IMG/VR virus record: IMGVR_UViG_3300037234_000551
Location: 1-64,000 of that record
Direction: 5' to 3' (one strand)
From: a virus
Length of the DNA stretch: 64,000 bases
The notes under the pieces are model-generated. The model saw only the letters and a program-made list of their open reading frames with translations, had not been told where the DNA came from and searched no databases. The translations under genes and the position numbers were made by a program. Below, piece by piece: positions 1 through 64,000 of this stretch; position 1 is the first letter of the stretch, and each line of letters starts with the position of its first letter.

Positions 1-140
1 AAGAATTACTGAGAGACCCTGGCGGTATTATTATTACCGTTTTGTTGAAAAGGACTCCTCGAAGGCTGAAAAGTATGCAGGTAAATATCCTGAACTTTTA
101 ATCAGAAGGGGGGTAGTGGGTCGAATAATCGGAGAGAGAA

Positions 141-737
141 ATGCCTGATGATCATGAAGCGAAAGAGCGAAAGAATATGATGAAATATGGAATGTTAGAA
201 GATGATGTTAACCCAATGCTCGCTGAGACAAAAATGTGGATTACTGAAGATGCAGTTTCTCAGTGGGCATATTATCAGTGCCTTAAACTTAAAGAGGATA
301 ATAAGCCCATTGATCCTGAGTTAAAGGATATGATTATAACTTCTAAGTGGGCATATATGTATTGTCAGCATGTTGAAGATGAACTTGATATGAGGCAGAA
401 AATTGTAGAGTCTGAATGGATACTGAATTACTGTACACAGATTCGAGATGATAATGAAGTTATGAGTAGATTGACTGATCCTGCTGATGTTCAACTTTAT
501 CTTCATTATAAGAAAGATCGACTAGAGAGTAGGGTGCAGATTTATTCAAGTGAGGATCAGAGGAGGCAAGCGGACAAAAAGAAAAGAAACAAGGAGCTAG
601 GAGAAACAGAGGATAAAGAAGTTATTCTTAATGAGTCAGGTCTTCCAGAGTTTATAGAAGTAACGGTGGAGGGCAAGAAAACATTCAAAAGGGTAAGGGA
701 TATAATTTCTAAAATTAGGAGGAGGAAAAAACGTTGA
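141..737 (+). CDS. hypothetical protein with short helical W-A-Y-x-Y-C repeats
   Basis: 198-aa ORF; three similar segments QWAYYQC / KWAYMYC / EWILNYC; overlaps the start of the next gene. Confidence 0.6.
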   Translation: MPDDHEAKERKNMMKYGMLEDDVNPMLAETKMWITEDAVSQWAYYQCLKLKEDNKPIDPELKDMIITSKWAYMYCQHVEDELDMRQKIVESEWILNYCTQIRDDNEVMSRLTDPADVQLYLHYKKDRLESRVQIYSSEDQRRQADKKKRNKELGETEDKEVILNESGLPEFIEVTVEGKKTFKRVRDIISKIRRRKKR

Positions 738-2176
738 TGAGATTTGAGAAGAACGACTCAAAGAGTTGGACTGTGACTGTGGAGGATCGTGAGTTTCCTC
801 TTCAAATGACAGCATCTTCTATAACGAATAAATTTAATATAGTTACAGATTTCATCGAGAGAGTTTCTAAACTCTGTGGTCAGGAGTTTGATGATTGGTT
901 ATATGAGTTTCTTTCTAAGTATGTAGACGATCCTGAAAAGAGGTTTGCCTATTTATCTGAAAATGTTCCTATGATCAAGAAATATGTTGATATGACCATA
1001 GAGATGGAGAATGTAGACTTTAGTCAATTTGTCGATGAAAGTAAAGCGAAAAAGACGTCAATTCTTTTTAACGCAGACGAGATTAAAAGGATATTTCAAC
1101 TATCTAGTTACTTGAAGTTGTACGCGATTATCTCAAATAGTGAAAATATGAGATTGAGCGACCGCTTACACAAAAAGATTTACAATCAACTAGCGGATGA
1201 TATTTTAGAGACTGAAATAGTCTTTAAAATCTTCAATGTGATTAAAACCAAAACATTTCGATATAATCTCACGGATCGTTATATGTGGGATTATATTAAG
1301 ATGATACAGGGAAAGGGAATTGATGTTCATGTGATTGAGATATTTAATTTTATTATGAACTCGATTCTTGTTCTTTGTGATGGTCGAAACCCTATTACCT
1401 ACTTTGTTGGAGTTGTTGATGAATCTGTGAAATGGTTTCTAAGATCGGTTTACAAAGGGTCAATTATTTATGACGACTCTGTTGCAACTGAAGATATACA
1501 CTCACAGAGCGTGAACAATCTTAAGACATATTCTTACAATGACACTTTGGGAAGATTGAAAGGCGTTGCGTATGGGCAGATATATGACATGATTGAGCGT
1601 CCAACTCTCTCTAGTGTTGACGGTGAGAAGAATTCTGACAAATCAATAATTGAATTTCAAAATCGAGCTGGTCTGATAAAGTTTGTATCGCCTTTATGTG
1701 AGTGTCTTGTTTTCCCTGTTTTGTCTAGACTAACAAACATACCTTATATCCATTTCAAGACTATTTCGCCTGATCATGCTGCTGTCCTTTCTGTATATTT
1801 ACATAGGTTGTTAAAGGGGATTTTCAAAAGTCAATATAAGAGTTTATTCTCTCTGTTAGACTTTTATCCTCTTGAGCAACCTTCAGTTACCACTACTTAC
1901 AAGTTGAAAGGGATTCACAATTATATAAATATACAGAATGAGACAGATGATTTTCTTGGTTTTAGAACAAAGTTGTATCCTCACAGAGTCTTGAGTTATT
2001 TTGTTGGGCGAATCTCAAGAGTTAGTTTTTGCAACATTTTTGATGGACAGAGGTTAGTGGGTATTCCTCTATCTAAGATTGAAGATGATATGATAAGGTT
2101 CTATACCTTATTCTTTGCAAACAAGTTAAGTAACGAATTTGAAGAGATGAGAATATCAATGAATTCCGATTTTTAA
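734..2176 (+). CDS. conserved-looking 480-aa protein, possibly a sigma-like promoter-specificity subunit of a phage RNAP (AR9 gp226/phiKZ gp68-like)
   Basis: Long ORF. Length and helical segment NFIMNSILVLCDGRNPITYFVGVVDESVKWF recall that family from memory only; function is tentative. Confidence 0.3.
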   Translation: MMRFEKNDSKSWTVTVEDREFPLQMTASSITNKFNIVTDFIERVSKLCGQEFDDWLYEFLSKYVDDPEKRFAYLSENVPMIKKYVDMTIEMENVDFSQFVDESKAKKTSILFNADEIKRIFQLSSYLKLYAIISNSENMRLSDRLHKKIYNQLADDILETEIVFKIFNVIKTKTFRYNLTDRYMWDYIKMIQGKGIDVHVIEIFNFIMNSILVLCDGRNPITYFVGVVDESVKWFLRSVYKGSIIYDDSVATEDIHSQSVNNLKTYSYNDTLGRLKGVAYGQIYDMIERPTLSSVDGEKNSDKSIIEFQNRAGLIKFVSPLCECLVFPVLSRLTNIPYIHFKTISPDHAAVLSVYLHRLLKGIFKSQYKSLFSLLDFYPLEQPSVTTTYKLKGIHNYINIQNETDDFLGFRTKLYPHRVLSYFVGRISRVSFCNIFDGQRLVGIPLSKIEDDMIRFYTLFFANKLSNEFEEMRISMNSDF

Positions 2177-2190
2177 AGGAGTCAAATACA

Positions 2191-2631
2191 ATGGTAACGC
2201 TATCATCTATGAATAAGTTAGTCACTTCGGGAAAGTTGTACATTGACAGCGCTGCCGAAAGAGAAGTGAAGAGAGTGATCAAGTATGCTGAGAGTCATAT
2301 TGTTTCTCACTCTGCATTAGAAGCAATGGTGGCTGGTCGGGTAACTCCAGTAGGAGATAAAAGGGGTCACGTTTGTACATTCCGAAGGAATTATAGAATT
2401 GTTTACTCTATAGAAGAGCAGGCGATTGGATTGTGCAGACACCTTTCAGTATCACTCGCCCAAACTAAGCATGTTCCCGGTAAAGCTGCGTTGAATGAGA
2501 TATTAAAGTTGTTTGGTTTTGATGGGGATATTAGGGATTGTTATGTTTGGGTAGAGGAGCTTGAGCACGTTAATGCTGTCAATATTGTCCAACCTTTAAA
2601 GTGGGATAGAGAAACTTCCACTATTACCTAA
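2191..2631 (+). CDS. hypothetical phage protein (RHLSVS motif)
   Basis: AAGGAG RBS, 146-aa ORF, CRHLSVS motif. Confidence 0.55.
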   Translation: MVTLSSMNKLVTSGKLYIDSAAEREVKRVIKYAESHIVSHSALEAMVAGRVTPVGDKRGHVCTFRRNYRIVYSIEEQAIGLCRHLSVSLAQTKHVPGKAALNEILKLFGFDGDIRDCYVWVEELEHVNAVNIVQPLKWDRETSTIT

Positions 2632-2700
2632 AAATCCATTTAGTAAAAATTCAATTACAAGAGGAGTGCGTCATTTGAATCCTTGAAAGGAGGGTGTTAC

Positions 2701-3267
2701 ATGAAGAAAGATAAGGAAATAAATTTTTCACCGGCATTCACTATATTCATAGTGATTGTTTTAACGACACTATTTTCATTTTGGTTTATGTCACCAGCTA
2801 TAGGACAGGATGGACAGAAGAGCAAGGACGTTCAATCTGTGCCTGCTCCTTCACAGAAAGCAGTGAAGATTGAACCTCCTGTTCCAGCGACGAATCCAGT
2901 TCAACTTAACAATCTTCTGACTGCAGCTCAGGTAAACCCGACTGCAAGGGTTGTTAGTTTAGCAACTGAAAAAGGACCAGCCAAGTTTCACAAATTTAAT
3001 GCCCCAGCTGATGGAAATGGTAAGTACATGGTCTACGAGGGGTCAGAGGGTGCAGTCAATGCAATTGTGGAGAGTGGCAAGGTTGTGGGTTCTGAATCAG
3101 TTGGTCTTGGTATAGAAGACTTGGGTCAGGTGCAGACAGGAGATATTTCAAGCCCTGACTGTTGGCACTGTTATCAACTAGATGGTAGAAATCACTGTCT
3201 GTATGAAAAGTGTGCTACAAAAAGTTCACAACCAAAACCAGATAGTACAATACCAAATATACAGTAG
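2701..3267 (+). CDS. secreted/membrane protein with C-terminal CWHCY-x6-HC-x4-C motif
   Basis: GGAGG RBS before ATG 2701; hydrophobic N-terminus; CWHCYQLDGRNHCLYEKC; paralog of the next ORF. Confidence 0.6.
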   Translation: MKKDKEINFSPAFTIFIVIVLTTLFSFWFMSPAIGQDGQKSKDVQSVPAPSQKAVKIEPPVPATNPVQLNNLLTAAQVNPTARVVSLATEKGPAKFHKFNAPADGNGKYMVYEGSEGAVNAIVESGKVVGSESVGLGIEDLGQVQTGDISSPDCWHCYQLDGRNHCLYEKCATKSSQPKPDSTIPNIQ

Positions 3268-3276
3268 AATGGAGGG

Positions 3277-4203
3277 TTGATCATGAAGAAACTAACAATA
3301 CTGCTTATGGCAGTCTTTCTGGCGTTGTGTGTGGGTGTGGGTATTGCCCAAATGAATAAGGGCGATCTTATCAACAAGCAAACTGAAAGCGTTCAGCAGG
3401 GTAGGGTATTAACTGACTCGGATTCTGGTGAGGCTTCCAGAGCGAAGAAAGGAATGGAGAAGCCTAATCCCAAGGAGGAGTCTGTTGTTAGTGGTGCGAA
3501 AAAAGAACCTTTGATGCCTGGAGATGAGATTATGGTTATTTTGTATCCATCTCCACCCGCTTTTGATCCAAGTCCAACATATCAGTTTGGCGATGGAATA
3601 AGAGGGACTCGACCTCCTTCAGAGATGAATAAAGCTGACCTTATAGAGTCACTGCACGCTAAGAAACCACCCAAAGGTTATCGTTATGTACTTGGATTTA
3701 CTCCGAAAGAGGATGGCCCTTTTGTCGTCTACTCTACTCGTAATGGCACTATTACTGCCATGTTGAAAAAGGGAAGTAAAAAACCTACAAAGTATGAACA
3801 CCAAGGTTTGATAATAGATGACTTGGCTATAGAAACTGACCAGCGCTCCAAAAAGCTCTTTGTAGGTGGACTCAGTGTAGTACCCGGAGGTACGAGCGAG
3901 GGAGATGGTGGTCCCACTTGTTGGCATTGTTATGAAATAAATGGGGAAACTCATTGTTTTGAAGTGGAGTGTCCCTTTGATATTTCAAGCGGTGAAGGTG
4001 AACCATCTGTAAGTCCTGAAGTACTCAGGATAGTGACACCGAAAGATCCTGGTTCAAGTCTTCCACCTGGTAGTACTGTCCCTGGTGGTCCTGGTGGTAG
4101 GAGTACTGGTACAACATCAACTGGCGATCCTGGAAGGGGAACTCAAGATGGTTCGTCTTCTTCCAGTTCATCAACAACAATTGAAAGAGGAGGAGGTGGT
4201 TAA
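3277..4203 (+). CDS. secreted protein with CWHCY-x6-HC-x4-C motif and Gly/Ser/Thr-rich tail
   Basis: Signal peptide MKKLTILLMAVFLALCVGVGIA; CWHCYEINGETHCFEVEC; low-complexity C-terminus. Confidence 0.6.
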   Translation: MIMKKLTILLMAVFLALCVGVGIAQMNKGDLINKQTESVQQGRVLTDSDSGEASRAKKGMEKPNPKEESVVSGAKKEPLMPGDEIMVILYPSPPAFDPSPTYQFGDGIRGTRPPSEMNKADLIESLHAKKPPKGYRYVLGFTPKEDGPFVVYSTRNGTITAMLKKGSKKPTKYEHQGLIIDDLAIETDQRSKKLFVGGLSVVPGGTSEGDGGPTCWHCYEINGETHCFEVECPFDISSGEGEPSVSPEVLRIVTPKDPGSSLPPGSTVPGGPGGRSTGTTSTGDPGRGTQDGSSSSSSSTTIERGGGG

Positions 4204-4216
4204 TTTGAGAGGGAGG

Positions 4217-4555
4217 ATGTTACTATTCTCATTGATGTTGTTGTTTTTCTCATTCATGGTCTTTTTTCTATTCTCTAGCATTTCTTTTGCTCAGAACATT
4301 ACGATTACTGGACAGGGGAGTGAGTTGAGCGTTCAGATTGACGATGGTACTTGTATTGAGTTTAAGATGGAGGTGAAAGAGAATCAAGTTACTCTAGCCG
4401 ACGGAAAAACTGTTACCCATAGTCGGGTGGAGTATAAGTACTGGCGTCCATGTGGTGAGAAAAAGTGGACCAAATATGAGAAATATGATATTAGTCTGCT
4501 GAGGAAACCAAGTAGTACACCAATTATCAGTGTTCCAAAAAAGAAATATCTCTAG
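4217..4555 (+). CDS. secreted hypothetical protein
   Basis: 3' part of ORF 4085..4555; GGGAGG RBS before ATG 4217; signal peptide ending SFA-Q. Confidence 0.5.
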   Translation: MLLFSLMLLFFSFMVFFLFSSISFAQNITITGQGSELSVQIDDGTCIEFKMEVKENQVTLADGKTVTHSRVEYKYWRPCGEKKWTKYEKYDISLLRKPSSTPIISVPKKKYL

Positions 4556-4561
4556 CCGAAT

Positions 4562-4674
4562 CGCTCGGGGTCAAATGATTCCAAAAATTCACAGAAAGAA
4601 AATTTATGGATGTATTGCAATCCGGTGAATAGAAGCAGGTGGTGTGGAAGACCACGACCCCGAGTGTTTTCTTT
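4562..4674 (+). ncRNA. candidate multi-branched structured RNA or terminator-like element
   Basis: CGCTCGGGGTC (4562-4572) pairs with GACCCCGAGTG (4656-4666), enclosing inner stems ATTCAC/GTGAAT and GTGGT/ACCAC, followed by T-runs. Confidence 0.35.
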
Positions 4675-4834
4675 TATGGAGGGGCCATGATACTTTATGT
4701 TTTACAAAAGTCTACTAGTTCTTTATGTAAGTATTGTGAGGAATATACATACTTACTCATCGAGAAGGAGCCAAATCCTTTAGTTACTCCAATTTTCTTT
4801 ATCTGTTTTAATTGTAAAAGAGTTTTTCAAGCAG

Positions 4835-5644
4835 GTGTTGGAGAACTTAAACCAGAAATGGAGGATGAGGATGTTATTTCACCTGACTGAGCATTGTACA
4901 TTAGAGTGCCCTCATTGCTTTGTCGAATCTAGTCCTAATGAGAGGCATGCAAACGACCATGTAGTTCGGAAGTTTGTTAGGTTCGCTAAATCAATGGGTG
5001 CTTTCAAAATTGGTATTGCTGGAGGTGAACCAACTGAGCACCCTATGTTTGTGACCTATATGAACTATATCCTAAAGAAACTTTCATCTCAGTATCGAGC
5101 CATTGTTCTGATGACTAATGGAAGATTTCTTTTGGACTCACATCTTATGAAGAAACTTATCAATATGACTAAGAAGTACCCATTGTTTATTCAGGTATCA
5201 GCTCTAAAGGGAATTTACCCTCGAAGAGATGAAACTATTGAGTTCTACCATATGAGTGAGAAGAGGTTTCGCCAAGATAGTGTAGTGCTTATTGAGGATA
5301 TAACGGCAATGGAAAATTTAGGTCGAGCAGTTGGGAAAGATTGGTCACATCTTGGCGAACTCTATCAAAGAATGAGTCCGATGTGTTTTAATATCTTTTC
5401 AGTTGTCAGGTCTGGCCAATTTTCAACTTTAGTAGAGTCACTCCAGTGGGTTGAAGCTAATGTAAGTGGTTCATTTTGTAAACCTTTAATTGCGTGGGAT
5501 GGAAGTTTTTACGCTGGAGAAACGCCACTCTGTTTGAAACTTGGGAACATTCTTACTGATACTCCTGAGCAAATCTTTGAAAACATCAAAGAAAATAGCC
5601 CTTGTGGACAGTGTGGTCGCGATGTTCCACCAATGCCTTATTGA
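4835..5644 (+). CDS. radical SAM protein with Cys-containing C-terminal extension
   Basis: CTLECPHC (CX3CX2C), GGEP motif, MTNG, C-terminal CGQC; real start probably 4865 or 4871. Confidence 0.85.
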   Translation: MLENLNQKWRMRMLFHLTEHCTLECPHCFVESSPNERHANDHVVRKFVRFAKSMGAFKIGIAGGEPTEHPMFVTYMNYILKKLSSQYRAIVLMTNGRFLLDSHLMKKLINMTKKYPLFIQVSALKGIYPRRDETIEFYHMSEKRFRQDSVVLIEDITAMENLGRAVGKDWSHLGELYQRMSPMCFNIFSVVRSGQFSTLVESLQWVEANVSGSFCKPLIAWDGSFYAGETPLCLKLGNILTDTPEQIFENIKENSPCGQCGRDVPPMPY

Positions 5645-5652
5645 GGTGAATA

Positions 5653-5859
5653 ATGGAACTATGGCTAAAGAAGATATTTATATTGTTTCCGTGGATACTA
5701 TTGAGAGTGGTTAGACCTATTCTTTCAGAAGATCATCCTTCAAGAGATTGGACTTGGACTAGTCTTGCTGAACACGGTACTGATATTTTGTACTTTTTTG
5801 CAGGATGTTACTGGTTTAGCATTCTTTTAATTATATTGTGTCTAAAAATAATATTCTAG
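5653..5859 (+). CDS. small membrane protein
   Basis: GAGGTG RBS; two hydrophobic stretches. Confidence 0.45.
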   Translation: MELWLKKIFILFPWILLRVVRPILSEDHPSRDWTWTSLAEHGTDILYFFAGCYWFSILLIILCLKIIF

Positions 5860-5903
5860 GAGGTGCCCGTAGAAAAAATAATTTTTGAAAGGAGGATGTT
5901 ACT

Positions 5904-6308
5904 ATGAAAAAAATTCTGTTAGTTATAATTGTGCTTCTAGCTGGTTGTGTTATGACACCTGAGAAGCAGAATTATATTGACTCAATTGGACAAGAACCTT
6001 TTGTATTTGAAGTACCAAAGAGGAAAGTGGATAGTTCTTGGAATCGGGCGATAAATTGGATAACCAATTATAGCTCTACTAGCATTCAGATGATTACAGA
6101 AGACAAAATTATTACATTTCAGCCCCCAAAGAATTCTGCAACGGTCGGTTATATTGTTAAGAAAGAGGAGGCAAGAGGCGGTTTTGAGTTTAATATAAGC
6201 TGTTTTGGGGGCAGTCAAGCCTTTGAGAAAGTGACAATAAATTGTCGCTCATTAGTCCATTATATTAGGTGGGGTGTTAGTCCGCCTGATGGTGTGATAA
6301 AACCTTAG
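5904..6308 (+). CDS. lipoprotein
   Basis: AGGAGG RBS; MKKILLVIIVLLAGC lipobox. Confidence 0.7.
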   Translation: MKKILLVIIVLLAGCVMTPEKQNYIDSIGQEPFVFEVPKRKVDSSWNRAINWITNYSSTSIQMITEDKIITFQPPKNSATVGYIVKKEEARGGFEFNISCFGGSQAFEKVTINCRSLVHYIRWGVSPPDGVIKP

Positions 6309-6320
6309 AAAGGAGAATCA

Positions 6321-6545
6321 ATGGATAAGTTGAGGGCGAACTTAAAATATAATATGACTAAACAACAAATTGGAAAGTTCGAGAAGTCCTTGGCAATTGA
6401 AGAGAAAAAATTGATTCTCCAGCAGGCCATTGTTGATGGAATTAAATCTCAACTAGAAGATCTCTATCAGGAGGCTCAAGACTATGAGCAACGTCGAAAC
6501 GACCTTCTCGAATTCCCGAGTCGAAAAGACCTACAAGATGGTTGA
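6321..6545 (+). CDS. small coiled-coil hypothetical protein
   Basis: AAGGAG RBS; heptad-rich 74 aa. Confidence 0.5.
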   Translation: MDKLRANLKYNMTKQQIGKFEKSLAIEEKKLILQQAIVDGIKSQLEDLYQEAQDYEQRRNDLLEFPSRKDLQDG

Positions 6546-6723
6546 GAAAGACGGTATAATGGGAATTAAATGTCTGGTTTGTAATATGACCAGTTATTTT
6601 CCTATGGATATCGAAAAGAAATATTGCGAAAACTGTAAAAGATTTCATAATGAAATCTCTCATAAGTAGGCGCACTAGGGGCAGAGTATCAAAATTAACT
6701 TCCCTTGAAAGGAGGGTTAAACG

Positions 6724-7386
6724 ATGAAGAGGATGTTACTAATAGGATGCCTGATTACCATTCTGGCATTCAGTGCTTTCGGATGTTCTGGGGGTTCAAA
6801 AGACGCCCACGCCGAAGAGATGCCACCATACAAACCCATAAGCATCCGTATGTTTGACTTGTATGCTGCAACCGAGGATGGTCATGTATTCTATCGACCT
6901 CACGATACAAAGGTATGGGTTACGGATGAGGATGAACAAGCCTTTGTGAACGGAGACAAACTCAGGTATGGTGGGAAATACGGTATGGACGGAATGGTTG
7001 AAGCTCCAATTATTATATGTCGACCTGTTGATTACCGTTATTCGCTTCAGATAGCTGAAACAGAGGACTATGGTGTAACCTCGGATCAGATAACGGTATA
7101 TCCGCCTCCAACTGATTTAGTGGTGCAGGAACAGCATGTTGATATTAGGGTGTATTCACCCGAAGGAAAATTGCTCTGGTATTTCAATGGTGTTTATATT
7201 AGTTACAATGATTTGGACATATATAAGGCTGGTGGAAACTTGAGGTTCCGAGCTGTAGGGATAGATTGGTTATCTCAGGGTACCTACCTTGTAAAGGCTC
7301 CAATTGTAACTATCACTGAGGACCTTTTGATTGGGCCAATTACACGGTCTGATGAAGATGGTCCGCAAGGTGATTTGCTAGACTAA
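6724..7386 (+). CDS. lipoprotein
   Basis: GGAGG RBS; signal peptide with AFGC lipobox followed by SGGS linker. Confidence 0.65.
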   Translation: MKRMLLIGCLITILAFSAFGCSGGSKDAHAEEMPPYKPISIRMFDLYAATEDGHVFYRPHDTKVWVTDEDEQAFVNGDKLRYGGKYGMDGMVEAPIIICRPVDYRYSLQIAETEDYGVTSDQITVYPPPTDLVVQEQHVDIRVYSPEGKLLWYFNGVYISYNDLDIYKAGGNLRFRAVGIDWLSQGTYLVKAPIVTITEDLLIGPITRSDEDGPQGDLLD

Positions 7387-7391
7387 CGTAT

Positions 7392-7467
7392 CCCGCCGGT
7401 GGGGACCTTTCTAAGGTGGATGGGGATGTGCGCCTCCTGTCCATGTTGCCCTATCGGCGGGTTTTTT
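7392..7467 (+). terminator. intrinsic terminator-like stem with large loop
   Basis: CCCGCCGGTGGGG / CCCTATCGGCGGG (13 bp, two G-U) followed by TTTTTT. Confidence 0.55.
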
Positions 7468-7483
7468 AAGAGGAGTTAAGAGG

Positions 7484-7975
7484 ATGGAACCGAGATATAG
7501 AAAAATGTATTACTCATATGACTTAAATGAAAGGATGTCTGGTCTTGAGATCCTTCTTTACATATTGGCTGCTTTTTTAGTTATAATTATAGCGAATGGG
7601 ATCATAGAACACATGAGGGTTGAACCGAGGACAGTTCCGATTATTGGAATTTCTAAACCTATAATCAAACCTGTAGAACAAATGGATTTGGTTATGGGTG
7701 CAGCTAATGTAAAGAAGATTCGAGAGTCCTGGTACAAGGTTTATTTTTCTGTTATTAACCGTGACGAAAAAGTTTTTACAGGTATTATTCACGCTAACAT
7801 TACTGAAAATGGTCGAGTAACTCAAACTGGAATTTATCCATGTTCTCTTGAATCTGGAGAAGAGAGGCTGGTAACATACTTCACAAATGTTAAACCTACC
7901 TATGTAACATTGAGAATTGAGGGCATGGGTTTAGGTTTTGGTGCGAGATTCAGGGAGGTAAAAAATAAGTTATGA
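7484..7975 (+). CDS. membrane-anchored protein with beta-rich (Ig-like?) domain
   Basis: Single TM segment near the N-terminus, beta-rich remainder. Confidence 0.5.
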   Translation: MEPRYRKMYYSYDLNERMSGLEILLYILAAFLVIIIANGIIEHMRVEPRTVPIIGISKPIIKPVEQMDLVMGAANVKKIRESWYKVYFSVINRDEKVFTGIIHANITENGRVTQTGIYPCSLESGEERLVTYFTNVKPTYVTLRIEGMGLGFGARFREVKNKL

Positions 7976-8247
7976 CTAGTCTTCATAGGAATGTTCCCAT
8001 AGATTTGGTTAGGCAATTTGCTGACCTGGATTCTATTTGTATTGCGGAAGTCGATATTGATGAATCTTATGATAGGCAAATTGAAATAATTGCTATGCAA
8101 GTAGGTCATTGGTCTCAGGAGTGGATGGTGAGAACAGAGTTTCTTACAAGTACAGTTGTCCCTCTTGGTGTCAAAATTATATTGGTAAATATGACGATTG
8201 AGGATGGCATAAGAGTTTGTATGTATGAGGCCATTCTTAGGTCGTAG
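7972..8247 (+). CDS. hypothetical protein
   Basis: ATGA overlap with the previous gene, 91 aa. Confidence 0.5.
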   Translation: MTSLHRNVPIDLVRQFADLDSICIAEVDIDESYDRQIEIIAMQVGHWSQEWMVRTEFLTSTVVPLGVKIILVNMTIEDGIRVCMYEAILRS

Positions 8248-8259
8248 GGAGGAGCGAGG

Positions 8260-8643
8260 ATGTTACACAGAAAAAATATTCCATTTATAGATATAGTTAT
8301 TCTTGCATTTGTTGTGGTTTTGGCTCTAGTGGTCGGTTTTTTGCCGGGGTGTGCCATCAAGCAACCTAGTACTATGACAGTTGATGAACGACTTGAACCT
8401 TATCGTTACCTCATCAGAGATACACTACTTAGAAGTAATGAGGTGGGCGTCTTTGTTGATAACAATTATTATGACCTTGACAATGAGCAGAGGATAAATT
8501 TTGCTCAAAATTTGTCATGGTCATATTACCCACGTGTGGTGGTTGTCAAAGATGTAAAAACTAACTATTTACTTATGACTATTAGTGAAGATAGGCATAT
8601 ACAGTTGATTTGGCAACAGGAGTACAACAAAGGGGATAAGTAG
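8260..8643 (+). CDS. lipoprotein
   Basis: GGAGG RBS; hydrophobic signal ending LPGC. Confidence 0.6.
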   Translation: MLHRKNIPFIDIVILAFVVVLALVVGFLPGCAIKQPSTMTVDERLEPYRYLIRDTLLRSNEVGVFVDNNYYDLDNEQRINFAQNLSWSYYPRVVVVKDVKTNYLLMTISEDRHIQLIWQQEYNKGDK

Positions 8644-8907
8644 GTGGTAAAAAGAAAAACTACAAAATTTGGGTATGACGTACCGAAGTTTGATCCGAAG
8701 AAACCTATTCTTGAGACCGTTATTGGTGGTGGGAGAATTGCTAAATGTTGTCCCACCTTAGGTCCTAGACGATGCCCGTATATAAGGTCGACCAAGACGG
8801 GTATAATGAAGTGTTCCCAATACACTGAACCCTTGAAAAAATGGCAACGGAATGGGTATTGTTATATGTATGATACCTATAATTGGGAGGAGGATAATAT
8901 TGATTAA
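8644..8907 (+). CDS. small Cys-rich hypothetical protein
   Basis: 87 aa, CC/C/C/C pattern, abuts previous gene. Confidence 0.45.
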   Translation: MVKRKTTKFGYDVPKFDPKKPILETVIGGGRIAKCCPTLGPRRCPYIRSTKTGIMKCSQYTEPLKKWQRNGYCYMYDTYNWEEDNID

Positions 8908-9133
8908 ATTCACTTCAACAGGCAAGAACACTACTTTGATAGGACTTGGCATTTCGGAGGAGAATGTCAGAAGACTCAAAGCAGCTCAACCCATTTTGAT
9001 CAAGGGTAGCGAGTTAGGTTTTGACTGGTTGGAGATTCTGATTTTCTATGGTAAGGACGAAGAGGAGTTGAAAAAAACAGTTAAGGCTACCTTAGCAGTT
9101 GATAAACTTATCAGCAAAGCGTCGGAGGAGTGA
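8852..9133 (+). CDS. hypothetical protein
   Basis: ORF with LIGLGISEENVRRLK segment; real start probably the TTG near 8900 after GGAGG. Confidence 0.5.
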   Translation: MGIVICMIPIIGRRIILIKFTSTGKNTTLIGLGISEENVRRLKAAQPILIKGSELGFDWLEILIFYGKDEEELKKTVKATLAVDKLISKASEE

Positions 9134-9136
9134 AAG

Positions 9137-9619
9137 ATGTGGAAAAAGGAAACTCAACATCAAGAGGAGACAGAAAATCCAAAGATAACCTTAGAAGTTG
9201 ATGCTCAACTAGCCTTCGCTCCTCACTTGAAAGAGTTGAAAAAGCAGACCCTTCGTTTTACTCTCCAAGATACAGCCGTAACTATAACTGAGACCTCAAA
9301 AGATGGTACTGAAAGAAAAATTGGAGAGATTGTTGGTTCTATGGGCGGAACAATTGAGATAAGAGATGAGATATTAGAGGAGACGTGGGTCATTCGTCCA
9401 TTAGATTTGTGGAAAGCATTTGCCAAAGTGAGGGAGCCTTTAAAAGGGAAAACACAACCATGTCCATATTGTAAGAGGCCAATTCCTGACAGTGGTGTGT
9501 TTGGACTACCAACTTACACAGACGTCCCTGAGAATCATGCAAAGGACTGTCCTATAAGAGAGATAATGGAAGTCAGACTAGCTGATCTAGAGAGGGGGAC
9601 ACATGAAAGCGAAGTGTGA
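9137..9619 (+). CDS. hypothetical protein with C-terminal Zn finger
   Basis: CPYC...H-x3-C; GGAGG RBS. Confidence 0.55.
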   Translation: MWKKETQHQEETENPKITLEVDAQLAFAPHLKELKKQTLRFTLQDTAVTITETSKDGTERKIGEIVGSMGGTIEIRDEILEETWVIRPLDLWKAFAKVREPLKGKTQPCPYCKRPIPDSGVFGLPTYTDVPENHAKDCPIREIMEVRLADLERGTHESEV

Positions 9620-9806
9620 TAGATGTGGTAAAGATAATGGTGGCATATCTATTATGTCATACTTTAATACAGATGAGATATGTATGGAGTGTGATGAAAA
9701 GGAAAGAGAACACCCAAAATTCAGAGAGGCCCTTGAAGCAGATCAAAAGGCTGTTAGGGCAGGGAATTTCAACTTCCCTGGTATAGGAAAACCAGCTGAC
9801 TTATAG
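9603..9806 (+). CDS. conserved small Zn-binding hypothetical protein
   Basis: CDRC...IMSYFNTDEICMEC...HP...GNFNFPGIG pattern typical of a widespread mobile-element family. Confidence 0.65.
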   Translation: MKAKCDRCGKDNGGISIMSYFNTDEICMECDEKEREHPKFREALEADQKAVRAGNFNFPGIGKPADL

Positions 9807-10091
9807 GAGTTACAAAGGAGTAGAAGAATGCCAGATTCTACGTATGTTTTAGGCTCAAGTCGTTCAGAGACAGCAGTGGTGAGAGATTATATAACGATGC
9901 AAGGAGGACGAGTTAGTCTGCTTTTGTACTTAGTAGAAGTTGACTCACCAATTAAGATCCTTTTTCACGAAATAGTCCCTATTGGTCAGATTGATCAAGT
10001 AACAGATAATACCCTTAAAGATTTGGAGTTATAATTTTACTGGTATTGGCAAACCAGCTGACTTATAGATGAGAGGAGTGAAGAAAATATT

Positions 10092-10532
10092 ATGCAAAAG
10101 ATAATTGTGGGCACCATATTGTTTCTAGCTATGGTATTTCCGAGAGTAGCTTTAACTAGTCCAGTTGTTAAGATGTTCCAGCCTTTGGGTTGACTGTGTT
10201 GTTCTAAGTGGGTGGGACACCTACAAGATAATGGATTTGAGGTCATTAAGACTTACAAGAGTGAACAAGAGATGAGGACTCTTAAACGAGAAAGCATGGT
10301 GCCAGAAGAATTAGAGTCCTGTCATACGTCTTTGGTAGACGGATATATCATTGAGGGTCATGTACCTGGAAGTGCTATTGCAACACTTCTAAAGGAGAGA
10401 CCAGAAATAGTTGGTCTTGCGGTGCCAAAGATGGCCCTTGGTCCGCCCGGGATGGAAGGCACTAAACCTCTATCATACAGTATCTGGGCCTTTACAGATT
10501 ATGGCAGGATATGGGTATATCAGAAAAAGTGA
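10092..10532 (+). CDS. DUF411 (CopG-like metal-binding) periplasmic protein, probable selenoprotein (in-frame TGA at 10191-10193)
   Basis: ATG 10092 gives signal peptide MQKIIVGTILFLAMVFP, then PLG-TGA-LCCSKWVGHLQDNGFEV matching family PxCGCCxxWxxHLxxNGF; SCHT, IEGHVP and GLAVP..GPPGME motifs; hairpin downstream of TGA. Confidence 0.8.
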
Positions 10533-10548
10533 AAGGAGGATAAGGAGG

Positions 10549-11319
10549 ATGAGAAGATTATTTTCGATAATATTGGTGTTTGTGTGTTTGTTGTTGATTC
10601 CATTTGCAGCTAATGCTAAAGATAAACCAATGGATGAGTTTCAGCCCACGCCAGCTTCCTATATCTGGTATGATGCCAGGACCTACGCAGACGATTCTTT
10701 ATCGAGGAGGGTAGGTGGATGGCACTTTGTTGTAGAATGGGCAGGAGATCTTCCTACTTTTGATGATGCGCAAGCTATAGTTGATAAAATCAAGAAAATT
10801 GAGTTCGTCAATAATACAACAGGTCTTGAACTAGTTTTTCTTCCTGAGACATTGCAAAGATATATCTGGAGGGGAAGTCATAGCGTTGGTGCCTACTTAT
10901 GGCTGGGCCACGAATGGATTGCTCAGGGTGAATGGACAGCAACCGTATTCGCAAAGGGTGGAAATTATAGTAAGGATTTCTCCCTTACTAAAGATGAGAT
11001 CCTTGTACCCAAACCTCCATTTATTCAGATTATAGATACAGAAGCAGTCACAGGTGGTACACTAATTACATATAAGGCCCCACTCACTGACTGGGAAGGT
11101 CCCATAAGAGTCATGCTTAGAATTATGACAGACGGGAATGATGATGGTTTCCGTGATGAATGTATAGATCAAATTAATCTTGCTGGTCCTTCAGATCAAC
11201 TCCAAACCGTGGTAGTACCTTATTCTGGAAGTGAAGTGGAAGGAAGAATGGAGTATAGGTATACTATAGGTACGGTTATTGGTGTAAGCCGAACAGTTAT
11301 GTATTTTGATTTTCCATAA
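10549..11319 (+). CDS. secreted hypothetical protein
   Basis: AAGGAGG RBS before ATG 10549; signal peptide ending ANA-K. Confidence 0.65.
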   Translation: MRRLFSIILVFVCLLLIPFAANAKDKPMDEFQPTPASYIWYDARTYADDSLSRRVGGWHFVVEWAGDLPTFDDAQAIVDKIKKIEFVNNTTGLELVFLPETLQRYIWRGSHSVGAYLWLGHEWIAQGEWTATVFAKGGNYSKDFSLTKDEILVPKPPFIQIIDTEAVTGGTLITYKAPLTDWEGPIRVMLRIMTDGNDDGFRDECIDQINLAGPSDQLQTVVVPYSGSEVEGRMEYRYTIGTVIGVSRTVMYFDFP

Positions 11320-11390
11320 GAGTTTTGAAAGGGGCATTTAAGTTTGAAATTTATGGGTATTAAAAATAAAAAATAGAAGGAGGTGGTAAA

Positions 11391-11642
11391 GTGAAAAAGT
11401 TAATGGCATTTTTGGTGGTGTTGTCCTTGACTGTTGTCGTGACTTACTGGGACGGAAAGGAGATACGAACAACTACAGCAGATAAGATGTACACTGGTCA
11501 AGTTGGTATATCACTTTCTGACATTGGTAACCCAGCTGATCGAAATCCGAGGATAAGACCAAAGACTATACTTCCCTATCGTCATATTATTAGAATAGAC
11601 ATCGTTGATGATGGGAAAATCGTACCCTGGTATCGCAGATAA
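11391..11642 (+). CDS. small secreted/membrane protein
   Basis: AAGGAGG RBS, GTG start, hydrophobic N-terminus. Confidence 0.55.
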   Translation: MKKLMAFLVVLSLTVVVTYWDGKEIRTTTADKMYTGQVGISLSDIGNPADRNPRIRPKTILPYRHIIRIDIVDDGKIVPWYRR

Positions 11643-11884
11643 TGGAATATGATCCATGTGTTGGTTGCGGTTTTTGTTGTCTTGAAGCACCTTGTATTGC
11701 TGCTAGTTATTATAACTGGATTGAAAATGGTCGTTGTAGTAAACTCAAGTGGGATGAAGAGGCTAATCGGTACTGGTGCTTACAGGCAAAGGAAAACAAA
11801 CCCTTTGCAATAATGATATACGTCGGAGAAGGGTGTTCGTCAAATTTGAACACTTGGCGAAAAAATGTAAAGGATAGGGGATGA
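11642..11884 (+). CDS. CxxCxxCC (YkgJ-like) putative Fe-S/Zn-binding protein
   Basis: PCVGCGFCC motif plus further Cys residues. Confidence 0.6.
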   Translation: MEYDPCVGCGFCCLEAPCIAASYYNWIENGRCSKLKWDEEANRYWCLQAKENKPFAIMIYVGEGCSSNLNTWRKNVKDRG

Positions 11885-11897
11885 GGGAGGAGGATTT

Positions 11898-12572
11898 ATG
11901 AAAAAGTTATCTGATGTGAATTTTACGAGAGTCTTGGTAGTTTTACTGGCAGCATTTGCTGTCATTGCATGGTCGTGGGGTTTTTCGGATAATACTGTTG
12001 TGCAGAAACAGACTTATTCGTCTGAGTCATCTGGTAGTGCTACATCCGAGTGCAATTGTTGTGGTGCCGCTGATGGGGGCAACTTGAATGTTTGTGATGG
12101 GGATGGTCAGAGATTAGGATTTCTGGTCTCCCATGAAGCAAACGGTAACTGGACTGAGGTCTATGTTCCAGAGGTCAATGCAATAATCAAAGTGAGTTGC
12201 TCATTTAGTCAGGAGAACTATGTTCCTGATAATGAGAGAATCTACTTTGATGATGAAAACTGCGAAGGTAATGCATATGTGGCAACTGGACTGTTCACTC
12301 AAAACTTTAATGATATTAATGTTCTGATTCTGAATGTGGATGGAGATGCTGAGAGATTTTTCAGAGTCTCTGATCCAACTCCTTGTAGTACCACATTTGC
12401 TGCATCACTGGAACCTAATGGGAGTCCCAATCTTCAGTCGGAACTTAATAACTCGGGCAATTGTGTTGCTACAAATGGTGTACCGAGTAAGGTATTTCCT
12501 GTGGATGAAGTGACAGACGATATGCCATTCAATTGGCCACCGGTTTGTCCATGGAGATATTCAGCAAACTAG
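11898..12572 (+). CDS. secreted Cys-rich protein
   Basis: GGAGG RBS; N-terminal hydrophobic segment; multiple Cys. Confidence 0.6.
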   Translation: MKKLSDVNFTRVLVVLLAAFAVIAWSWGFSDNTVVQKQTYSSESSGSATSECNCCGAADGGNLNVCDGDGQRLGFLVSHEANGNWTEVYVPEVNAIIKVSCSFSQENYVPDNERIYFDDENCEGNAYVATGLFTQNFNDINVLILNVDGDAERFFRVSDPTPCSTTFAASLEPNGSPNLQSELNNSGNCVATNGVPSKVFPVDEVTDDMPFNWPPVCPWRYSAN

Positions 12573-12587
12573 TTTGTAGAGGGGAGG

Positions 12588-12806
12588 GTGAAATTATTTA
12601 TGCAGAAGCCTTTGGATTTCCGAGTAGCTCATGCGCAGAAGATTTGTCAATTAGCTGCCCAGTTTGGTACAACAAGAGCAGCTGAAATTTTGAAAATTGA
12701 CCGGTCAGAAGTTTATCGAGCAATAGGGCAAAATCCGGATCTTGCTTATGAAGCAGGATTCAAGTTCCCTAGAAGGAGAAACAAAAAGGCTAGAAAGCAT
12801 GTTTAA
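12588..12806 (+). CDS. small HTH-like protein
   Basis: TTRAAEILKIDRSEVYRAI helix-turn-helix pattern. Confidence 0.5.
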   Translation: MKLFMQKPLDFRVAHAQKICQLAAQFGTTRAAEILKIDRSEVYRAIGQNPDLAYEAGFKFPRRRNKKARKHV

Positions 12807-12898
12807 CGATAGGCGGCAGTCGAGTTTGGCGGGATGCAACCAAATTGGATGCAACCAAGACTCGATTGCTGCCTTATTTTTTTCCGAGGGAGGTAATA

Positions 12899-13309
12899 AT
12901 GAGGGGCAGAAAAGCAAAACTTAATAGGAATAAAACAATTTTAGAACTTAGACTTCAGTCAGGTTGGTCTTTGAATCAGATTGGTGATAAGTATAATTTA
13001 TCTAAACAACGAGTTAGTCAAATTTGTCAAATGTGGGCACCCCGTTTTGGTCTTGAAGAGGAGTTAGAGCAACACATAACTGAAGAGAAATTACAAATGT
13101 TACTTAGAAAGTTGGATAGAGAGCAAAAGGAAGAAACCAAGAAGATGATGAATCAAGTCGAGAAAGATCAGCGTTATATGAATGTGCTCTATTTGATAAA
13201 GGTTGAGGGGAAAACACATCGGGAAACTGCTAAGTTGACCCGTTTACATAGAAATACCATTAACCGTATTAGTAATCACGAATGGGATAATTACAAACAC
13301 TATTTTTGA
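12899..13309 (+). CDS. DNA-binding protein with two sigma-region-4-like HTH motifs
   Basis: WSLNQIGDKYNLSKQRVSQI and THRETAKLTRLHRNTINRI; GGAGG RBS before ATG 12899. Confidence 0.7.
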   Translation: MRGRKAKLNRNKTILELRLQSGWSLNQIGDKYNLSKQRVSQICQMWAPRFGLEEELEQHITEEKLQMLLRKLDREQKEETKKMMNQVEKDQRYMNVLYLIKVEGKTHRETAKLTRLHRNTINRISNHEWDNYKHYF

Positions 13310-13331
13310 CTATTAGAGGGAGGAGGCAACA

Positions 13332-13574
13332 ATGGAATATGATGAAGAAGCCTTGGCGGGGATTAACATCGACGAACCTGTAATGTTTGTGTCTCATTCT
13401 AAGTTAGAACGGTCGGGTGATTCACTCTATAGGTCGGAGTGTCCCGTATGTCTTAAAGGCGTTTTTCTTATGAGACGTAACGAGAAGACTCTTCATCTAG
13501 AAGAGCATGACAACTGCATACTTTGTGGGCAGAGGGTGTTTTATGATGACCTGGAGGATGGGGTCTTAGTATGA
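13332..13574 (+). CDS. small Zn-ribbon protein
   Basis: CPVC...CILC. Confidence 0.55.
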   Translation: MEYDEEALAGINIDEPVMFVSHSKLERSGDSLYRSECPVCLKGVFLMRRNEKTLHLEEHDNCILCGQRVFYDDLEDGVLV

Positions 13575-13584
13575 AGTAGGGAGG

Positions 13585-15183
13585 ATGTTAATGAGGCATA
13601 TCAATAAGATTGCCAGCAGGTTGAGGCTGCTCTCATGTGTGAAACTTGTTAATTGTTGTAGCCTAATAGTAGATACGCCCGGTCTCCCTACTCATTTTGA
13701 AGGCTATGAAGTCAAGCCTGAGTTAATCGACGGTTCAAAATTAAGGTTTATAGGTCCAGACCTTCATGATAAATGGAAGATCTATATTCTTAAGGGAGAT
13801 GAGTGGGTACGCTATATGAGACCAATTTCAAGCGGTATGTTAGAGGGTTTTATTAAAAATCATTATGAGAAAATTCATACAAAAGTAAAGGAGGAAGTTA
13901 TGGTTGGTAAGAATCTTGCTGCATCAGTTACAAAGTATAATATGCTCATGCTCCAAATTACAGCTATGAGTCCGAGGAGTATATTTACTATTGTTGACCT
14001 TGTGGAAGCTCTAGAGAAAGTTGGAGCCAAGATAGATGAGCACACTATTTACAATTATTTGGAACCTCTGATTCAGGCAGGTTATGGTCTACGAAAGATG
14101 AGACCTGTGGGAAAAAAACGCTCCTATTATCAGGTTACTACAACTATTCCTATAGGTATAAGTACTTCACAGGCTAGAGATGAGGCGAAAAAACTTATTA
14201 AGTTGAGGGGAGGAAAAATTATAACTGAGGTTGTTAATTACACACCTGTTCGTAAGGTATTGTTTGATGACTCAAAAGCAGAAGATGCGATAAAGTATTA
14301 CTCGTCCCTACCAACTAGAAAGAGCTGGAGCAGTGTAAGAAAGAAAGCGGTAGGGAGGAAGGGACTGAGTCTATTTGATTCTATGTATTACACTCTACTA
14401 GGATTGGATAAAGGATGTATATTTGTTCTTGAGGATTTGAGGAGTCTTTTGGCGGGTCAGCAAGTGCATATAAATAAACCTGCTCAAAGACAATATATGG
14501 ATATCTTATTTAGAGCAAATTGTGGTATTGATAAAAGGAAAACTAGTCATGTGCTTGGTCGGATTTTTTACTTGATCTCCGATGAACTCCCTCCAAAAAC
14601 TGATGATTTAACATTATCATTTTTTAAAGAACTTGGAAAAGGTGCCCGTAGGAAGATTGAGTATGTTGATTATCCAATTCGCGTTGAAATGAAATTTAAA
14701 GATGATCAGTTGAAGGCGATCTGGGAATCTATTTGTGATTCTAAGGTGCCTGGAGATGATAAGTTGGAGGAGTCCATATCCCGACTTGAGGAAGAAGAGT
14801 TGGATAGTTCCTTCTTAGATCGTCAGGATACAGACGAAGATTTGGGAAGACAAACCTTTACATTTCTGACAAGGCAGATGCAAAGGATTGAACAACTCCA
14901 AGCTAGAGTTGAAGAGTTGGAGAATGCGCCAGATCTCAGACTTGAACTTGAGTCAAGAGAATCTGAAATAAAGAAACTTAATGAAACAATTACTGATCGG
15001 TTTGTTCGAATTACTGATCTGGAAAAAGAAGTGAGGCAAGTTAGGGGAGAGAGTACTAAGAAGTCCGTTCGAATTGCTGAATTGGAGTCGTACTTGAAGA
15101 AGGCTAAAAAAGATTCCGACACGATGACAATTGCAGAGAGAATGAAAGCATTGAAAGAAAAGGTGCGAGGAGAGAGGTTGTAA
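13585..15183 (+). CDS. protein with repeated winged-helix-like segments and C-terminal coiled coil
   Basis: Two similar segments (IFTIVDL..TIYNYLEPLIQAGYGLRK; IFVLEDL..AQRQYMDILFRANCGIDK); long heptad tail; paralog of 31205..32149. Confidence 0.55.
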   Translation: MLMRHINKIASRLRLLSCVKLVNCCSLIVDTPGLPTHFEGYEVKPELIDGSKLRFIGPDLHDKWKIYILKGDEWVRYMRPISSGMLEGFIKNHYEKIHTKVKEEVMVGKNLAASVTKYNMLMLQITAMSPRSIFTIVDLVEALEKVGAKIDEHTIYNYLEPLIQAGYGLRKMRPVGKKRSYYQVTTTIPIGISTSQARDEAKKLIKLRGGKIITEVVNYTPVRKVLFDDSKAEDAIKYYSSLPTRKSWSSVRKKAVGRKGLSLFDSMYYTLLGLDKGCIFVLEDLRSLLAGQQVHINKPAQRQYMDILFRANCGIDKRKTSHVLGRIFYLISDELPPKTDDLTLSFFKELGKGARRKIEYVDYPIRVEMKFKDDQLKAIWESICDSKVPGDDKLEESISRLEEEELDSSFLDRQDTDEDLGRQTFTFLTRQMQRIEQLQARVEELENAPDLRLELESRESEIKKLNETITDRFVRITDLEKEVRQVRGESTKKSVRIAELESYLKKAKKDSDTMTIAERMKALKEKVRGERL

Positions 15184-15204
15184 CTGAATTAATTAGAGTA
15201 AAGT

Positions 15205-15246
15205 AAGGAGTAGCCGTCAGGAGGCCCGGACACTACTCTTTTTTTT
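15205..15246 (+). terminator. intrinsic terminator
   Basis: GAGTAG...CTACTC stem followed by a run of 8 T. Confidence 0.55.
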
Positions 15247-15321
15247 GTTTCTTTAAGAACAAATTAAAAATGTTACTATAGTAAATTCTTGAACAAATAC
15301 CAGGTTATCCGGGAGATAAAA

Positions 15322-16008
15322 ATGGGTTATCCGCAACATCCAGAAACAATTACTATTAAAAATAAGTTCTACCCGAAAGGTTTACGGGAGATAGATACAT
15401 ATAAATATTATCAAAAGATGAAGAGTAAACTTTTGAAGGAAGTTGCCGGAAGAGACCTGATGTTTTACATTGCCACCGATGTTGATAAACTTACTATCAG
15501 ACGATCAGGAAAAGGGACTGAATACATACGTTTAACTAATGCAAATTGGGATGATGAGATTCACGGTCGAGTTGTTAGCATTCACTCAGCAATGAAGAAG
15601 ACTGACAATATTGCCATTGTTGATATTGATACTGATAATTTTGGTAAGGCAAAGAAGGCGGTCGCTGACTGTTATAAAGTTCTCTTAAAGAGAGTTCCGA
15701 TTGTTGATAGAGTTCAAGTCAGATTCACAGGTAAGGCTAGTTTTCATTTGTTTTGTAAGTTGAATAGGACAATGAATGTTGACTCAATTCGACTTCTATT
15801 GAAGAAAGTTCTTTCAACTTCTCCAGAGTTGAGAAATTATGCTGTTGAGTTTAAGAGAACCCCGGGTCAAGTAAATCTTGATCTTGCACCAAATAAATTT
15901 CGTGGCAATTTTATTACATTACATTCATTGTCGACTTGGGGATTGAAATGTATAGAAGTTAAACTAAATAAGGTATCGTCTTTTACGCCAAATATGGCGA
16001 AAATTTAA
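15322..16008 (+). CDS. LigD-type (AEP superfamily) primase-polymerase domain protein
   Basis: K.FYP..L...D.Y.YY N-terminus, DID catalytic motif, FTGKASFH (motif II), VNLD; GGAG RBS before ATG 15322. Confidence 0.75.
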   Translation: MGYPQHPETITIKNKFYPKGLREIDTYKYYQKMKSKLLKEVAGRDLMFYIATDVDKLTIRRSGKGTEYIRLTNANWDDEIHGRVVSIHSAMKKTDNIAIVDIDTDNFGKAKKAVADCYKVLLKRVPIVDRVQVRFTGKASFHLFCKLNRTMNVDSIRLLLKKVLSTSPELRNYAVEFKRTPGQVNLDLAPNKFRGNFITLHSLSTWGLKCIEVKLNKVSSFTPNMAKI

Positions 16009-16154
16009 TGAATGATTTCAACAACTTGAAAATTCATTGTAATTATACAGAACGGCAGTGGATGAATTTTTAAATCTAATAATTTCAATATGTTAGAGTG
16101 AAGATTTCAACAACTTTTTTGTTTTCGAGAAACAATTGAATAAGGAGCAACTGA

Positions 16155-16634
16155 ATGAAGGAAATTTTAGTTTTCACAGACGACATATCTAAGTACGGGG
16201 TCTATCGAAGTTACCTCGAAACTGGAGTGTCGAGTACGAGTTTAAGGGCTACTCTAGATGAAGTTTTTCATCATATTGCAAAGAAGCCAGTTAATGTTGT
16301 GATTGTAGATACTGAAGCACCCTGTGTCCGGAAGAAAGATGTAAAGTTTCTTAGGACTCTAGTTGAAAAAGATATTGAAGTTTTTCTTATGGTTGATGAA
16401 ATTACTGATGAATGTCTGATTGCTTGTAACAAGCATGATCGTGTTACTGTTGTAAAGAAACCATTTGATGCAGACATTCTTGTTGCTAAATTAGGTATAG
16501 GTATGGACTTAGATGCTGCAGAGAAAGATATTGATCAAGAGGCGGTCTGTAGTTTTGATAGTCCATTTTATGATGCAGAAGAAGAACAAGATACCCAATG
16601 TTTGGAGGGAAATGACGATGAAGCATACGGATAA
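16155..16634 (+). CDS. CheY-like receiver-domain protein with acidic tail
   Basis: ILVFTDD...VVIVD...KKPF receiver-fold signature. Confidence 0.6.
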   Translation: MKEILVFTDDISKYGVYRSYLETGVSSTSLRATLDEVFHHIAKKPVNVVIVDTEAPCVRKKDVKFLRTLVEKDIEVFLMVDEITDECLIACNKHDRVTVVKKPFDADILVAKLGIGMDLDAAEKDIDQEAVCSFDSPFYDAEEEQDTQCLEGNDDEAYG

Positions 16635-17067
16635 AGACATGATTATTCTTGAGGAGTTAATTAGACGGGCCTATGAGCATGTGAGGCCATTCAGTTATCA
16701 TAAAGACTTAGAGTGGTTAAGTGATCCGGAACTCCGAGCGGGTCTTTTTGAGAAATTTCCCAAGTGTTATCTAAGTCTTTCAATCAATAGGAAAGACGTT
16801 CCGTTTTTCCCAATCTGTAATCGGATTGGGTTCGTCGATCCTAGGATTGTAATGTTTTCAATGAAACTTGCAAATAAGTTAGCTACTCTTGGAGATCCTA
16901 GGGTTGATGTAACCAACTTGCAGGGTGTGACAAAGAGGCTAGAGTTTTTGCATAGGAAGTACTCTAAAGAGGTTCCAAAACCAGAAGACATGGCTGTCAA
17001 GAAGGCCATGATAACCAGAATGCTGAGTAAAATTAAGAAATATTTGGCCGCTCAAAAGGGTGAGTAA
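16513..17067 (+). CDS. hypothetical protein
   Basis: ORF ending at the RNAP start; real start probably near 16612. Confidence 0.55.
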   Translation: MLQRKILIKRRSVVLIVHFMMQKKNKIPNVWREMTMKHTDKDMIILEELIRRAYEHVRPFSYHKDLEWLSDPELRAGLFEKFPKCYLSLSINRKDVPFFPICNRIGFVDPRIVMFSMKLANKLATLGDPRVDVTNLQGVTKRLEFLHRKYSKEVPKPEDMAVKKAMITRMLSKIKKYLAAQKGE

Positions 17068-20000
17068 TGATTAGACTCCTTGACGTTGATAAGTTTGTCA
17101 AAAGTTTGACTCCGGTAACTTCGACTGACTATTGGCTTAGGACGGGAGAATTTCATCCAGAAGGTCTTTTCTCTGAGTCAATTTTTGGACCAGTTGGTTC
17201 TAGAGATAGGAGAACAAAATACTCGTATGTGAATCTCCATACTACTACAATTCATCCTTCTGCATATACGATTCTAGCTCAGCTAGATAAGAAAGTCGAA
17301 AAGTTCTTATCTACGGAAGAGCAATTTGTTCTGGATACTAATGGTCGGTTGAAAATTGAAGATGGAGGAGTGACCGGCATAAAGGCCTTTATTGAGCTAT
17401 TTCCTGATATAAAGTTTCGTGCTGACACAAGTCAAAGAAAGAAATTTGTTAAAGTACTTAATGATGCGTATAAAAAGAAAACTCTTTTCATTGATAAACT
17501 TCCAATCATCCCTCCAGATTTTCGTTCTGCTTTTCAAGACGATGCCGGCAATTGGGTAGTTGATGAAATGAATGATATTTATCTGGCGATCATACGTCGT
17601 TCATTTCAAGTTCAGAGTTCGGCAAAAACTGGTCCTCTGTTTGATCTGTTGAATTGGGGATTACAATCATCAGTCATTGACCATGATAAGTATATTAGAT
17701 CAAAGATAGCTAAAAAGAATGGAATTATTCGTCAACAGTTAGCTGGAAAGAGAGTTGATTTTTCTGGTCGTGCAGTGATCACACCAGGACCTAGTTTAAA
17801 GGTTAATGAAATTGGCCTTCCATTTAGAATGGCAGTTAGTTTGTTTGAACCTTTCATTATTCATCATTTGTTATATTCTGGAAAGGTTGATAGAGATGCT
17901 CTCGAGATAGGAGTCAAGGCATTTACTGAATTAGAGTTATCTGTTGATAGTGTTCAAAGAGTATTGAAGTCGATTAGGGATGGGGATGAAATGCCTAAAT
18001 CTCTTTATGATTTGTTTGCTGAAGCAGCTGAAGTTGTTATGATTGATAGAGTTGTCCTTTCAAAACGAGATCCAGTATTGCATCCAGAATCTATTCGAGC
18101 TTTTAATCCGAAGTTAGTTCATGGAGATACAATTCAAATAAATACTATGCAAGTGGGTGGATTTAATGCCGACTTTGATGGTGATACAATGGCGGTATAT
18201 CACCCACTTACAAATGAATCTCAAAATGAAGCAAAAGAAAAAATGATGAGAGCTCAGTCAGGTGAGTCCTCAAGGGCAGTAACTTTTGAACTTGGTAAAG
18301 AGATGTATGTAGGACTATATACTATTACTAAAGATGTAAAGAGAACATCATCTCCTATTGCTGTGAGCGAGGAAGATTTAGAAAAGGCAACTGATCCTTA
18401 TATTCCAGTTACATATAGACGTCGAAGAACTACAATGGGTAAAGCTATTTTTAATAGTTGTTTTCCTCAAGACTTTGATTATATTAATAAATTGGCTTCA
18501 AAGAAAGTCATTAATGTTATTGTAGATGAATTGTTTAAGAAGTATGAAGATGACGTTGTAAGAGAGAGCGTTTCAAGAATGGAACGCGTTGGTTTTAAAT
18601 TTGCAACAATTATGGCCCCCAATGTTTCATTAGATCAAATTGAACTTCCAGATGAAATATATCAATTAAAGAAGGATCTAGATAAAGCATCTACTGAAGA
18701 AGCAGATACAATTCTTCGAAAAATGGAGCAGATTTTAAAGAAGCATTTAGAAGGTAAGGGTATATATGATTTAGTTGAATCTGGTGCTGCAAGAGGTTGG
18801 GGGGGTCCAATGCAGATACTGGTAGCAAAGGGAATTGTATCCGATCCCACCGGAAGAATACTAGATCCGATTAAAGGTTCATTTTCCGAGGGTCTGAATA
18901 ATACAGAGTTTTTCAATCAGTCATATGGGTCAAGAAGAGGTATAATTGATCGAGTCCATAATACTGCCGAGACGGGTTATTTCTCAAGGCAGTTAGCATA
19001 TGTTTTAGATTCTGTTGAACTTGATAGGACAGTAAGAGATTGTCGGACCGACCGGACTATGGAGTTAAAACTTGATAAAGATTTAATGAGTCGTATGTTT
19101 GGAAGAAATCTTATTGAGAAAGGTAAAGTAGTACCATTTAATGCAGCTGATTATAAAAGCGGAGATATGGTCAATGTCAGAACTCCTATTTATTGTTTAA
19201 CTCCAAAAGTTTGTTTTACTTGTTATGGTCGTTTGGTTGAAAGACATAAAAGTCCATATATAGGAATGGTTGCTTCACAAATAATTGGAGAACGTGGAAC
19301 TCAGTTAATAATGAGAACATTTCACACTGGTGGAGCTGTTGAAATTAAACGGAAGGAAATGTTGAAAGATATTGTCAGTAATGAACCATCACTTACTCAA
19401 TCAAATATTAAGAAATACTTGGAACAACAAGAGAGTTATTTAGTTGCCAAGGAGGATTGTATTGTAACTATTGATTTATCAAATTACGATATGAATAATA
19501 ATATAAGAATTGCGGATGGGGTAGTATGGGTTAAGAGTCTTTTATGTCAGATAGATTATAAGGATATTCAATTTAGTATTGCTCTAGATTATCCTGTTGA
19601 ACTTCAAGCAAGAAATGTAGAGAAAGTTGGAAAGGAATTTATCAAATTATACTTCTCTAAAAATACTTATGTTCTTGAAGTAACTCTTGAGGCAGTAGAA
19701 ATTGAGAAGCAGGTCAATTATGTTACAAGATTGTTAGCAGGTCGAGAGATTTATAAAGATGTAAGTCATTTATTTAGAAAATTATTTGCTGTTTATAAAG
19801 AGATGTCTGGTATGGATATTGTCCATCTTGAAGTTCTTATATCAAATGTACTAAGAGATAGATCCGATACAAGCACTCCTGCACGATTGGGTAAGACTTG
19901 GGATCCAATAATGATAAACTTTAAAGAGATTGTTTTTACTACAGGTTTTGTCCACTCTGTTGCTTTTGAAGATATAAGGAAAGCTGTTTGGACTGGTTTA

Positions 20001-20069
20001 ACAGCTGATCGAACATTCGAACCTAGTATTCTTGAAAAGGTTGTAACTGGAAAACTTGTGAAAGGTTAA
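17067..20069 (+). CDS. rpoC: DNA-directed RNA polymerase beta'-like subunit (set 1)
   Basis: GLFSESIFGP, GKRVDFSGRAVI, RDPVLH, catalytic NADFDGD, TAETGYFSRQL, C-x4-VC-x2-CYG, GERGTQLIMRTFHTGG. Confidence 0.95.
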   Translation: MIRLLDVDKFVKSLTPVTSTDYWLRTGEFHPEGLFSESIFGPVGSRDRRTKYSYVNLHTTTIHPSAYTILAQLDKKVEKFLSTEEQFVLDTNGRLKIEDGGVTGIKAFIELFPDIKFRADTSQRKKFVKVLNDAYKKKTLFIDKLPIIPPDFRSAFQDDAGNWVVDEMNDIYLAIIRRSFQVQSSAKTGPLFDLLNWGLQSSVIDHDKYIRSKIAKKNGIIRQQLAGKRVDFSGRAVITPGPSLKVNEIGLPFRMAVSLFEPFIIHHLLYSGKVDRDALEIGVKAFTELELSVDSVQRVLKSIRDGDEMPKSLYDLFAEAAEVVMIDRVVLSKRDPVLHPESIRAFNPKLVHGDTIQINTMQVGGFNADFDGDTMAVYHPLTNESQNEAKEKMMRAQSGESSRAVTFELGKEMYVGLYTITKDVKRTSSPIAVSEEDLEKATDPYIPVTYRRRRTTMGKAIFNSCFPQDFDYINKLASKKVINVIVDELFKKYEDDVVRESVSRMERVGFKFATIMAPNVSLDQIELPDEIYQLKKDLDKASTEEADTILRKMEQILKKHLEGKGIYDLVESGAARGWGGPMQILVAKGIVSDPTGRILDPIKGSFSEGLNNTEFFNQSYGSRRGIIDRVHNTAETGYFSRQLAYVLDSVELDRTVRDCRTDRTMELKLDKDLMSRMFGRNLIEKGKVVPFNAADYKSGDMVNVRTPIYCLTPKVCFTCYGRLVERHKSPYIGMVASQIIGERGTQLIMRTFHTGGAVEIKRKEMLKDIVSNEPSLTQSNIKKYLEQQESYLVAKEDCIVTIDLSNYDMNNNIRIADGVVWVKSLLCQIDYKDIQFSIALDYPVELQARNVEKVGKEFIKLYFSKNTYVLEVTLEAVEIEKQVNYVTRLLAGREIYKDVSHLFRKLFAVYKEMSGMDIVHLEVLISNVLRDRSDTSTPARLGKTWDPIMINFKEIVFTTGFVHSVAFEDIRKAVWTGLTADRTFEPSILEKVVTGKLVKG

Positions 20070-20072
20070 GAG

Positions 20073-20411
20073 ATGGAATTAAGAAAACACCATTTCGTTA
20101 AGAAGGATTGGGGTAGTGAATTGTGGTTTGAAAACAATGAATCATACTGTGGAAAACTTTTGACAATTGAAAAAGGAAAATGGTCCTCAAAGGGAAAAAG
20201 ACATTATCATCCAGTAAAAGATGAAACCTTTTTTATTTTAAATGGAACTATTTTATTAGAAGTTGAGGGTGAAGCATTTGTATTGGGAGTTGGTCAATCT
20301 CATCGTATACTTCCAGGACAGATGCATAGATTTAAAGGTGTTACTGACTGTCAATTTATTGAGGTATCTACACCTCACAAAGATGAAGATTCAATAAGGG
20401 TGGAGAATTAG
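20073..20411 (+). CDS. cupin-domain protein (sugar isomerase-like)
   Basis: KDWGSELW, YCGKLL, HYHPVKDETF, HRF, EVST cupin motifs. Confidence 0.8.
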   Translation: MELRKHHFVKKDWGSELWFENNESYCGKLLTIEKGKWSSKGKRHYHPVKDETFFILNGTILLEVEGEAFVLGVGQSHRILPGQMHRFKGVTDCQFIEVSTPHKDEDSIRVEN

Positions 20412-23400
20412 ATGGCTATTTTTAAACTCGACAAAATGCGACCTTATACTCAAATTGCAACCGGTCTCCGATTCCCTCTTAAAAAGAAATTTATGCTTAT
20501 GTACTTTAGTGAGAATTCGAACTTTCTTGACGATTATCCAAAGTTGGGAATCAGACGAGTTGATGTTCGATATGCACTTGTTCCGGTTACAAAAATTCCT
20601 AGAACTAGACTGACCTCAGAAGTTAGAAAAGCATATAAGTCTTTGGGAATAATGTCGTATTCAACAAATATGAAATTTCCAGAGAATAGAAATATATACT
20701 ATGATCTATCACAATATTTAGTTGCAATTGATGAGGCATATAAACCAAAGAATTATAGACAAAGAGCTGGGTTTCTCATAAAGAATATTTTGTTTAAGTC
20801 TATTAATAGTCTTTCTCCTGAATATCAAAAAGTTTTTATGTATACTGTAGATGCAACTAAACCGATGAATCAGTTTCGTGATCGTAAAATATTTCCAATC
20901 CTTCAGATGATAAAGGCTGAAGGGGTGACATTTGATCATCTACTGTTTGGAACGATTGATGAGTCGAGTACGAAGTATCGTCTTTTAGTACAGAATAAAG
21001 AGTTTAACTATCAAAAGATGCTTACTTATATTAGGAAAGTTAAACCGATAGATATGGAGAGGGAGGAGCAGGAAAACATAAATACAGCAACAGATGTTGT
21101 TATGGCGAAAGTTTCCAAAGAGTTATCTCCTAAGAGTCAAACTAAAGTAAGAGATGCAGTCAAGACATTTTTTAATAGAGATAAAAAGGCTGCTGAAAAA
21201 GTTGTATCTAAAGAGATTAAAAAGGATGAGATGGAGCAGGTTGCTACTGCATCAATTTTATTTGATGTGAGTGGAGATTTGGATAAGTCCAAGAGGATTG
21301 CAAAATCAATTCCAAGAGAGAAAAGAATTGTTGCATTAAAGGCAGTAGATAAAGCATTTATTGATGAATTACTTAAACCTCAGCCAACAGTTAGCACCAC
21401 CGAAGATATTGTCGTTCAGACTTCTAATGTTCCAAAAATGGTTGATAATAAATCTCCTGAGCATCTTTTTCAGAAAAGACAGGTGGACTTTACGACTAAT
21501 TTGAAGAAAGACATGACGAATGTTTTCAGAACTCTTGAGAAGAAAGAAGTACCTATCAAGATTAAGTCTATAACGATAACTGATAAAGCAACTCGAAGGG
21601 GAGAATTAGATAAATCAGATATTAGTATTATAACTGTGGTACTTATTGATAATTTTGGGAATACTCATACAGTTGAAATGGAAATGCCGAAGATTGATCC
21701 TGCTTCTGGAACATTTAGAATTCATGGTAGAAGAAAATGTTTGATTAATCAAATGATTCAGAATCCCATTACTTTTCCAAAGGCACACGAGTCTAAATTT
21801 GAAAGTATTTATTCTCTGTTTCGTATATATAGTAAGAGAGGCAGGAAGAAGAGTTATCTTGAAATATTTATGACTTATCGACTTCCGTTTCTTGTAGTGT
21901 TATCTTTTGCTTTTGGTTTTAAAGAAACTATGAAATTGTATGGTGTCAAATATAATGTTGGCGAGACAAAGGTTATTAAGAAGACGGACTTTGGTGTGCG
22001 AGTTAATGAGACTCAGGCAGTATTTTTTGAGGGTGCTAATACTGAACTCAAAGAGGAATTGTGTCAATCTCTAATTCAAGCGAAACCTCATCTATATAAT
22101 GTTGAGGCACCATTTCCTGATAAGCAATATTGGAATAATTTAATTATTGCGATGACTGGTCGTATAGCTTCGACATTTTTGATTACCTCTAATGTGGAGA
22201 ATATTGTTGATCCAATTGCAAGACAAGTGCTTATGAATAAACAACTCCCGACTGATCTTCATATGATTATGAAGTATATGGCTATAGGAGTTATAGAGGG
22301 TCGTCTTGAAGATAGAAATGACTTATCTCACCAACGAATAAGAGCATCAGAGGTCCTTGCACACTTTGCTTTGAAACAAGTGCTTGCTGCATATACTGAA
22401 TATAAAGAGCAAGTTCTTGCCGGCAATACAAAAGCTGTTCTTAGGATTGTTCCACGTAAATTGTTGAGCGACTTTATAAATTCTCAAATAGTTGTTGATA
22501 TGGAATATGTCAATCCAATTGAAGAGATGGCAGTTATGACTAGGACCACTCCAATTGGTCGAAACATTGGTGGTATTCCAGATAAGAGAGCAATGCAGGG
22601 AGCTGCTCTTAATGTACATAAATCGTACTTTGGTAATGTTGATCCGTTGGATACGCCAGAGAGTGATAGTATTGGTATCACTCAGCATCTAACGGTTAAT
22701 GCTCTCATCACTTCGGCTAGAGGTTTATTTCAGACTAAAGCTGCTACCAATACTGAACACTCGGGTATGTTATCTGTTTCAAGTGCTATGATTCCATTCA
22801 TTGAAAATAATGATGGGGTTAGGATTATGATGGCGGCTAATCAATCTAGGCAAGCGGTGCCATTGAAGAACCCAGAAGCTCCTGATGTTCAGTCTGGTTA
22901 TGAGTCTATTCTACCTAATGTTTTATCAGATGTTTATGTAAAGAGGTCTCCTTGTGCAGGAAAGGTTAAATCAGTCACAGAAGATAGAATGGTAATTACT
23001 TGTAGTGCTGGAAGGGCACAAGGGATTGATCTTAGTCCGGTTCATCTTAGATCTGGAACTAGCAAGGATACTCTTAGTGTATTTAAACCCACTGTGAAAG
23101 CAGGCAAGACTGTCAGAAAGAATCAAATTGTTGCTGAGGGAAGTGCACTCGCTGGTGGAACTATGGCCTTGGGTCGAAGTCTCTTAACAGCAATGATGCC
23201 ATATAAAGGTTATAACTTTGAAGATGCAATAGTTATAAGTGATACTTTGGTGTCTGGAGATAAACTAACTTCGCTTCATGGATTGACTGAGGATGCTTTG
23301 ATTTCAAAGGATGATAGACTAATTAGTATTATTGATGTTGGAGCGAACACAAAGAAGGGGGAGCCTCTACTTCGGAGAACAATTGGCGAGATTGAAGAAT

Positions 23401-24503
23401 TACTAGGTTATGAAGAAGATGAAGGTGAGACTATAGCTGGTGGGGAATATACTCTCAAAAGCCCAGGCGGAAAGGTCGTTGAAATTGAAGTATTTTCAAA
23501 TGTTGGAGAAGCAAAATTTCCTACATTGAAAAGTTTAGTTGCAAGAACTAGAAAAAAGTATGGGGTAGCAGCGAAGGAGAAGTTCACTGTAAGAGGAGAA
23601 ACAATTAAGGGAGTTTTAGTAAGGTTCAAAATTGAACAAGAACTTCAAATTGGTCAGGGGGATAAACTCTGTAATCGTTTTGGTGGTAAGGGAATTGTAT
23701 CTCTTATTGAACCAGAGAGTGAGATGCCCCGAACTCCTTGGGGAGAAAGAGTTGAAATTATTCTGAATCCTTTGGGGATACTTGGTCGAATGAATATGGG
23801 GCAGTTATATGAATTATATTGTGGTTTAGTATCTAGGGAGTTAGCGAAGAGATTCCTTGAGATAAAGAAACAAGATCAAGTAGCTGCTTTGATGAAACGA
23901 GTTACAAATAAGTTGGATACATCAAAGAATAAAGAATACTCTAATGCTCTAGCTAACGGTATTAAAAGGTTGTCTCCTGCTAAGTTTAAGCAGATGTTAC
24001 AACAGATAAGTCAGAAGAAGGCTGTTCCTCTTATCATCCCTCCGTTCAAGGCACCTAGTCATAGAGAAATTCAAGCTGTTCTTAAGATGTTGAATTTGAA
24101 ACCTGGATATAAATTATTTATACCAGAATATAATACTAAGACTAAATCAGATGTTCCTGTTGGTTATATGTATATTTATAAACTTGAACATATTGGAGAT
24201 TTGAAAATTCATAGTCGAAGTACTGGTCCTGTGAAACCAAAGACTCTTCAACCAACTGCAGGTAAGAGAAGAGGTGGTGGCCAGAGAATGGGAGAAGCAG
24301 AAACATATTCTCTTATCTCATATAATTGTCCAGCTCTCCTTGCTGAAATGATGGGTCCTCTAAGTGATGATCATGTTACAAAGAATGAAATTGTTTCTGA
24401 AATTGTTCAGACTGGTGGTGCTGGATATAGAGAACCAAAGATAAATCCAGCTGGAGAAGTTCTTGAAAGTTACTTTACTGCTATGATGCTTTCTGGGAGA
24501 TAG
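20412..24503 (+). CDS. rpoB: DNA-directed RNA polymerase beta-like subunit (set 1) with long N-terminal extension
   Basis: DPLDTPES, PFIENNDGVRIMMAANQSRQAVPL, GYNFEDAI, GDKLCNRFGGKG, NPLGILGRMNMGQ, HSRSTGP..QPTAGKRRGGGQRMGEAE. Confidence 0.95.
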   Translation: MAIFKLDKMRPYTQIATGLRFPLKKKFMLMYFSENSNFLDDYPKLGIRRVDVRYALVPVTKIPRTRLTSEVRKAYKSLGIMSYSTNMKFPENRNIYYDLSQYLVAIDEAYKPKNYRQRAGFLIKNILFKSINSLSPEYQKVFMYTVDATKPMNQFRDRKIFPILQMIKAEGVTFDHLLFGTIDESSTKYRLLVQNKEFNYQKMLTYIRKVKPIDMEREEQENINTATDVVMAKVSKELSPKSQTKVRDAVKTFFNRDKKAAEKVVSKEIKKDEMEQVATASILFDVSGDLDKSKRIAKSIPREKRIVALKAVDKAFIDELLKPQPTVSTTEDIVVQTSNVPKMVDNKSPEHLFQKRQVDFTTNLKKDMTNVFRTLEKKEVPIKIKSITITDKATRRGELDKSDISIITVVLIDNFGNTHTVEMEMPKIDPASGTFRIHGRRKCLINQMIQNPITFPKAHESKFESIYSLFRIYSKRGRKKSYLEIFMTYRLPFLVVLSFAFGFKETMKLYGVKYNVGETKVIKKTDFGVRVNETQAVFFEGANTELKEELCQSLIQAKPHLYNVEAPFPDKQYWNNLIIAMTGRIASTFLITSNVENIVDPIARQVLMNKQLPTDLHMIMKYMAIGVIEGRLEDRNDLSHQRIRASEVLAHFALKQVLAAYTEYKEQVLAGNTKAVLRIVPRKLLSDFINSQIVVDMEYVNPIEEMAVMTRTTPIGRNIGGIPDKRAMQGAALNVHKSYFGNVDPLDTPESDSIGITQHLTVNALITSARGLFQTKAATNTEHSGMLSVSSAMIPFIENNDGVRIMMAANQSRQAVPLKNPEAPDVQSGYESILPNVLSDVYVKRSPCAGKVKSVTEDRMVITCSAGRAQGIDLSPVHLRSGTSKDTLSVFKPTVKAGKTVRKNQIVAEGSALAGGTMALGRSLLTAMMPYKGYNFEDAIVISDTLVSGDKLTSLHGLTEDALISKDDRLISIIDVGANTKKGEPLLRRTIGEIEELLGYEEDEGETIAGGEYTLKSPGGKVVEIEVFSNVGEAKFPTLKSLVARTRKKYGVAAKEKFTVRGETIKGVLVRFKIEQELQIGQGDKLCNRFGGKGIVSLIEPESEMPRTPWGERVEIILNPLGILGRMNMGQLYELYCGLVSRELAKRFLEIKKQDQVAALMKRVTNKLDTSKNKEYSNALANGIKRLSPAKFKQMLQQISQKKAVPLIIPPFKAPSHREIQAVLKMLNLKPGYKLFIPEYNTKTKSDVPVGYMYIYKLEHIGDLKIHSRSTGPVKPKTLQPTAGKRRGGGQRMGEAETYSLISYNCPALLAEMMGPLSDDHVTKNEIVSEIVQTGGAGYREPKINPAGEVLESYFTAMMLSGR

Positions 24504-24505
24504 TA

Positions 24506-25111
24506 ATGGCACATGATGCTAATCTTCAAATACTCACAGCATATGTTGATCCTGAACCTGAGGTCGATTCGGATATAACTCAATATGATTATACTGCGGA
24601 TAATATACTTAGGTATGATCTTCTAGAATTTTATGATGCCATTGGTAAGGAGGAATTCAAAGAAGTTTATCGAAATTTCATAACGGATATTAGACTTCGA
24701 TCCTTTGATGCCCAGCAGGCTCTCTGTGAGAAGATTATAAAGAGAGTATTGGAGATATATGATTTTGAGTTTCCTGAACGAGTTGAATTAGAAAATCAAT
24801 ATCATTTTGATGAGGTTTATAAGTTAGTTAAGTTTACAGAATTTGATAATATTGACTTTATTGGAGATGTTTGGAAGTATTTGAAGGTGGATCCAAGAGG
24901 AGTTAATGTTGAACAGTACTGCTATGATAAGGGTACTGAAATTGTTGAAGCTATTACAAATCAGATTGAAACTTATGACTCTGAGCAGTTATTTGCTATA
25001 TTTCTTAGAACATATATAAAAGACAAACTGATCAAGTGGTTTATCGAAGCTAGTGAAAAGAACAAGTCGTTAATTTCATTGAGAATGATTGAAGGAGAGA
25101 TTAATGGATAA
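24506..25111 (+). CDS. hypothetical acidic protein
   Basis: 201-aa ORF immediately after the RNAP beta gene. Confidence 0.6.
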   Translation: MAHDANLQILTAYVDPEPEVDSDITQYDYTADNILRYDLLEFYDAIGKEEFKEVYRNFITDIRLRSFDAQQALCEKIIKRVLEIYDFEFPERVELENQYHFDEVYKLVKFTEFDNIDFIGDVWKYLKVDPRGVNVEQYCYDKGTEIVEAITNQIETYDSEQLFAIFLRTYIKDKLIKWFIEASEKNKSLISLRMIEGEING

Positions 25112-25355
25112 GATCAGTGTTATAAAAGGTACGGTTGTTATCGAGTGTGCGAGAACAGATTTGATTGGAGTCGATCAAACTCCAGATGGAGTTGTGTTTA
25201 CACTAAAGGGCGGACTACTCCTCCATGTGACTGACACCGATATGCCAATTCATACGAAAGACATAATGAAGAACGCTGGGGATAGTTTTCAAAAGGGTCA
25301 TCTTAAGTTCAATCTTGAAAGTTATAATACTCCAACGTCTCTCGACCTCCTGTAA
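25104..25355 (+). CDS. hypothetical protein
   Basis: AAGGAG RBS before ATG 25104. Confidence 0.55.
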   Translation: MDKISVIKGTVVIECARTDLIGVDQTPDGVVFTLKGGLLLHVTDTDMPIHTKDIMKNAGDSFQKGHLKFNLESYNTPTSLDLL

Positions 25356-25552
25356 TTTTTTTGGCAATAGACTACCTTCTATATATATTAATTTGTAGAA
25401 GGGTAGTGATTGTTGACTTTTTACATTAGGTGTATTTCACAATAATATACCCCCTTTCATAGAAGACAATTTTCTGGTTGGCATTCGCTACCCTTTTTTA
25501 ATTGTTTAACCGAGCATGTAAGACACTTGGGAGGGCTGCATTTGCGGTTCGT

Positions 25553-25590
25553 TGAGTTTACTCACTTGGGGTGAGTTTATTCACTTGGGT
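25553..25590. repeat. tandem 19-bp repeat with palindromic core (possible operator sites)
   Basis: TGAGTTTACTCACTTGGGG TGAGTTTATTCACTTGGGT in a ~340-bp intergenic gap. Confidence 0.55.
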
Positions 25591-25695
25591 GCATTGCTCA
25601 CAAATAGAAATCAAATAAAACTCAAGTAAAACCCAACTGAAGTTTTCTTGAGTATAGGAAATTTCCGTTGGCAGAAAGGAGGATGCAAGGGGAGG

Positions 25696-25920
25696 ATGAA
25701 AGGTAAAGACTTTTTAGTACCTGGTGACTATGTTGAGAAAGTGTGTAAACTGGGCAAGGGAGAGGAAACCTGTAGGTACCTGATAGTTGGTAGTGGTGGG
25801 TTTGAGTGTGGAAAAGATAGTGGATTTCAAGAAAAGATCGACAAAAATTTTGAGCAGGGAATTATGGTAGCTACAGGTGATAACTGCACAGGAATCACAA
25901 ATGTTACAGGAGCTGCATGA
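25696..25920 (+). CDS. small Cys-containing hypothetical protein
   Basis: GGAGG RBS; VCKLG.GEETCRYL...FEC...GDNC. Confidence 0.55.
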   Translation: MKGKDFLVPGDYVEKVCKLGKGEETCRYLIVGSGGFECGKDSGFQEKIDKNFEQGIMVATGDNCTGITNVTGAA

Positions 25921-26174
25921 TGTGGCCATTTGAATGTGGTATTGTCAGACACAAATTTAGACCAAGGTTCTCTTACAGTTTTCCGGAGAAATTGGAGTTG
26001 GCTACGTTAACAGATCTAATTGTAAAGTTAGGAGGTCAGAGAGAAGCAAATGGTATGCCCCTTATGGCAGGGGAAGTTGGAGTAGTTGTTAAGTCTTTTC
26101 TAAACCGAAACTACATCTATGACATCTGTGAGAAATGTGGAGAAATAAGAGATGAAAGGAGTGAGAACACTTAA
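25917..26174 (+). CDS. small Zn-ribbon-like hypothetical protein
   Basis: C...HKF...ICEKCG; ATGA overlap. Confidence 0.5.
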   Translation: MMWPFECGIVRHKFRPRFSYSFPEKLELATLTDLIVKLGGQREANGMPLMAGEVGVVVKSFLNRNYIYDICEKCGEIRDERSENT

Positions 26175-26449
26175 GATCGCAGATTTATGTTTTTCTCCTA
26201 GTGCGCACAGTCAAATTACCGTAAGGCAGAATGATGTTAACTATGTACATACCAAACTCCTGATTTGGAGCTTTTACTTTGTGGTGGGCGTATGGATAAG
26301 TTAATCCGCAGGGTAAAAAATCGAATTATTGACAAGATTAACAAAAGTGAGGATCTAAAGAAAGTCCTCCAAACTGCCCGTTTGTGGAGAGTTAGAGTTC
26401 CGAAACAGTTAAAGAAAGATATTGAAGAAAAGTAGATTAGCATGGCTAC

Positions 26450-26555
26450 GTCGATCGCTCGACTGCTAGCATCGCTGATTTACTCACTTACCCGATAATA
26501 ATAATAAGGGATAAATAGTGAGTAGATTAGCGATGCTAGCAGTCGAGTGATCGAC
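26450..26555 (+). repeat. 39-bp inverted repeat (long RNA hairpin)
   Basis: Arms 26450-26488 and 26517-26555; the three non-Watson-Crick positions are all G-U pairs on the + strand. Confidence 0.85.
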
Positions 26556-26602
26556 AACTCGGGGTTAACTCTTTTTGTTTTTGGATAAGGAGTCGTGACG
26601 GT

Positions 26603-27178
26603 ATGTTTAAAACCATGTCTGCCGAGAAGTTTGTTGAGCGACTAAATGTTGATGTCTACCCGATTACCGTCGTCAAGTTTCTGTTGAATAAGAGGAAAAT
26701 ACTGTATTACTTCTCGAAAGCTGCAGATAAAAATTTCGAGATTCGAGGAATTAAATATCAGGTTGATAACTCGATTTGCGAACCATGCAATTCGAAAGAT
26801 GACGGAGTCCTTTGTAGACAACATACTTCGATTCAACGAGTAATAGATTCTGAGAGGGTCGCATTTGACGTTGATACGAACTGTTATTTCTTTAAGAATG
26901 AGATCTTCAGAAGGGTCGGTGAAAGAGTAGTAATAGTCTATTGCCCTCACCCTAAGTTGATTGCAGGAGATATAACAGACGAGAAGGTTAGAAAAGTTAA
27001 TCCAGTTACTATCGAAGACGAAGCAATGGAAATACCCGAATTTAAAGAGATTAATAAGTTCATCTCTAGCGATCTTCTAGACCAGCATGTAAAATGTTGG
27101 TTCAATGATGAATTCTCAATTATTACAGTTCCGGAGGATAGAAATTCATCGAATTGGTGTTTGATTTCAAACAAATAG
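26603..27178 (+). CDS. hypothetical protein (Cys/His possible metal site)
   Basis: TAAGGAG RBS; CEPC...LCRQH. Confidence 0.6.
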   Translation: MFKTMSAEKFVERLNVDVYPITVVKFLLNKRKILYYFSKAADKNFEIRGIKYQVDNSICEPCNSKDDGVLCRQHTSIQRVIDSERVAFDVDTNCYFFKNEIFRRVGERVVIVYCPHPKLIAGDITDEKVRKVNPVTIEDEAMEIPEFKEINKFISSDLLDQHVKCWFNDEFSIITVPEDRNSSNWCLISNK

Positions 27179-27191
27179 GAGGATTACTAAG

Positions 27192-28130
27192 ATGAGCGGT
27201 ATCGAAGAATATGAAGGTTTAGCAGAAGCTGGCTATGAATCAAGACAACCAGTTAGTCCGGAGGACGAGTTCTACCACTCTATTTATGTCGCAGGTCAGT
27301 CGAGAAAAAATCAAAGTGGTGTTCAAGAGGAAGCAGGAAAGTTACAGGTTAGAGGTGTTGAGTATAACCTTGGAAAGGCCTACATGATTATAACTCATGT
27401 TAAGGCACTTCTTGCAAAGATAGATAGAGATCCCTCAGGTCGTGAAAGTGTCAAGTGTTTCTCGTATCAGCAAGGAGATCCGCCTTGGTATGGAACGTCT
27501 GGAGTCAAGTGTGGTATAAACTCAGCAGAACGAGCAGCTGCTGATTTCTGTAATCCCTGTCGAGCACAACTAGTTGTTGGTGGTATATATTGTGATGCCC
27601 AAGGCAATCCAGTAGTGGACAAGGAAAAGAAGCCGACATTTGTCTTTATTCGTGGTAAAGGGATGAAGTACTCTAGAGTTGCGGATTATATAAACAATCT
27701 GCAAAGCGATGACTTCGAACCTATATTTACTCCAGTTACCGATGAGTCGAAAAGATTCGAGAAGATTCATGTTAATAACAAGAGATTTGTTACGGAAATT
27801 GGAGTTGCAACCGAGGAGTCCAATTGGGGTCCAAGGCAAGTATTTGATTTAAGTCGAGGAGTCCAGCTGTCAAATGAGACAGTTATGAATGTACTTCGTA
27901 TAACAAAGAAAACTCTTGATAAGTTTAATGAAAAGTTTGACTGGTCAAGGGGTAAACAGGTGAGTGGTTACGCTGAAACGGCAGCTGTCCCACCAGAACA
28001 GCAGATTCCTGAAGTCACGCCTCCACCTGAGGCGGCGGAACAACCAGCTGCACAATCTACTGAACAACCTGTACAACCTACACAAACTGAACCAGCAAAA
28101 CAATTTACTTTTGACGATATTGATTTTTAA
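27192..28130 (+). CDS. probable single-stranded DNA-binding protein
   Basis: Cys cluster, Pro/Gln/Glu-rich linker and acidic-aromatic C-terminal tip FTFDDIDF typical of phage SSBs. Confidence 0.5.
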   Translation: MSGIEEYEGLAEAGYESRQPVSPEDEFYHSIYVAGQSRKNQSGVQEEAGKLQVRGVEYNLGKAYMIITHVKALLAKIDRDPSGRESVKCFSYQQGDPPWYGTSGVKCGINSAERAAADFCNPCRAQLVVGGIYCDAQGNPVVDKEKKPTFVFIRGKGMKYSRVADYINNLQSDDFEPIFTPVTDESKRFEKIHVNNKRFVTEIGVATEESNWGPRQVFDLSRGVQLSNETVMNVLRITKKTLDKFNEKFDWSRGKQVSGYAETAAVPPEQQIPEVTPPPEAAEQPAAQSTEQPVQPTQTEPAKQFTFDDIDF

Positions 28131-28199
28131 TTAAACTTGGTATTTTGGAACATTGAGACAATTACAAATGCCTATAGTACATCTCGAAGGGAGTATAGG

Positions 28200-29414
28200 A
28201 TGAGCGAAGGTCAGGAGGCACAAAAGTATTTTGAAAGGTTGAATATCGCGGTTCTGAGTATCAATCGAATCAAGGAACTGGTTAAAACTCACATTCTAAA
28301 TGTCATGGCCTGTTGGGACCAAGGAAAGGATGTTTTAAAGCAGGCCTTTCACATACTTGGCCCGGCGGGCGTTGGGAAGACTGAAATCTGTTTGCAGATT
28401 AGCGATGAATTAACCAAGGAGACTGGAAAGCAGTTTGACCAAATTAAAATCCAGTGTCCCGTGCTTTCGAGAGATGATTTTTTGATTCCATTTCCGGTGA
28501 CAAGGGATGGGGAGCAGAGGTTCAAAATGTTGTACTCTGATTTTATTCCTACTGATCCGGATAGTTTTGGAATCTATATAATTGATGAGTTCTCAAGGGG
28601 TGATCACAATTTACAGCAACTTCTCTGGCAAGTACAGAATGAGAACAAAATCCATCTGTTTCCTTTCCCAAAAGGATGGTTTGTTATTTCTCTGGATAAT
28701 CCAGATGATGCTGAATATAGTGTTGATCAACTTGAGGATGCTGCAGGATTAAGGAGGATGTTACACTTATATGTTGAAGTATCTCCACAAGATTTTCTAA
28801 ACCATGCAATTGCGAATGGTTTTCACTCTTTAACAGTTGAGTTTATTCAGTCACATCCTGACTACCTTTATGATTTTGACGCACAGAAAAGAGGTAGCGT
28901 CTATGCGAACCCTGCGAGTTATGAGAGGGTATCAAACCTTCTATGGGGTTATGAAGCAAGGGGTGGAATATCTGCTAGCCACAATGAACTTGACTATCTA
29001 ATCTCTGGTTTGTTGAATGTGAATATGACTCGTTTATTCATGGAGTTTGCTAGAGAAAGAAAGGATATCAATCCGAGGGATGTCTTTAGTGATTATCCTA
29101 AAGTCAGGAAACAGGTGAGACAATATGTGAAAGAGCAAAATAATGCCAAACTTGGAGAACTGATGGTGGCGTTTACCACATTTGTTTCAACTTCAAGACC
29201 TGACTATACAGTTAAAGAGCAAAGAAACATTGTTGCTTTTCTGACAGACATCCCGATAGATACTGCTGCTCTTTTCGTATCTCAGGTTGACAATTTTAGT
29301 AGGACGTCTGATGAGTTTCGTTATATAACAAAACTCCATACTGATCTGATGAAGTTGTCTGAGAGATATAGAAAAGACTTTTATGAACCAATTGTTACAG
29401 TCGGAAAGGGCTAA
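28200..29414 (+). CDS. MoxR-like AAA+ ATPase
   Basis: Walker A GPAGVGKT, Walker B IIDEFSR, DNP, LRRM arginine finger, NPASYE. Confidence 0.85.
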   Translation: MSEGQEAQKYFERLNIAVLSINRIKELVKTHILNVMACWDQGKDVLKQAFHILGPAGVGKTEICLQISDELTKETGKQFDQIKIQCPVLSRDDFLIPFPVTRDGEQRFKMLYSDFIPTDPDSFGIYIIDEFSRGDHNLQQLLWQVQNENKIHLFPFPKGWFVISLDNPDDAEYSVDQLEDAAGLRRMLHLYVEVSPQDFLNHAIANGFHSLTVEFIQSHPDYLYDFDAQKRGSVYANPASYERVSNLLWGYEARGGISASHNELDYLISGLLNVNMTRLFMEFARERKDINPRDVFSDYPKVRKQVRQYVKEQNNAKLGELMVAFTTFVSTSRPDYTVKEQRNIVAFLTDIPIDTAALFVSQVDNFSRTSDEFRYITKLHTDLMKLSERYRKDFYEPIVTVGKG

Positions 29415-29416
29415 AT

Positions 29417-30766
29417 ATGACCCCAGATGAGAGATTAAAACAACTGGTCGCTAAGATGGTCTTGGGGAACTCATATTGGGGTTACTTGTTCTCGAGGCTA
29501 GCGAGAAGGTCGACTAAGGGCCTCCCATCTATTATGGGTGTTGCTCCAGAACACGATGGGATGATCGCACTATATTACCAACCAGAATTAGTGGATGTAG
29601 CAAGTGATGATGTTCTCATGCTCGTTTTGGAGCATGAAGGGATGCACGTACTTAATAAGCATATTCCAAGGTTGATAAGAATGTTAGCGAATGAGTTGAA
29701 TGAAAAACGCAAACCAATGAAAAGTCAAATTTGGAATATTGCTGCCGACTGTTGTGTTAATACACAAATGAGTATGCCCAAAGAAGTGATGGTAGGCGAC
29801 ACGAAAGTTTATCCTCAATTTCCTGATGATCATAAATTGCCACCGGACAAGATCACTGAACACTATTTTAACTTGTTGATGAAAAGAGTTAAGGAGATTC
29901 AGTGTCCTCAATGTGGGGCATCTGGGGAAGGTCTTGGTCAGTCCGAGAAAGGTGAGGGTGGTCAGCAGGAACCGGAACAAGTGACTTGTCCTAATTGTGC
30001 CGGTGGAGGTGAGATGCAACTAGATGATCACACTCCCTGGACAAAAAATTTGGAAGGAGTTACTGACCTTAGTTCCCTCTCAAGAAAAATAGACACCAAT
30101 GTTGGAAATGTCATTAGAGAGGCAGTTAAGAATTTTAACAAAAGGAGAGGTACTCTTCCATCTCATGTTCAGGATTTAATCGAAGAGGCTCTTAGACCTC
30201 CAAAGGCACCATATTACGAGATTATCAGGAGACTTGTTCGAGGATCTCGTTTGTCTAAATTTCGGAGATCTCCTACAAGAATTAACAGAAAGAGGGCGTA
30301 CCTGTTTACCCTTTCAGATGATGGTAGTCCAGTATTTTCACCATTTCCCGGAAAGAAGAGAGACTACTCCTTCTATATCTCTTTGATAATTGACACATCA
30401 GGTAGTATGTCAGTAGATGAAATTCTTGATGCTCTGTCTGCTTGTGGAAGTATTATGGAAAAGGATCGTCACACAAGAGTTGTGGTTCTTGAGTGTGATG
30501 CAATACTTCAGAAAGAGTATGAAGTAAAGAAACTTCGTGACATACAGTTTAAAGTAAAAGGTAGAGGGGGTACAGCAATGGCTCCAGCTCTCAAACGAGC
30601 AAGGGAGTTGGGAACAGATGTTACTCTTGGTTTCACAGATGGATATACAGAGGATATAAATGCTCTACCACGGAAAATGTTACCAAAGAAACTCATTTGG
30701 TGTGTACCAGAAGCGAGAGGCAACATTGATTTACTGAATCGAACTGGTTACATTGTGAGGATCTAA
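29417..30766 (+). CDS. DUF2201-type metallopeptidase / VWA domain protein
   Basis: HEGMH (HExxH), WNIAAD..VN, MIDAS DTSGS, GRGGT, FTDGY; partner of the upstream AAA ATPase. Confidence 0.85.
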   Translation: MTPDERLKQLVAKMVLGNSYWGYLFSRLARRSTKGLPSIMGVAPEHDGMIALYYQPELVDVASDDVLMLVLEHEGMHVLNKHIPRLIRMLANELNEKRKPMKSQIWNIAADCCVNTQMSMPKEVMVGDTKVYPQFPDDHKLPPDKITEHYFNLLMKRVKEIQCPQCGASGEGLGQSEKGEGGQQEPEQVTCPNCAGGGEMQLDDHTPWTKNLEGVTDLSSLSRKIDTNVGNVIREAVKNFNKRRGTLPSHVQDLIEEALRPPKAPYYEIIRRLVRGSRLSKFRRSPTRINRKRAYLFTLSDDGSPVFSPFPGKKRDYSFYISLIIDTSGSMSVDEILDALSACGSIMEKDRHTRVVVLECDAILQKEYEVKKLRDIQFKVKGRGGTAMAPALKRARELGTDVTLGFTDGYTEDINALPRKMLPKKLIWCVPEARGNIDLLNRTGYIVRI

Positions 30767-30767
30767 C

Positions 30768-31166
30768 ATGGACAAAAAAGGTTTTAAAGTAGCAAAAGGA
30801 GTGATGTTAGTTGGTGAGTGGGATCATGCGGTTATGTATCGAGTTGCGTGTGATTGCAAAGACCCTGAGCACGATGTCACGATTGACATGGAATTTGACA
30901 AAAGACTCGGTATGATATTTCTACAGCTTCATAAGGACGTTGAGTATTGTCATTATGATATTGATGCTTCAGCATCCGAGAAGCTTAGAAATTATTGGAG
31001 AACTATAAAGGCGGCCTTTAGGTTAGTCTTTACAGGATATCTCAAAACTAGCACAGAGTTTCTGTTACAAGATTTGGATCATATAGACTCCTTCATTGCA
31101 GCACTTATGAGAGGGAGAACATTTTGTGCTGAGAAACTTGAGGAATTTAAGAAGCAACAAGAGTAA
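30768..31166 (+). CDS. hypothetical phage protein
   Basis: CDC...H motif, 132 aa. Confidence 0.55.
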   Translation: MDKKGFKVAKGVMLVGEWDHAVMYRVACDCKDPEHDVTIDMEFDKRLGMIFLQLHKDVEYCHYDIDASASEKLRNYWRTIKAAFRLVFTGYLKTSTEFLLQDLDHIDSFIAALMRGRTFCAEKLEEFKKQQE

Positions 31167-31204
31167 AAAAAAGACCTGGGTAGCTGAGCTACCCGGGTCC
31201 TTTT
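31165..31204 (+). terminator. intrinsic (possibly bidirectional) terminator
   Basis: A-run, GACCTGGGTAGC-TGA-GCTACCCGGGTC, then CTTTT. Confidence 0.7.
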
Positions 31205-32149
31205 ATGAATTTTGAAGGAGATTTACAAATGAAAAAAAGTGAACTTTTTCCGGTTTTGATAGGTTACGTTTCCGATCTCCCTCCAAACACAATTTTGGAT
31301 ATAGAAGTTTTACACCGACTCCTTGCGGATAAACGTAGTCTTAACGTAAGGGTGTCTACTCTTAAACAGTATCTTACTCTTTTGGCGAACGCGGGATTTT
31401 CAGTTAAGAAGAAAAAAATTACTAGACAAAAACCAGTATACTTTGTGGTTGGAGAAGGCAACAACTGGCCTTTCAAACTCTCTTTTTCAGAAGTGAAGGA
31501 GTTATCAATAAAGAAAGGATCAGCAAATGTTGAACTAGTTGCCTCAAGGGAAGATCTTGGTAAACCCCTAATATCTATGTATAAGAAAACTGAATTTGAT
31601 AAACCAGACTCTGTACTTGAGGTCAAAGAAGAGAAGGAATCTCCTGAATGGCACGATATAGATTTTGAGCAGTTGACAGATGAGAATCTCAAAGAAATTC
31701 TTGTTTCGACTAAGATTAGTGAAAAGTCAATTGGAAGAATTCTTTGGCAGGTTCTAGCTGATACTTTTTCTAAAATTAACGAGATGATTTTTGCGCTTGC
31801 GAACTATGAGAAAGAGCTTTCAAGGATAAGAAAGTATAAGGCTGATTTAGAAAGACAGAAGTTAGCACTTGAGGGTGAGCGAACAAATTTAGAGAATCAA
31901 GTTGAGAATATGGAGCGAACATTATCTGCGTGTGAAAGCAGAATCAAAGATTTAGAAGAATTGAACACTCAAATAGGAAGTAATTTTCTTAAAGAAGAAG
32001 AGAACACCAAGAAGCTGGAGATCGAAGTTTCTCAGTTGCAAAGAGATAAAGAAATTCTGGACAAGAAACTTAGGACAGCATTAGGTAAGCCACAAAAATT
32101 TGCAACAATTGGGGAGTTTATGCAAGCTAAGGAAGCTAAGGGAGGTTAG
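31205..32149 (+). CDS. winged-helix-like plus coiled-coil protein
   Basis: TLKQYLTLLANAGFSVKK segment and coiled-coil tail ending TIGEFMQAK; paralog of 13585..15183. Confidence 0.55.
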   Translation: MNFEGDLQMKKSELFPVLIGYVSDLPPNTILDIEVLHRLLADKRSLNVRVSTLKQYLTLLANAGFSVKKKKITRQKPVYFVVGEGNNWPFKLSFSEVKELSIKKGSANVELVASREDLGKPLISMYKKTEFDKPDSVLEVKEEKESPEWHDIDFEQLTDENLKEILVSTKISEKSIGRILWQVLADTFSKINEMIFALANYEKELSRIRKYKADLERQKLALEGERTNLENQVENMERTLSACESRIKDLEELNTQIGSNFLKEEENTKKLEIEVSQLQRDKEILDKKLRTALGKPQKFATIGEFMQAKEAKGG

Positions 32150-33958
32150 ATGGCAAAAAAGTATACCTCATCTGAAGTTAAGGTCCTCGATGAAGTCACC
32201 CATATACGCTTGAATCCTGGTATGTATATTGGGGAGACGGCAACCCCTGTCCATTTAATTGAGGAAGCATTAGACAATAGCCTTGATGAATGCTTGGCAG
32301 GGTTTGCCAGCGTCGTGGCAATAAATCTAGATACTAAAAATCATATCTATCAAGTGATAGACAATGGTAGAGGAATTCCGATTAGCAAGGATATTCCTAG
32401 ACTAATTTCAAGTAAACTTTTCTCTGGTGCAAAATTCCAGGGAATAAAAACAGCATACGATATTTGCAGCGGACGTCATGGTGTTGGTCTGGTTGCAATA
32501 AATGCTCTCAGTGATTTATACAAAATTGAGATATATAGAAATAGTAAGAGAGCATTGTTTGAGTTTGAAAATGCTAAGTTTCGAAGAAAAGAAATCAAGA
32601 AGTTTAGTGATCAGAAACCTTTTTCCACAATGATTCAATTCAGACCAGATAAGACGATATTTGAAAACTTGGTTCCAGACATCCAAAGAATCAGAAATCG
32701 TCTACTAATTGCTTCAGTCGAGTTACCAAAGTGTACATTTGCTTTGAGTGTAGACGGAAATCGTGAAGTTATTAAATTAGACATGCAAGAATACTTTATG
32801 AACTATTGTCTAAAGGATTCTGATAAAGAGATCTCACCAATCATTGATATTAATCCTGATTTGAGACCAGAGAATTTCAAAGTTAAATTTTGTTTTTCTA
32901 GAAATGGAACAACAACACCAAAAGTTCATACATCTGTCAATCTCCTTCCTGTAGAAGGAGGAGGAAGTCACATAAATGTATTCTATGATATTCTGAAGGA
33001 TATGTTTATGTCGAGGGCGAAGAAATTTGGACTGAAATTTCAACCAAACGATTGTCTTTGTGGATTGAGAGCATACTTGAGTCTGTCTCTGAAGAATCCT
33101 GAGTTCTCAGGTCAAATAAAATATCGACTTACGAATACTAAGAATGATTTATTGAAATTGACGAATCCTCTTAAGCAGAAAATTGAGCAACATTTTGATA
33201 AGAACCAGAATTTGCTTGAGCTCCTGCTTGAGCAGTTTGAATTATATAGGAAGAAACTAGATTCAAAAAGATTGAGGACTTTTACAAATGGAAAAAGAGC
33301 GTCTACGAAATTTACTAAACTCCGTGATTGCACCGATTCTAAAGGTGAATTATTTATCGTGGAAGGAGATTCGGCTGGTGGGTCTTTTATCAGCTGTCGT
33401 GATCCTCGTAGGCATGCTATCTTTCCTTTACGAGGGAAAATCCCTTCTATCGTTGGGGCTAAAGATATACTTAAGAACAAAGAGGTAGGAGAATTAATTC
33501 AAGCATTAGGAACAGGAGTTGGACCTCACTTTGATATTAGTGGTCTGAAATATGAAAAGGTCATTTGTGCCACAGATGCGGATGAAGATGGGGGACATAT
33601 TTTCTGTCTTCTAACAATTATCCTTGCCAACTTGGTTCCAGATGTGATAAAAAATGGACACTACTATCTAGTCCAAACTCCACTGTATGCAATAACTGAA
33701 GGTAAACAATTTATCCCATTATGGACTGAAAAGCAAGTTGCGAAAGCAAGAGAAAAGAAAAAGAAGATTTCTCGTTTTAAAGGTCTTGGAGAATTGAATC
33801 CAGACCAGCTAAAAGTGTGTGCAATTAATGAAAAGACGAGGAAGTTAATTCCTATTAAATTTTCAGATAATTTAGGTAAAATAATGAAGTTATTTAGTGA
33901 TGTTAATACAAAGAGGAAATTACTGAACATGGAGGAAAAACATGACAAAGAAAGATGA
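32150..33958 (+). CDS. gyrB: type IIA topoisomerase subunit B (GyrB/ParE-like)
   Basis: HIRLNPGMYIG, EALDNSLDE, DNGRGIP, HGVG, EGDSAGG, PLRGK, TDADEDG, RFKGLGE. Confidence 0.93.
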   Translation: MAKKYTSSEVKVLDEVTHIRLNPGMYIGETATPVHLIEEALDNSLDECLAGFASVVAINLDTKNHIYQVIDNGRGIPISKDIPRLISSKLFSGAKFQGIKTAYDICSGRHGVGLVAINALSDLYKIEIYRNSKRALFEFENAKFRRKEIKKFSDQKPFSTMIQFRPDKTIFENLVPDIQRIRNRLLIASVELPKCTFALSVDGNREVIKLDMQEYFMNYCLKDSDKEISPIIDINPDLRPENFKVKFCFSRNGTTTPKVHTSVNLLPVEGGGSHINVFYDILKDMFMSRAKKFGLKFQPNDCLCGLRAYLSLSLKNPEFSGQIKYRLTNTKNDLLKLTNPLKQKIEQHFDKNQNLLELLLEQFELYRKKLDSKRLRTFTNGKRASTKFTKLRDCTDSKGELFIVEGDSAGGSFISCRDPRRHAIFPLRGKIPSIVGAKDILKNKEVGELIQALGTGVGPHFDISGLKYEKVICATDADEDGGHIFCLLTIILANLVPDVIKNGHYYLVQTPLYAITEGKQFIPLWTEKQVAKAREKKKKISRFKGLGELNPDQLKVCAINEKTRKLIPIKFSDNLGKIMKLFSDVNTKRKLLNMEEKHDKER

Positions 33959-34334
33959 GAGAGTTGATGTAAATAAAGAGATTGAGGTTCATGGAGTTCT
34001 ACCTGAAGATGATAGTCATATATTTATGGTGCATACGCATGGCATGGAAAAGTATGAACTTCCAAATCTTTTAGTTGAAGCTAGTGAGATCTTTACATAT
34101 GTAGCAACTTCCCTTTTAAACTCCATGTGTGATTGGTTGATAAATGATGTTAAAAAAGCTAACCTTGATAATGCCAAAAGCGATCCTGTTGTATTGCGCG
34201 GGTTGCCAAATATGGAGTTTATAGAAACAGTATATGATGGAGAAAAAGTATGGAAACTGACTCCAACTGAAAAAGTAGAGTGTGCCTGTTGTAATATTTC
34301 TGACGGTAAACCAGAAGGGGTAACCACACATTAG
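33942..34334 (+). CDS. hypothetical protein (HTHGM..Y..P motif, DUF4262-like)
   Basis: Lies between the topoisomerase subunits; HTHGMEKYELPNL. Confidence 0.5.
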   Translation: MTKKDERVDVNKEIEVHGVLPEDDSHIFMVHTHGMEKYELPNLLVEASEIFTYVATSLLNSMCDWLINDVKKANLDNAKSDPVVLRGLPNMEFIETVYDGEKVWKLTPTEKVECACCNISDGKPEGVTTH

Positions 34335-34342
34335 GGGTTAAG

Positions 34343-35668
34343 ATGGACAAGAATGTTCCAGACTTATATAGATCATATGGTCAATATGTGAACGCATTTC
34401 GAGCGTTCCCTTTAGACTTAGATGGGTTAAAACCTGTTGAGAGAAGAGTACTTTTATCAGCATATCAAATTGCAAGCGAAAGATTTGTCAAGAGCGCTAG
34501 AGTCGATGGTCATTGTCTCGGTCACTACCATCCTCACGGGACTTCCTATGGGACGATTGTTCAACTTGTTAGGCAGGGTTTCTTGAATGGGCAGGGTAGT
34601 TTTGGGGCCAATATAGGGGTTGAACCAACCCCTCCTGCTGCCATGAGATACACTGGTTGTAGATTATCAAAAACTACCAAGAACCTTGCCTTCAAGTTGA
34701 TCAAGTATGTTCCTTGGCAATTAGGAGAATTGGACGAGAAAGAACCATTATTTCTTCCAACAATGTTCCCTCTCTGTTTACTTGGAGAAGAGTATACTCA
34801 AGGTATAGGTTTTGGTTATAAAACATTCATTCCGTGTTTTAGAATTGAAGATCTATATAAGAGGTTATTATTTCTTCTTGGTCAGAGGAAGACAAAACCA
34901 ATTATTAAACCAATATCAGATTGTGCAATTGTTTCTTCAGACAAAGAAATTGAGAGTCTATTATTAACTGGTAAGGCTTCTATTTCTGTTAAAGGAGTTA
35001 GCATAGCACATCCAAAGGATCATTCAGTTATTTTAAGGTCGTGGCCTCCAGGTAGAAAGTTTGAGTCTCTACTCAATAGGTTTGCAGAGGAGAGGGAGAA
35101 TAATGATATTGGTTTTCAAGATCTCTCAACAGAAGAAACATATATTGTATTCAAAGTTTTGAAGCAGAGAAATAAAGATGCGATATACAATAAGTTTGTG
35201 AAAAAGTTAGACAAAGTGCTTACAGGCAATATCCCGTTTGAAATGATTGTTGTTGATTCTAATAGACAAGTTAGAGTAGCATCAGTTGATGAGTTGTTAC
35301 TAGGTAGCCATAAGATGTTTCTTAATTCAAATGTAGCAATGTTGGAGTCTGAGATATCTCGCTATCAAAACATAAGGAAGGAGTATTTAGTACTTCAAGC
35401 TATTAGACCGATTCTGTCTGAGCATCTGAAAGAAGAAATAAAGGATGTTAAACTGGTAATTGACGATATTTGCAAAAGGACTGATTTGAGCAAGAAAATG
35501 GTTACTAGTCTTTTTGCAAAGTATAGAATTAATAAACTTCTGAGTCTATCCATTGATATAGATGAGATAAATCAGGAGGTTACGAACTTGAAAGCAAATT
35601 TAGGTAATGCCTTTCAATTTTCATTAGATCAGTATGCGGAGGTCATGAATGGCAAACAAAAAAAATAA
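34343..35668 (+). CDS. gyrA: type IIA topoisomerase subunit A (GyrA/ParC-like, no C-terminal pinwheel)
   Basis: DGLKPVERRVL, KSARVDG, YHPHG, catalytic AAMRYT, GIGFG; only 441 aa. Confidence 0.9.
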   Translation: MDKNVPDLYRSYGQYVNAFRAFPLDLDGLKPVERRVLLSAYQIASERFVKSARVDGHCLGHYHPHGTSYGTIVQLVRQGFLNGQGSFGANIGVEPTPPAAMRYTGCRLSKTTKNLAFKLIKYVPWQLGELDEKEPLFLPTMFPLCLLGEEYTQGIGFGYKTFIPCFRIEDLYKRLLFLLGQRKTKPIIKPISDCAIVSSDKEIESLLLTGKASISVKGVSIAHPKDHSVILRSWPPGRKFESLLNRFAEERENNDIGFQDLSTEETYIVFKVLKQRNKDAIYNKFVKKLDKVLTGNIPFEMIVVDSNRQVRVASVDELLLGSHKMFLNSNVAMLESEISRYQNIRKEYLVLQAIRPILSEHLKEEIKDVKLVIDDICKRTDLSKKMVTSLFAKYRINKLLSLSIDIDEINQEVTNLKANLGNAFQFSLDQYAEVMNGKQKK

Positions 35669-36119
35669 ATTATCTAGATTGGTAGAAGCATTACCAGATC
35701 TCCTTCGTAGAGCAGAAGAACACAATGAAGATTGCCTCAATTGTAATGGTCGGGGCATAAGTTACAGAAAAATTGATATCTATGCTCCATGTTACAATTG
35801 CAGATCATCTGGAAGAGTTCCATTCGTGGACAATATTATTCCAAAGAACAATCCGCCTGACTTCGATGTGATGAGAGATATTGCTGAACGAAATGTCCAT
35901 ATACTTACTAGATTTATTAGAGAAGAATACGCTAAAATTGGAGTTGAGGTGGATATAAGGCTCAATTTTCCAAACCCAAATCGTGGTAGTATAGCAAGAC
36001 ATTGGGAGGAAAGAAATTTAGATAGGCCACCCTTTGGGGATATATATCCAGCGGATGGCAATCTTGAAGAGAAAATTATGCTTGAACCGCTAAGGGAGGA
36101 GAAGAAATGTACTCTGTAA
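35649..36119 (+). CDS. hypothetical protein with DnaJ-like CxxCxGxG Zn finger
   Basis: CLNCNGRG...CYNCRSSG. Confidence 0.55.
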   Translation: MANKKNKLSRLVEALPDLLRRAEEHNEDCLNCNGRGISYRKIDIYAPCYNCRSSGRVPFVDNIIPKNNPPDFDVMRDIAERNVHILTRFIREEYAKIGVEVDIRLNFPNPNRGSIARHWEERNLDRPPFGDIYPADGNLEEKIMLEPLREEKKCTL

Positions 36120-36526
36120 CTAAAACCTTCAGAGTTTCATGTGGTCATCGTTTGAGCAAACATCCAGGTCTCTGTAAGAATTTTCACGGTCACAATTTGA
36201 AAATTGAAGTTACTGTTTCAAGCAGAACTCTTGATGAAAACGGAATGGTAATTGACTTTTCAAGTTTGAAGAAAGAGATTGAGGGAATTGTTACTGACTG
36301 GGATCATGCGTTATTTCTTAATGTAAATGATATAGAGTGGGCTGAATTTATGAAACAGAAGGAGATGAAGGTAGTTATAGTTCCTGGAGAACCTACTGCT
36401 GAGAGAATGTGCTCTGAGTTATTTATTACATTGAGAGAGAAGATGAGAAGTCTAGAGAGACCTGTACACATAAAGAGAGTTAGGATTTGGGAAAACGATG
36501 ATTCAATGGCAGAGTATGAATCGTAA
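36107..36526 (+). CDS. queD: 6-carboxy-5,6,7,8-tetrahydropterin synthase (QueD/PTPS family)
   Basis: GHRL...CKNFHGHN, GMVIDF, WDHA, PTAE, WEN. Confidence 0.9.
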   Translation: MYSVTKTFRVSCGHRLSKHPGLCKNFHGHNLKIEVTVSSRTLDENGMVIDFSSLKKEIEGIVTDWDHALFLNVNDIEWAEFMKQKEMKVVIVPGEPTAERMCSELFITLREKMRSLERPVHIKRVRIWENDDSMAEYES

Positions 36527-37935
36527 TGTATACTTTAAAAAAGAGAGCAGGCATTGCAATACCAAGAACCTATGAGAATGATGCGTTTTATGTGAAAATG
36601 AGAGCTTCCTTAACAAGAAGGTCACTAGACTATCATCAAGAATCAATATTTGTAGTTCACAGGTTCTTCTTGGAGTCTGAGAAGTTTTTGACAGTTCCTA
36701 GGTTCTTCCCGATACATGAGTACATTTCAGACTGTCATATTGAAGACCACAGTCATGTGGGTGAGGATATTAAGATAGATCATAACATAAAGTTTCGAGA
36801 TGAGTTACAAGAAAATATGGTTAATCACATGCTTAGTTGTAATAATGCAACAATTCAAGCACCACCTGGATCTGGAAAGACTGTAGTTGCGCTGTATGTG
36901 ATTGCTATTAAGAAAAAGAAAACACTGATTCTAGTTCACAGAGACACTCTTGTTGATCAGTGGGCAGAACGTGCGCTAGAGCATACAAATATAAATAAAA
37001 ATGATATAGTAAGATTAACGTCGTCTAATTTCATTCACGCTCTCAAGAAACCCCTAATAATTACGACTGATCAGACGATGGTATCAATATTAAAGAGAAA
37101 TAGATATAACTTTCTAGTAGCATTGAATCAAGCAAACATTGGAATGTTTATTGCGGATGAGGTACATACTTCTGTTGGAGCTCCAAGATTTTCAGAGTGC
37201 TCCATGCACATGCCGGCTAGGTTGACTTATGGTCTAAGTGCGACTCCATATAGATATGACGGCAATGGAGATATTATCAATTACCACTTGGGCGAAACAT
37301 TCACACCTGAGGGTGAAGCATCTGTTATGGATGCAAAGGTTACAGTTGTTCTGTTTGATTCTGGAATGCTGAACAGAAGTTATAGATATATTTACTGGGG
37401 TGATAAGTTTCAAAGATCTAGATATTTGAGTCAATTAAAGAAATCAGAAGTTTTCATGTCTTTATGCAAGGGTCTCTTGACAAAATTTTCTGCTAATGGT
37501 AGGGAAGTTATATTCGTCTCTGAAAGAATTAAAATGATTGAGGAACTCTTCAAATGGTTGAAAGTTCCTAGCAAATCAATGTTTATTAGAAATGCAACAA
37601 ATGAGGAGTTGAAATTTCAAGTGACATTTGCAACTCCTGGTAAAGTAAGAGATGGAGTTGATATTCCTAAAAAAGACTGTTTGATTATGACAAGTCCAAT
37701 AAGAAACATTGAGCAAATATGTGGACGAGTTGTAAGGGAAGCAGATAATAAAAGTAGACCTGTAGTTGTAGACATGATTGATGTAGGAGTTTCAGAGATA
37801 CGAGAAACATATTATGGTCGATTGAGGTTTTATCGGGATAAGCAGTGGGAAGTAGACTACCTTATTGCATACTCCGATGGGCGAATAAATGAAATAGATG
37901 AACAAGTGGCAATCGAAATAATCCGGGGTGAGTGA
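36526..37935 (+). CDS. superfamily 2 DNA helicase (UvsW/XPB-like)
   Basis: APPGSGKT, DEVH, GLSATPYRYDG, GVDIP, QICGRVVR. Confidence 0.9.
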   Translation: MYTLKKRAGIAIPRTYENDAFYVKMRASLTRRSLDYHQESIFVVHRFFLESEKFLTVPRFFPIHEYISDCHIEDHSHVGEDIKIDHNIKFRDELQENMVNHMLSCNNATIQAPPGSGKTVVALYVIAIKKKKTLILVHRDTLVDQWAERALEHTNINKNDIVRLTSSNFIHALKKPLIITTDQTMVSILKRNRYNFLVALNQANIGMFIADEVHTSVGAPRFSECSMHMPARLTYGLSATPYRYDGNGDIINYHLGETFTPEGEASVMDAKVTVVLFDSGMLNRSYRYIYWGDKFQRSRYLSQLKKSEVFMSLCKGLLTKFSANGREVIFVSERIKMIEELFKWLKVPSKSMFIRNATNEELKFQVTFATPGKVRDGVDIPKKDCLIMTSPIRNIEQICGRVVREADNKSRPVVVDMIDVGVSEIRETYYGRLRFYRDKQWEVDYLIAYSDGRINEIDEQVAIEIIRGE

Positions 37936-38165
37936 TGAAACTATCAGTTGAAGAATATATAGATTATAGTCATTTATGTATACTAGAGACTCTTTTAGAA
38001 AAGAGTGTTGAGTTTCAACGACTAAACTTACCTTCAAGAGATGTGTTATTAGGAGAAGTGAAGGGTGAATTAAGGAGGTTCGATAAGTTGGACCGTGATA
38101 GGAGAATAGCCGCTACAAGGTCTGGAGAGAGTATGGCGCATAGGATCTATGGAACCTGGAGATGA
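37932..38165 (+). CDS. hypothetical protein
   Basis: 77-aa ORF overlapping the helicase stop. Confidence 0.45.
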   Translation: MMKLSVEEYIDYSHLCILETLLEKSVEFQRLNLPSRDVLLGEVKGELRRFDKLDRDRRIAATRSGESMAHRIYGTWR

Positions 38166-38168
38166 ATT

Positions 38169-39191
38169 ATGAAATTCGCATTGTCAGCAGATTGGCATTT
38201 TGCTGGTTATACTCAAGATAAGTTGATTGGTGGTCTACCTGAAAGATTGACGGTCTTGAAGGGTTGTATTGAGTCAATGCTAACACATTGTAAGGAGCAT
38301 GGGATTGATAGGGTTATTGTTGCTGGAGATATCCTTCATGGAAAATCAATTATTTATGCTCTTGCTCAATCAGTTTTGATAGACCTTTTCAATGCTTATT
38401 CGGATATAGAGTTCTTTCTGTTAGACGGTAATCATGACCTATCCGGAAAGGGTGAGGATGCAGTATCGGCACTAAGAGGTCTGGTTGCGTGTGATAATGT
38501 TATACTTATCGTAAAAGATTATTGGGAACATGATGGTGTTGCTTTTGTTCCCTACTCTTATAATATGGTAGATATTATTAAGCAGAACTCTTGTAAGTTT
38601 CTTATTTCCCATTTTGGATTGAATGAAGCTATATTAAATTCTGGAGTTAGTATAGTTTCGAAGATGGGTCTTAGAGACCTCGTTGGGAAATATGAATATG
38701 CTCTTCTTGGTCATTATCATTTGCCACAGGAGATGATCGCTAATGAAATTAAAGTATACTATGCAGGGTCTCCAATTCAATTAGATTGGGGTGAGAAGCA
38801 CGAGGAGAAAAGATTTCTGATTGTTGATACAGAAACTGAAACAATTGAATCTGTGCCAACCGTTGGTTATAAGCAGTATCACGAGTTTAAGATAACAAAT
38901 GAAAATCGAGATGAGATAATAGACAAGGCAAAGAAATTTCAAGCAATAGGTCATGAGGTTAGAATATTTCGTGATGATTTGGGAGTTGATATTGAACATA
39001 TTGCTGAAGAATTTCTCATCATTGACAAGGCCGAAAAAGATATTACTGATAGAGGCATTGAGTCTAGCATGTCTCTAGATGAAAAGTTTTCGAAGTACTT
39101 AGATATAAAAGGAGTTAAACCGGAAGATCAACCAAAGTATTTAGAGGTTGGTCTCCAGATTGTCGAAAGGGCAGCAAAGGAAACACAATGA
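38169..39191 (+). CDS. sbcD: SbcD/Mre11-like metallophosphoesterase nuclease subunit
   Basis: ADWH, AGDILH, GNHD, SH, GHYH, YAGSP..LDWGE. Confidence 0.9.
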   Translation: MKFALSADWHFAGYTQDKLIGGLPERLTVLKGCIESMLTHCKEHGIDRVIVAGDILHGKSIIYALAQSVLIDLFNAYSDIEFFLLDGNHDLSGKGEDAVSALRGLVACDNVILIVKDYWEHDGVAFVPYSYNMVDIIKQNSCKFLISHFGLNEAILNSGVSIVSKMGLRDLVGKYEYALLGHYHLPQEMIANEIKVYYAGSPIQLDWGEKHEEKRFLIVDTETETIESVPTVGYKQYHEFKITNENRDEIIDKAKKFQAIGHEVRIFRDDLGVDIEHIAEEFLIIDKAEKDITDRGIESSMSLDEKFSKYLDIKGVKPEDQPKYLEVGLQIVERAAKETQ

Positions 39192-39484
39192 CAAAAAAGA
39201 AGAAGGCAAACCTGTACAACCCAGCTAATGTTACAATAAAAGATCTCTTGGATTTAATGGTGACTCTTGCTGGTGGTCCTGTAGATGAGGAACTCACACT
39301 TAAGGAACAGGATGCAATGACTGCGGTTGCTGGAATGCTGATAAGATCTGGCTATCAAGTAACGAGATATTCTATCTTATCATATTTTGATTCTGATGAC
39401 TTTGATGGAATCGAGCAACACGCACAGGTATGGATAGAAAGATTATTTGGTTCAGTGCTATGGGTGGATGATGAGAAAAGTTAA
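39188..39484 (+). CDS. hypothetical protein
   Basis: 98-aa ORF, ATGA overlap. Confidence 0.5.
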   Translation: MTKKKKANLYNPANVTIKDLLDLMVTLAGGPVDEELTLKEQDAMTAVAGMLIRSGYQVTRYSILSYFDSDDFDGIEQHAQVWIERLFGSVLWVDDEKS

Positions 39485-39495
39485 ATGGAGAAATT

Positions 39496-39708
39496 ATGGA
39501 TGATAAACTTTATGATTTTCTGCTCAAATTACCAAGGGCAAACCTCATTCATTTGATGTGGTCCGCTTTGGACGAAATGCAACATTACAATGGTCAACCA
39601 AGAACCGCAGCGATTGTAAAGGCGCTGGATGCAAAAGAATTAAAAGACGGATGGAAATTGCCCACGCTCAAAAAAGTAAGGGAATCCACAGACAACATTG
39701 GTCTTTAA
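39496..39708 (+). CDS. hypothetical protein
   Basis: GGAG RBS, 70 aa. Confidence 0.5.
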   Translation: MDDKLYDFLLKLPRANLIHLMWSALDEMQHYNGQPRTAAIVKALDAKELKDGWKLPTLKKVRESTDNIGL

Positions 39709-39726
39709 GGAGCATTATGGTGGATA

Positions 39727-41937
39727 ATGAGAAAAGTTAAATTCAAAAAGGCAGGAGCTGAGAACTTTTGTTGTTACATTGAACCAGTTGAGATCGAATT
39801 TAAAGGAGGTCAACTCGTTCTTATAAGCGGTCCTAACGGAGTTGGTAAGTCGACTCTATTCGATATAATTCCATTTACATTCTATGGAGTTACAACGAAG
39901 AATTCGAGAGCAGATGATGTAGTAAATACAACCGTTGGTAAGAATTGTAAGACATGGGTTGAGTTCGATGTTGATAATATTGAATTCTTAGCTGAGCGTT
40001 ATCATAAGTTTACCAAAGTCGGAAGTACCGTTATCTTGAAAGAGAAGAGAAATGGGAAATTCGTTGACATTGGAAAAGGTCATAGGGAGGTCAAACCGAT
40101 AATTGAGCGTCTCATTACTCCTGAGAAACTCTTTATGAATACCCTACTGTTTGGCCAAAAGGTTAAGAATTTCTTTACTGACCTAACTGACTCTCAGCAA
40201 AAGGAAATATTTAGGAAGATATTAACGTTAGATGATTATGTCACATATTCAAAGGTATCTACTGAGATCCTTAGTGAAGTTGAGAAAATCATACTTTCAA
40301 TTGAAGGTGATATAAAAACTCAAGAGATTTTAATTGAGGAAACAAAATCTCTGATCGCTCATTTCGAACTTGAGAAAAGAAAGTTCTATGATCAAAAGCA
40401 AGTTGAACTTGAATTTCAAAATACTCGTTACAGGAAAAGACAAGAAGATGTAAATACTCTAGAGGTCTCTATCAAGGAGTATATGGACTTAGACCTTGAG
40501 TCAGAAATGAGTAAGAACTCTGAGCAAATCAATCAGACATATTCAAAGTTGTCTTCAATTGCTTCAGATATAGAAGCTAACATTAATGAAGTAAAGTCAA
40601 AGGCAGCATTGAAACTTTCAGAAATGAATACCGTTGCTGACGATACGAAGCGGAAGGCACATGAGAAACTTGCAGATGCTATTTACAAAGTTGACAAAAT
40701 ACTTAATGAAGAAGATAAAGAATTGCTGTTAAGTATTAATGAGATAGAAAATCAGAAATCCCAGATGAGACTGAAATCAGTTACTAATGGTGACAGAATT
40801 CATGTAATGCTTGAACAGACTAAAGAGTTTAGTAATGCCATATTGGACGGACAGGTGTCAGTATGTCCAACTTGCAAGCAAGAAATTGATGAACCAACTG
40901 TCACAATTCTTAATGAGCACCTGGATGAAATAAATACAAAAATTGAACAGCTTCGGCAAGAGAATTCCGAAATAGATAAAGAAGTTCTTAAACTACAGGG
41001 AGAAGTTGAAAAACAACACATTGAACTCGCAGAGATAAAGGCAAAGGCAAGCAGGGAAGCAAAGACTCATCGAGATGCCCACGCAGAGATAATTGAAGGA
41101 ATTGATAAGAAACTTGGTGAACTTACAGAGCAAATAAATGAGTTAACAATCCAGGCAATTGATGGTATTCGAGAGGAGTCTGAAAAGAAAAGAAAGTTTT
41201 TAGACCTGGAGTTGGAGAATTTGAGGAATAAGGCGGCTGGTCTTCAAGCTAAACTTGATCACCGCATAACCCTTGAGAAAGATCTTGCGGGTCTGGAGTC
41301 CGAGCTAAAATCAATTGAAGAAATGATTAAGTCAATCGAAGAAAAGGAGTATGACGAGATTCACCTAAGAGAAGCAATTCAAAAAGAGGAAGTGCTTATT
41401 GGAGCAGTTGTAACTCTCAAGAAAGACTTGGAGATTGAGAAGAAGGAAATAAAAGTCCTTGAGTTTTGGAAAGGAGCTTTCTCATCTGCTGGTATTCCAA
41501 GTATGTTAATTGATGAATCAATTCCCTTTATGAATAGGAGGATATCATATTACTTGGAGAGAATTGCAGGTGGAAGATATATTGTGTCATTCGATACGTT
41601 GAAAGCTACAAAAGCTGGAGAGATGAGAGACAAAATTTCAGTGAATGTTCTTGACACCAAGACCAAGGCAAACTCACGAGTACAATTTTCAGGAGGTCAG
41701 ACAAGACTTGTAGACATCGCCACCATTTTAACCCTTGGCGATCTACAAAATCTCATCCATGATATGCAGTTTAACATCATATTATTTGACGAGATATTTG
41801 ATGCACTCGACGATGAAAATATATCGTATGTATCAAAGTTGCTTCGTTCACTTATAAATGAAGATAAGAGTATATTTATTATTAGTCATAGACATATTGA
41901 TCAAATTGATGCAGATGAAAATTTGAGATTTCTGTAG
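39727..41937 (+). CDS. sbcC: SbcC/Rad50-like SMC ATPase
   Basis: Walker A GPNGVGKS, coiled coil with zinc hook CPTC, signature FSGGQ, Walker B FDEIFDALD, ISH. Confidence 0.92.
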   Translation: MRKVKFKKAGAENFCCYIEPVEIEFKGGQLVLISGPNGVGKSTLFDIIPFTFYGVTTKNSRADDVVNTTVGKNCKTWVEFDVDNIEFLAERYHKFTKVGSTVILKEKRNGKFVDIGKGHREVKPIIERLITPEKLFMNTLLFGQKVKNFFTDLTDSQQKEIFRKILTLDDYVTYSKVSTEILSEVEKIILSIEGDIKTQEILIEETKSLIAHFELEKRKFYDQKQVELEFQNTRYRKRQEDVNTLEVSIKEYMDLDLESEMSKNSEQINQTYSKLSSIASDIEANINEVKSKAALKLSEMNTVADDTKRKAHEKLADAIYKVDKILNEEDKELLLSINEIENQKSQMRLKSVTNGDRIHVMLEQTKEFSNAILDGQVSVCPTCKQEIDEPTVTILNEHLDEINTKIEQLRQENSEIDKEVLKLQGEVEKQHIELAEIKAKASREAKTHRDAHAEIIEGIDKKLGELTEQINELTIQAIDGIREESEKKRKFLDLELENLRNKAAGLQAKLDHRITLEKDLAGLESELKSIEEMIKSIEEKEYDEIHLREAIQKEEVLIGAVVTLKKDLEIEKKEIKVLEFWKGAFSSAGIPSMLIDESIPFMNRRISYYLERIAGGRYIVSFDTLKATKAGEMRDKISVNVLDTKTKANSRVQFSGGQTRLVDIATILTLGDLQNLIHDMQFNIILFDEIFDALDDENISYVSKLLRSLINEDKSIFIISHRHIDQIDADENLRFL

Positions 41938-42026
41938 AAAGGGGGGTTTATGCCGACATGTCCATTCTGTGGTTATCGAGTTAGAAAGGGTTTAGGAAAT
42001 AAGAGAAAGGTGAGAGGTACAAATAC

Positions 42027-42323
42027 ATGGGCACACAAGAGGAAAAGATGTCCAAAAAAACCAAAAGTGTACGTCGATGGACCGAGATACCCAATTCAGA
42101 GATCAAGTATCACACCGTGATAGTATCTGATGGCCATGTCCATAGCCTACATTTAAATGGGAGATTGAAAGGGATATCTCCTACCCCGTCAAAGGTTGTA
42201 ACAGTTATGGGTAATATAGGTCCTTGTGAGGGTTGTATAGTACGACCGAACTGTGCAGAAATGTGTGATGCAAAGGAGACTGCCTTAGTCTATGACATGA
42301 TGACCAGGAGGGAAAGGACTTAA
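42027..42323 (+). CDS. small CX2CX5CX3C family protein
   Basis: GPCEGCIVRPNCAEMC. Confidence 0.55.
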   Translation: MGTQEEKMSKKTKSVRRWTEIPNSEIKYHTVIVSDGHVHSLHLNGRLKGISPTPSKVVTVMGNIGPCEGCIVRPNCAEMCDAKETALVYDMMTRRERT

Positions 42324-42526
42324 TGATAGAAGTCAAGTCGTGTATTCTAACTATTGGCAGAATATCAATGTACACTTCTAAGACAGTAGCTGAAACTAAG
42401 GGTTATAAGTCGAGATATCTAAAAAGGAGTAAAGAACCTATCGTAAATAATCCCTGTGATAGTTGCCTGATTATTTCCACTTGTACTGTCTGGTGTGATG
42501 AGAAGAAAGAGTATCTTTGGGAGTGA
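42323..42526 (+). CDS. small CX2CX5CX3C family protein
   Basis: NPCDSCLIISTCTVWC. Confidence 0.55.
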   Translation: MIEVKSCILTIGRISMYTSKTVAETKGYKSRYLKRSKEPIVNNPCDSCLIISTCTVWCDEKKEYLWE

Positions 42527-42528
42527 AG

Positions 42529-43593
42529 ATGGATAAAATTCAAATTGTAAGTTGGCTCTTGACAAGGAGGTGTAATCTCTCCTGTGATTACTGCAGGATT
42601 GCGAGAGATTACAAAGCTAGACCGAAGAACGACTATCCATCTTTGGGTCATTACCTTAAGATGGAAATGTCAACGGGTTATGTGCTTGAATGTCTGGGCC
42701 GACTTCATGCACATAATCCAAATTGCTTTCACATTTTGTATGGCGGCGAACCCTTACTAAGAAAGGATCTACCAGAGATTGTAAACTATTGTAATGACAA
42801 TGATATTAACTACACTATCATAACTAACAACAGCGATGAAGTTCAGCCAATGTTAGAAAATTTGATAGAGAAAACTGATTATATTACTGGACTGACATCC
42901 TCAATTGATCCAATCATCTTCTCAGCGGAGGAGGAATCGGACCGGGTCAAAAAGAGCATCAAGGGTCTTGAACGGCTAAGAAAGTATCGAGAGTGTATAA
43001 AAGATCTCGTTGCTGAGATAACCGTTGATAGCAAAACAGTTGGTCATTTATATCAACTTGTTTATGAGCTAACTCAACTGGGCATAAGCAGCGACATCAC
43101 AGTCATTGACATCGCAAAGAGTCCATACTATGACTTTGCTCATATTACGGACTCGGATCTGCTAGTGCAGAAAGACAGTGTACTTCTAGATGCTTTCGGT
43201 CGAATCCTTGACAACAAACTAGATGTTCATATGGCCTCGGTCCTCCTCCCTGCGATAGTAAGTATACTTCCGGCAGAGTTGGATTGTGAAATTGAAAAGG
43301 ACGTGCACAACTTAACAATTGATGCAGATGGATCAGTTAGACTATGCCTTAGGATCAGGGGTAAGTCAACTCCGTCAATAAAAGCAATCAATTATATAAG
43401 TGAGGACGGACGTCTTAATCCTGTGTTGAAGAAGATGCTTGCAAAGGATAAGAAAAATTTCTGTCGGAAGTGTAACTGGACTTGTATGATTATGTCCAAA
43501 TTGTTGTCGAAGAATCCAAATCTCTTTGATGACTTAATCCATAAGGAAAGGAGGGCAGATGGTAAAAAGGGCGTCTCCAAAATCAATGCATGA
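42529..43593 (+). CDS. radical SAM protein with twitch/SPASM-like C-terminus
   Basis: CNLSCDYC, YGGEPLLR, ITN, TIDADGSVRLC, CRKCNWTC. Confidence 0.88.
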   Translation: MDKIQIVSWLLTRRCNLSCDYCRIARDYKARPKNDYPSLGHYLKMEMSTGYVLECLGRLHAHNPNCFHILYGGEPLLRKDLPEIVNYCNDNDINYTIITNNSDEVQPMLENLIEKTDYITGLTSSIDPIIFSAEEESDRVKKSIKGLERLRKYRECIKDLVAEITVDSKTVGHLYQLVYELTQLGISSDITVIDIAKSPYYDFAHITDSDLLVQKDSVLLDAFGRILDNKLDVHMASVLLPAIVSILPAELDCEIEKDVHNLTIDADGSVRLCLRIRGKSTPSIKAINYISEDGRLNPVLKKMLAKDKKNFCRKCNWTCMIMSKLLSKNPNLFDDLIHKERRADGKKGVSKINA

Positions 43594-43999
43594 ACGTGGT
43601 TTGGAGACTAAAGAAGGTTTGTTTAAGAAGTATGGATTGACCGGAAAATTTGATAGAAATACCATTGTAGATTATGTTTGCAGAACTGGCCTGAGACCTA
43701 GTTCCAGAGGAAGAATTAACACAATTATCAAATATCTAATTTACCAGAAACACATAAGGCCTGCAGACAATGGGAAGTTTACTGTTTGGTATAGAGATAA
43801 GGGAGAAAAACCTGCACCAGATGTAGAAGTTACAACTGTGGTGAAAGAGTGGAGTGTTCCAACAGAGGTGTTCCTTGAGAAAATTTATCCTCATCTAAAA
43901 GGCTCTAAACTTAATGTGAGTCTTGAGAGTACTCCACTAAATATTAGCTTCCTTGCAGAGTTGCAACAACTTCTTGGGAAGTATTTTGGAGGTACCTGA
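43559..43999 (+). CDS. hypothetical (possible winged-helix) protein
   Basis: GGAGG RBS, basic 146 aa. Confidence 0.5.
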   Translation: MVKRASPKSMHERGLETKEGLFKKYGLTGKFDRNTIVDYVCRTGLRPSSRGRINTIIKYLIYQKHIRPADNGKFTVWYRDKGEKPAPDVEVTTVVKEWSVPTEVFLEKIYPHLKGSKLNVSLESTPLNISFLAELQQLLGKYFGGT

Positions 44000-44305
44000 A
44001 TGGCGGATGATGTAATCAAGAGCGCAGTTGAGTTTCTTGAGAGAATCAAGGCTGAAGATGAGGTCACCATAAAGTTCAGAAAAAAGAACAATGAGGAAAG
44101 AATAATGAGGTGCACTCTCAACTTTGGTAAAATTCCGAAAGAAAAGCATCCAAAGGATGTGAACCTTGCAAAGATCCTCAAACTAATAGATAAGCACAAG
44201 ATTATTCATGTGTATGATCTTGATAAGAATGATTGGAGAAGTGTCCCTTTTGACAGGACTGAGTGGCTTAGGACTGCTGAGAAACAATATGCGGTAAGAA
44301 AGTAG
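44000..44305 (+). CDS. WYL-like SH3-fold protein (DUF2693-type)
   Basis: IKFRKKNNEERIMRCTL...VYDLDKNDWRS. Confidence 0.7.
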   Translation: MADDVIKSAVEFLERIKAEDEVTIKFRKKNNEERIMRCTLNFGKIPKEKHPKDVNLAKILKLIDKHKIIHVYDLDKNDWRSVPFDRTEWLRTAEKQYAVRK

Positions 44306-44312
44306 AGGGATA

Positions 44313-44675
44313 ATGAGGATCCAGAAGAACTTCGTAATGGGTACGTTGGAGGTTGCACCTGAGGAAGGGAGGCTATGGTTAAAGACCCAAAGTTGTGATT
44401 TGAGAGTAAGCAAACTTTCATTCAAGAATGTTGAAGAATCATTTTCGATGATAGATATACAGGGCGGTCAAGCTGTTATGGTGCCTGAAGCTGAAGAATA
44501 TGATGAGACAATGTTAAACTTTGTTGGTAGTATCTACAGTTGTGTTCAGGCAGAGTCAGTAAATAGGGAGATGAGAGGCCAAGATAAACAAGAATTCCTG
44601 GACCACGTTCTTAAAGCTGTACAGAGTTGTGTGTCCACTTTTGAAAAAGGAAAGGGAAATGTCTATCCTAAATGA
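44313..44675 (+). CDS. hypothetical protein
   Basis: 120-aa ORF with RBS. Confidence 0.5.
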   Translation: MRIQKNFVMGTLEVAPEEGRLWLKTQSCDLRVSKLSFKNVEESFSMIDIQGGQAVMVPEAEEYDETMLNFVGSIYSCVQAESVNREMRGQDKQEFLDHVLKAVQSCVSTFEKGKGNVYPK

Positions 44676-45024
44676 ACTTTTGGCGAAGGTTGCATCAGCT
44701 GAATTGGATGAGCAAGTCAAGCAGCTATGTGATGTGATTTTTGAAGAAGAAAAAGATAATATAAAACATATGGATGGTTTACCCACAGGCCCAAACATCT
44801 TTCTCTGTCTAGAAGTACCAGGTAGAAAACAAGGAGAAGTTGCCTTTGTTGCTCTTGAGAGAGAAGCGAAGGAACAGTATATAACAAGTATTTGGGTGAA
44901 AGGACCACCTTCCTCGGTGGACAAACCAGCTAGGAGAATTAAAGCAACCGAACTAAAGGAGGTAAAGGCTGAAAAAATTCTTCTACACTTTGCAGAAACT
45001 TATAAACATATGAAGGGAGATTAG
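44659..45024 (+). CDS. hypothetical protein
   Basis: 3' part of ORF 44629..45024; purine-rich RBS before ATG 44659. Confidence 0.5.
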   Translation: MSILNELLAKVASAELDEQVKQLCDVIFEEEKDNIKHMDGLPTGPNIFLCLEVPGRKQGEVAFVALEREAKEQYITSIWVKGPPSSVDKPARRIKATELKEVKAEKILLHFAETYKHMKGD

Positions 45025-45027
45025 GGT

Positions 45028-45465
45028 ATGGTATCCGAGAACTTGAGACGAGAAAATCTGGAAGGCAAAACAATTGTTGATTTAAACCAACTTTGCCGTG
45101 ACTACGATGTCAAAGGAGTTATCGGCCGTCCGAAGGGAGACATGGTTAATTACATGGTAGCCTTCAATGAGGGTCGTCCGGTTGAAGAGGTTATGACCGA
45201 GCAGGGTCAGGTACAACCACCGACTCCACCTCCAGATTCTGGAACTCCTGGAAGTGAACCTGAGGCAGCTGGCGGATCGCCCGAGGGTTGGCAGAATCTC
45301 AGTGAGGTTACTGAGGAGGGTGAGGAAGTTGGAGAAGCAACTCCAGAGACACCTCCAGAGGCACCCACACCAGAGACTCAAGCTGAGGCTGTACAGCCAG
45401 AGACAAGTGAGCCTGCTGAGGAGGAGTCGACTGAACCTGAGACCGTTCAGTCTCAATCTGTCTAG
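45028..45465 (+). CDS. Rho-N/HeH-like domain protein with acidic Pro/Glu-rich tail
   Basis: LEGKTIVDLNQLCRDYDVKGVIGRPKGDMVNYM resembles the N-terminus of 49680..50168. Confidence 0.55.
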   Translation: MVSENLRRENLEGKTIVDLNQLCRDYDVKGVIGRPKGDMVNYMVAFNEGRPVEEVMTEQGQVQPPTPPPDSGTPGSEPEAAGGSPEGWQNLSEVTEEGEEVGEATPETPPEAPTPETQAEAVQPETSEPAEEESTEPETVQSQSV

Positions 45466-45482
45466 TCTCTGAGGAGTAGGCG

Positions 45483-47987
45483 ATGAAGCGTGAAAGAAGT
45501 GAGATAATCATAAGTGAAAAGTTTTCCAGTCTTTGTTTATCTGATTATGAAGTTGGTAAAGAAGATGAATCAACTCCTAAGATAAGACAAAGAATGTTAA
45601 ATACAACCGACTTAGTTAACCGTTTAATGACTAGAGTGGCTAATCGCCGGCCAGATGAAATTCTTCCTCAGAATTGTCGATTCATTCAACCTATAAGCAC
45701 TGGAGGGAGGGTCGTAGTTATTGAAGACCCTCCCTGCTCCAGAACAATTCGGTTGGACATGGATTTGGAGCACAATATTGAGAAGTTGAGGAAGACTGGA
45801 AAATTGAAACACTATGGTTATACTCAGAAATTGCTGAAGATGTATCGAGGACCTAGACCCTATAAACTTATACTAGGTTTTCCATATATTGTTTACATAA
45901 TGAGTCTTACCACACACTATGAGCTAAATGGCCTTAAGATTTTCTATCGACTGCACCCGATAACTAGTCCATCAGACTATCTGTTTACTCCAAACTTGTT
46001 GAATATTGATGGTAGTTATAATGTGTGCTTGGGAGAAGGTTCAGCTTATGGTAATAGCACTCCAGAAACCTGTACTAGAGCTCTCAATAGATTTTGGAAC
46101 AATAGTTTTAATACAGATTATCTTCATGCATATAAAAGCTATGAAGATGTTGGAGAAGTGTCCGATTTTCTAACCTGGCAATATTACACACATCGAGATC
46201 CGATGTTTGTGTTTAATGTGAAATGGAAAGCTCATAAAAGAACCCTTAAAGAGGAAATCAGTAGGATATCAGGTCATAGAAGACTGAAACCAAAAAGTTA
46301 CAATTTCTATAACCTTACTGAATTATTTACCGAACCCGTTATGACAGACGAGAGGAAAGTTTTTCTTGATCCATGTGAAAGTGTAATATTGGGTAATGAA
46401 GTACTTTCTATAGGTGATAAGATTGACATTGATGGTGAAGTATATTGGGTTAGCGGATTTAAAGGTATGATTGGCTATCCTGCACAAGCGGTTATGCTTA
46501 TAGATGATAATAATGAGTTGTCTGAAAAGCTGTTGACTGAGAAGTTGAGGGATGACTTAGCCAAGAAGTTGGTTAAAGTAAACATCATAAAGTCTCTCGA
46601 ATTAAAGAATGGAGTTACCATAAAACCTGGAGATGTTGTTGAGTTGAGTCAACCATTTAAAAGTTACCGTAAGGTAAATGAAATTAGAATTGCTCTAGAT
46701 GAAAGCACTGAGGTTAAACTTGGAACAGACTATTACTTTGCCGATGCTCTAGAATTAAAGATATTTGATCAGAAGGTAAGACTGTATGACATGGAGATGG
46801 AGATCGGTCGTGAGTATAATTTGATACATCGACAGATTGATATTCTTGTCTATATGGGACACTCTGTCGAACTTAAGGGAATTGATGTTACTAATGAAGG
46901 CATGTTGCACGTACACTTCAAAAATGATGAGTCTGGCTATGAAGTGAATGAATCCTACGAGACTCTTGAAACTAAGTATAAGTTAGTGGAAGAGGACACT
47001 TCTGTCCATTATCCTGTCTTTCGAATTGGACCTAAGATATTTACATCTAGTAACGGAGAGCATAGGATGATGAAGGGTACTGGCATTATTTATACTGGTC
47101 TCAATCATGAGTCGTCCCTAAGGTTTGGCTACAATAAAGATCTTGCTCTGGAGCACCTTTTGTCAAATGGAGAGTTCAATCTTCCAAGTTATGATGTTGA
47201 CCTAAACTTTAGGGTTGGGGATAAAGTGATTTTTGTAGATTGGGAGAACAGCCCTGAGGATATTACTGTAATAAGGGAGATAATAGGCATAAGTCGTGAT
47301 GAGAACGATATTCTCAAAATAACCGCACAAAGCAATGAAGGCGACATAAGGACTATGGATTATGCTGACCTATCTCGTGCTAGAGTGCATATTGGAAAGA
47401 TTAGAAAAATTGTAGAAGAGTATAACGGTCTAAGAGCGGGAACAAAGTTAAAGGCCAATGTTACGGGAATTAGTAAATTTCCCAAGAAAGATGTAAATCA
47501 AATCATTGGTTTTATAACTGATACTGGAACTGATGTTCCTCTTATGTTGTGTTCGAATCGTTGTACCCTTTGGGCACATGAGGATTATCTTTCCAAATTC
47601 TCATTTCTATCTCCATCCTCTCGGTTGTGGAGTCGAGTGCAAGTTGCATCACCACCAATTAGGTTTGCGTTACAAGTTGGAGATTTTAATTTATATTCAT
47701 ATTCTTCCAGATGGGCTCCATACATGATGTTCAAAGATCCCCATGGAGGGACAAGAAGATTTCCAACTACCCATATGTGCAAGTACATAACAAGTGGATC
47801 TATATATCCAGATGAGAGAATCACAAAGTGGGGTTTACTACAACCTCGTTTTACCCAACGACAAGTTGATAGGTTTGAACTTAAGTACGTTTTTCCTAAT
47901 ATGCACGGTGGTTACATAGAGGTTCCGGATAGAGCTGGTTTGAGAATGCAGGCAGATTGGAGGTGTGCATGTTCAACGTCTTCGTAG
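45483..47987 (+). CDS. prokaryotic E2-like (family D / PRTRC-B-like) domain protein with long C-terminal extension
   Basis: LGFPYIVY..., LFTPNLLNIDGSYNVCLG, RFWNNSFNTD match the Prok-E2_D pattern; directly upstream of JAB and ThiF genes. Confidence 0.65.
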   Translation: MKRERSEIIISEKFSSLCLSDYEVGKEDESTPKIRQRMLNTTDLVNRLMTRVANRRPDEILPQNCRFIQPISTGGRVVVIEDPPCSRTIRLDMDLEHNIEKLRKTGKLKHYGYTQKLLKMYRGPRPYKLILGFPYIVYIMSLTTHYELNGLKIFYRLHPITSPSDYLFTPNLLNIDGSYNVCLGEGSAYGNSTPETCTRALNRFWNNSFNTDYLHAYKSYEDVGEVSDFLTWQYYTHRDPMFVFNVKWKAHKRTLKEEISRISGHRRLKPKSYNFYNLTELFTEPVMTDERKVFLDPCESVILGNEVLSIGDKIDIDGEVYWVSGFKGMIGYPAQAVMLIDDNNELSEKLLTEKLRDDLAKKLVKVNIIKSLELKNGVTIKPGDVVELSQPFKSYRKVNEIRIALDESTEVKLGTDYYFADALELKIFDQKVRLYDMEMEIGREYNLIHRQIDILVYMGHSVELKGIDVTNEGMLHVHFKNDESGYEVNESYETLETKYKLVEEDTSVHYPVFRIGPKIFTSSNGEHRMMKGTGIIYTGLNHESSLRFGYNKDLALEHLLSNGEFNLPSYDVDLNFRVGDKVIFVDWENSPEDITVIREIIGISRDENDILKITAQSNEGDIRTMDYADLSRARVHIGKIRKIVEEYNGLRAGTKLKANVTGISKFPKKDVNQIIGFITDTGTDVPLMLCSNRCTLWAHEDYLSKFSFLSPSSRLWSRVQVASPPIRFALQVGDFNLYSYSSRWAPYMMFKDPHGGTRRFPTTHMCKYITSGSIYPDERITKWGLLQPRFTQRQVDRFELKYVFPNMHGGYIEVPDRAGLRMQADWRCACSTSS

Positions 47988-48970
47988 CTGACGGAAATCA
48001 AGAAGTACCTGACGACGATGTCTTTTATGTAGTCGCAGGGAACGGCATTTTCATTAGAAAGAAATTGGGAATCTTGGATGCGCTAGTTCCGGCAACTAAA
48101 ATACCTCATTTGAATCATGTGGTTTCGTATGCAACGCTAGACTTGCCAAGAATCCCAAAAAATGATTTTGCCGAAATTGTTAGTTTCTTTAGAGAAGTTT
48201 ACGAGGAACATAAGGCTGAAGCAGTTGCTTTACTTCACTTCAATGAAGATAAAAAACATTATAAGATTCAAATACCTTTTCAAGAAGTTACTGGAGGTTC
48301 TGTTGACTATGAAAGAACTTTACCTTGGCAAGAACAGGGGTACATTCTTATGTGTACTATTCATAGTCATGCTGGATTTGGAGCTTTTCACTCCACTACA
48401 GATCACACAGATGAGAAGCACTTTGATGGTTTACACATAACTGTTGGAGATCTCAGCAAAGACCTTCACACTATTTCAACATCAGTTGTGGTAAATGGTA
48501 AGCGCTTTATAACTGATACCCACGAGTATGTTGAAGGAGTAGAGGATATTGAGTACACTAACTATACTCAACATATGTTTCGCCCTACTTTCAAAATGGT
48601 AAAGGGGGTGAAAGTTTACGAGAAAGAAGTTAAGAAGCAGAAAGGTTTTCATGTTGAGAGTGTTCCCTTTGAGCGTACGTGGATGGACTTTGTTGAAAGA
48701 AAATCTCCTACAGTTTATTATGTGGGATTACCACACGCTCAGCGAGGTAGGGTTCAATCCCCTGTCGATCCCAGCGAAATGCCCCACGGATCCTGGCTCC
48801 CACATTGGTACAGACGTCACGGAATCGTCATTAACCCCGACGAGTACGACCCTTTTGACGGTCTTGAACCGGATGAAGGTGGTGGTGGATTCTATACTGG
48901 GCAAGAAGTGTTCCACCAACAAGAACTCCCCCTAATTCCTGAAGATAAAGAGGAGTCTGGCGATGATTAA
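47969..48970 (+). CDS. JAB/MPN+ metalloprotease (prokaryotic deubiquitinase-like)
   Basis: YVVAGNGIF N-terminus, EA, TIHSHAGFGAFHSTTDHTDE (HxH-x7-S-x2-D), GLHITVG. Confidence 0.88.
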   Translation: MFNVFVADGNQEVPDDDVFYVVAGNGIFIRKKLGILDALVPATKIPHLNHVVSYATLDLPRIPKNDFAEIVSFFREVYEEHKAEAVALLHFNEDKKHYKIQIPFQEVTGGSVDYERTLPWQEQGYILMCTIHSHAGFGAFHSTTDHTDEKHFDGLHITVGDLSKDLHTISTSVVVNGKRFITDTHEYVEGVEDIEYTNYTQHMFRPTFKMVKGVKVYEKEVKKQKGFHVESVPFERTWMDFVERKSPTVYYVGLPHAQRGRVQSPVDPSEMPHGSWLPHWYRRHGIVINPDEYDPFDGLEPDEGGGGFYTGQEVFHQQELPLIPEDKEESGDD

Positions 48971-49667
48971 CCCCCCTTCTGAGTTATCCATCAAAGTCAT
49001 AGGTATAGGTGGAGTCGGTACAATCCTGGCAGATAAACTTTCCAGATTCCTGAATTATGGTAATGGAGTTGATACCAGGATTACTTTTGTAGATGGAGAT
49101 ACCTTTGAACCAAAGAACAGAGATAGGCAAGAATTTGCAATCGCTGGAGGCAAGAAGTCATTAGTAAAGGCCTCCGAGTTTCAAGAGAAGTATCACGAAT
49201 TAAATTACAGTGCATTTGATGAATATGTTAATCCCCGTAATGTAGGTACGTTTATCAAATCGGGAGACATAGTCTTCGTATGCGTAGATAATCATAAGAC
49301 GAGAAAAATAATCTCAGATTTTACCAAAACACTCAGTGACATTGTTGTAATATCAGGAGGGAATGAGTTCACTGATGGCAATGTTCAAATCTTTGTCAGA
49401 AGGGAGGGTAGAAGTTTAACCCCGTCATTGAGTGATTACCACCCGGAAATTGAACATCCAAAGGACAGGACACCGGGTGAAATGACTTGCGAGGAATTAG
49501 CACAATCAGAACCCCAGTTATTCTTCACAAACCTTGGAGTTGCAACGTTTATGTGCTTTGCATTCTACAATACTGTTGTGAAGAATAACCCCAGTTACTC
49601 TGAAGTATACTTCGATGTCCTATCAATGAAAGCAGATTCGAAATCCAGAAAACCCTTAGATTCTTAA
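48963..49667 (+). CDS. ThiF/E1-like activating enzyme
   Basis: IGIGGVG, VDGDTFEPKNRDRQ, CVDNHKTR, GGNEFTDG, candidate catalytic Cys in EMTCEE, QLFFTN. Confidence 0.9.
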   Translation: MINPPSELSIKVIGIGGVGTILADKLSRFLNYGNGVDTRITFVDGDTFEPKNRDRQEFAIAGGKKSLVKASEFQEKYHELNYSAFDEYVNPRNVGTFIKSGDIVFVCVDNHKTRKIISDFTKTLSDIVVISGGNEFTDGNVQIFVRREGRSLTPSLSDYHPEIEHPKDRTPGEMTCEELAQSEPQLFFTNLGVATFMCFAFYNTVVKNNPSYSEVYFDVLSMKADSKSRKPLDS

Positions 49668-49679
49668 AGGAGATCGGAA

Positions 49680-50168
49680 ATGGCAAGAGGATTCACAAGA
49701 GAGCAACTGGATGAAAAGACGGTTAAGGAACTTCGTGGTGTAGCCAAGAATTTGGGTTGTGTTGGATATTCCAAGAAACCCAAGGCTACTGTTATCGAGC
49801 TCATCATAGAGAAACAGGGTGGTCCGGTAACGGCTGCTCCTTCGACTGCGAAAGCGAAGGCTGCTCCTGCAAAGAAAGATGATAAACTCTCTCAGGCCGA
49901 GTTCAGCTTGCAGAGTGTCCTTACCAAACCAAGTGCGAAGTTTGGTGACAAGACAACTACAACTATCCGAGTGTCTTGTGGGGCTGCTGCAGGTGACTTC
50001 AGTGTATGCGGCAAGACAGTTGGTGCCGTGTCTGAGTTTCTTCGGGAAGTCTTGAACATTGACCGAATGGCCCAAGGTGTTGTCAATGGAAAGACTGTTG
50101 ACGGCAGCTATTTGCTGAAAGATGGGGACAATCTAGAGTTCCTAAAGGCAGCAGGCCGGAAGGGATAG
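49680..50168 (+). CDS. ubiquitin-like (beta-grasp) protein with N-terminal Rho-N/HeH-like domain
   Basis: C-terminal GKTVGAVSEFLREVLNI...VVNG...YLLKDGDNLEFLKAAGRKG ending in Gly; N-terminal KTVKELRGVAKNLGCVGYSKKPKATVIELI. Confidence 0.8.
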   Translation: MARGFTREQLDEKTVKELRGVAKNLGCVGYSKKPKATVIELIIEKQGGPVTAAPSTAKAKAAPAKKDDKLSQAEFSLQSVLTKPSAKFGDKTTTTIRVSCGAAAGDFSVCGKTVGAVSEFLREVLNIDRMAQGVVNGKTVDGSYLLKDGDNLEFLKAAGRKG

Positions 50169-50191
50169 AGTCAGAAGAAATAGAAAGTTGT

Positions 50192-50240
50192 CTCCATTGT
50201 GGTGGTGTGGGTTATAGACTCCACACCACTGCATGGGGGG
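50192..50240 (+). other. GC-rich hairpin after the Ubl gene
   Basis: GTGGTGTGG / CCACACCAC core stem extended by CCAT.../...ATGG; no clear T-tail. Confidence 0.45.
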
Positions 50241-50297
50241 CCAAGTATGAAAGATACTGTGTTTGCGTAGAACTTCTGGCCGAATGGAGAAAAGTTA

Positions 50298-50711
50298 GTG
50301 AATCTAGAACTTATTAAGAAATACGATGATTATTACCTTGTTAGAAATGAACAAGGCGAGGAAATTAAGTTGTACATTCTTAAACAAGAAGAGCTCGACG
50401 AAATCAGGCGTAAAGGCAACCTTAAAGTTGCCGAGGGTCTAGATTCTAAGATGTTGATGCGCCTTTCATCAATGTTGGAAACCATTGATAAGGCAGAAAT
50501 TCTCATTGAGCATTATGAGGGGGCAGCAACACGACTAGTCGAGCACTTGAAGATGTGCTATGATGAAGTTGGACGACCAAATCTATTTCACCATCCTATA
50601 AAGAATCTTGACCCGGAACAATATGGTCGTGCTCAGACGTTTCGTAAAGAAACTAGAAATTTAATAGAAACAGTTCATGAGGTAATTGAACTTAAACGTG
50701 AGTCAAAATAG
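50298..50711 (+). CDS. hypothetical protein
   Basis: 137-aa ORF, GTG start. Confidence 0.5.
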   Translation: MNLELIKKYDDYYLVRNEQGEEIKLYILKQEELDEIRRKGNLKVAEGLDSKMLMRLSSMLETIDKAEILIEHYEGAATRLVEHLKMCYDEVGRPNLFHHPIKNLDPEQYGRAQTFRKETRNLIETVHEVIELKRESK

Positions 50712-50750
50712 CGGTGACCGGGATCATTTATTGATCTCGGTCACTATTCT
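50707..50750 (+). terminator. hairpin / probable terminator
   Basis: GTGACCGGGATCA-TTTAT-TGATCTCGGTCAC followed by TATTCT. Confidence 0.5.
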
Positions 50751-50782
50751 CTAATTGAAGAACAAACAATAAAGGATCGAGC

Positions 50783-51652
50783 GTGAAACAAAGAATCGCA
50801 ATCCTTGGAGTCGGATCTTTAGGTGGCTATCTAGCGGAAAGTTTAGCTAGTACTGATAGTCTAAAAGAATTAATTTTGATTGACAATGACATTGTACAAG
50901 AGAAAAATACTAGAAATTCGATTTACACAAAAAGAGACGTTGGAGATTTAAAAGTAAATGCCATGTATAATCTCTTGAAGTCTCTCAATGAAGATATTAT
51001 AATAGCAATATCCAGAGAGAAATTTATAGAAGGAGAAACCGAACTTCCCACCTGTGACTTAGTCATAGATTGTAGAGACTATGTCTATGATCGAGGCGAT
51101 GTAATAGATGTTCGAGCATCTATTTCTGGCCGATACCTTATTATCGACTGTCGAAAAAATGTAACATATCCTTTTAATTACGACGGCAGATATAACCTAC
51201 CTTTAAAGAAAACTGATCTTAAGAATGCTGCACTACAGCTTGCTATCCTAATTGATAGTAATAGTATTATTAATCAGTGGGTAGCTGAGCAGGAAATATA
51301 TGAGCTAAGTTTAGATCATCACGCAAGAGAGATTAGAAGAGATATTCAAGATAGAAGAAAAGACACAGATTTAGTTTATGAACCTGACGTAGATGATGCT
51401 AGACTACTAAAACTAGAACAGAGTTTTCGGCCAATTATGGAGGTAAATCAAAAGAAGGATGTTAAAGTTTGCTTGGGTGAGAAGGAGAGGCATGTTGGTT
51501 GTAAGATTGTTCCTAGAGGCCAATTGAACACCCCTCAGGCTGTAGTCTCCAGTTTAAAATCGGTAATGAATCTCTATCCGTTTGAAAGGAGTTTCATAAT
51601 TCGAGTTGAGGGAGATCATATTCAGTTATTATTTGTTACGGGCGGTGCGTGA
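50783..51652 (+). CDS. ThiF/E1-like protein with probable C-terminal ubiquitin-like segment (...TGGA)
   Basis: LGVGSLGG, IDNDIVQEKN, KV, DLVIDCRD; C-terminus EGDHIQLLFVTGGA. Confidence 0.75.
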   Translation: MKQRIAILGVGSLGGYLAESLASTDSLKELILIDNDIVQEKNTRNSIYTKRDVGDLKVNAMYNLLKSLNEDIIIAISREKFIEGETELPTCDLVIDCRDYVYDRGDVIDVRASISGRYLIIDCRKNVTYPFNYDGRYNLPLKKTDLKNAALQLAILIDSNSIINQWVAEQEIYELSLDHHAREIRRDIQDRRKDTDLVYEPDVDDARLLKLEQSFRPIMEVNQKKDVKVCLGEKERHVGCKIVPRGQLNTPQAVVSSLKSVMNLYPFERSFIIRVEGDHIQLLFVTGGA

Positions 51653-51975
51653 TGAGAATATTAAATTTCAATACGCGCCTTTTCCCCCTAAGATTTTTTT
51701 ATAAAGGAGACACGTTTCCCATTTCTAAGATAAATAAAGAGTATATGATAACTAACTATAAAATATATCTTGTAGATGGTCGTATTGACAAGGTAATTAT
51801 TGACTCTAAGCATCCGAATGCTCATCCTGATACAGGGGAGTTCTGCTTAGATGAGCAAATCAAGAAACAAGAGTATAATAATAATCTAAGAAAATTTATT
51901 GAAATGGTAATGTGTAATTTTTATCTTGACGACTGCTACTTCAAACCATGGCTAGACTTCAGTTGGGAGGAGTAA
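51649..51975 (+). CDS. UBC/E2-like protein
   Basis: HPNAHPDTGEFCLD matches the E2 active-site signature HPN-x-G-x-C-L-D; GTGA overlap with the ThiF gene. Confidence 0.6.
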   Translation: MMRILNFNTRLFPLRFFYKGDTFPISKINKEYMITNYKIYLVDGRIDKVIIDSKHPNAHPDTGEFCLDEQIKKQEYNNNLRKFIEMVMCNFYLDDCYFKPWLDFSWEE

Positions 51976-51976
51976 T

Positions 51977-54682
51977 ATGCCAAGTCTTCTTGACATTAAC
52001 GAGTTTTCTAAGGAGTTAAAAGAAGTTACCTCAATAAAGATGATGGCGAAAAAGAAGTTCCATCCAAAAGGACTGTTCTCTGAGCAGATCTTCGGCCCAG
52101 TTAGGAATTTTACTTGTCAGTGTGGTACGTATTATGGAATTTCTGGTGCTGGTGGAACTTGTGCTGTATGTGAGGTTGATATTGTTAATAGTGATGAGAG
52201 GAGAAGGAAGTTTGCTAGAATAATCCTTCCTTTTCCGGTTGTGAATCCAATTTTCTATGAATTGGTAGCTGATATTGGAGGTTCAAAAATAAAAGGCCTT
52301 CTAGATAGTTTAATGAGAAATGAACAAAGTATTTTATATGTGATTGACGATGAATATGGAGTCGCTACTGATGATTCAGCGATTCCATCTGGTGCAGAGA
52401 AATTTGAGAAAGTTGTAGCAATTGACAAACTTGTAAGGGACCTTTCCCATATGTTTGTTGAGGATGGTATTCTTGAGTGGAAAGTGATTAGAGATAACTT
52501 GGACAAACTGTTTATACACAATGTCCTTGTATTGCCCCCTGACCTTAGACCGGCTGCGAAAAATATTGAAAGAAACAACCAAGTGGTTGATCAAATAAAT
52601 AGATATTACATTCAGATACTTACGAAGAAAGAAATTATGAGAGACACAATAGTTGACATACATAGGGATAAGAAGCTTTTCTATAGCTACTTTACCCAAA
52701 TTCAGAAAGATGTGAATGAGTTGTACTCACACATTATTTCTAAATTAGCAAAGAAGGAAGGTCTGATTAGGGGAAATATCTTAGGTAAGAGAATTGATTT
52801 TTCTGGTCGAGCTGTGATAATTCCTGACCCTGTATTGAAATTAGATGAATGTGTTTTACCTTACCTGATGTTTCTCGAACTGTTCAAATTACAGATATCT
52901 AAGAAACTCATAGAGATTGGTAGATTTAAATTACTGAATGATTCTATTGACTTTGTTGATGATTGTATAGAAATGAGATCTCCAGTGCTCTATCGAGTTT
53001 GTGAAGAAATTGCTGAGGATGAAGTCTGTTTACTGAATAGACAACCTTCATTACACCGATTGAGTATGGTTGGTTTTAACATCAAAATATCTCTAGATAA
53101 TGTTATTAAGATCCATCCATTAGCATGCCCTGGTTTCAACGCTGATTTTGATGGAGATCAAATGGCAGTCTACATTCCAATTTCTGAAGAATCAAAGAAT
53201 GAGGTGAGAGAAAAATTTCTCATAACGAAAAATTTGAGTAATCCAGCGAATGAGAGTTTAGCAACAATTCCAAGTCAAGACATAATTCTTGGAGTATTTG
53301 CCCTAACAAATGATAGTTTTTCTGAATTATCAAATAAAGTTGAGTTCAAGGGAGAACAAGTTAACGAAGGAGTAAAGATATTTAATGAATGTTTACCAGA
53401 GGACTATCCTCTGATTAATGAGGCAGTTAGAAAGAGAAAGTTGATGATTATACTCAATGATATTAAAAATAGATATGATGTGGAAGTTGTTCAGGAAGTT
53501 CTAGATAAGATAAAATTTATTGGTTTTAAGTACTCAACCTTATTTGGGGCGACCATGTCTCTTGACTCATTTGATGGAGATTTGTCCAAGATAAAAGATG
53601 AGATATACTCGGGTCAAAGTATAAGAAATCAGATTGAAATGATCTCTAGTGAAAAAACCACAAAGGCGCTTCGAGACAGTTTTAAGTATTCATACATGGT
53701 TGAGTCTGGAGCAAGAGGAAGTTGGGATCAGGTTGGGCAGATAATATTGACCCGAGGTTTTATCTCCAATTTCAAAGGTCAAATTCTTCAGACACCAATT
53801 AAACATAGTCTTTTAGAAGGTTTGACTCATGAAGAGTTTTTCAACTCCACATATGGTTGCAGAAAAGGACTCTTGGATGTTGCACTCAATACTGGTGCGT
53901 CTGGTTATTTGTCAAGGAAGTTAATCTTTGCTTGTGCAAATCTTCAGATTGGAGACCACGAAGATTGTGGAACAACTGATCTTCTTGAAGTCCATGTGAA
54001 GAATGATAGAAAGGCAAGAATGCTGATTAATAGGCACTACAATGATAATGGAAATCTAGATAAGATAACTAGTGAGAATCATTTATCTTTTGTCGATAAA
54101 GTAATTAATATTAGAAGTCCAATATTTTGCAAAACTTCAAAAGTATGTAGAACATGCTACGGAGACTTGTATAAAGTTTTGGATAGTAGGTTTGTTGGAG
54201 TTATTGCTGCACAAAGTCTAGGAGAGTGTAATACCCAACTCGTCTTAAGGACTTTTCATACATCTGGAGTTGCCCATGTGAAAGAGGGAGAACAAGCAGA
54301 TGATGAAGCAGTAAGACAGATGGATATTATTGGTGACCTTGCAACAGCATCTAAATTGCTACATAAGTTTGATAAGAAGAATCACACAAGTATTGTCTCT
54401 GATCTCTTTGATGTCTACAACACAAATCGAAGCATCCATCATGTTCATTTTGAATGTGTGGTTTCTCAATTAATGTGGAAAGGCACAAGAAAGTGGAGAC
54501 TGTTAGAAGGACGAGAAAAGTTAAGCCCAGAATATCACTCAGTACAGAAAGTACCAAGTTATGAGAGTTGGTTACTAGGTTTAGCATTTTCAAGACCAAA
54601 GCAACATATCTTAAAAGGAATTTTGCAACCAGGAAGATACTACGGAGTTATGGACAAGATTCTATGCGGAAAGGAGTTATAG
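51977..54682 (+). CDS. rpoC: DNA-directed RNA polymerase beta'-like subunit (set 2)
   Basis: GLFSEQIFGP, Zn ribbon CQCG...CAVC, VLPPDLRP, GKRIDFSGRAVI, NRQPSLHR, NADFDGDQM, SGYLSRKL, TQLVLRTFHTSG. Confidence 0.96.
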   Translation: MPSLLDINEFSKELKEVTSIKMMAKKKFHPKGLFSEQIFGPVRNFTCQCGTYYGISGAGGTCAVCEVDIVNSDERRRKFARIILPFPVVNPIFYELVADIGGSKIKGLLDSLMRNEQSILYVIDDEYGVATDDSAIPSGAEKFEKVVAIDKLVRDLSHMFVEDGILEWKVIRDNLDKLFIHNVLVLPPDLRPAAKNIERNNQVVDQINRYYIQILTKKEIMRDTIVDIHRDKKLFYSYFTQIQKDVNELYSHIISKLAKKEGLIRGNILGKRIDFSGRAVIIPDPVLKLDECVLPYLMFLELFKLQISKKLIEIGRFKLLNDSIDFVDDCIEMRSPVLYRVCEEIAEDEVCLLNRQPSLHRLSMVGFNIKISLDNVIKIHPLACPGFNADFDGDQMAVYIPISEESKNEVREKFLITKNLSNPANESLATIPSQDIILGVFALTNDSFSELSNKVEFKGEQVNEGVKIFNECLPEDYPLINEAVRKRKLMIILNDIKNRYDVEVVQEVLDKIKFIGFKYSTLFGATMSLDSFDGDLSKIKDEIYSGQSIRNQIEMISSEKTTKALRDSFKYSYMVESGARGSWDQVGQIILTRGFISNFKGQILQTPIKHSLLEGLTHEEFFNSTYGCRKGLLDVALNTGASGYLSRKLIFACANLQIGDHEDCGTTDLLEVHVKNDRKARMLINRHYNDNGNLDKITSENHLSFVDKVINIRSPIFCKTSKVCRTCYGDLYKVLDSRFVGVIAAQSLGECNTQLVLRTFHTSGVAHVKEGEQADDEAVRQMDIIGDLATASKLLHKFDKKNHTSIVSDLFDVYNTNRSIHHVHFECVVSQLMWKGTRKWRLLEGREKLSPEYHSVQKVPSYESWLLGLAFSRPKQHILKGILQPGRYYGVMDKILCGKEL

Positions 54683-54933
54683 TGAAAGTAGAAGGACTTC
54701 TACATTCATTTGATGTGTCTTGTCAAACGAGACAATTTACTAGGAGGAGGTTATTGAGATTTATAAGATTGAATGCTCATTTACTAAAAGACCATCAATT
54801 TTATGGATGGATAATGAAAAAAGTTGATAGGAACTATATGACTGATATTACAGATAGTGATGTGATAAATTTTGTAACATGGATTGCAAAAAAGACGGGA
54901 GGACAAGTTGAACATACTCAATCCGTACTTTAA
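54682..54933 (+). CDS. small hypothetical protein between RNAP subunits
   Basis: AAGGAG RBS before GTG 54682, in frame with ORF 54568..54933. Confidence 0.4.
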   Translation: MKVEGLLHSFDVSCQTRQFTRRRLLRFIRLNAHLLKDHQFYGWIMKKVDRNYMTDITDSDVINFVTWIAKKTGGQVEHTQSVL

Positions 54934-57907
54934 AGTTAATGAGGAGAACAATATTTTTTCAATTCGAAAAAATGAACTCTCCTCCTTAACTGAGAAGGTA
55001 AGGGAAATTCTGAAACCTGCTGAGGAACTAGGATTTGAAGTAACTGATTTTTGTATCAAAGAATCAAAGTTTACCTCAGGAGAGTTGTTCAAAACCCTAA
55101 AGCAGAACTTGGTTATTAAGTTACAAAAAGGGAACTCTGAGATTGATCTGAGTATGGCAATACCAAAACTCATTGATCATAATTACATAATGATAAAAGG
55201 TAGGAAAAAGATTCCACAATTCCAACTTTTTGATATTCCCATTGTTACAAGAGGAAAATCAATTAAGTTAAGAACGAATGTTGCTTCAATAATGGTCTTT
55301 GAGGAAAGGCAACAACCACATATAAAATTGAGTATTCTTGGTAAGAAAGTCTCATTTGCTTTAATTATGTTTGCTTACTATGGATTAGAAGAAATGAATA
55401 CACGATTTGGTCTGTCTAATATGACAGTAAGTGGAAATACTGCACTTGATAAGCTAATGCTAGACTTGAAAGTCTACTATGATAACTCAAGAGATTGGAC
55501 ACAAGATGATTTTATGAATGAGATTGGGAGACATTACTCTCAATACAATGTGAAGTCAAAGGGAGAAGATCTTATATATGCCCTTGATTTAATTCTTAAA
55601 ACTGATGTAATGTCAGCTGAATACTTTGCGACTGGATCTATATTAGAAGAATTATATGAGGCCATTGCTGGTAAAGAATATGATGATACCGACTTTAGAA
55701 ATAAGAGAGTTAGATGTGCAGAATATATGATTTTATCAAAGGTTTCAAAGGCTGTCTTTGATTTATGTATGTCTAATAGGACAACTCGTCAACCGAAGTT
55801 TAATATAAACTCATCTCAGATTCTCTCTGAGTGTAATGTGTCTGATATTGTTCAATTCGATTTTGCGATTAACCCAATTGAAGAATTGACCAGGTTATCA
55901 AGAGTAAGTCTGATTGGACCTGGAGGTTTTAATCGTGAGAATGTTCCTGAGCATTTGAGAGACATTTGTCCTAGTATGTTTGGGAGAATATGTCCAGTTG
56001 ATACGCCAGATAGAGATAACTGTGGAGTTATTCAGAACTTGCTTCCAAATGTGAAATTAGATAGCAATTTGAGATTTTCTGAGGAGGTTCTGGATAAACA
56101 AGTTATTTCTATTCCTGTTTCTATGGTTCCATTTCTTGAGCATAATGATCAGACGAGATTGCAGATGTCTGCATCTCAGATGAGACAGTCAATAATGCTG
56201 AGGAGTTTTGATAAACCCATAATTCAATCTGGTTGTGAAGGTCTATACACTGACTTCACTCAATTTGTTAAGAGAGCAAAAAAGAGCGGAGAAGTCGTAC
56301 ATCAGGATGGTAAATTCTTAGTTGTTAAATATGATGATAATGAAACTGATGTTTTTGATATTGCGTATCGAAAGATATATGTTGAGAATATGGATATTAT
56401 GAAAGTTTATGTTAAGGTTGGGGACAAGTTTGGAGCTGGAGAAATTCTAGCTGAAAGCGGTTTTGTCACTGACGGAGAAATAAACTTTGGAAGAAATCTG
56501 TTAACCGCTGTCATGACATACTATGGTCATAATTATGAAGATGGAATAGTTATATCTGACCGATTAGTTAAAGAGCGAATTTTTACTTCTATACACTATC
56601 GAGATTTATCATTTACGGTTCCACCAAATAAAGTTCTTTTGAGTCTAGCTAATAGTGATTATAAACCATTACCTGATATAATGGAAGATATAGATCCTGG
56701 TCAACCATATGCGACAATGAAAGAAGTAACATCTGGTTTAGACTTTTACTCCGTTTTTGAAGAACAAATGCCTCTTACAACCAGAAAGAAGGTTCGGATA
56801 ACTGATATAAGTATATATGCAAATGTGTGGAATAAGGAGATACCTGAGTATAGAGATTGGATTGAAAAGAAGCTAGAAGATCAAAAACAGAAGGAAAGTG
56901 AATTTCAAAAGGTCATATTTGACCATCTTCCAACTGTAGAAGCAAAACAGTTTATTCGAGATCGAAATTTGAGTAAATTCTCTCACATTGGTCGATACAA
57001 AGTTAAGGGCGAACCAGTTAATGGAGTTCGTATTGAGATGTTTGGTGTCTATCTTAGACCAATACAGGCGGGAGATAAAATTGCAAACAGACATGGTAAT
57101 AAGGGAGTTATCTCTAGGATAGTTCCACATGAGAAAATGCCTCAACTTCCGGATGGAAGGAATGTTGATATTTGTATAAATCCTCTAGGGATAATTTCGA
57201 GAATGAACATTGGTCAGTTATTTGAGTTACACTTAGCAATGTCTTTTGTGGACTTAAAAGCAAAACTAATTGAAATGATTGATAAGGAGGAAAGTCAGAA
57301 AGACATTAAGAAAGCGTTGCTTCATTATATTAAGACTGCGGATAATACTGAAGACAAATGGTATTATAAGCAGTTTAAAGAGCAACTTCCCAAAACAATT
57401 GATAAAGGGTTTATTGATAAGTTGTCATTGATTCAACCTCCATTTGAGTCTGTTTCATTGGAGATGGTCAAAGAAGCAATGGGGAGAACAGGAACTCAAT
57501 TTGAGTATGGTATTTATGATCCTATCTCGAAAGAAAATCTTCTAAATAAAATTGCTGTTGGTTATATCTATTTCTTTAAGATGGTTCATATAGCTGAGAC
57601 AAGACTTGCAGCAAGGGGGATTGGATCATATGCAAAGAAAACCCTTCAACCGTTAGGAGGTAGAAAACACAGGGGCGGTCAGAGATGTGGAGAAATGGAA
57701 ACTGCGTGTCTAATTGCACATGATGGACCAGTTAATTTGGCTGAATTTCTGACAACAAAATCGGATTGTATAGACTTGAAAAATAGATATATCAACGAGA
57801 CGATTGAGTCAGAGTTCATCAAACCAAAAGAAGATGAAGATGATGTTTCTGAGTCGGTTAAATTGTTAGATGCATACTTTAATGTGATTGGAGTTTCGAA
57901 AGAATGA
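54908..57907 (+). CDS. rpoB: DNA-directed RNA polymerase beta-like subunit (set 2)
   Basis: GPGG, GRICPVDTPD, PFLEHNDQTRLQMSASQMRQ, GHNYEDGI, GDKIANRHGNKG, NPLGIISRMNIGQ, QPLGGRKHRGGQRCGEME; GGAGG RBS before TTG 54908. Confidence 0.96.
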   Translation: MNILNPYFKVNEENNIFSIRKNELSSLTEKVREILKPAEELGFEVTDFCIKESKFTSGELFKTLKQNLVIKLQKGNSEIDLSMAIPKLIDHNYIMIKGRKKIPQFQLFDIPIVTRGKSIKLRTNVASIMVFEERQQPHIKLSILGKKVSFALIMFAYYGLEEMNTRFGLSNMTVSGNTALDKLMLDLKVYYDNSRDWTQDDFMNEIGRHYSQYNVKSKGEDLIYALDLILKTDVMSAEYFATGSILEELYEAIAGKEYDDTDFRNKRVRCAEYMILSKVSKAVFDLCMSNRTTRQPKFNINSSQILSECNVSDIVQFDFAINPIEELTRLSRVSLIGPGGFNRENVPEHLRDICPSMFGRICPVDTPDRDNCGVIQNLLPNVKLDSNLRFSEEVLDKQVISIPVSMVPFLEHNDQTRLQMSASQMRQSIMLRSFDKPIIQSGCEGLYTDFTQFVKRAKKSGEVVHQDGKFLVVKYDDNETDVFDIAYRKIYVENMDIMKVYVKVGDKFGAGEILAESGFVTDGEINFGRNLLTAVMTYYGHNYEDGIVISDRLVKERIFTSIHYRDLSFTVPPNKVLLSLANSDYKPLPDIMEDIDPGQPYATMKEVTSGLDFYSVFEEQMPLTTRKKVRITDISIYANVWNKEIPEYRDWIEKKLEDQKQKESEFQKVIFDHLPTVEAKQFIRDRNLSKFSHIGRYKVKGEPVNGVRIEMFGVYLRPIQAGDKIANRHGNKGVISRIVPHEKMPQLPDGRNVDICINPLGIISRMNIGQLFELHLAMSFVDLKAKLIEMIDKEESQKDIKKALLHYIKTADNTEDKWYYKQFKEQLPKTIDKGFIDKLSLIQPPFESVSLEMVKEAMGRTGTQFEYGIYDPISKENLLNKIAVGYIYFFKMVHIAETRLAARGIGSYAKKTLQPLGGRKHRGGQRCGEMETACLIAHDGPVNLAEFLTTKSDCIDLKNRYINETIESEFIKPKEDEDDVSESVKLLDAYFNVIGVSKE

Positions 57908-58206
57908 AACACAGAAAAACTGGTTTAGAAATTGCTACTAATCTAGAGGAAGCGTGGGAAAAATTTCCCTATGATTATAAATGTTATGTACTAAGGATCT
58001 GTCCTGAGTGCGGTGAGTTGTTGCGGGTTTTTCAAGAGCCACACAATGCTATGTCCTGTGGTAAGTGTGGTTTCTATGCTGGAATTGAAATAACTGAACA
58101 TAACAGAGAACATTTTACAATAGGTAGAGCGCCAGGTCTAGGTACGACCGGAAGGAGACCTAAGAAAGTAATGCCTTTGAAAAGCACAAGTTTCGGAAAG
58201 GTGTAA
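57904..58206 (+). CDS. Zn-ribbon protein
   Basis: ICPECGE...CGKCG. Confidence 0.55.
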   Translation: MKHRKTGLEIATNLEEAWEKFPYDYKCYVLRICPECGELLRVFQEPHNAMSCGKCGFYAGIEITEHNREHFTIGRAPGLGTTGRRPKKVMPLKSTSFGKV

Positions 58207-58384
58207 TATGTCAACCTTAGATAAAGGTTCAATAACAATTTCTAAAAAGGGAGTTGATCAAGTTAGAAAAGTTTTAGAAGAAGTTATCGAATTTGAAGAG
58301 TGCTTTGCACATGAGGTAGGAGAATCTAACTGTCTCCATTGTAATGCAGACTTAGCACACAGTTACTTAAAGGAGGATGAGTGA

Positions 58385-58672
58385 ATGGCGAAAGTTTACA
58401 ATTACTATGAAATGAAGTTACGAAGATTCTCCAAGGAGATGGTAGAGATTGTTGATAAAATAGTGAAGATAGAAAAGAAGTGGACTTTGGGTGCAACAAC
58501 TGTTGAAGAAGCACGTACAGATTTACTAATGGTAGGGGAGTTGATTAAGACTTTGACAGACAAAGCACTAGAGTTGAATGTAATTGGTGATAAGTATGAT
58601 CTTGTCAAGTTCAGACTCGATAACTCAAGAGCAAAGATAAGGAAAGCACTTAGAGGAGATTGGGGTGAGTGA
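58385..58672 (+). CDS. hypothetical helical protein
   Basis: AAGGAGG RBS; 95 aa; stop codon overlaps the tRNA-like element. Confidence 0.55.
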   Translation: MAKVYNYYEMKLRRFSKEMVEIVDKIVKIEKKWTLGATTVEEARTDLLMVGELIKTLTDKALELNVIGDKYDLVKFRLDNSRAKIRKALRGDWGE

Positions 58673-58766
58673 CGGAATCTTAAAATAGTGGCAGACGTAC
58701 GTGGCAAATCAGGTGTCACGTAGCCGTAAAAGGCTATTGCGGGTTCGACTCCCGCCTCACCCCTCA
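58662..58766 (+). tRNA. atypical tRNA-Leu-like gene (CAG in an enlarged anticodon loop; D-loop insertion; no encoded CCA)
   Basis: Acceptor GGGGTGAG/CTCACCCC, Leu-type D arm ACGGAAT[CTTAAAATAG]TGGCAGACGT, stem GTGGC/GTCAC with loop AAATCAGGT, long variable arm AGCC/GGCT, T arm GCGGG-TTCGACT-CCCGC. Confidence 0.65.
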
Positions 58767-58789
58767 CTTTTTAATCTGAGGTATCTGAA

Positions 58790-59197
58790 ATGGCAAAAAT
58801 CTACATCTATTCAAGGAGGCAAATACAGAGGTTACTCCCTTCAAGTAAATCAATTTTAATCTCCATAACCGATCCAGGTCGAGATTATCCGAAAGTTACC
58901 GGTGGTTGGAGATCCCTCCAATTAAGATTCCATGACATTGATGAAGTAAGGGAAAAGGGTGATGTAATAATTAATGATTGGCATGCAGTGAATATACTTA
59001 AGTATCTCGATATGACTCAACCTGAAGAAATCGCGATTAACTGTGAAGCGGGAATTAGTCGAAGTGCAGGCGTTGCGGTCGCACTAGAGGAAATTCTAAA
59101 TGGGAACAACAAAGCGTACAAAAAGTATCCAAACCATAATCGAAGGGTTGCTTCAACGATACTTCGGGTATGGCACGAAAGATTTAGTGGGAATTAA
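58790..59197 (+). CDS. protein-tyrosine/dual-specificity phosphatase-like protein
   Basis: LISITDP, LRFHD, CX5R motif NCEAGISRS, PN. Confidence 0.85.
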   Translation: MAKIYIYSRRQIQRLLPSSKSILISITDPGRDYPKVTGGWRSLQLRFHDIDEVREKGDVIINDWHAVNILKYLDMTQPEEIAINCEAGISRSAGVAVALEEILNGNNKAYKKYPNHNRRVASTILRVWHERFSGN

Positions 59198-59381
59198 TTT
59201 AGACGAAGATTCTGAAGATCCATGTCTTGAATGCCTTTTAGTTTCATCTTGTCATACTCAGTGTGGTCAGAAGGCAGCACACAAAATGTTAGACTATCTA
59301 AATAGTCCTGGTATAAATCCGAATAGTTGCGTTATTGGTTACACACAAAATAAGAAGACGAAGGAGTTGAGAATAATATGA
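59187..59381 (+). CDS. small CX2CX5CX3C family protein
   Basis: DPCLECLLVSSCHTQC; start uncertain. Confidence 0.45.
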   Translation: MGINLDEDSEDPCLECLLVSSCHTQCGQKAAHKMLDYLNSPGINPNSCVIGYTQNKKTKELRII

Positions 59382-59635
59382 AATTAGATTGTTTTTATCA
59401 TTGTAGATTTTGTCAGGCCAATTTTCCTGATGTAATTGAAACTGATGAACCGCTTGAAAATATATTAACGTACCTATTTCGTTACAACTTCATGTATAAA
59501 GCCCATGAGTGTGAGAAAGGTCCTAGTAATATTGCTAAAAAAATGAAAGGGGTAATTGGAGTTGCTGACCTAACTGGACTTAGATTAGCCGAGGAAGAAG
59601 ATGCCGAATCCATTCATTCCGATAACAAAGGCTGA
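59378..59635 (+). CDS. small Zn-finger-like protein
   Basis: CRFC...HEC...GVADLTG. Confidence 0.5.
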   Translation: MKLDCFYHCRFCQANFPDVIETDEPLENILTYLFRYNFMYKAHECEKGPSNIAKKMKGVIGVADLTGLRLAEEEDAESIHSDNKG

Positions 59636-60182
59636 GGATAAGTGGAACTCAAAGGCCTACTCACATAGAGCTGTTAATATGTTTATCTGCCCTCTCTGTG
59701 GTTGGGATTTAAAAATAACTGGTATACAGCAGGCTAGTGATTTTGTTCCTATTGGCGATAAAAAGATTAGATGGGCACACTACACTCTAAGATGTGGTAT
59801 GTCAAATAATTGTAAATTTGAAATTAAAACCTACTTTAGAAAGTGGAAACAGAGTTATACTTCTCGTCCCATGCCAATGACGAAACTTCAGAGGCATAAA
59901 ATACATAAAAAGATAAGGAAAAATGTTGATGCCAAATGGGAAAGTATGAATTACTATAACAAGTGTTTCTCAATGGATGTTTGTCCTGAGTGTGGAGAGA
60001 AACTTGTAATGGCCTTAACTACTGCTGGGACTGGTTTTAGTTATATACCACAACTTAGAGTTGAATGTTCACACAACCTAATAAAAGTTGGTGAAAAAAA
60101 CCATTGTAGTTTTTTAACAACTGCAATTATTAGTTTGGAGGTTGGAGGTCTTATGTACGCAAGGTTGGCACCCAATATATAG
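59601..60182 (+). CDS. tandem Zn-ribbon protein
   Basis: CPLCG...C...C and CPECG...C...C. Confidence 0.55.
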   Translation: MPNPFIPITKAEDKWNSKAYSHRAVNMFICPLCGWDLKITGIQQASDFVPIGDKKIRWAHYTLRCGMSNNCKFEIKTYFRKWKQSYTSRPMPMTKLQRHKIHKKIRKNVDAKWESMNYYNKCFSMDVCPECGEKLVMALTTAGTGFSYIPQLRVECSHNLIKVGEKNHCSFLTTAIISLEVGGLMYARLAPNI

Positions 60183-60183
60183 T

Positions 60184-60261
60184 ACGCACGTAGCTCAGTC
60201 TGGTTAGAGCATCGGGCTCCAAATCCGAGTGCCGGGGGTTCAAATCCCTCCGTGCGTGCCA
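60184..60261 (+). tRNA. trnW: tRNA-Trp(CCA)
   Basis: ACGCACG/CGTGCGT acceptor, GCTC/GAGC D stem, TCGGG-CTCCAAA-TCCGA, TTCAAAT T loop, G-CCA end. Confidence 0.93.
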
Positions 60262-60272
60262 TATGATTCTAT

Positions 60273-60346
60273 TGCCGGGTCGTCTAACGGTAGGACATAA
60301 GTCTTTGGAACTTATCATCGGGGTTCGAATCCCTGCCCGGCAGCCA
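60273..60346 (+). tRNA. trnQ: tRNA-Gln(TTG)
   Basis: TGCCGGG/CCCGGCA acceptor, TAAGT-CTTTGGA-ACTTA, TTCGAAT, G-CCA end. Confidence 0.93.
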
Positions 60347-60421
60347 CACTGTGTGGCCAAGTGGTTAAGGCAACGGATTGCAAATCCGTGATCCCCGGTT
60401 CGAATCCGGGCACAGTGTCCA
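60347..60421 (+). tRNA. trnC: tRNA-Cys(GCA)
   Basis: CACTGTG/CACAGTG acceptor, ACGGA-TTGCAAA-TCCGT, TTCGAAT, T-CCA end; starts immediately after the tRNA-Gln CCA. Confidence 0.93.
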
Positions 60422-60598
60422 AAGGATCTAAAATGAAGTTGCTATTACTAATATTAAAGAGGAAAGTAAAATGGAGTTTTTGTTCTGGATGCCTAATAAA
60501 AAGATGGAAGTTCAAGAGATGGTACGGAAATGAGGAAGAGTGTCGACTCGTTTGTCAATGTCCATTCTGTGGAACCCTTAGCTATACATAGGTGAGAG

Positions 60599-60853
60599 AT
60601 GTTATGTCCTTGTGATGAATGTTTGATTTCAACAATGTGTTCAGAGGAATGCCTTGATTTATATAGATTTATAAACAAGGCAGCAAATGGACTTATGTGC
60701 TTAAAACAAGGGGAGTATATAGAAACATTACCTAATAAATTAAGACAAAGAATTGAAGATTTTAGTTATCTAGACTTTCACTATATGATACGAAAATATT
60801 CTGATTGTACTGAAGTTAGCATAGAGAGGAAAAATAAGGAGAGGGTAATATGA
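60599..60853 (+). CDS. small CX2CX5CX3C family protein
   Basis: CPCDECLISTMCSEEC. Confidence 0.6.
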   Translation: MLCPCDECLISTMCSEECLDLYRFINKAANGLMCLKQGEYIETLPNKLRQRIEDFSYLDFHYMIRKYSDCTEVSIERKNKERVI

Positions 60854-61146
60854 TTTATCCTTGCAAAGATTGTCTAGTTGATCCAATGTGTTCTGATAAG
60901 TGTATTGATTATCTTGCATTTGTCAATAGCTCAGCAGATAACCTAGGTGAAATGAGTGCTGACGAAATTGCATATATAATAACGGAAGTTCCACTTGAGA
61001 TAAGAAGGAAGATTCAAAAATTTGTTAGTGAGGGAGTTCGTTACGCTGAGGATGTCCAGAGGAATTTTTATAGAGGAATTGAGATACACGGTTTTCGAAC
61101 AGAGGAATCAAGCGAATGCTCAACTACCCTTGTAGGAATTGCTTAG
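60850..61146 (+). CDS. small CX2CX5CX3C family protein
   Basis: YPCKDCLVDPMCSDKC. Confidence 0.6.
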   Translation: MIYPCKDCLVDPMCSDKCIDYLAFVNSSADNLGEMSADEIAYIITEVPLEIRRKIQKFVSEGVRYAEDVQRNFYRGIEIHGFRTEESSECSTTLVGIA

Positions 61147-61370
61147 TAGTCATTACATGCTCAGAGGAGTGTGATGATCTTCGTAGTTTTTTAGAAAACA
61201 CTGCTGATATATATTACTTATTTACACAAGACGAACTCATCTCATACAGAGAGTTGCCGAATTCTGTAAGAAGTAGAATTTTTGATATGGCCTTTGTTGA
61301 TGGTAGGGCCAGTAAACAATTATACCGAAAAAGAAGGGAGGAGCTTTATGGAGAATGTGCTACTGCTTAA
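61116..61370 (+). CDS. small CX2CX5CX3C family protein
   Basis: YPCRNCLVVITCSEEC. Confidence 0.6.
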   Translation: MLNYPCRNCLVVITCSEECDDLRSFLENTADIYYLFTQDELISYRELPNSVRSRIFDMAFVDGRASKQLYRKRREELYGECATA

Positions 61371-61869
61371 TGCTGACTACACTTACTTGTGTTCGGTTCG
61401 TTGGCAAAGGGCGGTATGCCTTATGATTCAGAACAAAGTTGAAGTTTTGAAGCATGGTGACCGTCAAGTTGCTAACGTTGGGCGGACCGTCGTGATCACT
61501 CTTCCTTTGATCCTACGGCTACTGAGAATGGTCCGCTCAATTTACAAGAACAAAGTCCCATTTAGACCAAAGAATGTGATAATCCGGGACAACTGGACTT
61601 GTCAGTACTGCGGTAGCACGGATAAAGGAAATTTAACAATAGATCATCTAATTCCAAAGTCACGCAACGGAAAACATAATTTTGAAAACTGTGTGGCTTC
61701 TTGTAAAGATTGCAATAACAAGAAAGGCAATAGGACTCCAAGAGAAGCAAATATGTTTATCAAGAGGCAACCCTATCAGCCTACCATTTCTGAATTTCTC
61801 ATGCTGAGAATGAAAGAATACGGAATCCATGATCTATTGAAGGAGATATGGTGTGACTGCTCAAAGTGA
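61348..61869 (+). CDS. HNH endonuclease (McrA/HNH_5-type)
   Basis: VLLLNADY..W.RAV N-terminus; RDNWTCQYCG, TIDHLIPKSRNG, NCVASCKDCNNKKG; GGAGG RBS before ATG 61348. Confidence 0.9.
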   Translation: MENVLLLNADYTYLCSVRWQRAVCLMIQNKVEVLKHGDRQVANVGRTVVITLPLILRLLRMVRSIYKNKVPFRPKNVIIRDNWTCQYCGSTDKGNLTIDHLIPKSRNGKHNFENCVASCKDCNNKKGNRTPREANMFIKRQPYQPTISEFLMLRMKEYGIHDLLKEIWCDCSK

Positions 61870-62006
61870 ATGGAAAGCGATGCATGAACTAAGTTGGTTA
61901 GGTAGAATGTGGAGAAAGGTACAACTTTACTTCACAGGTCATTGGACGCTCTGTGATGAATGTAGGCGATTTAGTCCTCAACTGTATTGTCCATGGTGTT
62001 AAACGT

Positions 62007-62198
62007 CTTGGTGGCGATGTGGCGGCAACACATCTGCGTCTCAAAGACCTCAGACGCAACAGTCCTAAGTAGGTTAAAACTGAAAGGGCGGTTACCTCAA
62101 ACAACAGGGTAACGACAAATTAGTAGATCCCCTGCTCGGGAAGAGTGAGGCACTACTAGAAATGGTTTACCGTGTCGGCGAAAATCCGGCCCACCAAG
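62007..62198 (+). ncRNA. candidate structured ncRNA with tRNA-like ends
   Basis: Terminal stem CTTGGTGG/CCACCAAG; hairpins GATGTG/CACATC, TGCGTCT/AGACGCA, GTTACC/GGTAAC, TAGTAG/CTACTA; T-arm-like GTCGG-CGAAAAT-CCGGC adjacent to the 3' strand. Confidence 0.55.
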
Positions 62199-62288
62199 TT
62201 AAATATCTTGGCCGAGCGTGACCCAGCACGTCCGGGAGCTCTGACTGGACTATATTCAACTCCCGGGTCAATTTTAAGGAGAGGAAAA

Positions 62289-62498
62289 GTGAAGAAGGAG
62301 AAATTTATGGACTGCCTGTCGACTGCCTTTGGATATGGAATTCAGCAACGAAGCAGTAGAAATGAGAGTGTTGCCACTATCATAGCTTGGTGTGGTTATG
62401 CTAAGCTACCGAAGCCTCATACAAAAGCAATTTATGAAGCTTATAAGGCAGGACGTTGTGAGAAAAGTGCAAGAGTGGGCAAAATGGAGGACTTATGA
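62289..62498 (+). CDS. hypothetical protein
   Basis: 3' part of ORF 62172..62498; AAGGAGAGG RBS before the GTG. Confidence 0.4.
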   Translation: MKKEKFMDCLSTAFGYGIQQRSSRNESVATIIAWCGYAKLPKPHTKAIYEAYKAGRCEKSARVGKMEDL

Positions 62499-62932
62499 GT
62501 AAGCTGAGAGAGAGAGAGGATGTTATGAGTATTGAGAGATGGAGAGAATTAGCCGAAAGGGGAACATCTGGGGATATGGTTTATGGTATTCTCAGAGATT
62601 GGAAAGAAGAAGTTAAACAATTACAACAGTGGGTAGATGATCTTCAGTCTGAGATGTACATTAACTGTGTGTATTGTGGTCATCGCTATGGTCCACAGGA
62701 TGAAGTGCCTGCTACTATGGCAGAAGCACTGAAAGAACATATTGAAATATGTGAAAAACATCCAATGATGAAGATAAGGATTGACAACGCTGAACTAGCA
62801 AGTAAGTTACTTCATAGGGAGAAGGAAGTAGAACCTCTAAGAGAGAATGTAAGAGGACTCTTTGAGATTATTGAGCTACTTAAAGAGCAGATAAAGGAGC
62901 TCCAAGATGGCAAAACTAATGATAGTAGTTGA
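62495..62932 (+). CDS. hypothetical phage protein with Zn finger and coiled coil
   Basis: NCVYCGHRY...EHIEICEKHP. Confidence 0.6.
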   Translation: MSKLREREDVMSIERWRELAERGTSGDMVYGILRDWKEEVKQLQQWVDDLQSEMYINCVYCGHRYGPQDEVPATMAEALKEHIEICEKHPMMKIRIDNAELASKLLHREKEVEPLRENVRGLFEIIELLKEQIKELQDGKTNDSS

Positions 62933-63125
62933 TGTACCTGAAGTCTCATATAATAAACTACGAAGAGCAATGTTAGAACATCGAGATATTGGTGGAGTTT
63001 CTTTTGAAAAGAAAGGTACTGTTACTATTAGTAGTTATATAATAGAAGAGGCTCGACAGAAAGATATTCCGGCCTATGATCCATCAACACTTTATGAGTT
63101 TGGAATAATAGGAGTGAGACCTTAG
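62907..63125 (+). CDS. hypothetical protein
   Basis: AAGGAG RBS, 72 aa. Confidence 0.45.
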   Translation: MAKLMIVVDVPEVSYNKLRRAMLEHRDIGGVSFEKKGTVTISSYIIEEARQKDIPAYDPSTLYEFGIIGVRP

Positions 63126-63130
63126 TTAGA

Positions 63131-63210
63131 GTGTCGGTGGCCCGAATTGGTAAAGGGCGCAGGGTTGTGGCCCCTGTTGAGCGTGGGTTCGATTCCCACC
63201 CGACACCCCA
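63131..63210 (+). tRNA. trnH: tRNA-His(GTG)
   Basis: GTGTCGG/CCGACAC acceptor, GCCC/GGGC D stem, CAGGG-TTGTGGC-CCCTG, TTCGATT, C-CCA end. Confidence 0.92.
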
Positions 63211-63223
63211 TGAAAGGATATCA

Positions 63224-63502
63224 ATGCATGAACTACAAGATTGTGTGAAATATTTGCGTAAGAGCATTCATAATGCTCATATGATTAAAGTTATACCTAT
63301 TGTTGTGGTACTGGATGCCGATGGAGAATTGATACATAATCACATGGAGCATCCAGAACCAATTACTAGACCTCAACTTATAAAAATTTTGGCCAACTTA
63401 CATGAACAAGTTGCTAAAGATTATAATAATCTAAAAAAGACAGCAGCAGATCCAAAGGAAGCAGAAAGAATTCTACATTGTTTAAGTGGACCAATCCCAT
63501 AG
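63224..63502 (+). CDS. hypothetical protein
   Basis: AAGGA RBS before ATG 63224; 92 aa; 3' end overlaps the first array repeat. Confidence 0.5.
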   Translation: MHELQDCVKYLRKSIHNAHMIKVIPIVVVLDADGELIHNHMEHPEPITRPQLIKILANLHEQVAKDYNNLKKTAADPKEAERILHCLSGPIP

Positions 63503-64000
63503 AGCAACCCAAACACAACGAGTGAACCAGCCCATGAGAGCAATCCAAACACAGAGAGTGAACCAGTTTGAGTTAGTAAACCAATGACGAAGAGTGAACC
63601 TTCTACCATCAGAAAACCATACGATGAGAGTGAACCAAGTGAAGAGGAGAAATCCATTGGGACAGAGTGAACCAACAGTCCATAGAAACCTAGATAGTAA
63701 AGTGAACCAATGCTATCCAGTTAACCTGAGCGGAGGAAGTGAACCAGAAGTCCGCAGTAACCAACGAACATGAGTGAACCACGAACACGAAATAAACCAG
63801 CCGAGATTAGTGAACCAGAGTATGTCAGAATCCAACAAAAGAAAGTGAACCAGTCTGTATAAGATAACCTATAGAAACTAGTGAACCAGTATGGTAAAGA
63901 AATCCTTTGCGGTCAAGTGAACCATGGAGCCCGAGTAACCCGGTGATCATGTAGTGAACCACGGGATGCCAGTAAACCACTCCTTTTCAGTGAACCTGTA
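63485..64000 (+). repeat. dual-repeat guide-RNA-like array (TIGR-type), ~36-nt units, truncated by window end
   Basis: AGTGAACC at 63521, 63557, 63593, 63629, 63666, 63701, 63738, 63773, 63809, 63844, 63880, 63916, 63953, 63989 (plus degenerate AGTGGACC at 63485), alternating with a looser AGWAAHCC-type repeat; mostly unique 10-11 nt segments between repeats. Confidence 0.85.

Follow-up and report, generated by a model that had tools for sequence, protein, structure and literature searches.

A CopG/DUF411-type gene with an in-frame UGA at a conserved cysteine position in a jumbo-type phage from marine sediment: a probable selenoprotein gene

Introduction

Does a bacteriophage carry a gene for a selenoprotein? 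The question is raised by a locus at positions 10092–10532 of a 64,000-nt stretch of viral DNA (the window hereafter; positions 1 to 64,000 of IMG/VR record IMGVR_UViG_3300037234_000551), in which a reading frame of the DUF411 family is crossed by a single TGA codon. An earlier note, made from the letters of the sequence, had read the locus as a DUF411 selenoprotein gene with UGA at a conserved cysteine. This reading is supported by the analysis described here: the same TGA is shared by homologues, it is present in a contig of run X4, and it is followed by a hairpin that appears specific to the TGA forms of the family. We consider it probable (roughly 0.7) that 10092–10532 is an intact CopG/DUF411-type gene in which the first Cys of the CxCC motif is replaced by selenocysteine (U34-L-C36-C37), carried by the phage as an accessory gene. 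That the gene is a genuine Sec-type CopG gene can be said with high probability; decoding of this phage copy as Sec in the host is likely, conservation being the basis for this part of the reading.

A reading frame that continues across UGA

On the + strand, a single frame extends from ATG 10092–10094 to a TGA at 10530–10532, and its sole interruption is the TGA at 10191–10193. The full gene, for a CopG/DUF411 precursor, comprises 146 codons (33, the UGA and a further 112), followed by the terminating TGA. A Shine-Dalgarno-like AGGAG is found on the same strand at 10074–10078, 13 nt 5' of ATG 10092, which is a long spacing. Residues 1–22 (10092–10157), consisting of MQK, a hydrophobic core and PRVALT, form a putative signal peptide with an inferred cleavage site. 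In the predicted structure pLDDT is 52–57 at residues 1–20 and above 90 thereafter, and a comparison of sequences revealed hydrophobic N-termini in all homologues. The U-L-C-C motif (10191–10202) opens with the internal UGA, taken here as the codon of selenocysteine U34; its peptide context is ...MFQPLG-U-LCCSKWVGHL.

Gene calling under table 11 splits this frame into a 33-aa ORF and a 106-aa ORF (10212–10532, + strand) that starts at GTG 10212 in the same frame and is in all probability a truncation artefact. The terminating UGA at 10530–10532 is followed by AAGGAGG, twice, as ribosome-binding site and by ATG 10549 of the next gene. Inspection of the sequence after UGA 10530 revealed no hairpin resembling the one at 10208–10224 described below; UGA would thus act as a normal terminator in this mRNA except where such a hairpin accompanies it.

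Protein family and fold

For the analysis of family and fold, the query was the read-through protein with C in place of U and with two artefactual C-terminal residues beyond the real stop. Residues 74–121 matched Pfam family PF04214 (DUF411) with 77.8 bits against a cut-off of 27, and no NCBIfam family was matched. Residues 28–140 matched PDB entry 6wis_A (E 1e-22) continuously across the TGA, with U34 falling on the first Cys of NCGCC. The earlier note had placed ATG 10092 in frame with the 10212–10532 ORF, with TGA 10191–10193 alone between them, and had put the stop on the first Cys of the family motif. The coordinates are confirmed, and the ungapped alignment of homologues agrees with the match to 6wis_A as to the position of the stop.

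In an alignment with 25 full-length homologues, the columns of C34, C36, C37, C77, H78, H90, M114 and M121 are invariant; a second homologue alignment has the Cys-His pair, the further His and the two Met either invariant or conserved at 90% or above. On the + strand, the corresponding codons lie at 10320–10325 (C77-H78), 10359–10361 (H90) and, for the two conserved Met of the family, within 10431–10454 (M114 at 10431–10433, M121 at 10452–10454). As to CxCC itself, C36 and C37 are present and the column of the first position, invariably Cys elsewhere in the alignment, has a UGA codon here, so that the motif is complete only if the UGA is decoded as Sec (or Cys).

The AlphaFold model (pLDDT 89.3, pTM 0.80) places strand beta-1 before the TGA, at residues 25–30, and helix 1 after it, at residues 35–46. 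When the model was used as a Foldseek query, 6WJE and 6WIS occupied ranks 1–5 with target-normalised TM scores of 0.89–0.91, rmsd of 1.4–1.8 Å and 36–37% identity. The read-through product of 10092–10532 is a complete CopG/DUF411 protein of the thioredoxin-fold type, putatively exported.

Distribution of the TGA codon within the family

Eleven of the 38 database homologues are proteins of 101–108 aa that begin at the same V-G-H-L, and some of these truncated homologues are only ~50% identical to the window protein. At the DNA level, the same TGA at the same column was identified in 61 other loci (60 of them distinct in sequence) from metagenomes and GTDB genomes, against 97 loci with Cys, proportions that are biased towards TGA forms because the DNA was fetched with patterns derived from such forms. 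The recurrence of TGA at this column in homologues, one of the checks that the earlier note had named, is borne out by these 61 loci. Metagenome contigs contributed 80 loci, 33 with TGA, 43 with Cys and 4 in which the motif is off the contig; the 80 loci from GTDB species genomes include 28 with TGA, 51 with Cys and one without the motif. The motifs of the 33 metagenomic TGA loci are UGCC (24), UDCC (5), UECC (2), UACC (1) and ULCC (1), the last in L002, a metagenome contig of 3146 nt that is the nearest DNA relative of the phage copy. The TGA loci printed all encode, in frame and 5' of the TGA, a hydrophobic N-terminus and the I/VxVY(K/Q)xPx motif of beta-1. The carriers of TGA forms are metagenome-assembled genomes (MAGs) labelled delta proteobacterium, Binatia, Acidobacteriota/Vicinamibacterales, Gemmatimonadota and Chloroflexota, and the family includes at least four TGA subclades. 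All three of the other viral DUF411 loci recovered in the viral scans are Cys forms.

We also looked at the occurrence of SelA (TIGR00474) in the genomes concerned. It was found above the cut-off in 26 of the 28 TGA-form genomes versus 10 of the 22 Cys-form genomes counted, which are the first 22 of 51, the other 29 being outside the count (Fisher p 3e-4, relatedness ignored). One of the two exceptions, G018, contains SelB and a SelD with an in-frame TGA of its own; in the other, G004, none of SelA, SelB and SelD was above the cut-off. Both are MAGs, so the absence of a gene from either is weak evidence.

In a phylogenetic tree of 158 of the 159 rows (one short row was dropped, and the U/C column was left out), the window copy groups with L002 on a long branch (1.57), within a 28-row clade composed entirely of TGA forms (SH-aLRT 93). 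The tree requires at least 13 changes between Sec and Cys, a poorly resolved figure of which the starred branches force only one. The phage copy departs from the family at conserved neighbours of the codon, with L-G-U-L versus P-T-U-G.

A hairpin downstream of the UGA

A SECIS-like hairpin with a 7-bp stem (one G.U pair) and a GGA loop is located at 10208–10224 on the + strand, within codons K39–Q45 (K-W-V-G-H-L-Q). Its parts are GTGGGTG (10208–10214), the loop (10215–10217) and CACCTAC (10218–10224); it starts 14 nt, and its loop 21 nt, after the UGA. The spacing and the G of the loop presumably resemble those of the E. coli element. Taken as a 23-nt segment, the hairpin folds with –9.0 kcal/mol (z –2.75), and 2 of 200 shuffled sequences fold as well; over the full 66-nt stretch the fold does not stand out from shuffled sequences (z –0.49; 59 of 200 shuffles). 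An Rfam scan of 10050–10350 with E up to 10 returned no SECIS family, only three matches at chance level.

Comparison across the family was more informative. Loose SECIS criteria (a loop 16–37 nt from the UGA with G among its first two bases) were tried and set aside, as 30 of 34 TGA forms and 22 of 43 Cys forms passed, which does not discriminate between the two; comparisons at fixed columns and of local MFE were used instead. At the fixed hairpin columns all seven pairs can form in 27 of the 61 distinct TGA forms versus one of the 95 distinct Cys forms. The MFE of a 30-nt segment at the hairpin is –8.75 kcal/mol in TGA forms versus –5.27 in Cys forms (Mann-Whitney p 2.5e-13), the G+C contents being 0.57 versus 0.55. 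When the 61 TGA forms are aligned without gaps, 82.9% of cells retain pairing; with the partners slid, the value is 36–53%. At the closing pair, 31 TGA forms have G-C, 5 have C-G, 4 have U-G and 21 have something else, with compensatory changes. In a marine/Vicinamibacterales clade the His and Leu codons differ and an alternative hairpin forms in a shifted register, its loop of 5–7 nt starting with G.

The covariation is modest, as three pairs show double changes and 33 of 500 shuffles reach that count. Part of the complementarity is forced by the conserved peptide W-V-x-H-L, and Cys forms reach 4–6 of the seven pairs. From these comparisons, the hairpin after the codon appears to be specific to TGA forms, with a signal that is partly confounded by the conserved peptide. 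The element proposed earlier at 10208–10224 is real, its stem and loop lie at the distances from the UGA that had been given for them, and to its description can be added this apparent specificity for TGA forms.

The phage carrier

The source record is viral, 72,602 bases long and, according to CheckV, 23% complete. Its + strand is densely coding under table 11. Two sets of genes resembling those for the beta' and beta subunits of multisubunit RNA polymerase (RNAP) are present, at 17067–24503 and 51977–57907 (Rpb1/Rpb2 domains, PHROG RNAP beta); among known phage RNAP beta proteins, the closest match reaches 33% identity. Topoisomerase II subunits, SbcC, SbcD, a helicase, an HNH endonuclease and radical-SAM-like proteins are also encoded; among the genes of the window none was recognised as structural. 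With its two sets of multisubunit RNA polymerase genes, the contig belongs to a jumbo-type phage. What had been called a virus-like element can accordingly be specified by its two RNAP beta/beta' sets, topoisomerase II and SbcCD.

Five tRNA genes, Trp (cca), Gln (ttg), Cys (gca), His (gtg) and Pro (tgg), were identified by ARAGORN in the 72,602-base record; neither a tRNA-Sec nor a sel gene is present in these 72,602 bases, which represent ~23% of the genome per CheckV. The neighbours of the DUF411 gene belong to no known family, except for a protein with sigma-70 region 4 (12845–13309). Searches seeded with the ORF at 9137–9619 retrieved one contig sharing part of that ORF, with no DUF411 there, and those seeded with the ORF at 11898–12572 retrieved no related contig. 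The downstream ORF (10549–11319) has one relative, with 57% identity. No related phage carrying a DUF411 gene with TGA was found in the viral and neighbour-gene scans.

Habitat and possible host

The stretch or part of it is listed in ten runs: eight from marine sediment, one from sediment and one marine metagenome. The five runs that contain at least half of its sampled words are all from marine sediment. As regards expression, there is no RNA run among the runs listed as containing the stretch.

The best relatives of the protein in GTDB species genomes are 51–52% identical, and none is close. In L002, the DUF411 gene adjoins a lipoprotein-like gene that is 84–89% identical at the nucleotide level to genes of Desulfobacteraceae, Syntrophobacterales and Desulfobacterota MAGs. 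All five Desulfobacterota-type MAGs examined that contain this neighbour gene encode SelA. The same five MAGs yielded no match to the window protein, to the downstream ORF or to the DNA of window positions 1–20000, and no DUF411 gene lies beside their lipoprotein-like gene. The neighbour gene in L002 gives no more than a lead, to an anaerobic and Sec-competent lineage, and does not identify the host.

The marine sediment runs, the radical-SAM-like genes and the position of the closest copy beside a Desulfobacterota-like gene are indirect hints of an anaerobic host. An anaerobic, Sec-using host of the phage is plausible. The earlier note had taken a probably anaerobic host to be implied by the gene, an argument that does not hold, as TGA forms are also present in MAGs of Gemmatimonadota, Vicinamibacterales, Binatia and Chloroflexota.

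Alternative explanations

The alternative that survives best, though still an unlikely one, is that the gene is dead-end cargo: it would have come from a Sec-using bacterium into a phage whose host has no Sec insertion, translation would stop at UGA 10191, and the copy would be silent or decaying. Such an origin would fit the lack of sel genes and tRNA-Sec in the 72,602 bases, the long branch and atypical motif neighbours of the phage copy and the failure to find a related phage with the gene. The comparison with L002 argues against it. The two copies have 81.7% nucleotide similarity, from L002 position 2285 (window 10092) to L002 position 2727 (window 10534), that is, from the ATG to two bases past the stop, and their flanks are unrelated. 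They contain no indels relative to each other, have the same G-U-L-C-C-S-K-W and, at dS of ~0.6, both keep the ATG, frame, TGA, hairpin and stop. For the 33 codons before the TGA dN/dS is 0.31 (dS 0.64), and after the TGA it is 0.19 (dS 0.59). The sole change inside the hairpin, A to G at 10223, converts a U-A pair into U.G and so retains pairing, while a change at 10225 lies just outside. Also against a dead-end origin, the DNA adjoining this closest copy is of a type seen in Desulfobacterota MAGs, and SelA is present in all five of those examined. Judged by these substitutions, the phage copy is not decaying, and it is under purifying selection on both sides of the TGA.

Less probable again is the reading of UGA 10191 by a near-cognate tRNA for Trp or Cys, perhaps one encoded by the phage, which would yield a Cys- or Trp-containing protein and no selenoprotein. 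The phage does carry genes for tRNA-Trp(cca) and tRNA-Cys(gca), at 60184–60421, and UGA is the leakiest of the stop codons. However, these tRNAs have ordinary anticodons, none being tca. The 70 + strand ORFs of at least 100 aa end in TAA (28), TAG (22) and TGA (20), as expected for the standard code, and the DUF411 gene itself ends in UGA, which implies that UGA would be recoded only in the context of the hairpin. Moreover, the TGA-specific hairpin and the association with SelA in cellular carriers point to SelB-dependent decoding.

A very improbable reading is that the gene's actual product is the 106-aa ORF starting at GTG 10212, with an upstream frame that is open by chance. Gene callers do report this ORF in the window, and likewise for 11 of the 38 database homologues. 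Yet beta-1 and U-x-C-C are encoded upstream of GTG 10212, so that the 106-aa protein would have no beta-1, no metal motif (CxCC) and no signal peptide, in a family that is otherwise full-length. Upstream of GTG 10212 the sequence reveals no purine-rich, SD-like motif comparable to AGGAG. The 33 upstream codons are under purifying selection, the homology with L002 starts at the ATG, and every TGA-form locus printed has a signal peptide in frame ahead of the TGA.

Finally, an assembly or sequencing error (the true codon being TGT or TGC) and a reassignment of TGA in the phage can both be dismissed, since run X4, which does not carry the mark of a possible source, has a 320-nt contig that matches 9910–10229 with no differences, L002 has the same TGA, and both standard stop usage and dense long table-11 ORFs speak against reassignment. 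The earlier note had asked for read-level confirmation of the TGA; here the TGA is supported, outside the assembly, by the X4 contig. Runs X4 and X5 also contain, at higher depth, a variant that has the L002-type changes at 10223 and 10225.

Proposed expression and function

The preferred reading, a phage-borne Sec-type CopG gene, can be put as a sequence of events. The ribosome would start at ATG 10092 and make the signal peptide and strand beta-1. At UGA 10191, the 7-bp hairpin 14 nt downstream would recruit the host's SelB.GTP.Sec-tRNA(Sec), so that Sec would be inserted, and translation would terminate at UGA 10530, where such a hairpin is absent. Following putative export, the mature protein of ~123 aa would have Sec at the N-terminus of helix 1, beside C36 and C37 and near C77-H78, H90, M114 and M121. 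By homology to CopG, it may bind a multinuclear cluster of copper (or another thiophilic metal) or perform metal redox chemistry in the periplasm. The phage gene probably descends from the all-Sec bacterial clade of the family, in which case its full expression would be confined to a Sec-competent host.

In a review (PMC7558416), members of the family are described as periplasmic proteins that bind a tetranuclear Cu cluster via CxCC and two Met, and are proposed to oxidise Cu(I) and hand Cu to cuproenzymes; linkage to copA, cusCBA and cueO/cutO is said there to be common in the family, with no strict requirement. The phage protein should, by homology, bind a multinuclear Cu cluster via U/CxCC and the two Met. 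No copper gene is found near the phage DUF411 gene among its neighbours in the window, and none of 47 ORFs flanking 14 bacterial TGA-form loci, within about 2–3 kb, belongs to a copper-related Pfam family. With copper genes absent nearby, the copper function is assigned by homology only.

A gene for an NMT1/THI5-like binding protein is located 3' of DUF411 in 5 of the 14 loci, all of which belong to one unstarred 12-row grouping of the tree.

Significance

The evidence tilts, if only slightly, towards a broader proposition. The locus would be the first named bacteriophage selenoprotein gene, in a jumbo phage of anoxic marine sediment, possibly with a Desulfobacterota-like host whose SelB and tRNA(Sec) would serve, in the course of infection, to place selenium in the copper-cluster site of an exported CopG-type protein; and DUF411/CopG would be an uncatalogued and widespread selenoprotein family in which Se is a ligand of the copper cluster. 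Were this so, a phage accessory gene, and perhaps the useful host range of the phage, would depend on the recoding machinery of the host and on compatibility between SECIS and SelB, and the need for host UGA recoding in phage gene expression would be a testable determinant of host range or fitness. A widespread family with Se at a ligand position of a Cu cluster would join the prokaryotic selenoproteome. It would also offer a natural Sec/Cys pair, with a solved structure of the Cys form (6WIS), for the study of the role of selenium at a copper-thiolate cluster. At present gene callers cut the family to a stub (106 aa here, with its counterparts in the 11 of 38 database homologues), and the phage gene would serve as a warning that catalogues of phage ORFs miss genes of this kind.

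Comparison with known systems

Neither DUF411, CopG, PF04214 nor UxCC appears in Table 1 of a 2026 review, which covers 119 prokaryotic selenoprotein families (PMC13188914). Our literature searches found no work joining DUF411 with the term selenoprotein, and on CopG with selenocysteine there was nothing relevant among the matches listed. No phage selenoprotein was listed in these searches. The selenoproteins of viruses described in one report are the GPx proteins of Molluscum contagiosum and fowlpox viruses (PMC8310308); another reports predicted selenocysteine tRNA genes in three huge wastewater phages and names no selenoprotein (PMC10747093). These huge phages are reported with tRNA-Sec and no named selenoprotein, whereas the present phage has the protein gene and no tRNA-Sec in 72,602 bases. 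Poxviral GPx is likewise a virus-carried, host-derived selenoprotein gene that relies on cellular Sec machinery. However, its carriers are eukaryotic viruses with SECIS elements of the eukaryotic type, unlike the phage gene.

The catalogued selenoprotein families nearest in theme are those that handle metals: the SO_0444 Cu/Zn efflux transporter (UxC), the CopZ-like 2Fe-2S proteins, MerT and the E1-E2 ATPase. With CopG of Pseudomonas aeruginosa (6WIS/6WJE) and CutG of Rhodobacter capsulatus, the phage gene shares the domain, the fold and the ligand positions. The motif is C-G-C-C in CopG and CutG but U-L-C-C, with UGA at the first position, in the phage, and the phage gene differs from both in having no copA, cus or multicopper-oxidase gene as neighbour. 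With genes that are read by SelB through a SECIS element inside the ORF, of which fdhF is the prototype, the phage gene shares a UGA at the position of Cys in homologues and a hairpin downstream within the ORF. The cellular carriers of TGA forms likewise have Sec machinery (SelA, SelB, SelD). As in those genes, the putative Sec belongs to a motif for metal binding or redox chemistry, placed here where a thioredoxin-fold helix has its N-terminus, and the hairpin of the phage gene is a plain stem of 7 bp with a 3-nt loop that starts with G.

Gene neighbourhoods of the DUF411 loci

In the Binatia/'delta proteobacterium' clade (L083, L087, L130, L010 and L011), the Sec-type DUF411 genes, which carry TGA at the first Cys of the CxCC motif, are followed downstream by one or two genes for NMT1/THI5-like periplasmic binding proteins and are preceded by genes for GFO/IDH/MocA oxidoreductases, amidohydrolase_2 proteins or glyoxalases. 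No copper genes were found among the genes flanking DUF411 at these loci. Sec forms of DUF411 may serve a pathway distinct from classical copper resistance.

A Cys-form DUF411 gene was also observed in a GC-rich viral contig (L001; 3-335 and 375-854), where it lies downstream of the 3' end of another ORF. As we read its sequence, the latter may encode the C-terminus of a P-type ATPase; if so, this locus would represent a classical copper context, unlike that of the window.

Directly 3' of the CopG-like gene of the phage (window 10092-10532) is a run of small ORFs (10549-11319, 11391-11642, 11642-11884 and 11898-12572), none of which matched a known family. The first of these (10549-11319, 256 aa) is preceded by a double AAGGAGG and had only one relative, 57% identical, among 5.8 billion proteins. 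Several members of the run have hydrophobic N-termini, and one ORF of 80 aa is Cys-rich (CxxCxxCC...C); the run may constitute an island of exported accessory proteins.

The DUF411 copy most closely related to the phage gene at the DNA level (L002) adjoins a lipoprotein-like gene (L002 1243-2050) that is 84-89% identical at the nucleotide level to genes of several Desulfobacterota-type MAGs. Genes of this type are present in two copies in one MAG (L245 and L249) and have flanks that vary from locus to locus. The lipoprotein-like gene may itself be mobile.

Hairpin conservation and selenocysteine machinery

In a marine/Vicinamibacterales subclade of TGA-form genes (L018, L020, L027, L042, L099, L102, L105, L113, L116, L117 and L127), the 54 nt following the TGA contain a register-shifted hairpin in place of the common SECIS-like one. 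Here, the His codon CAT and the Leu codon CTC pair with an upstream GGGAUG, and the loop of 5-7 nt begins with G. A structure has thus been kept despite the change in sequence.

The Chloroflexia MAG G018, a carrier of TGA-form DUF411, encodes a SelD with one in-frame TGA (G018:C1:3068547-3069479, minus strand), i.e. a Sec-type SelD. SelB is also present in this genome, while a search with TIGR00474 did not detect SelA.

Host hints and phage affiliation

The phage genes for tRNA-Trp(cca), tRNA-Gln(ttg) and tRNA-Cys(gca) are arranged back to back (window 60184-60421), with tRNA-His(gtg) (window 63131-63210) and tRNA-Pro(tgg) (69504-69581 of the whole record) further along; this set of five includes neither tRNA-Sec nor a suppressor anticodon. 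Two radical-SAM-like ORFs (window 4835-5644 and 42517-43593; PHROG matches, E 1e-6 to 4e-9) weakly hint at an anaerobic host.

Two separate sets of multisubunit RNA polymerase genes, with beta'-like and beta-like members (Rpb1 and Rpb2 domains), are located at window positions 17067-24503 and 51977-57907. Two such gene sets are the hallmark of those jumbo phages that have both a virion and a non-virion RNA polymerase; the closest known phage relative is only 33% identical.
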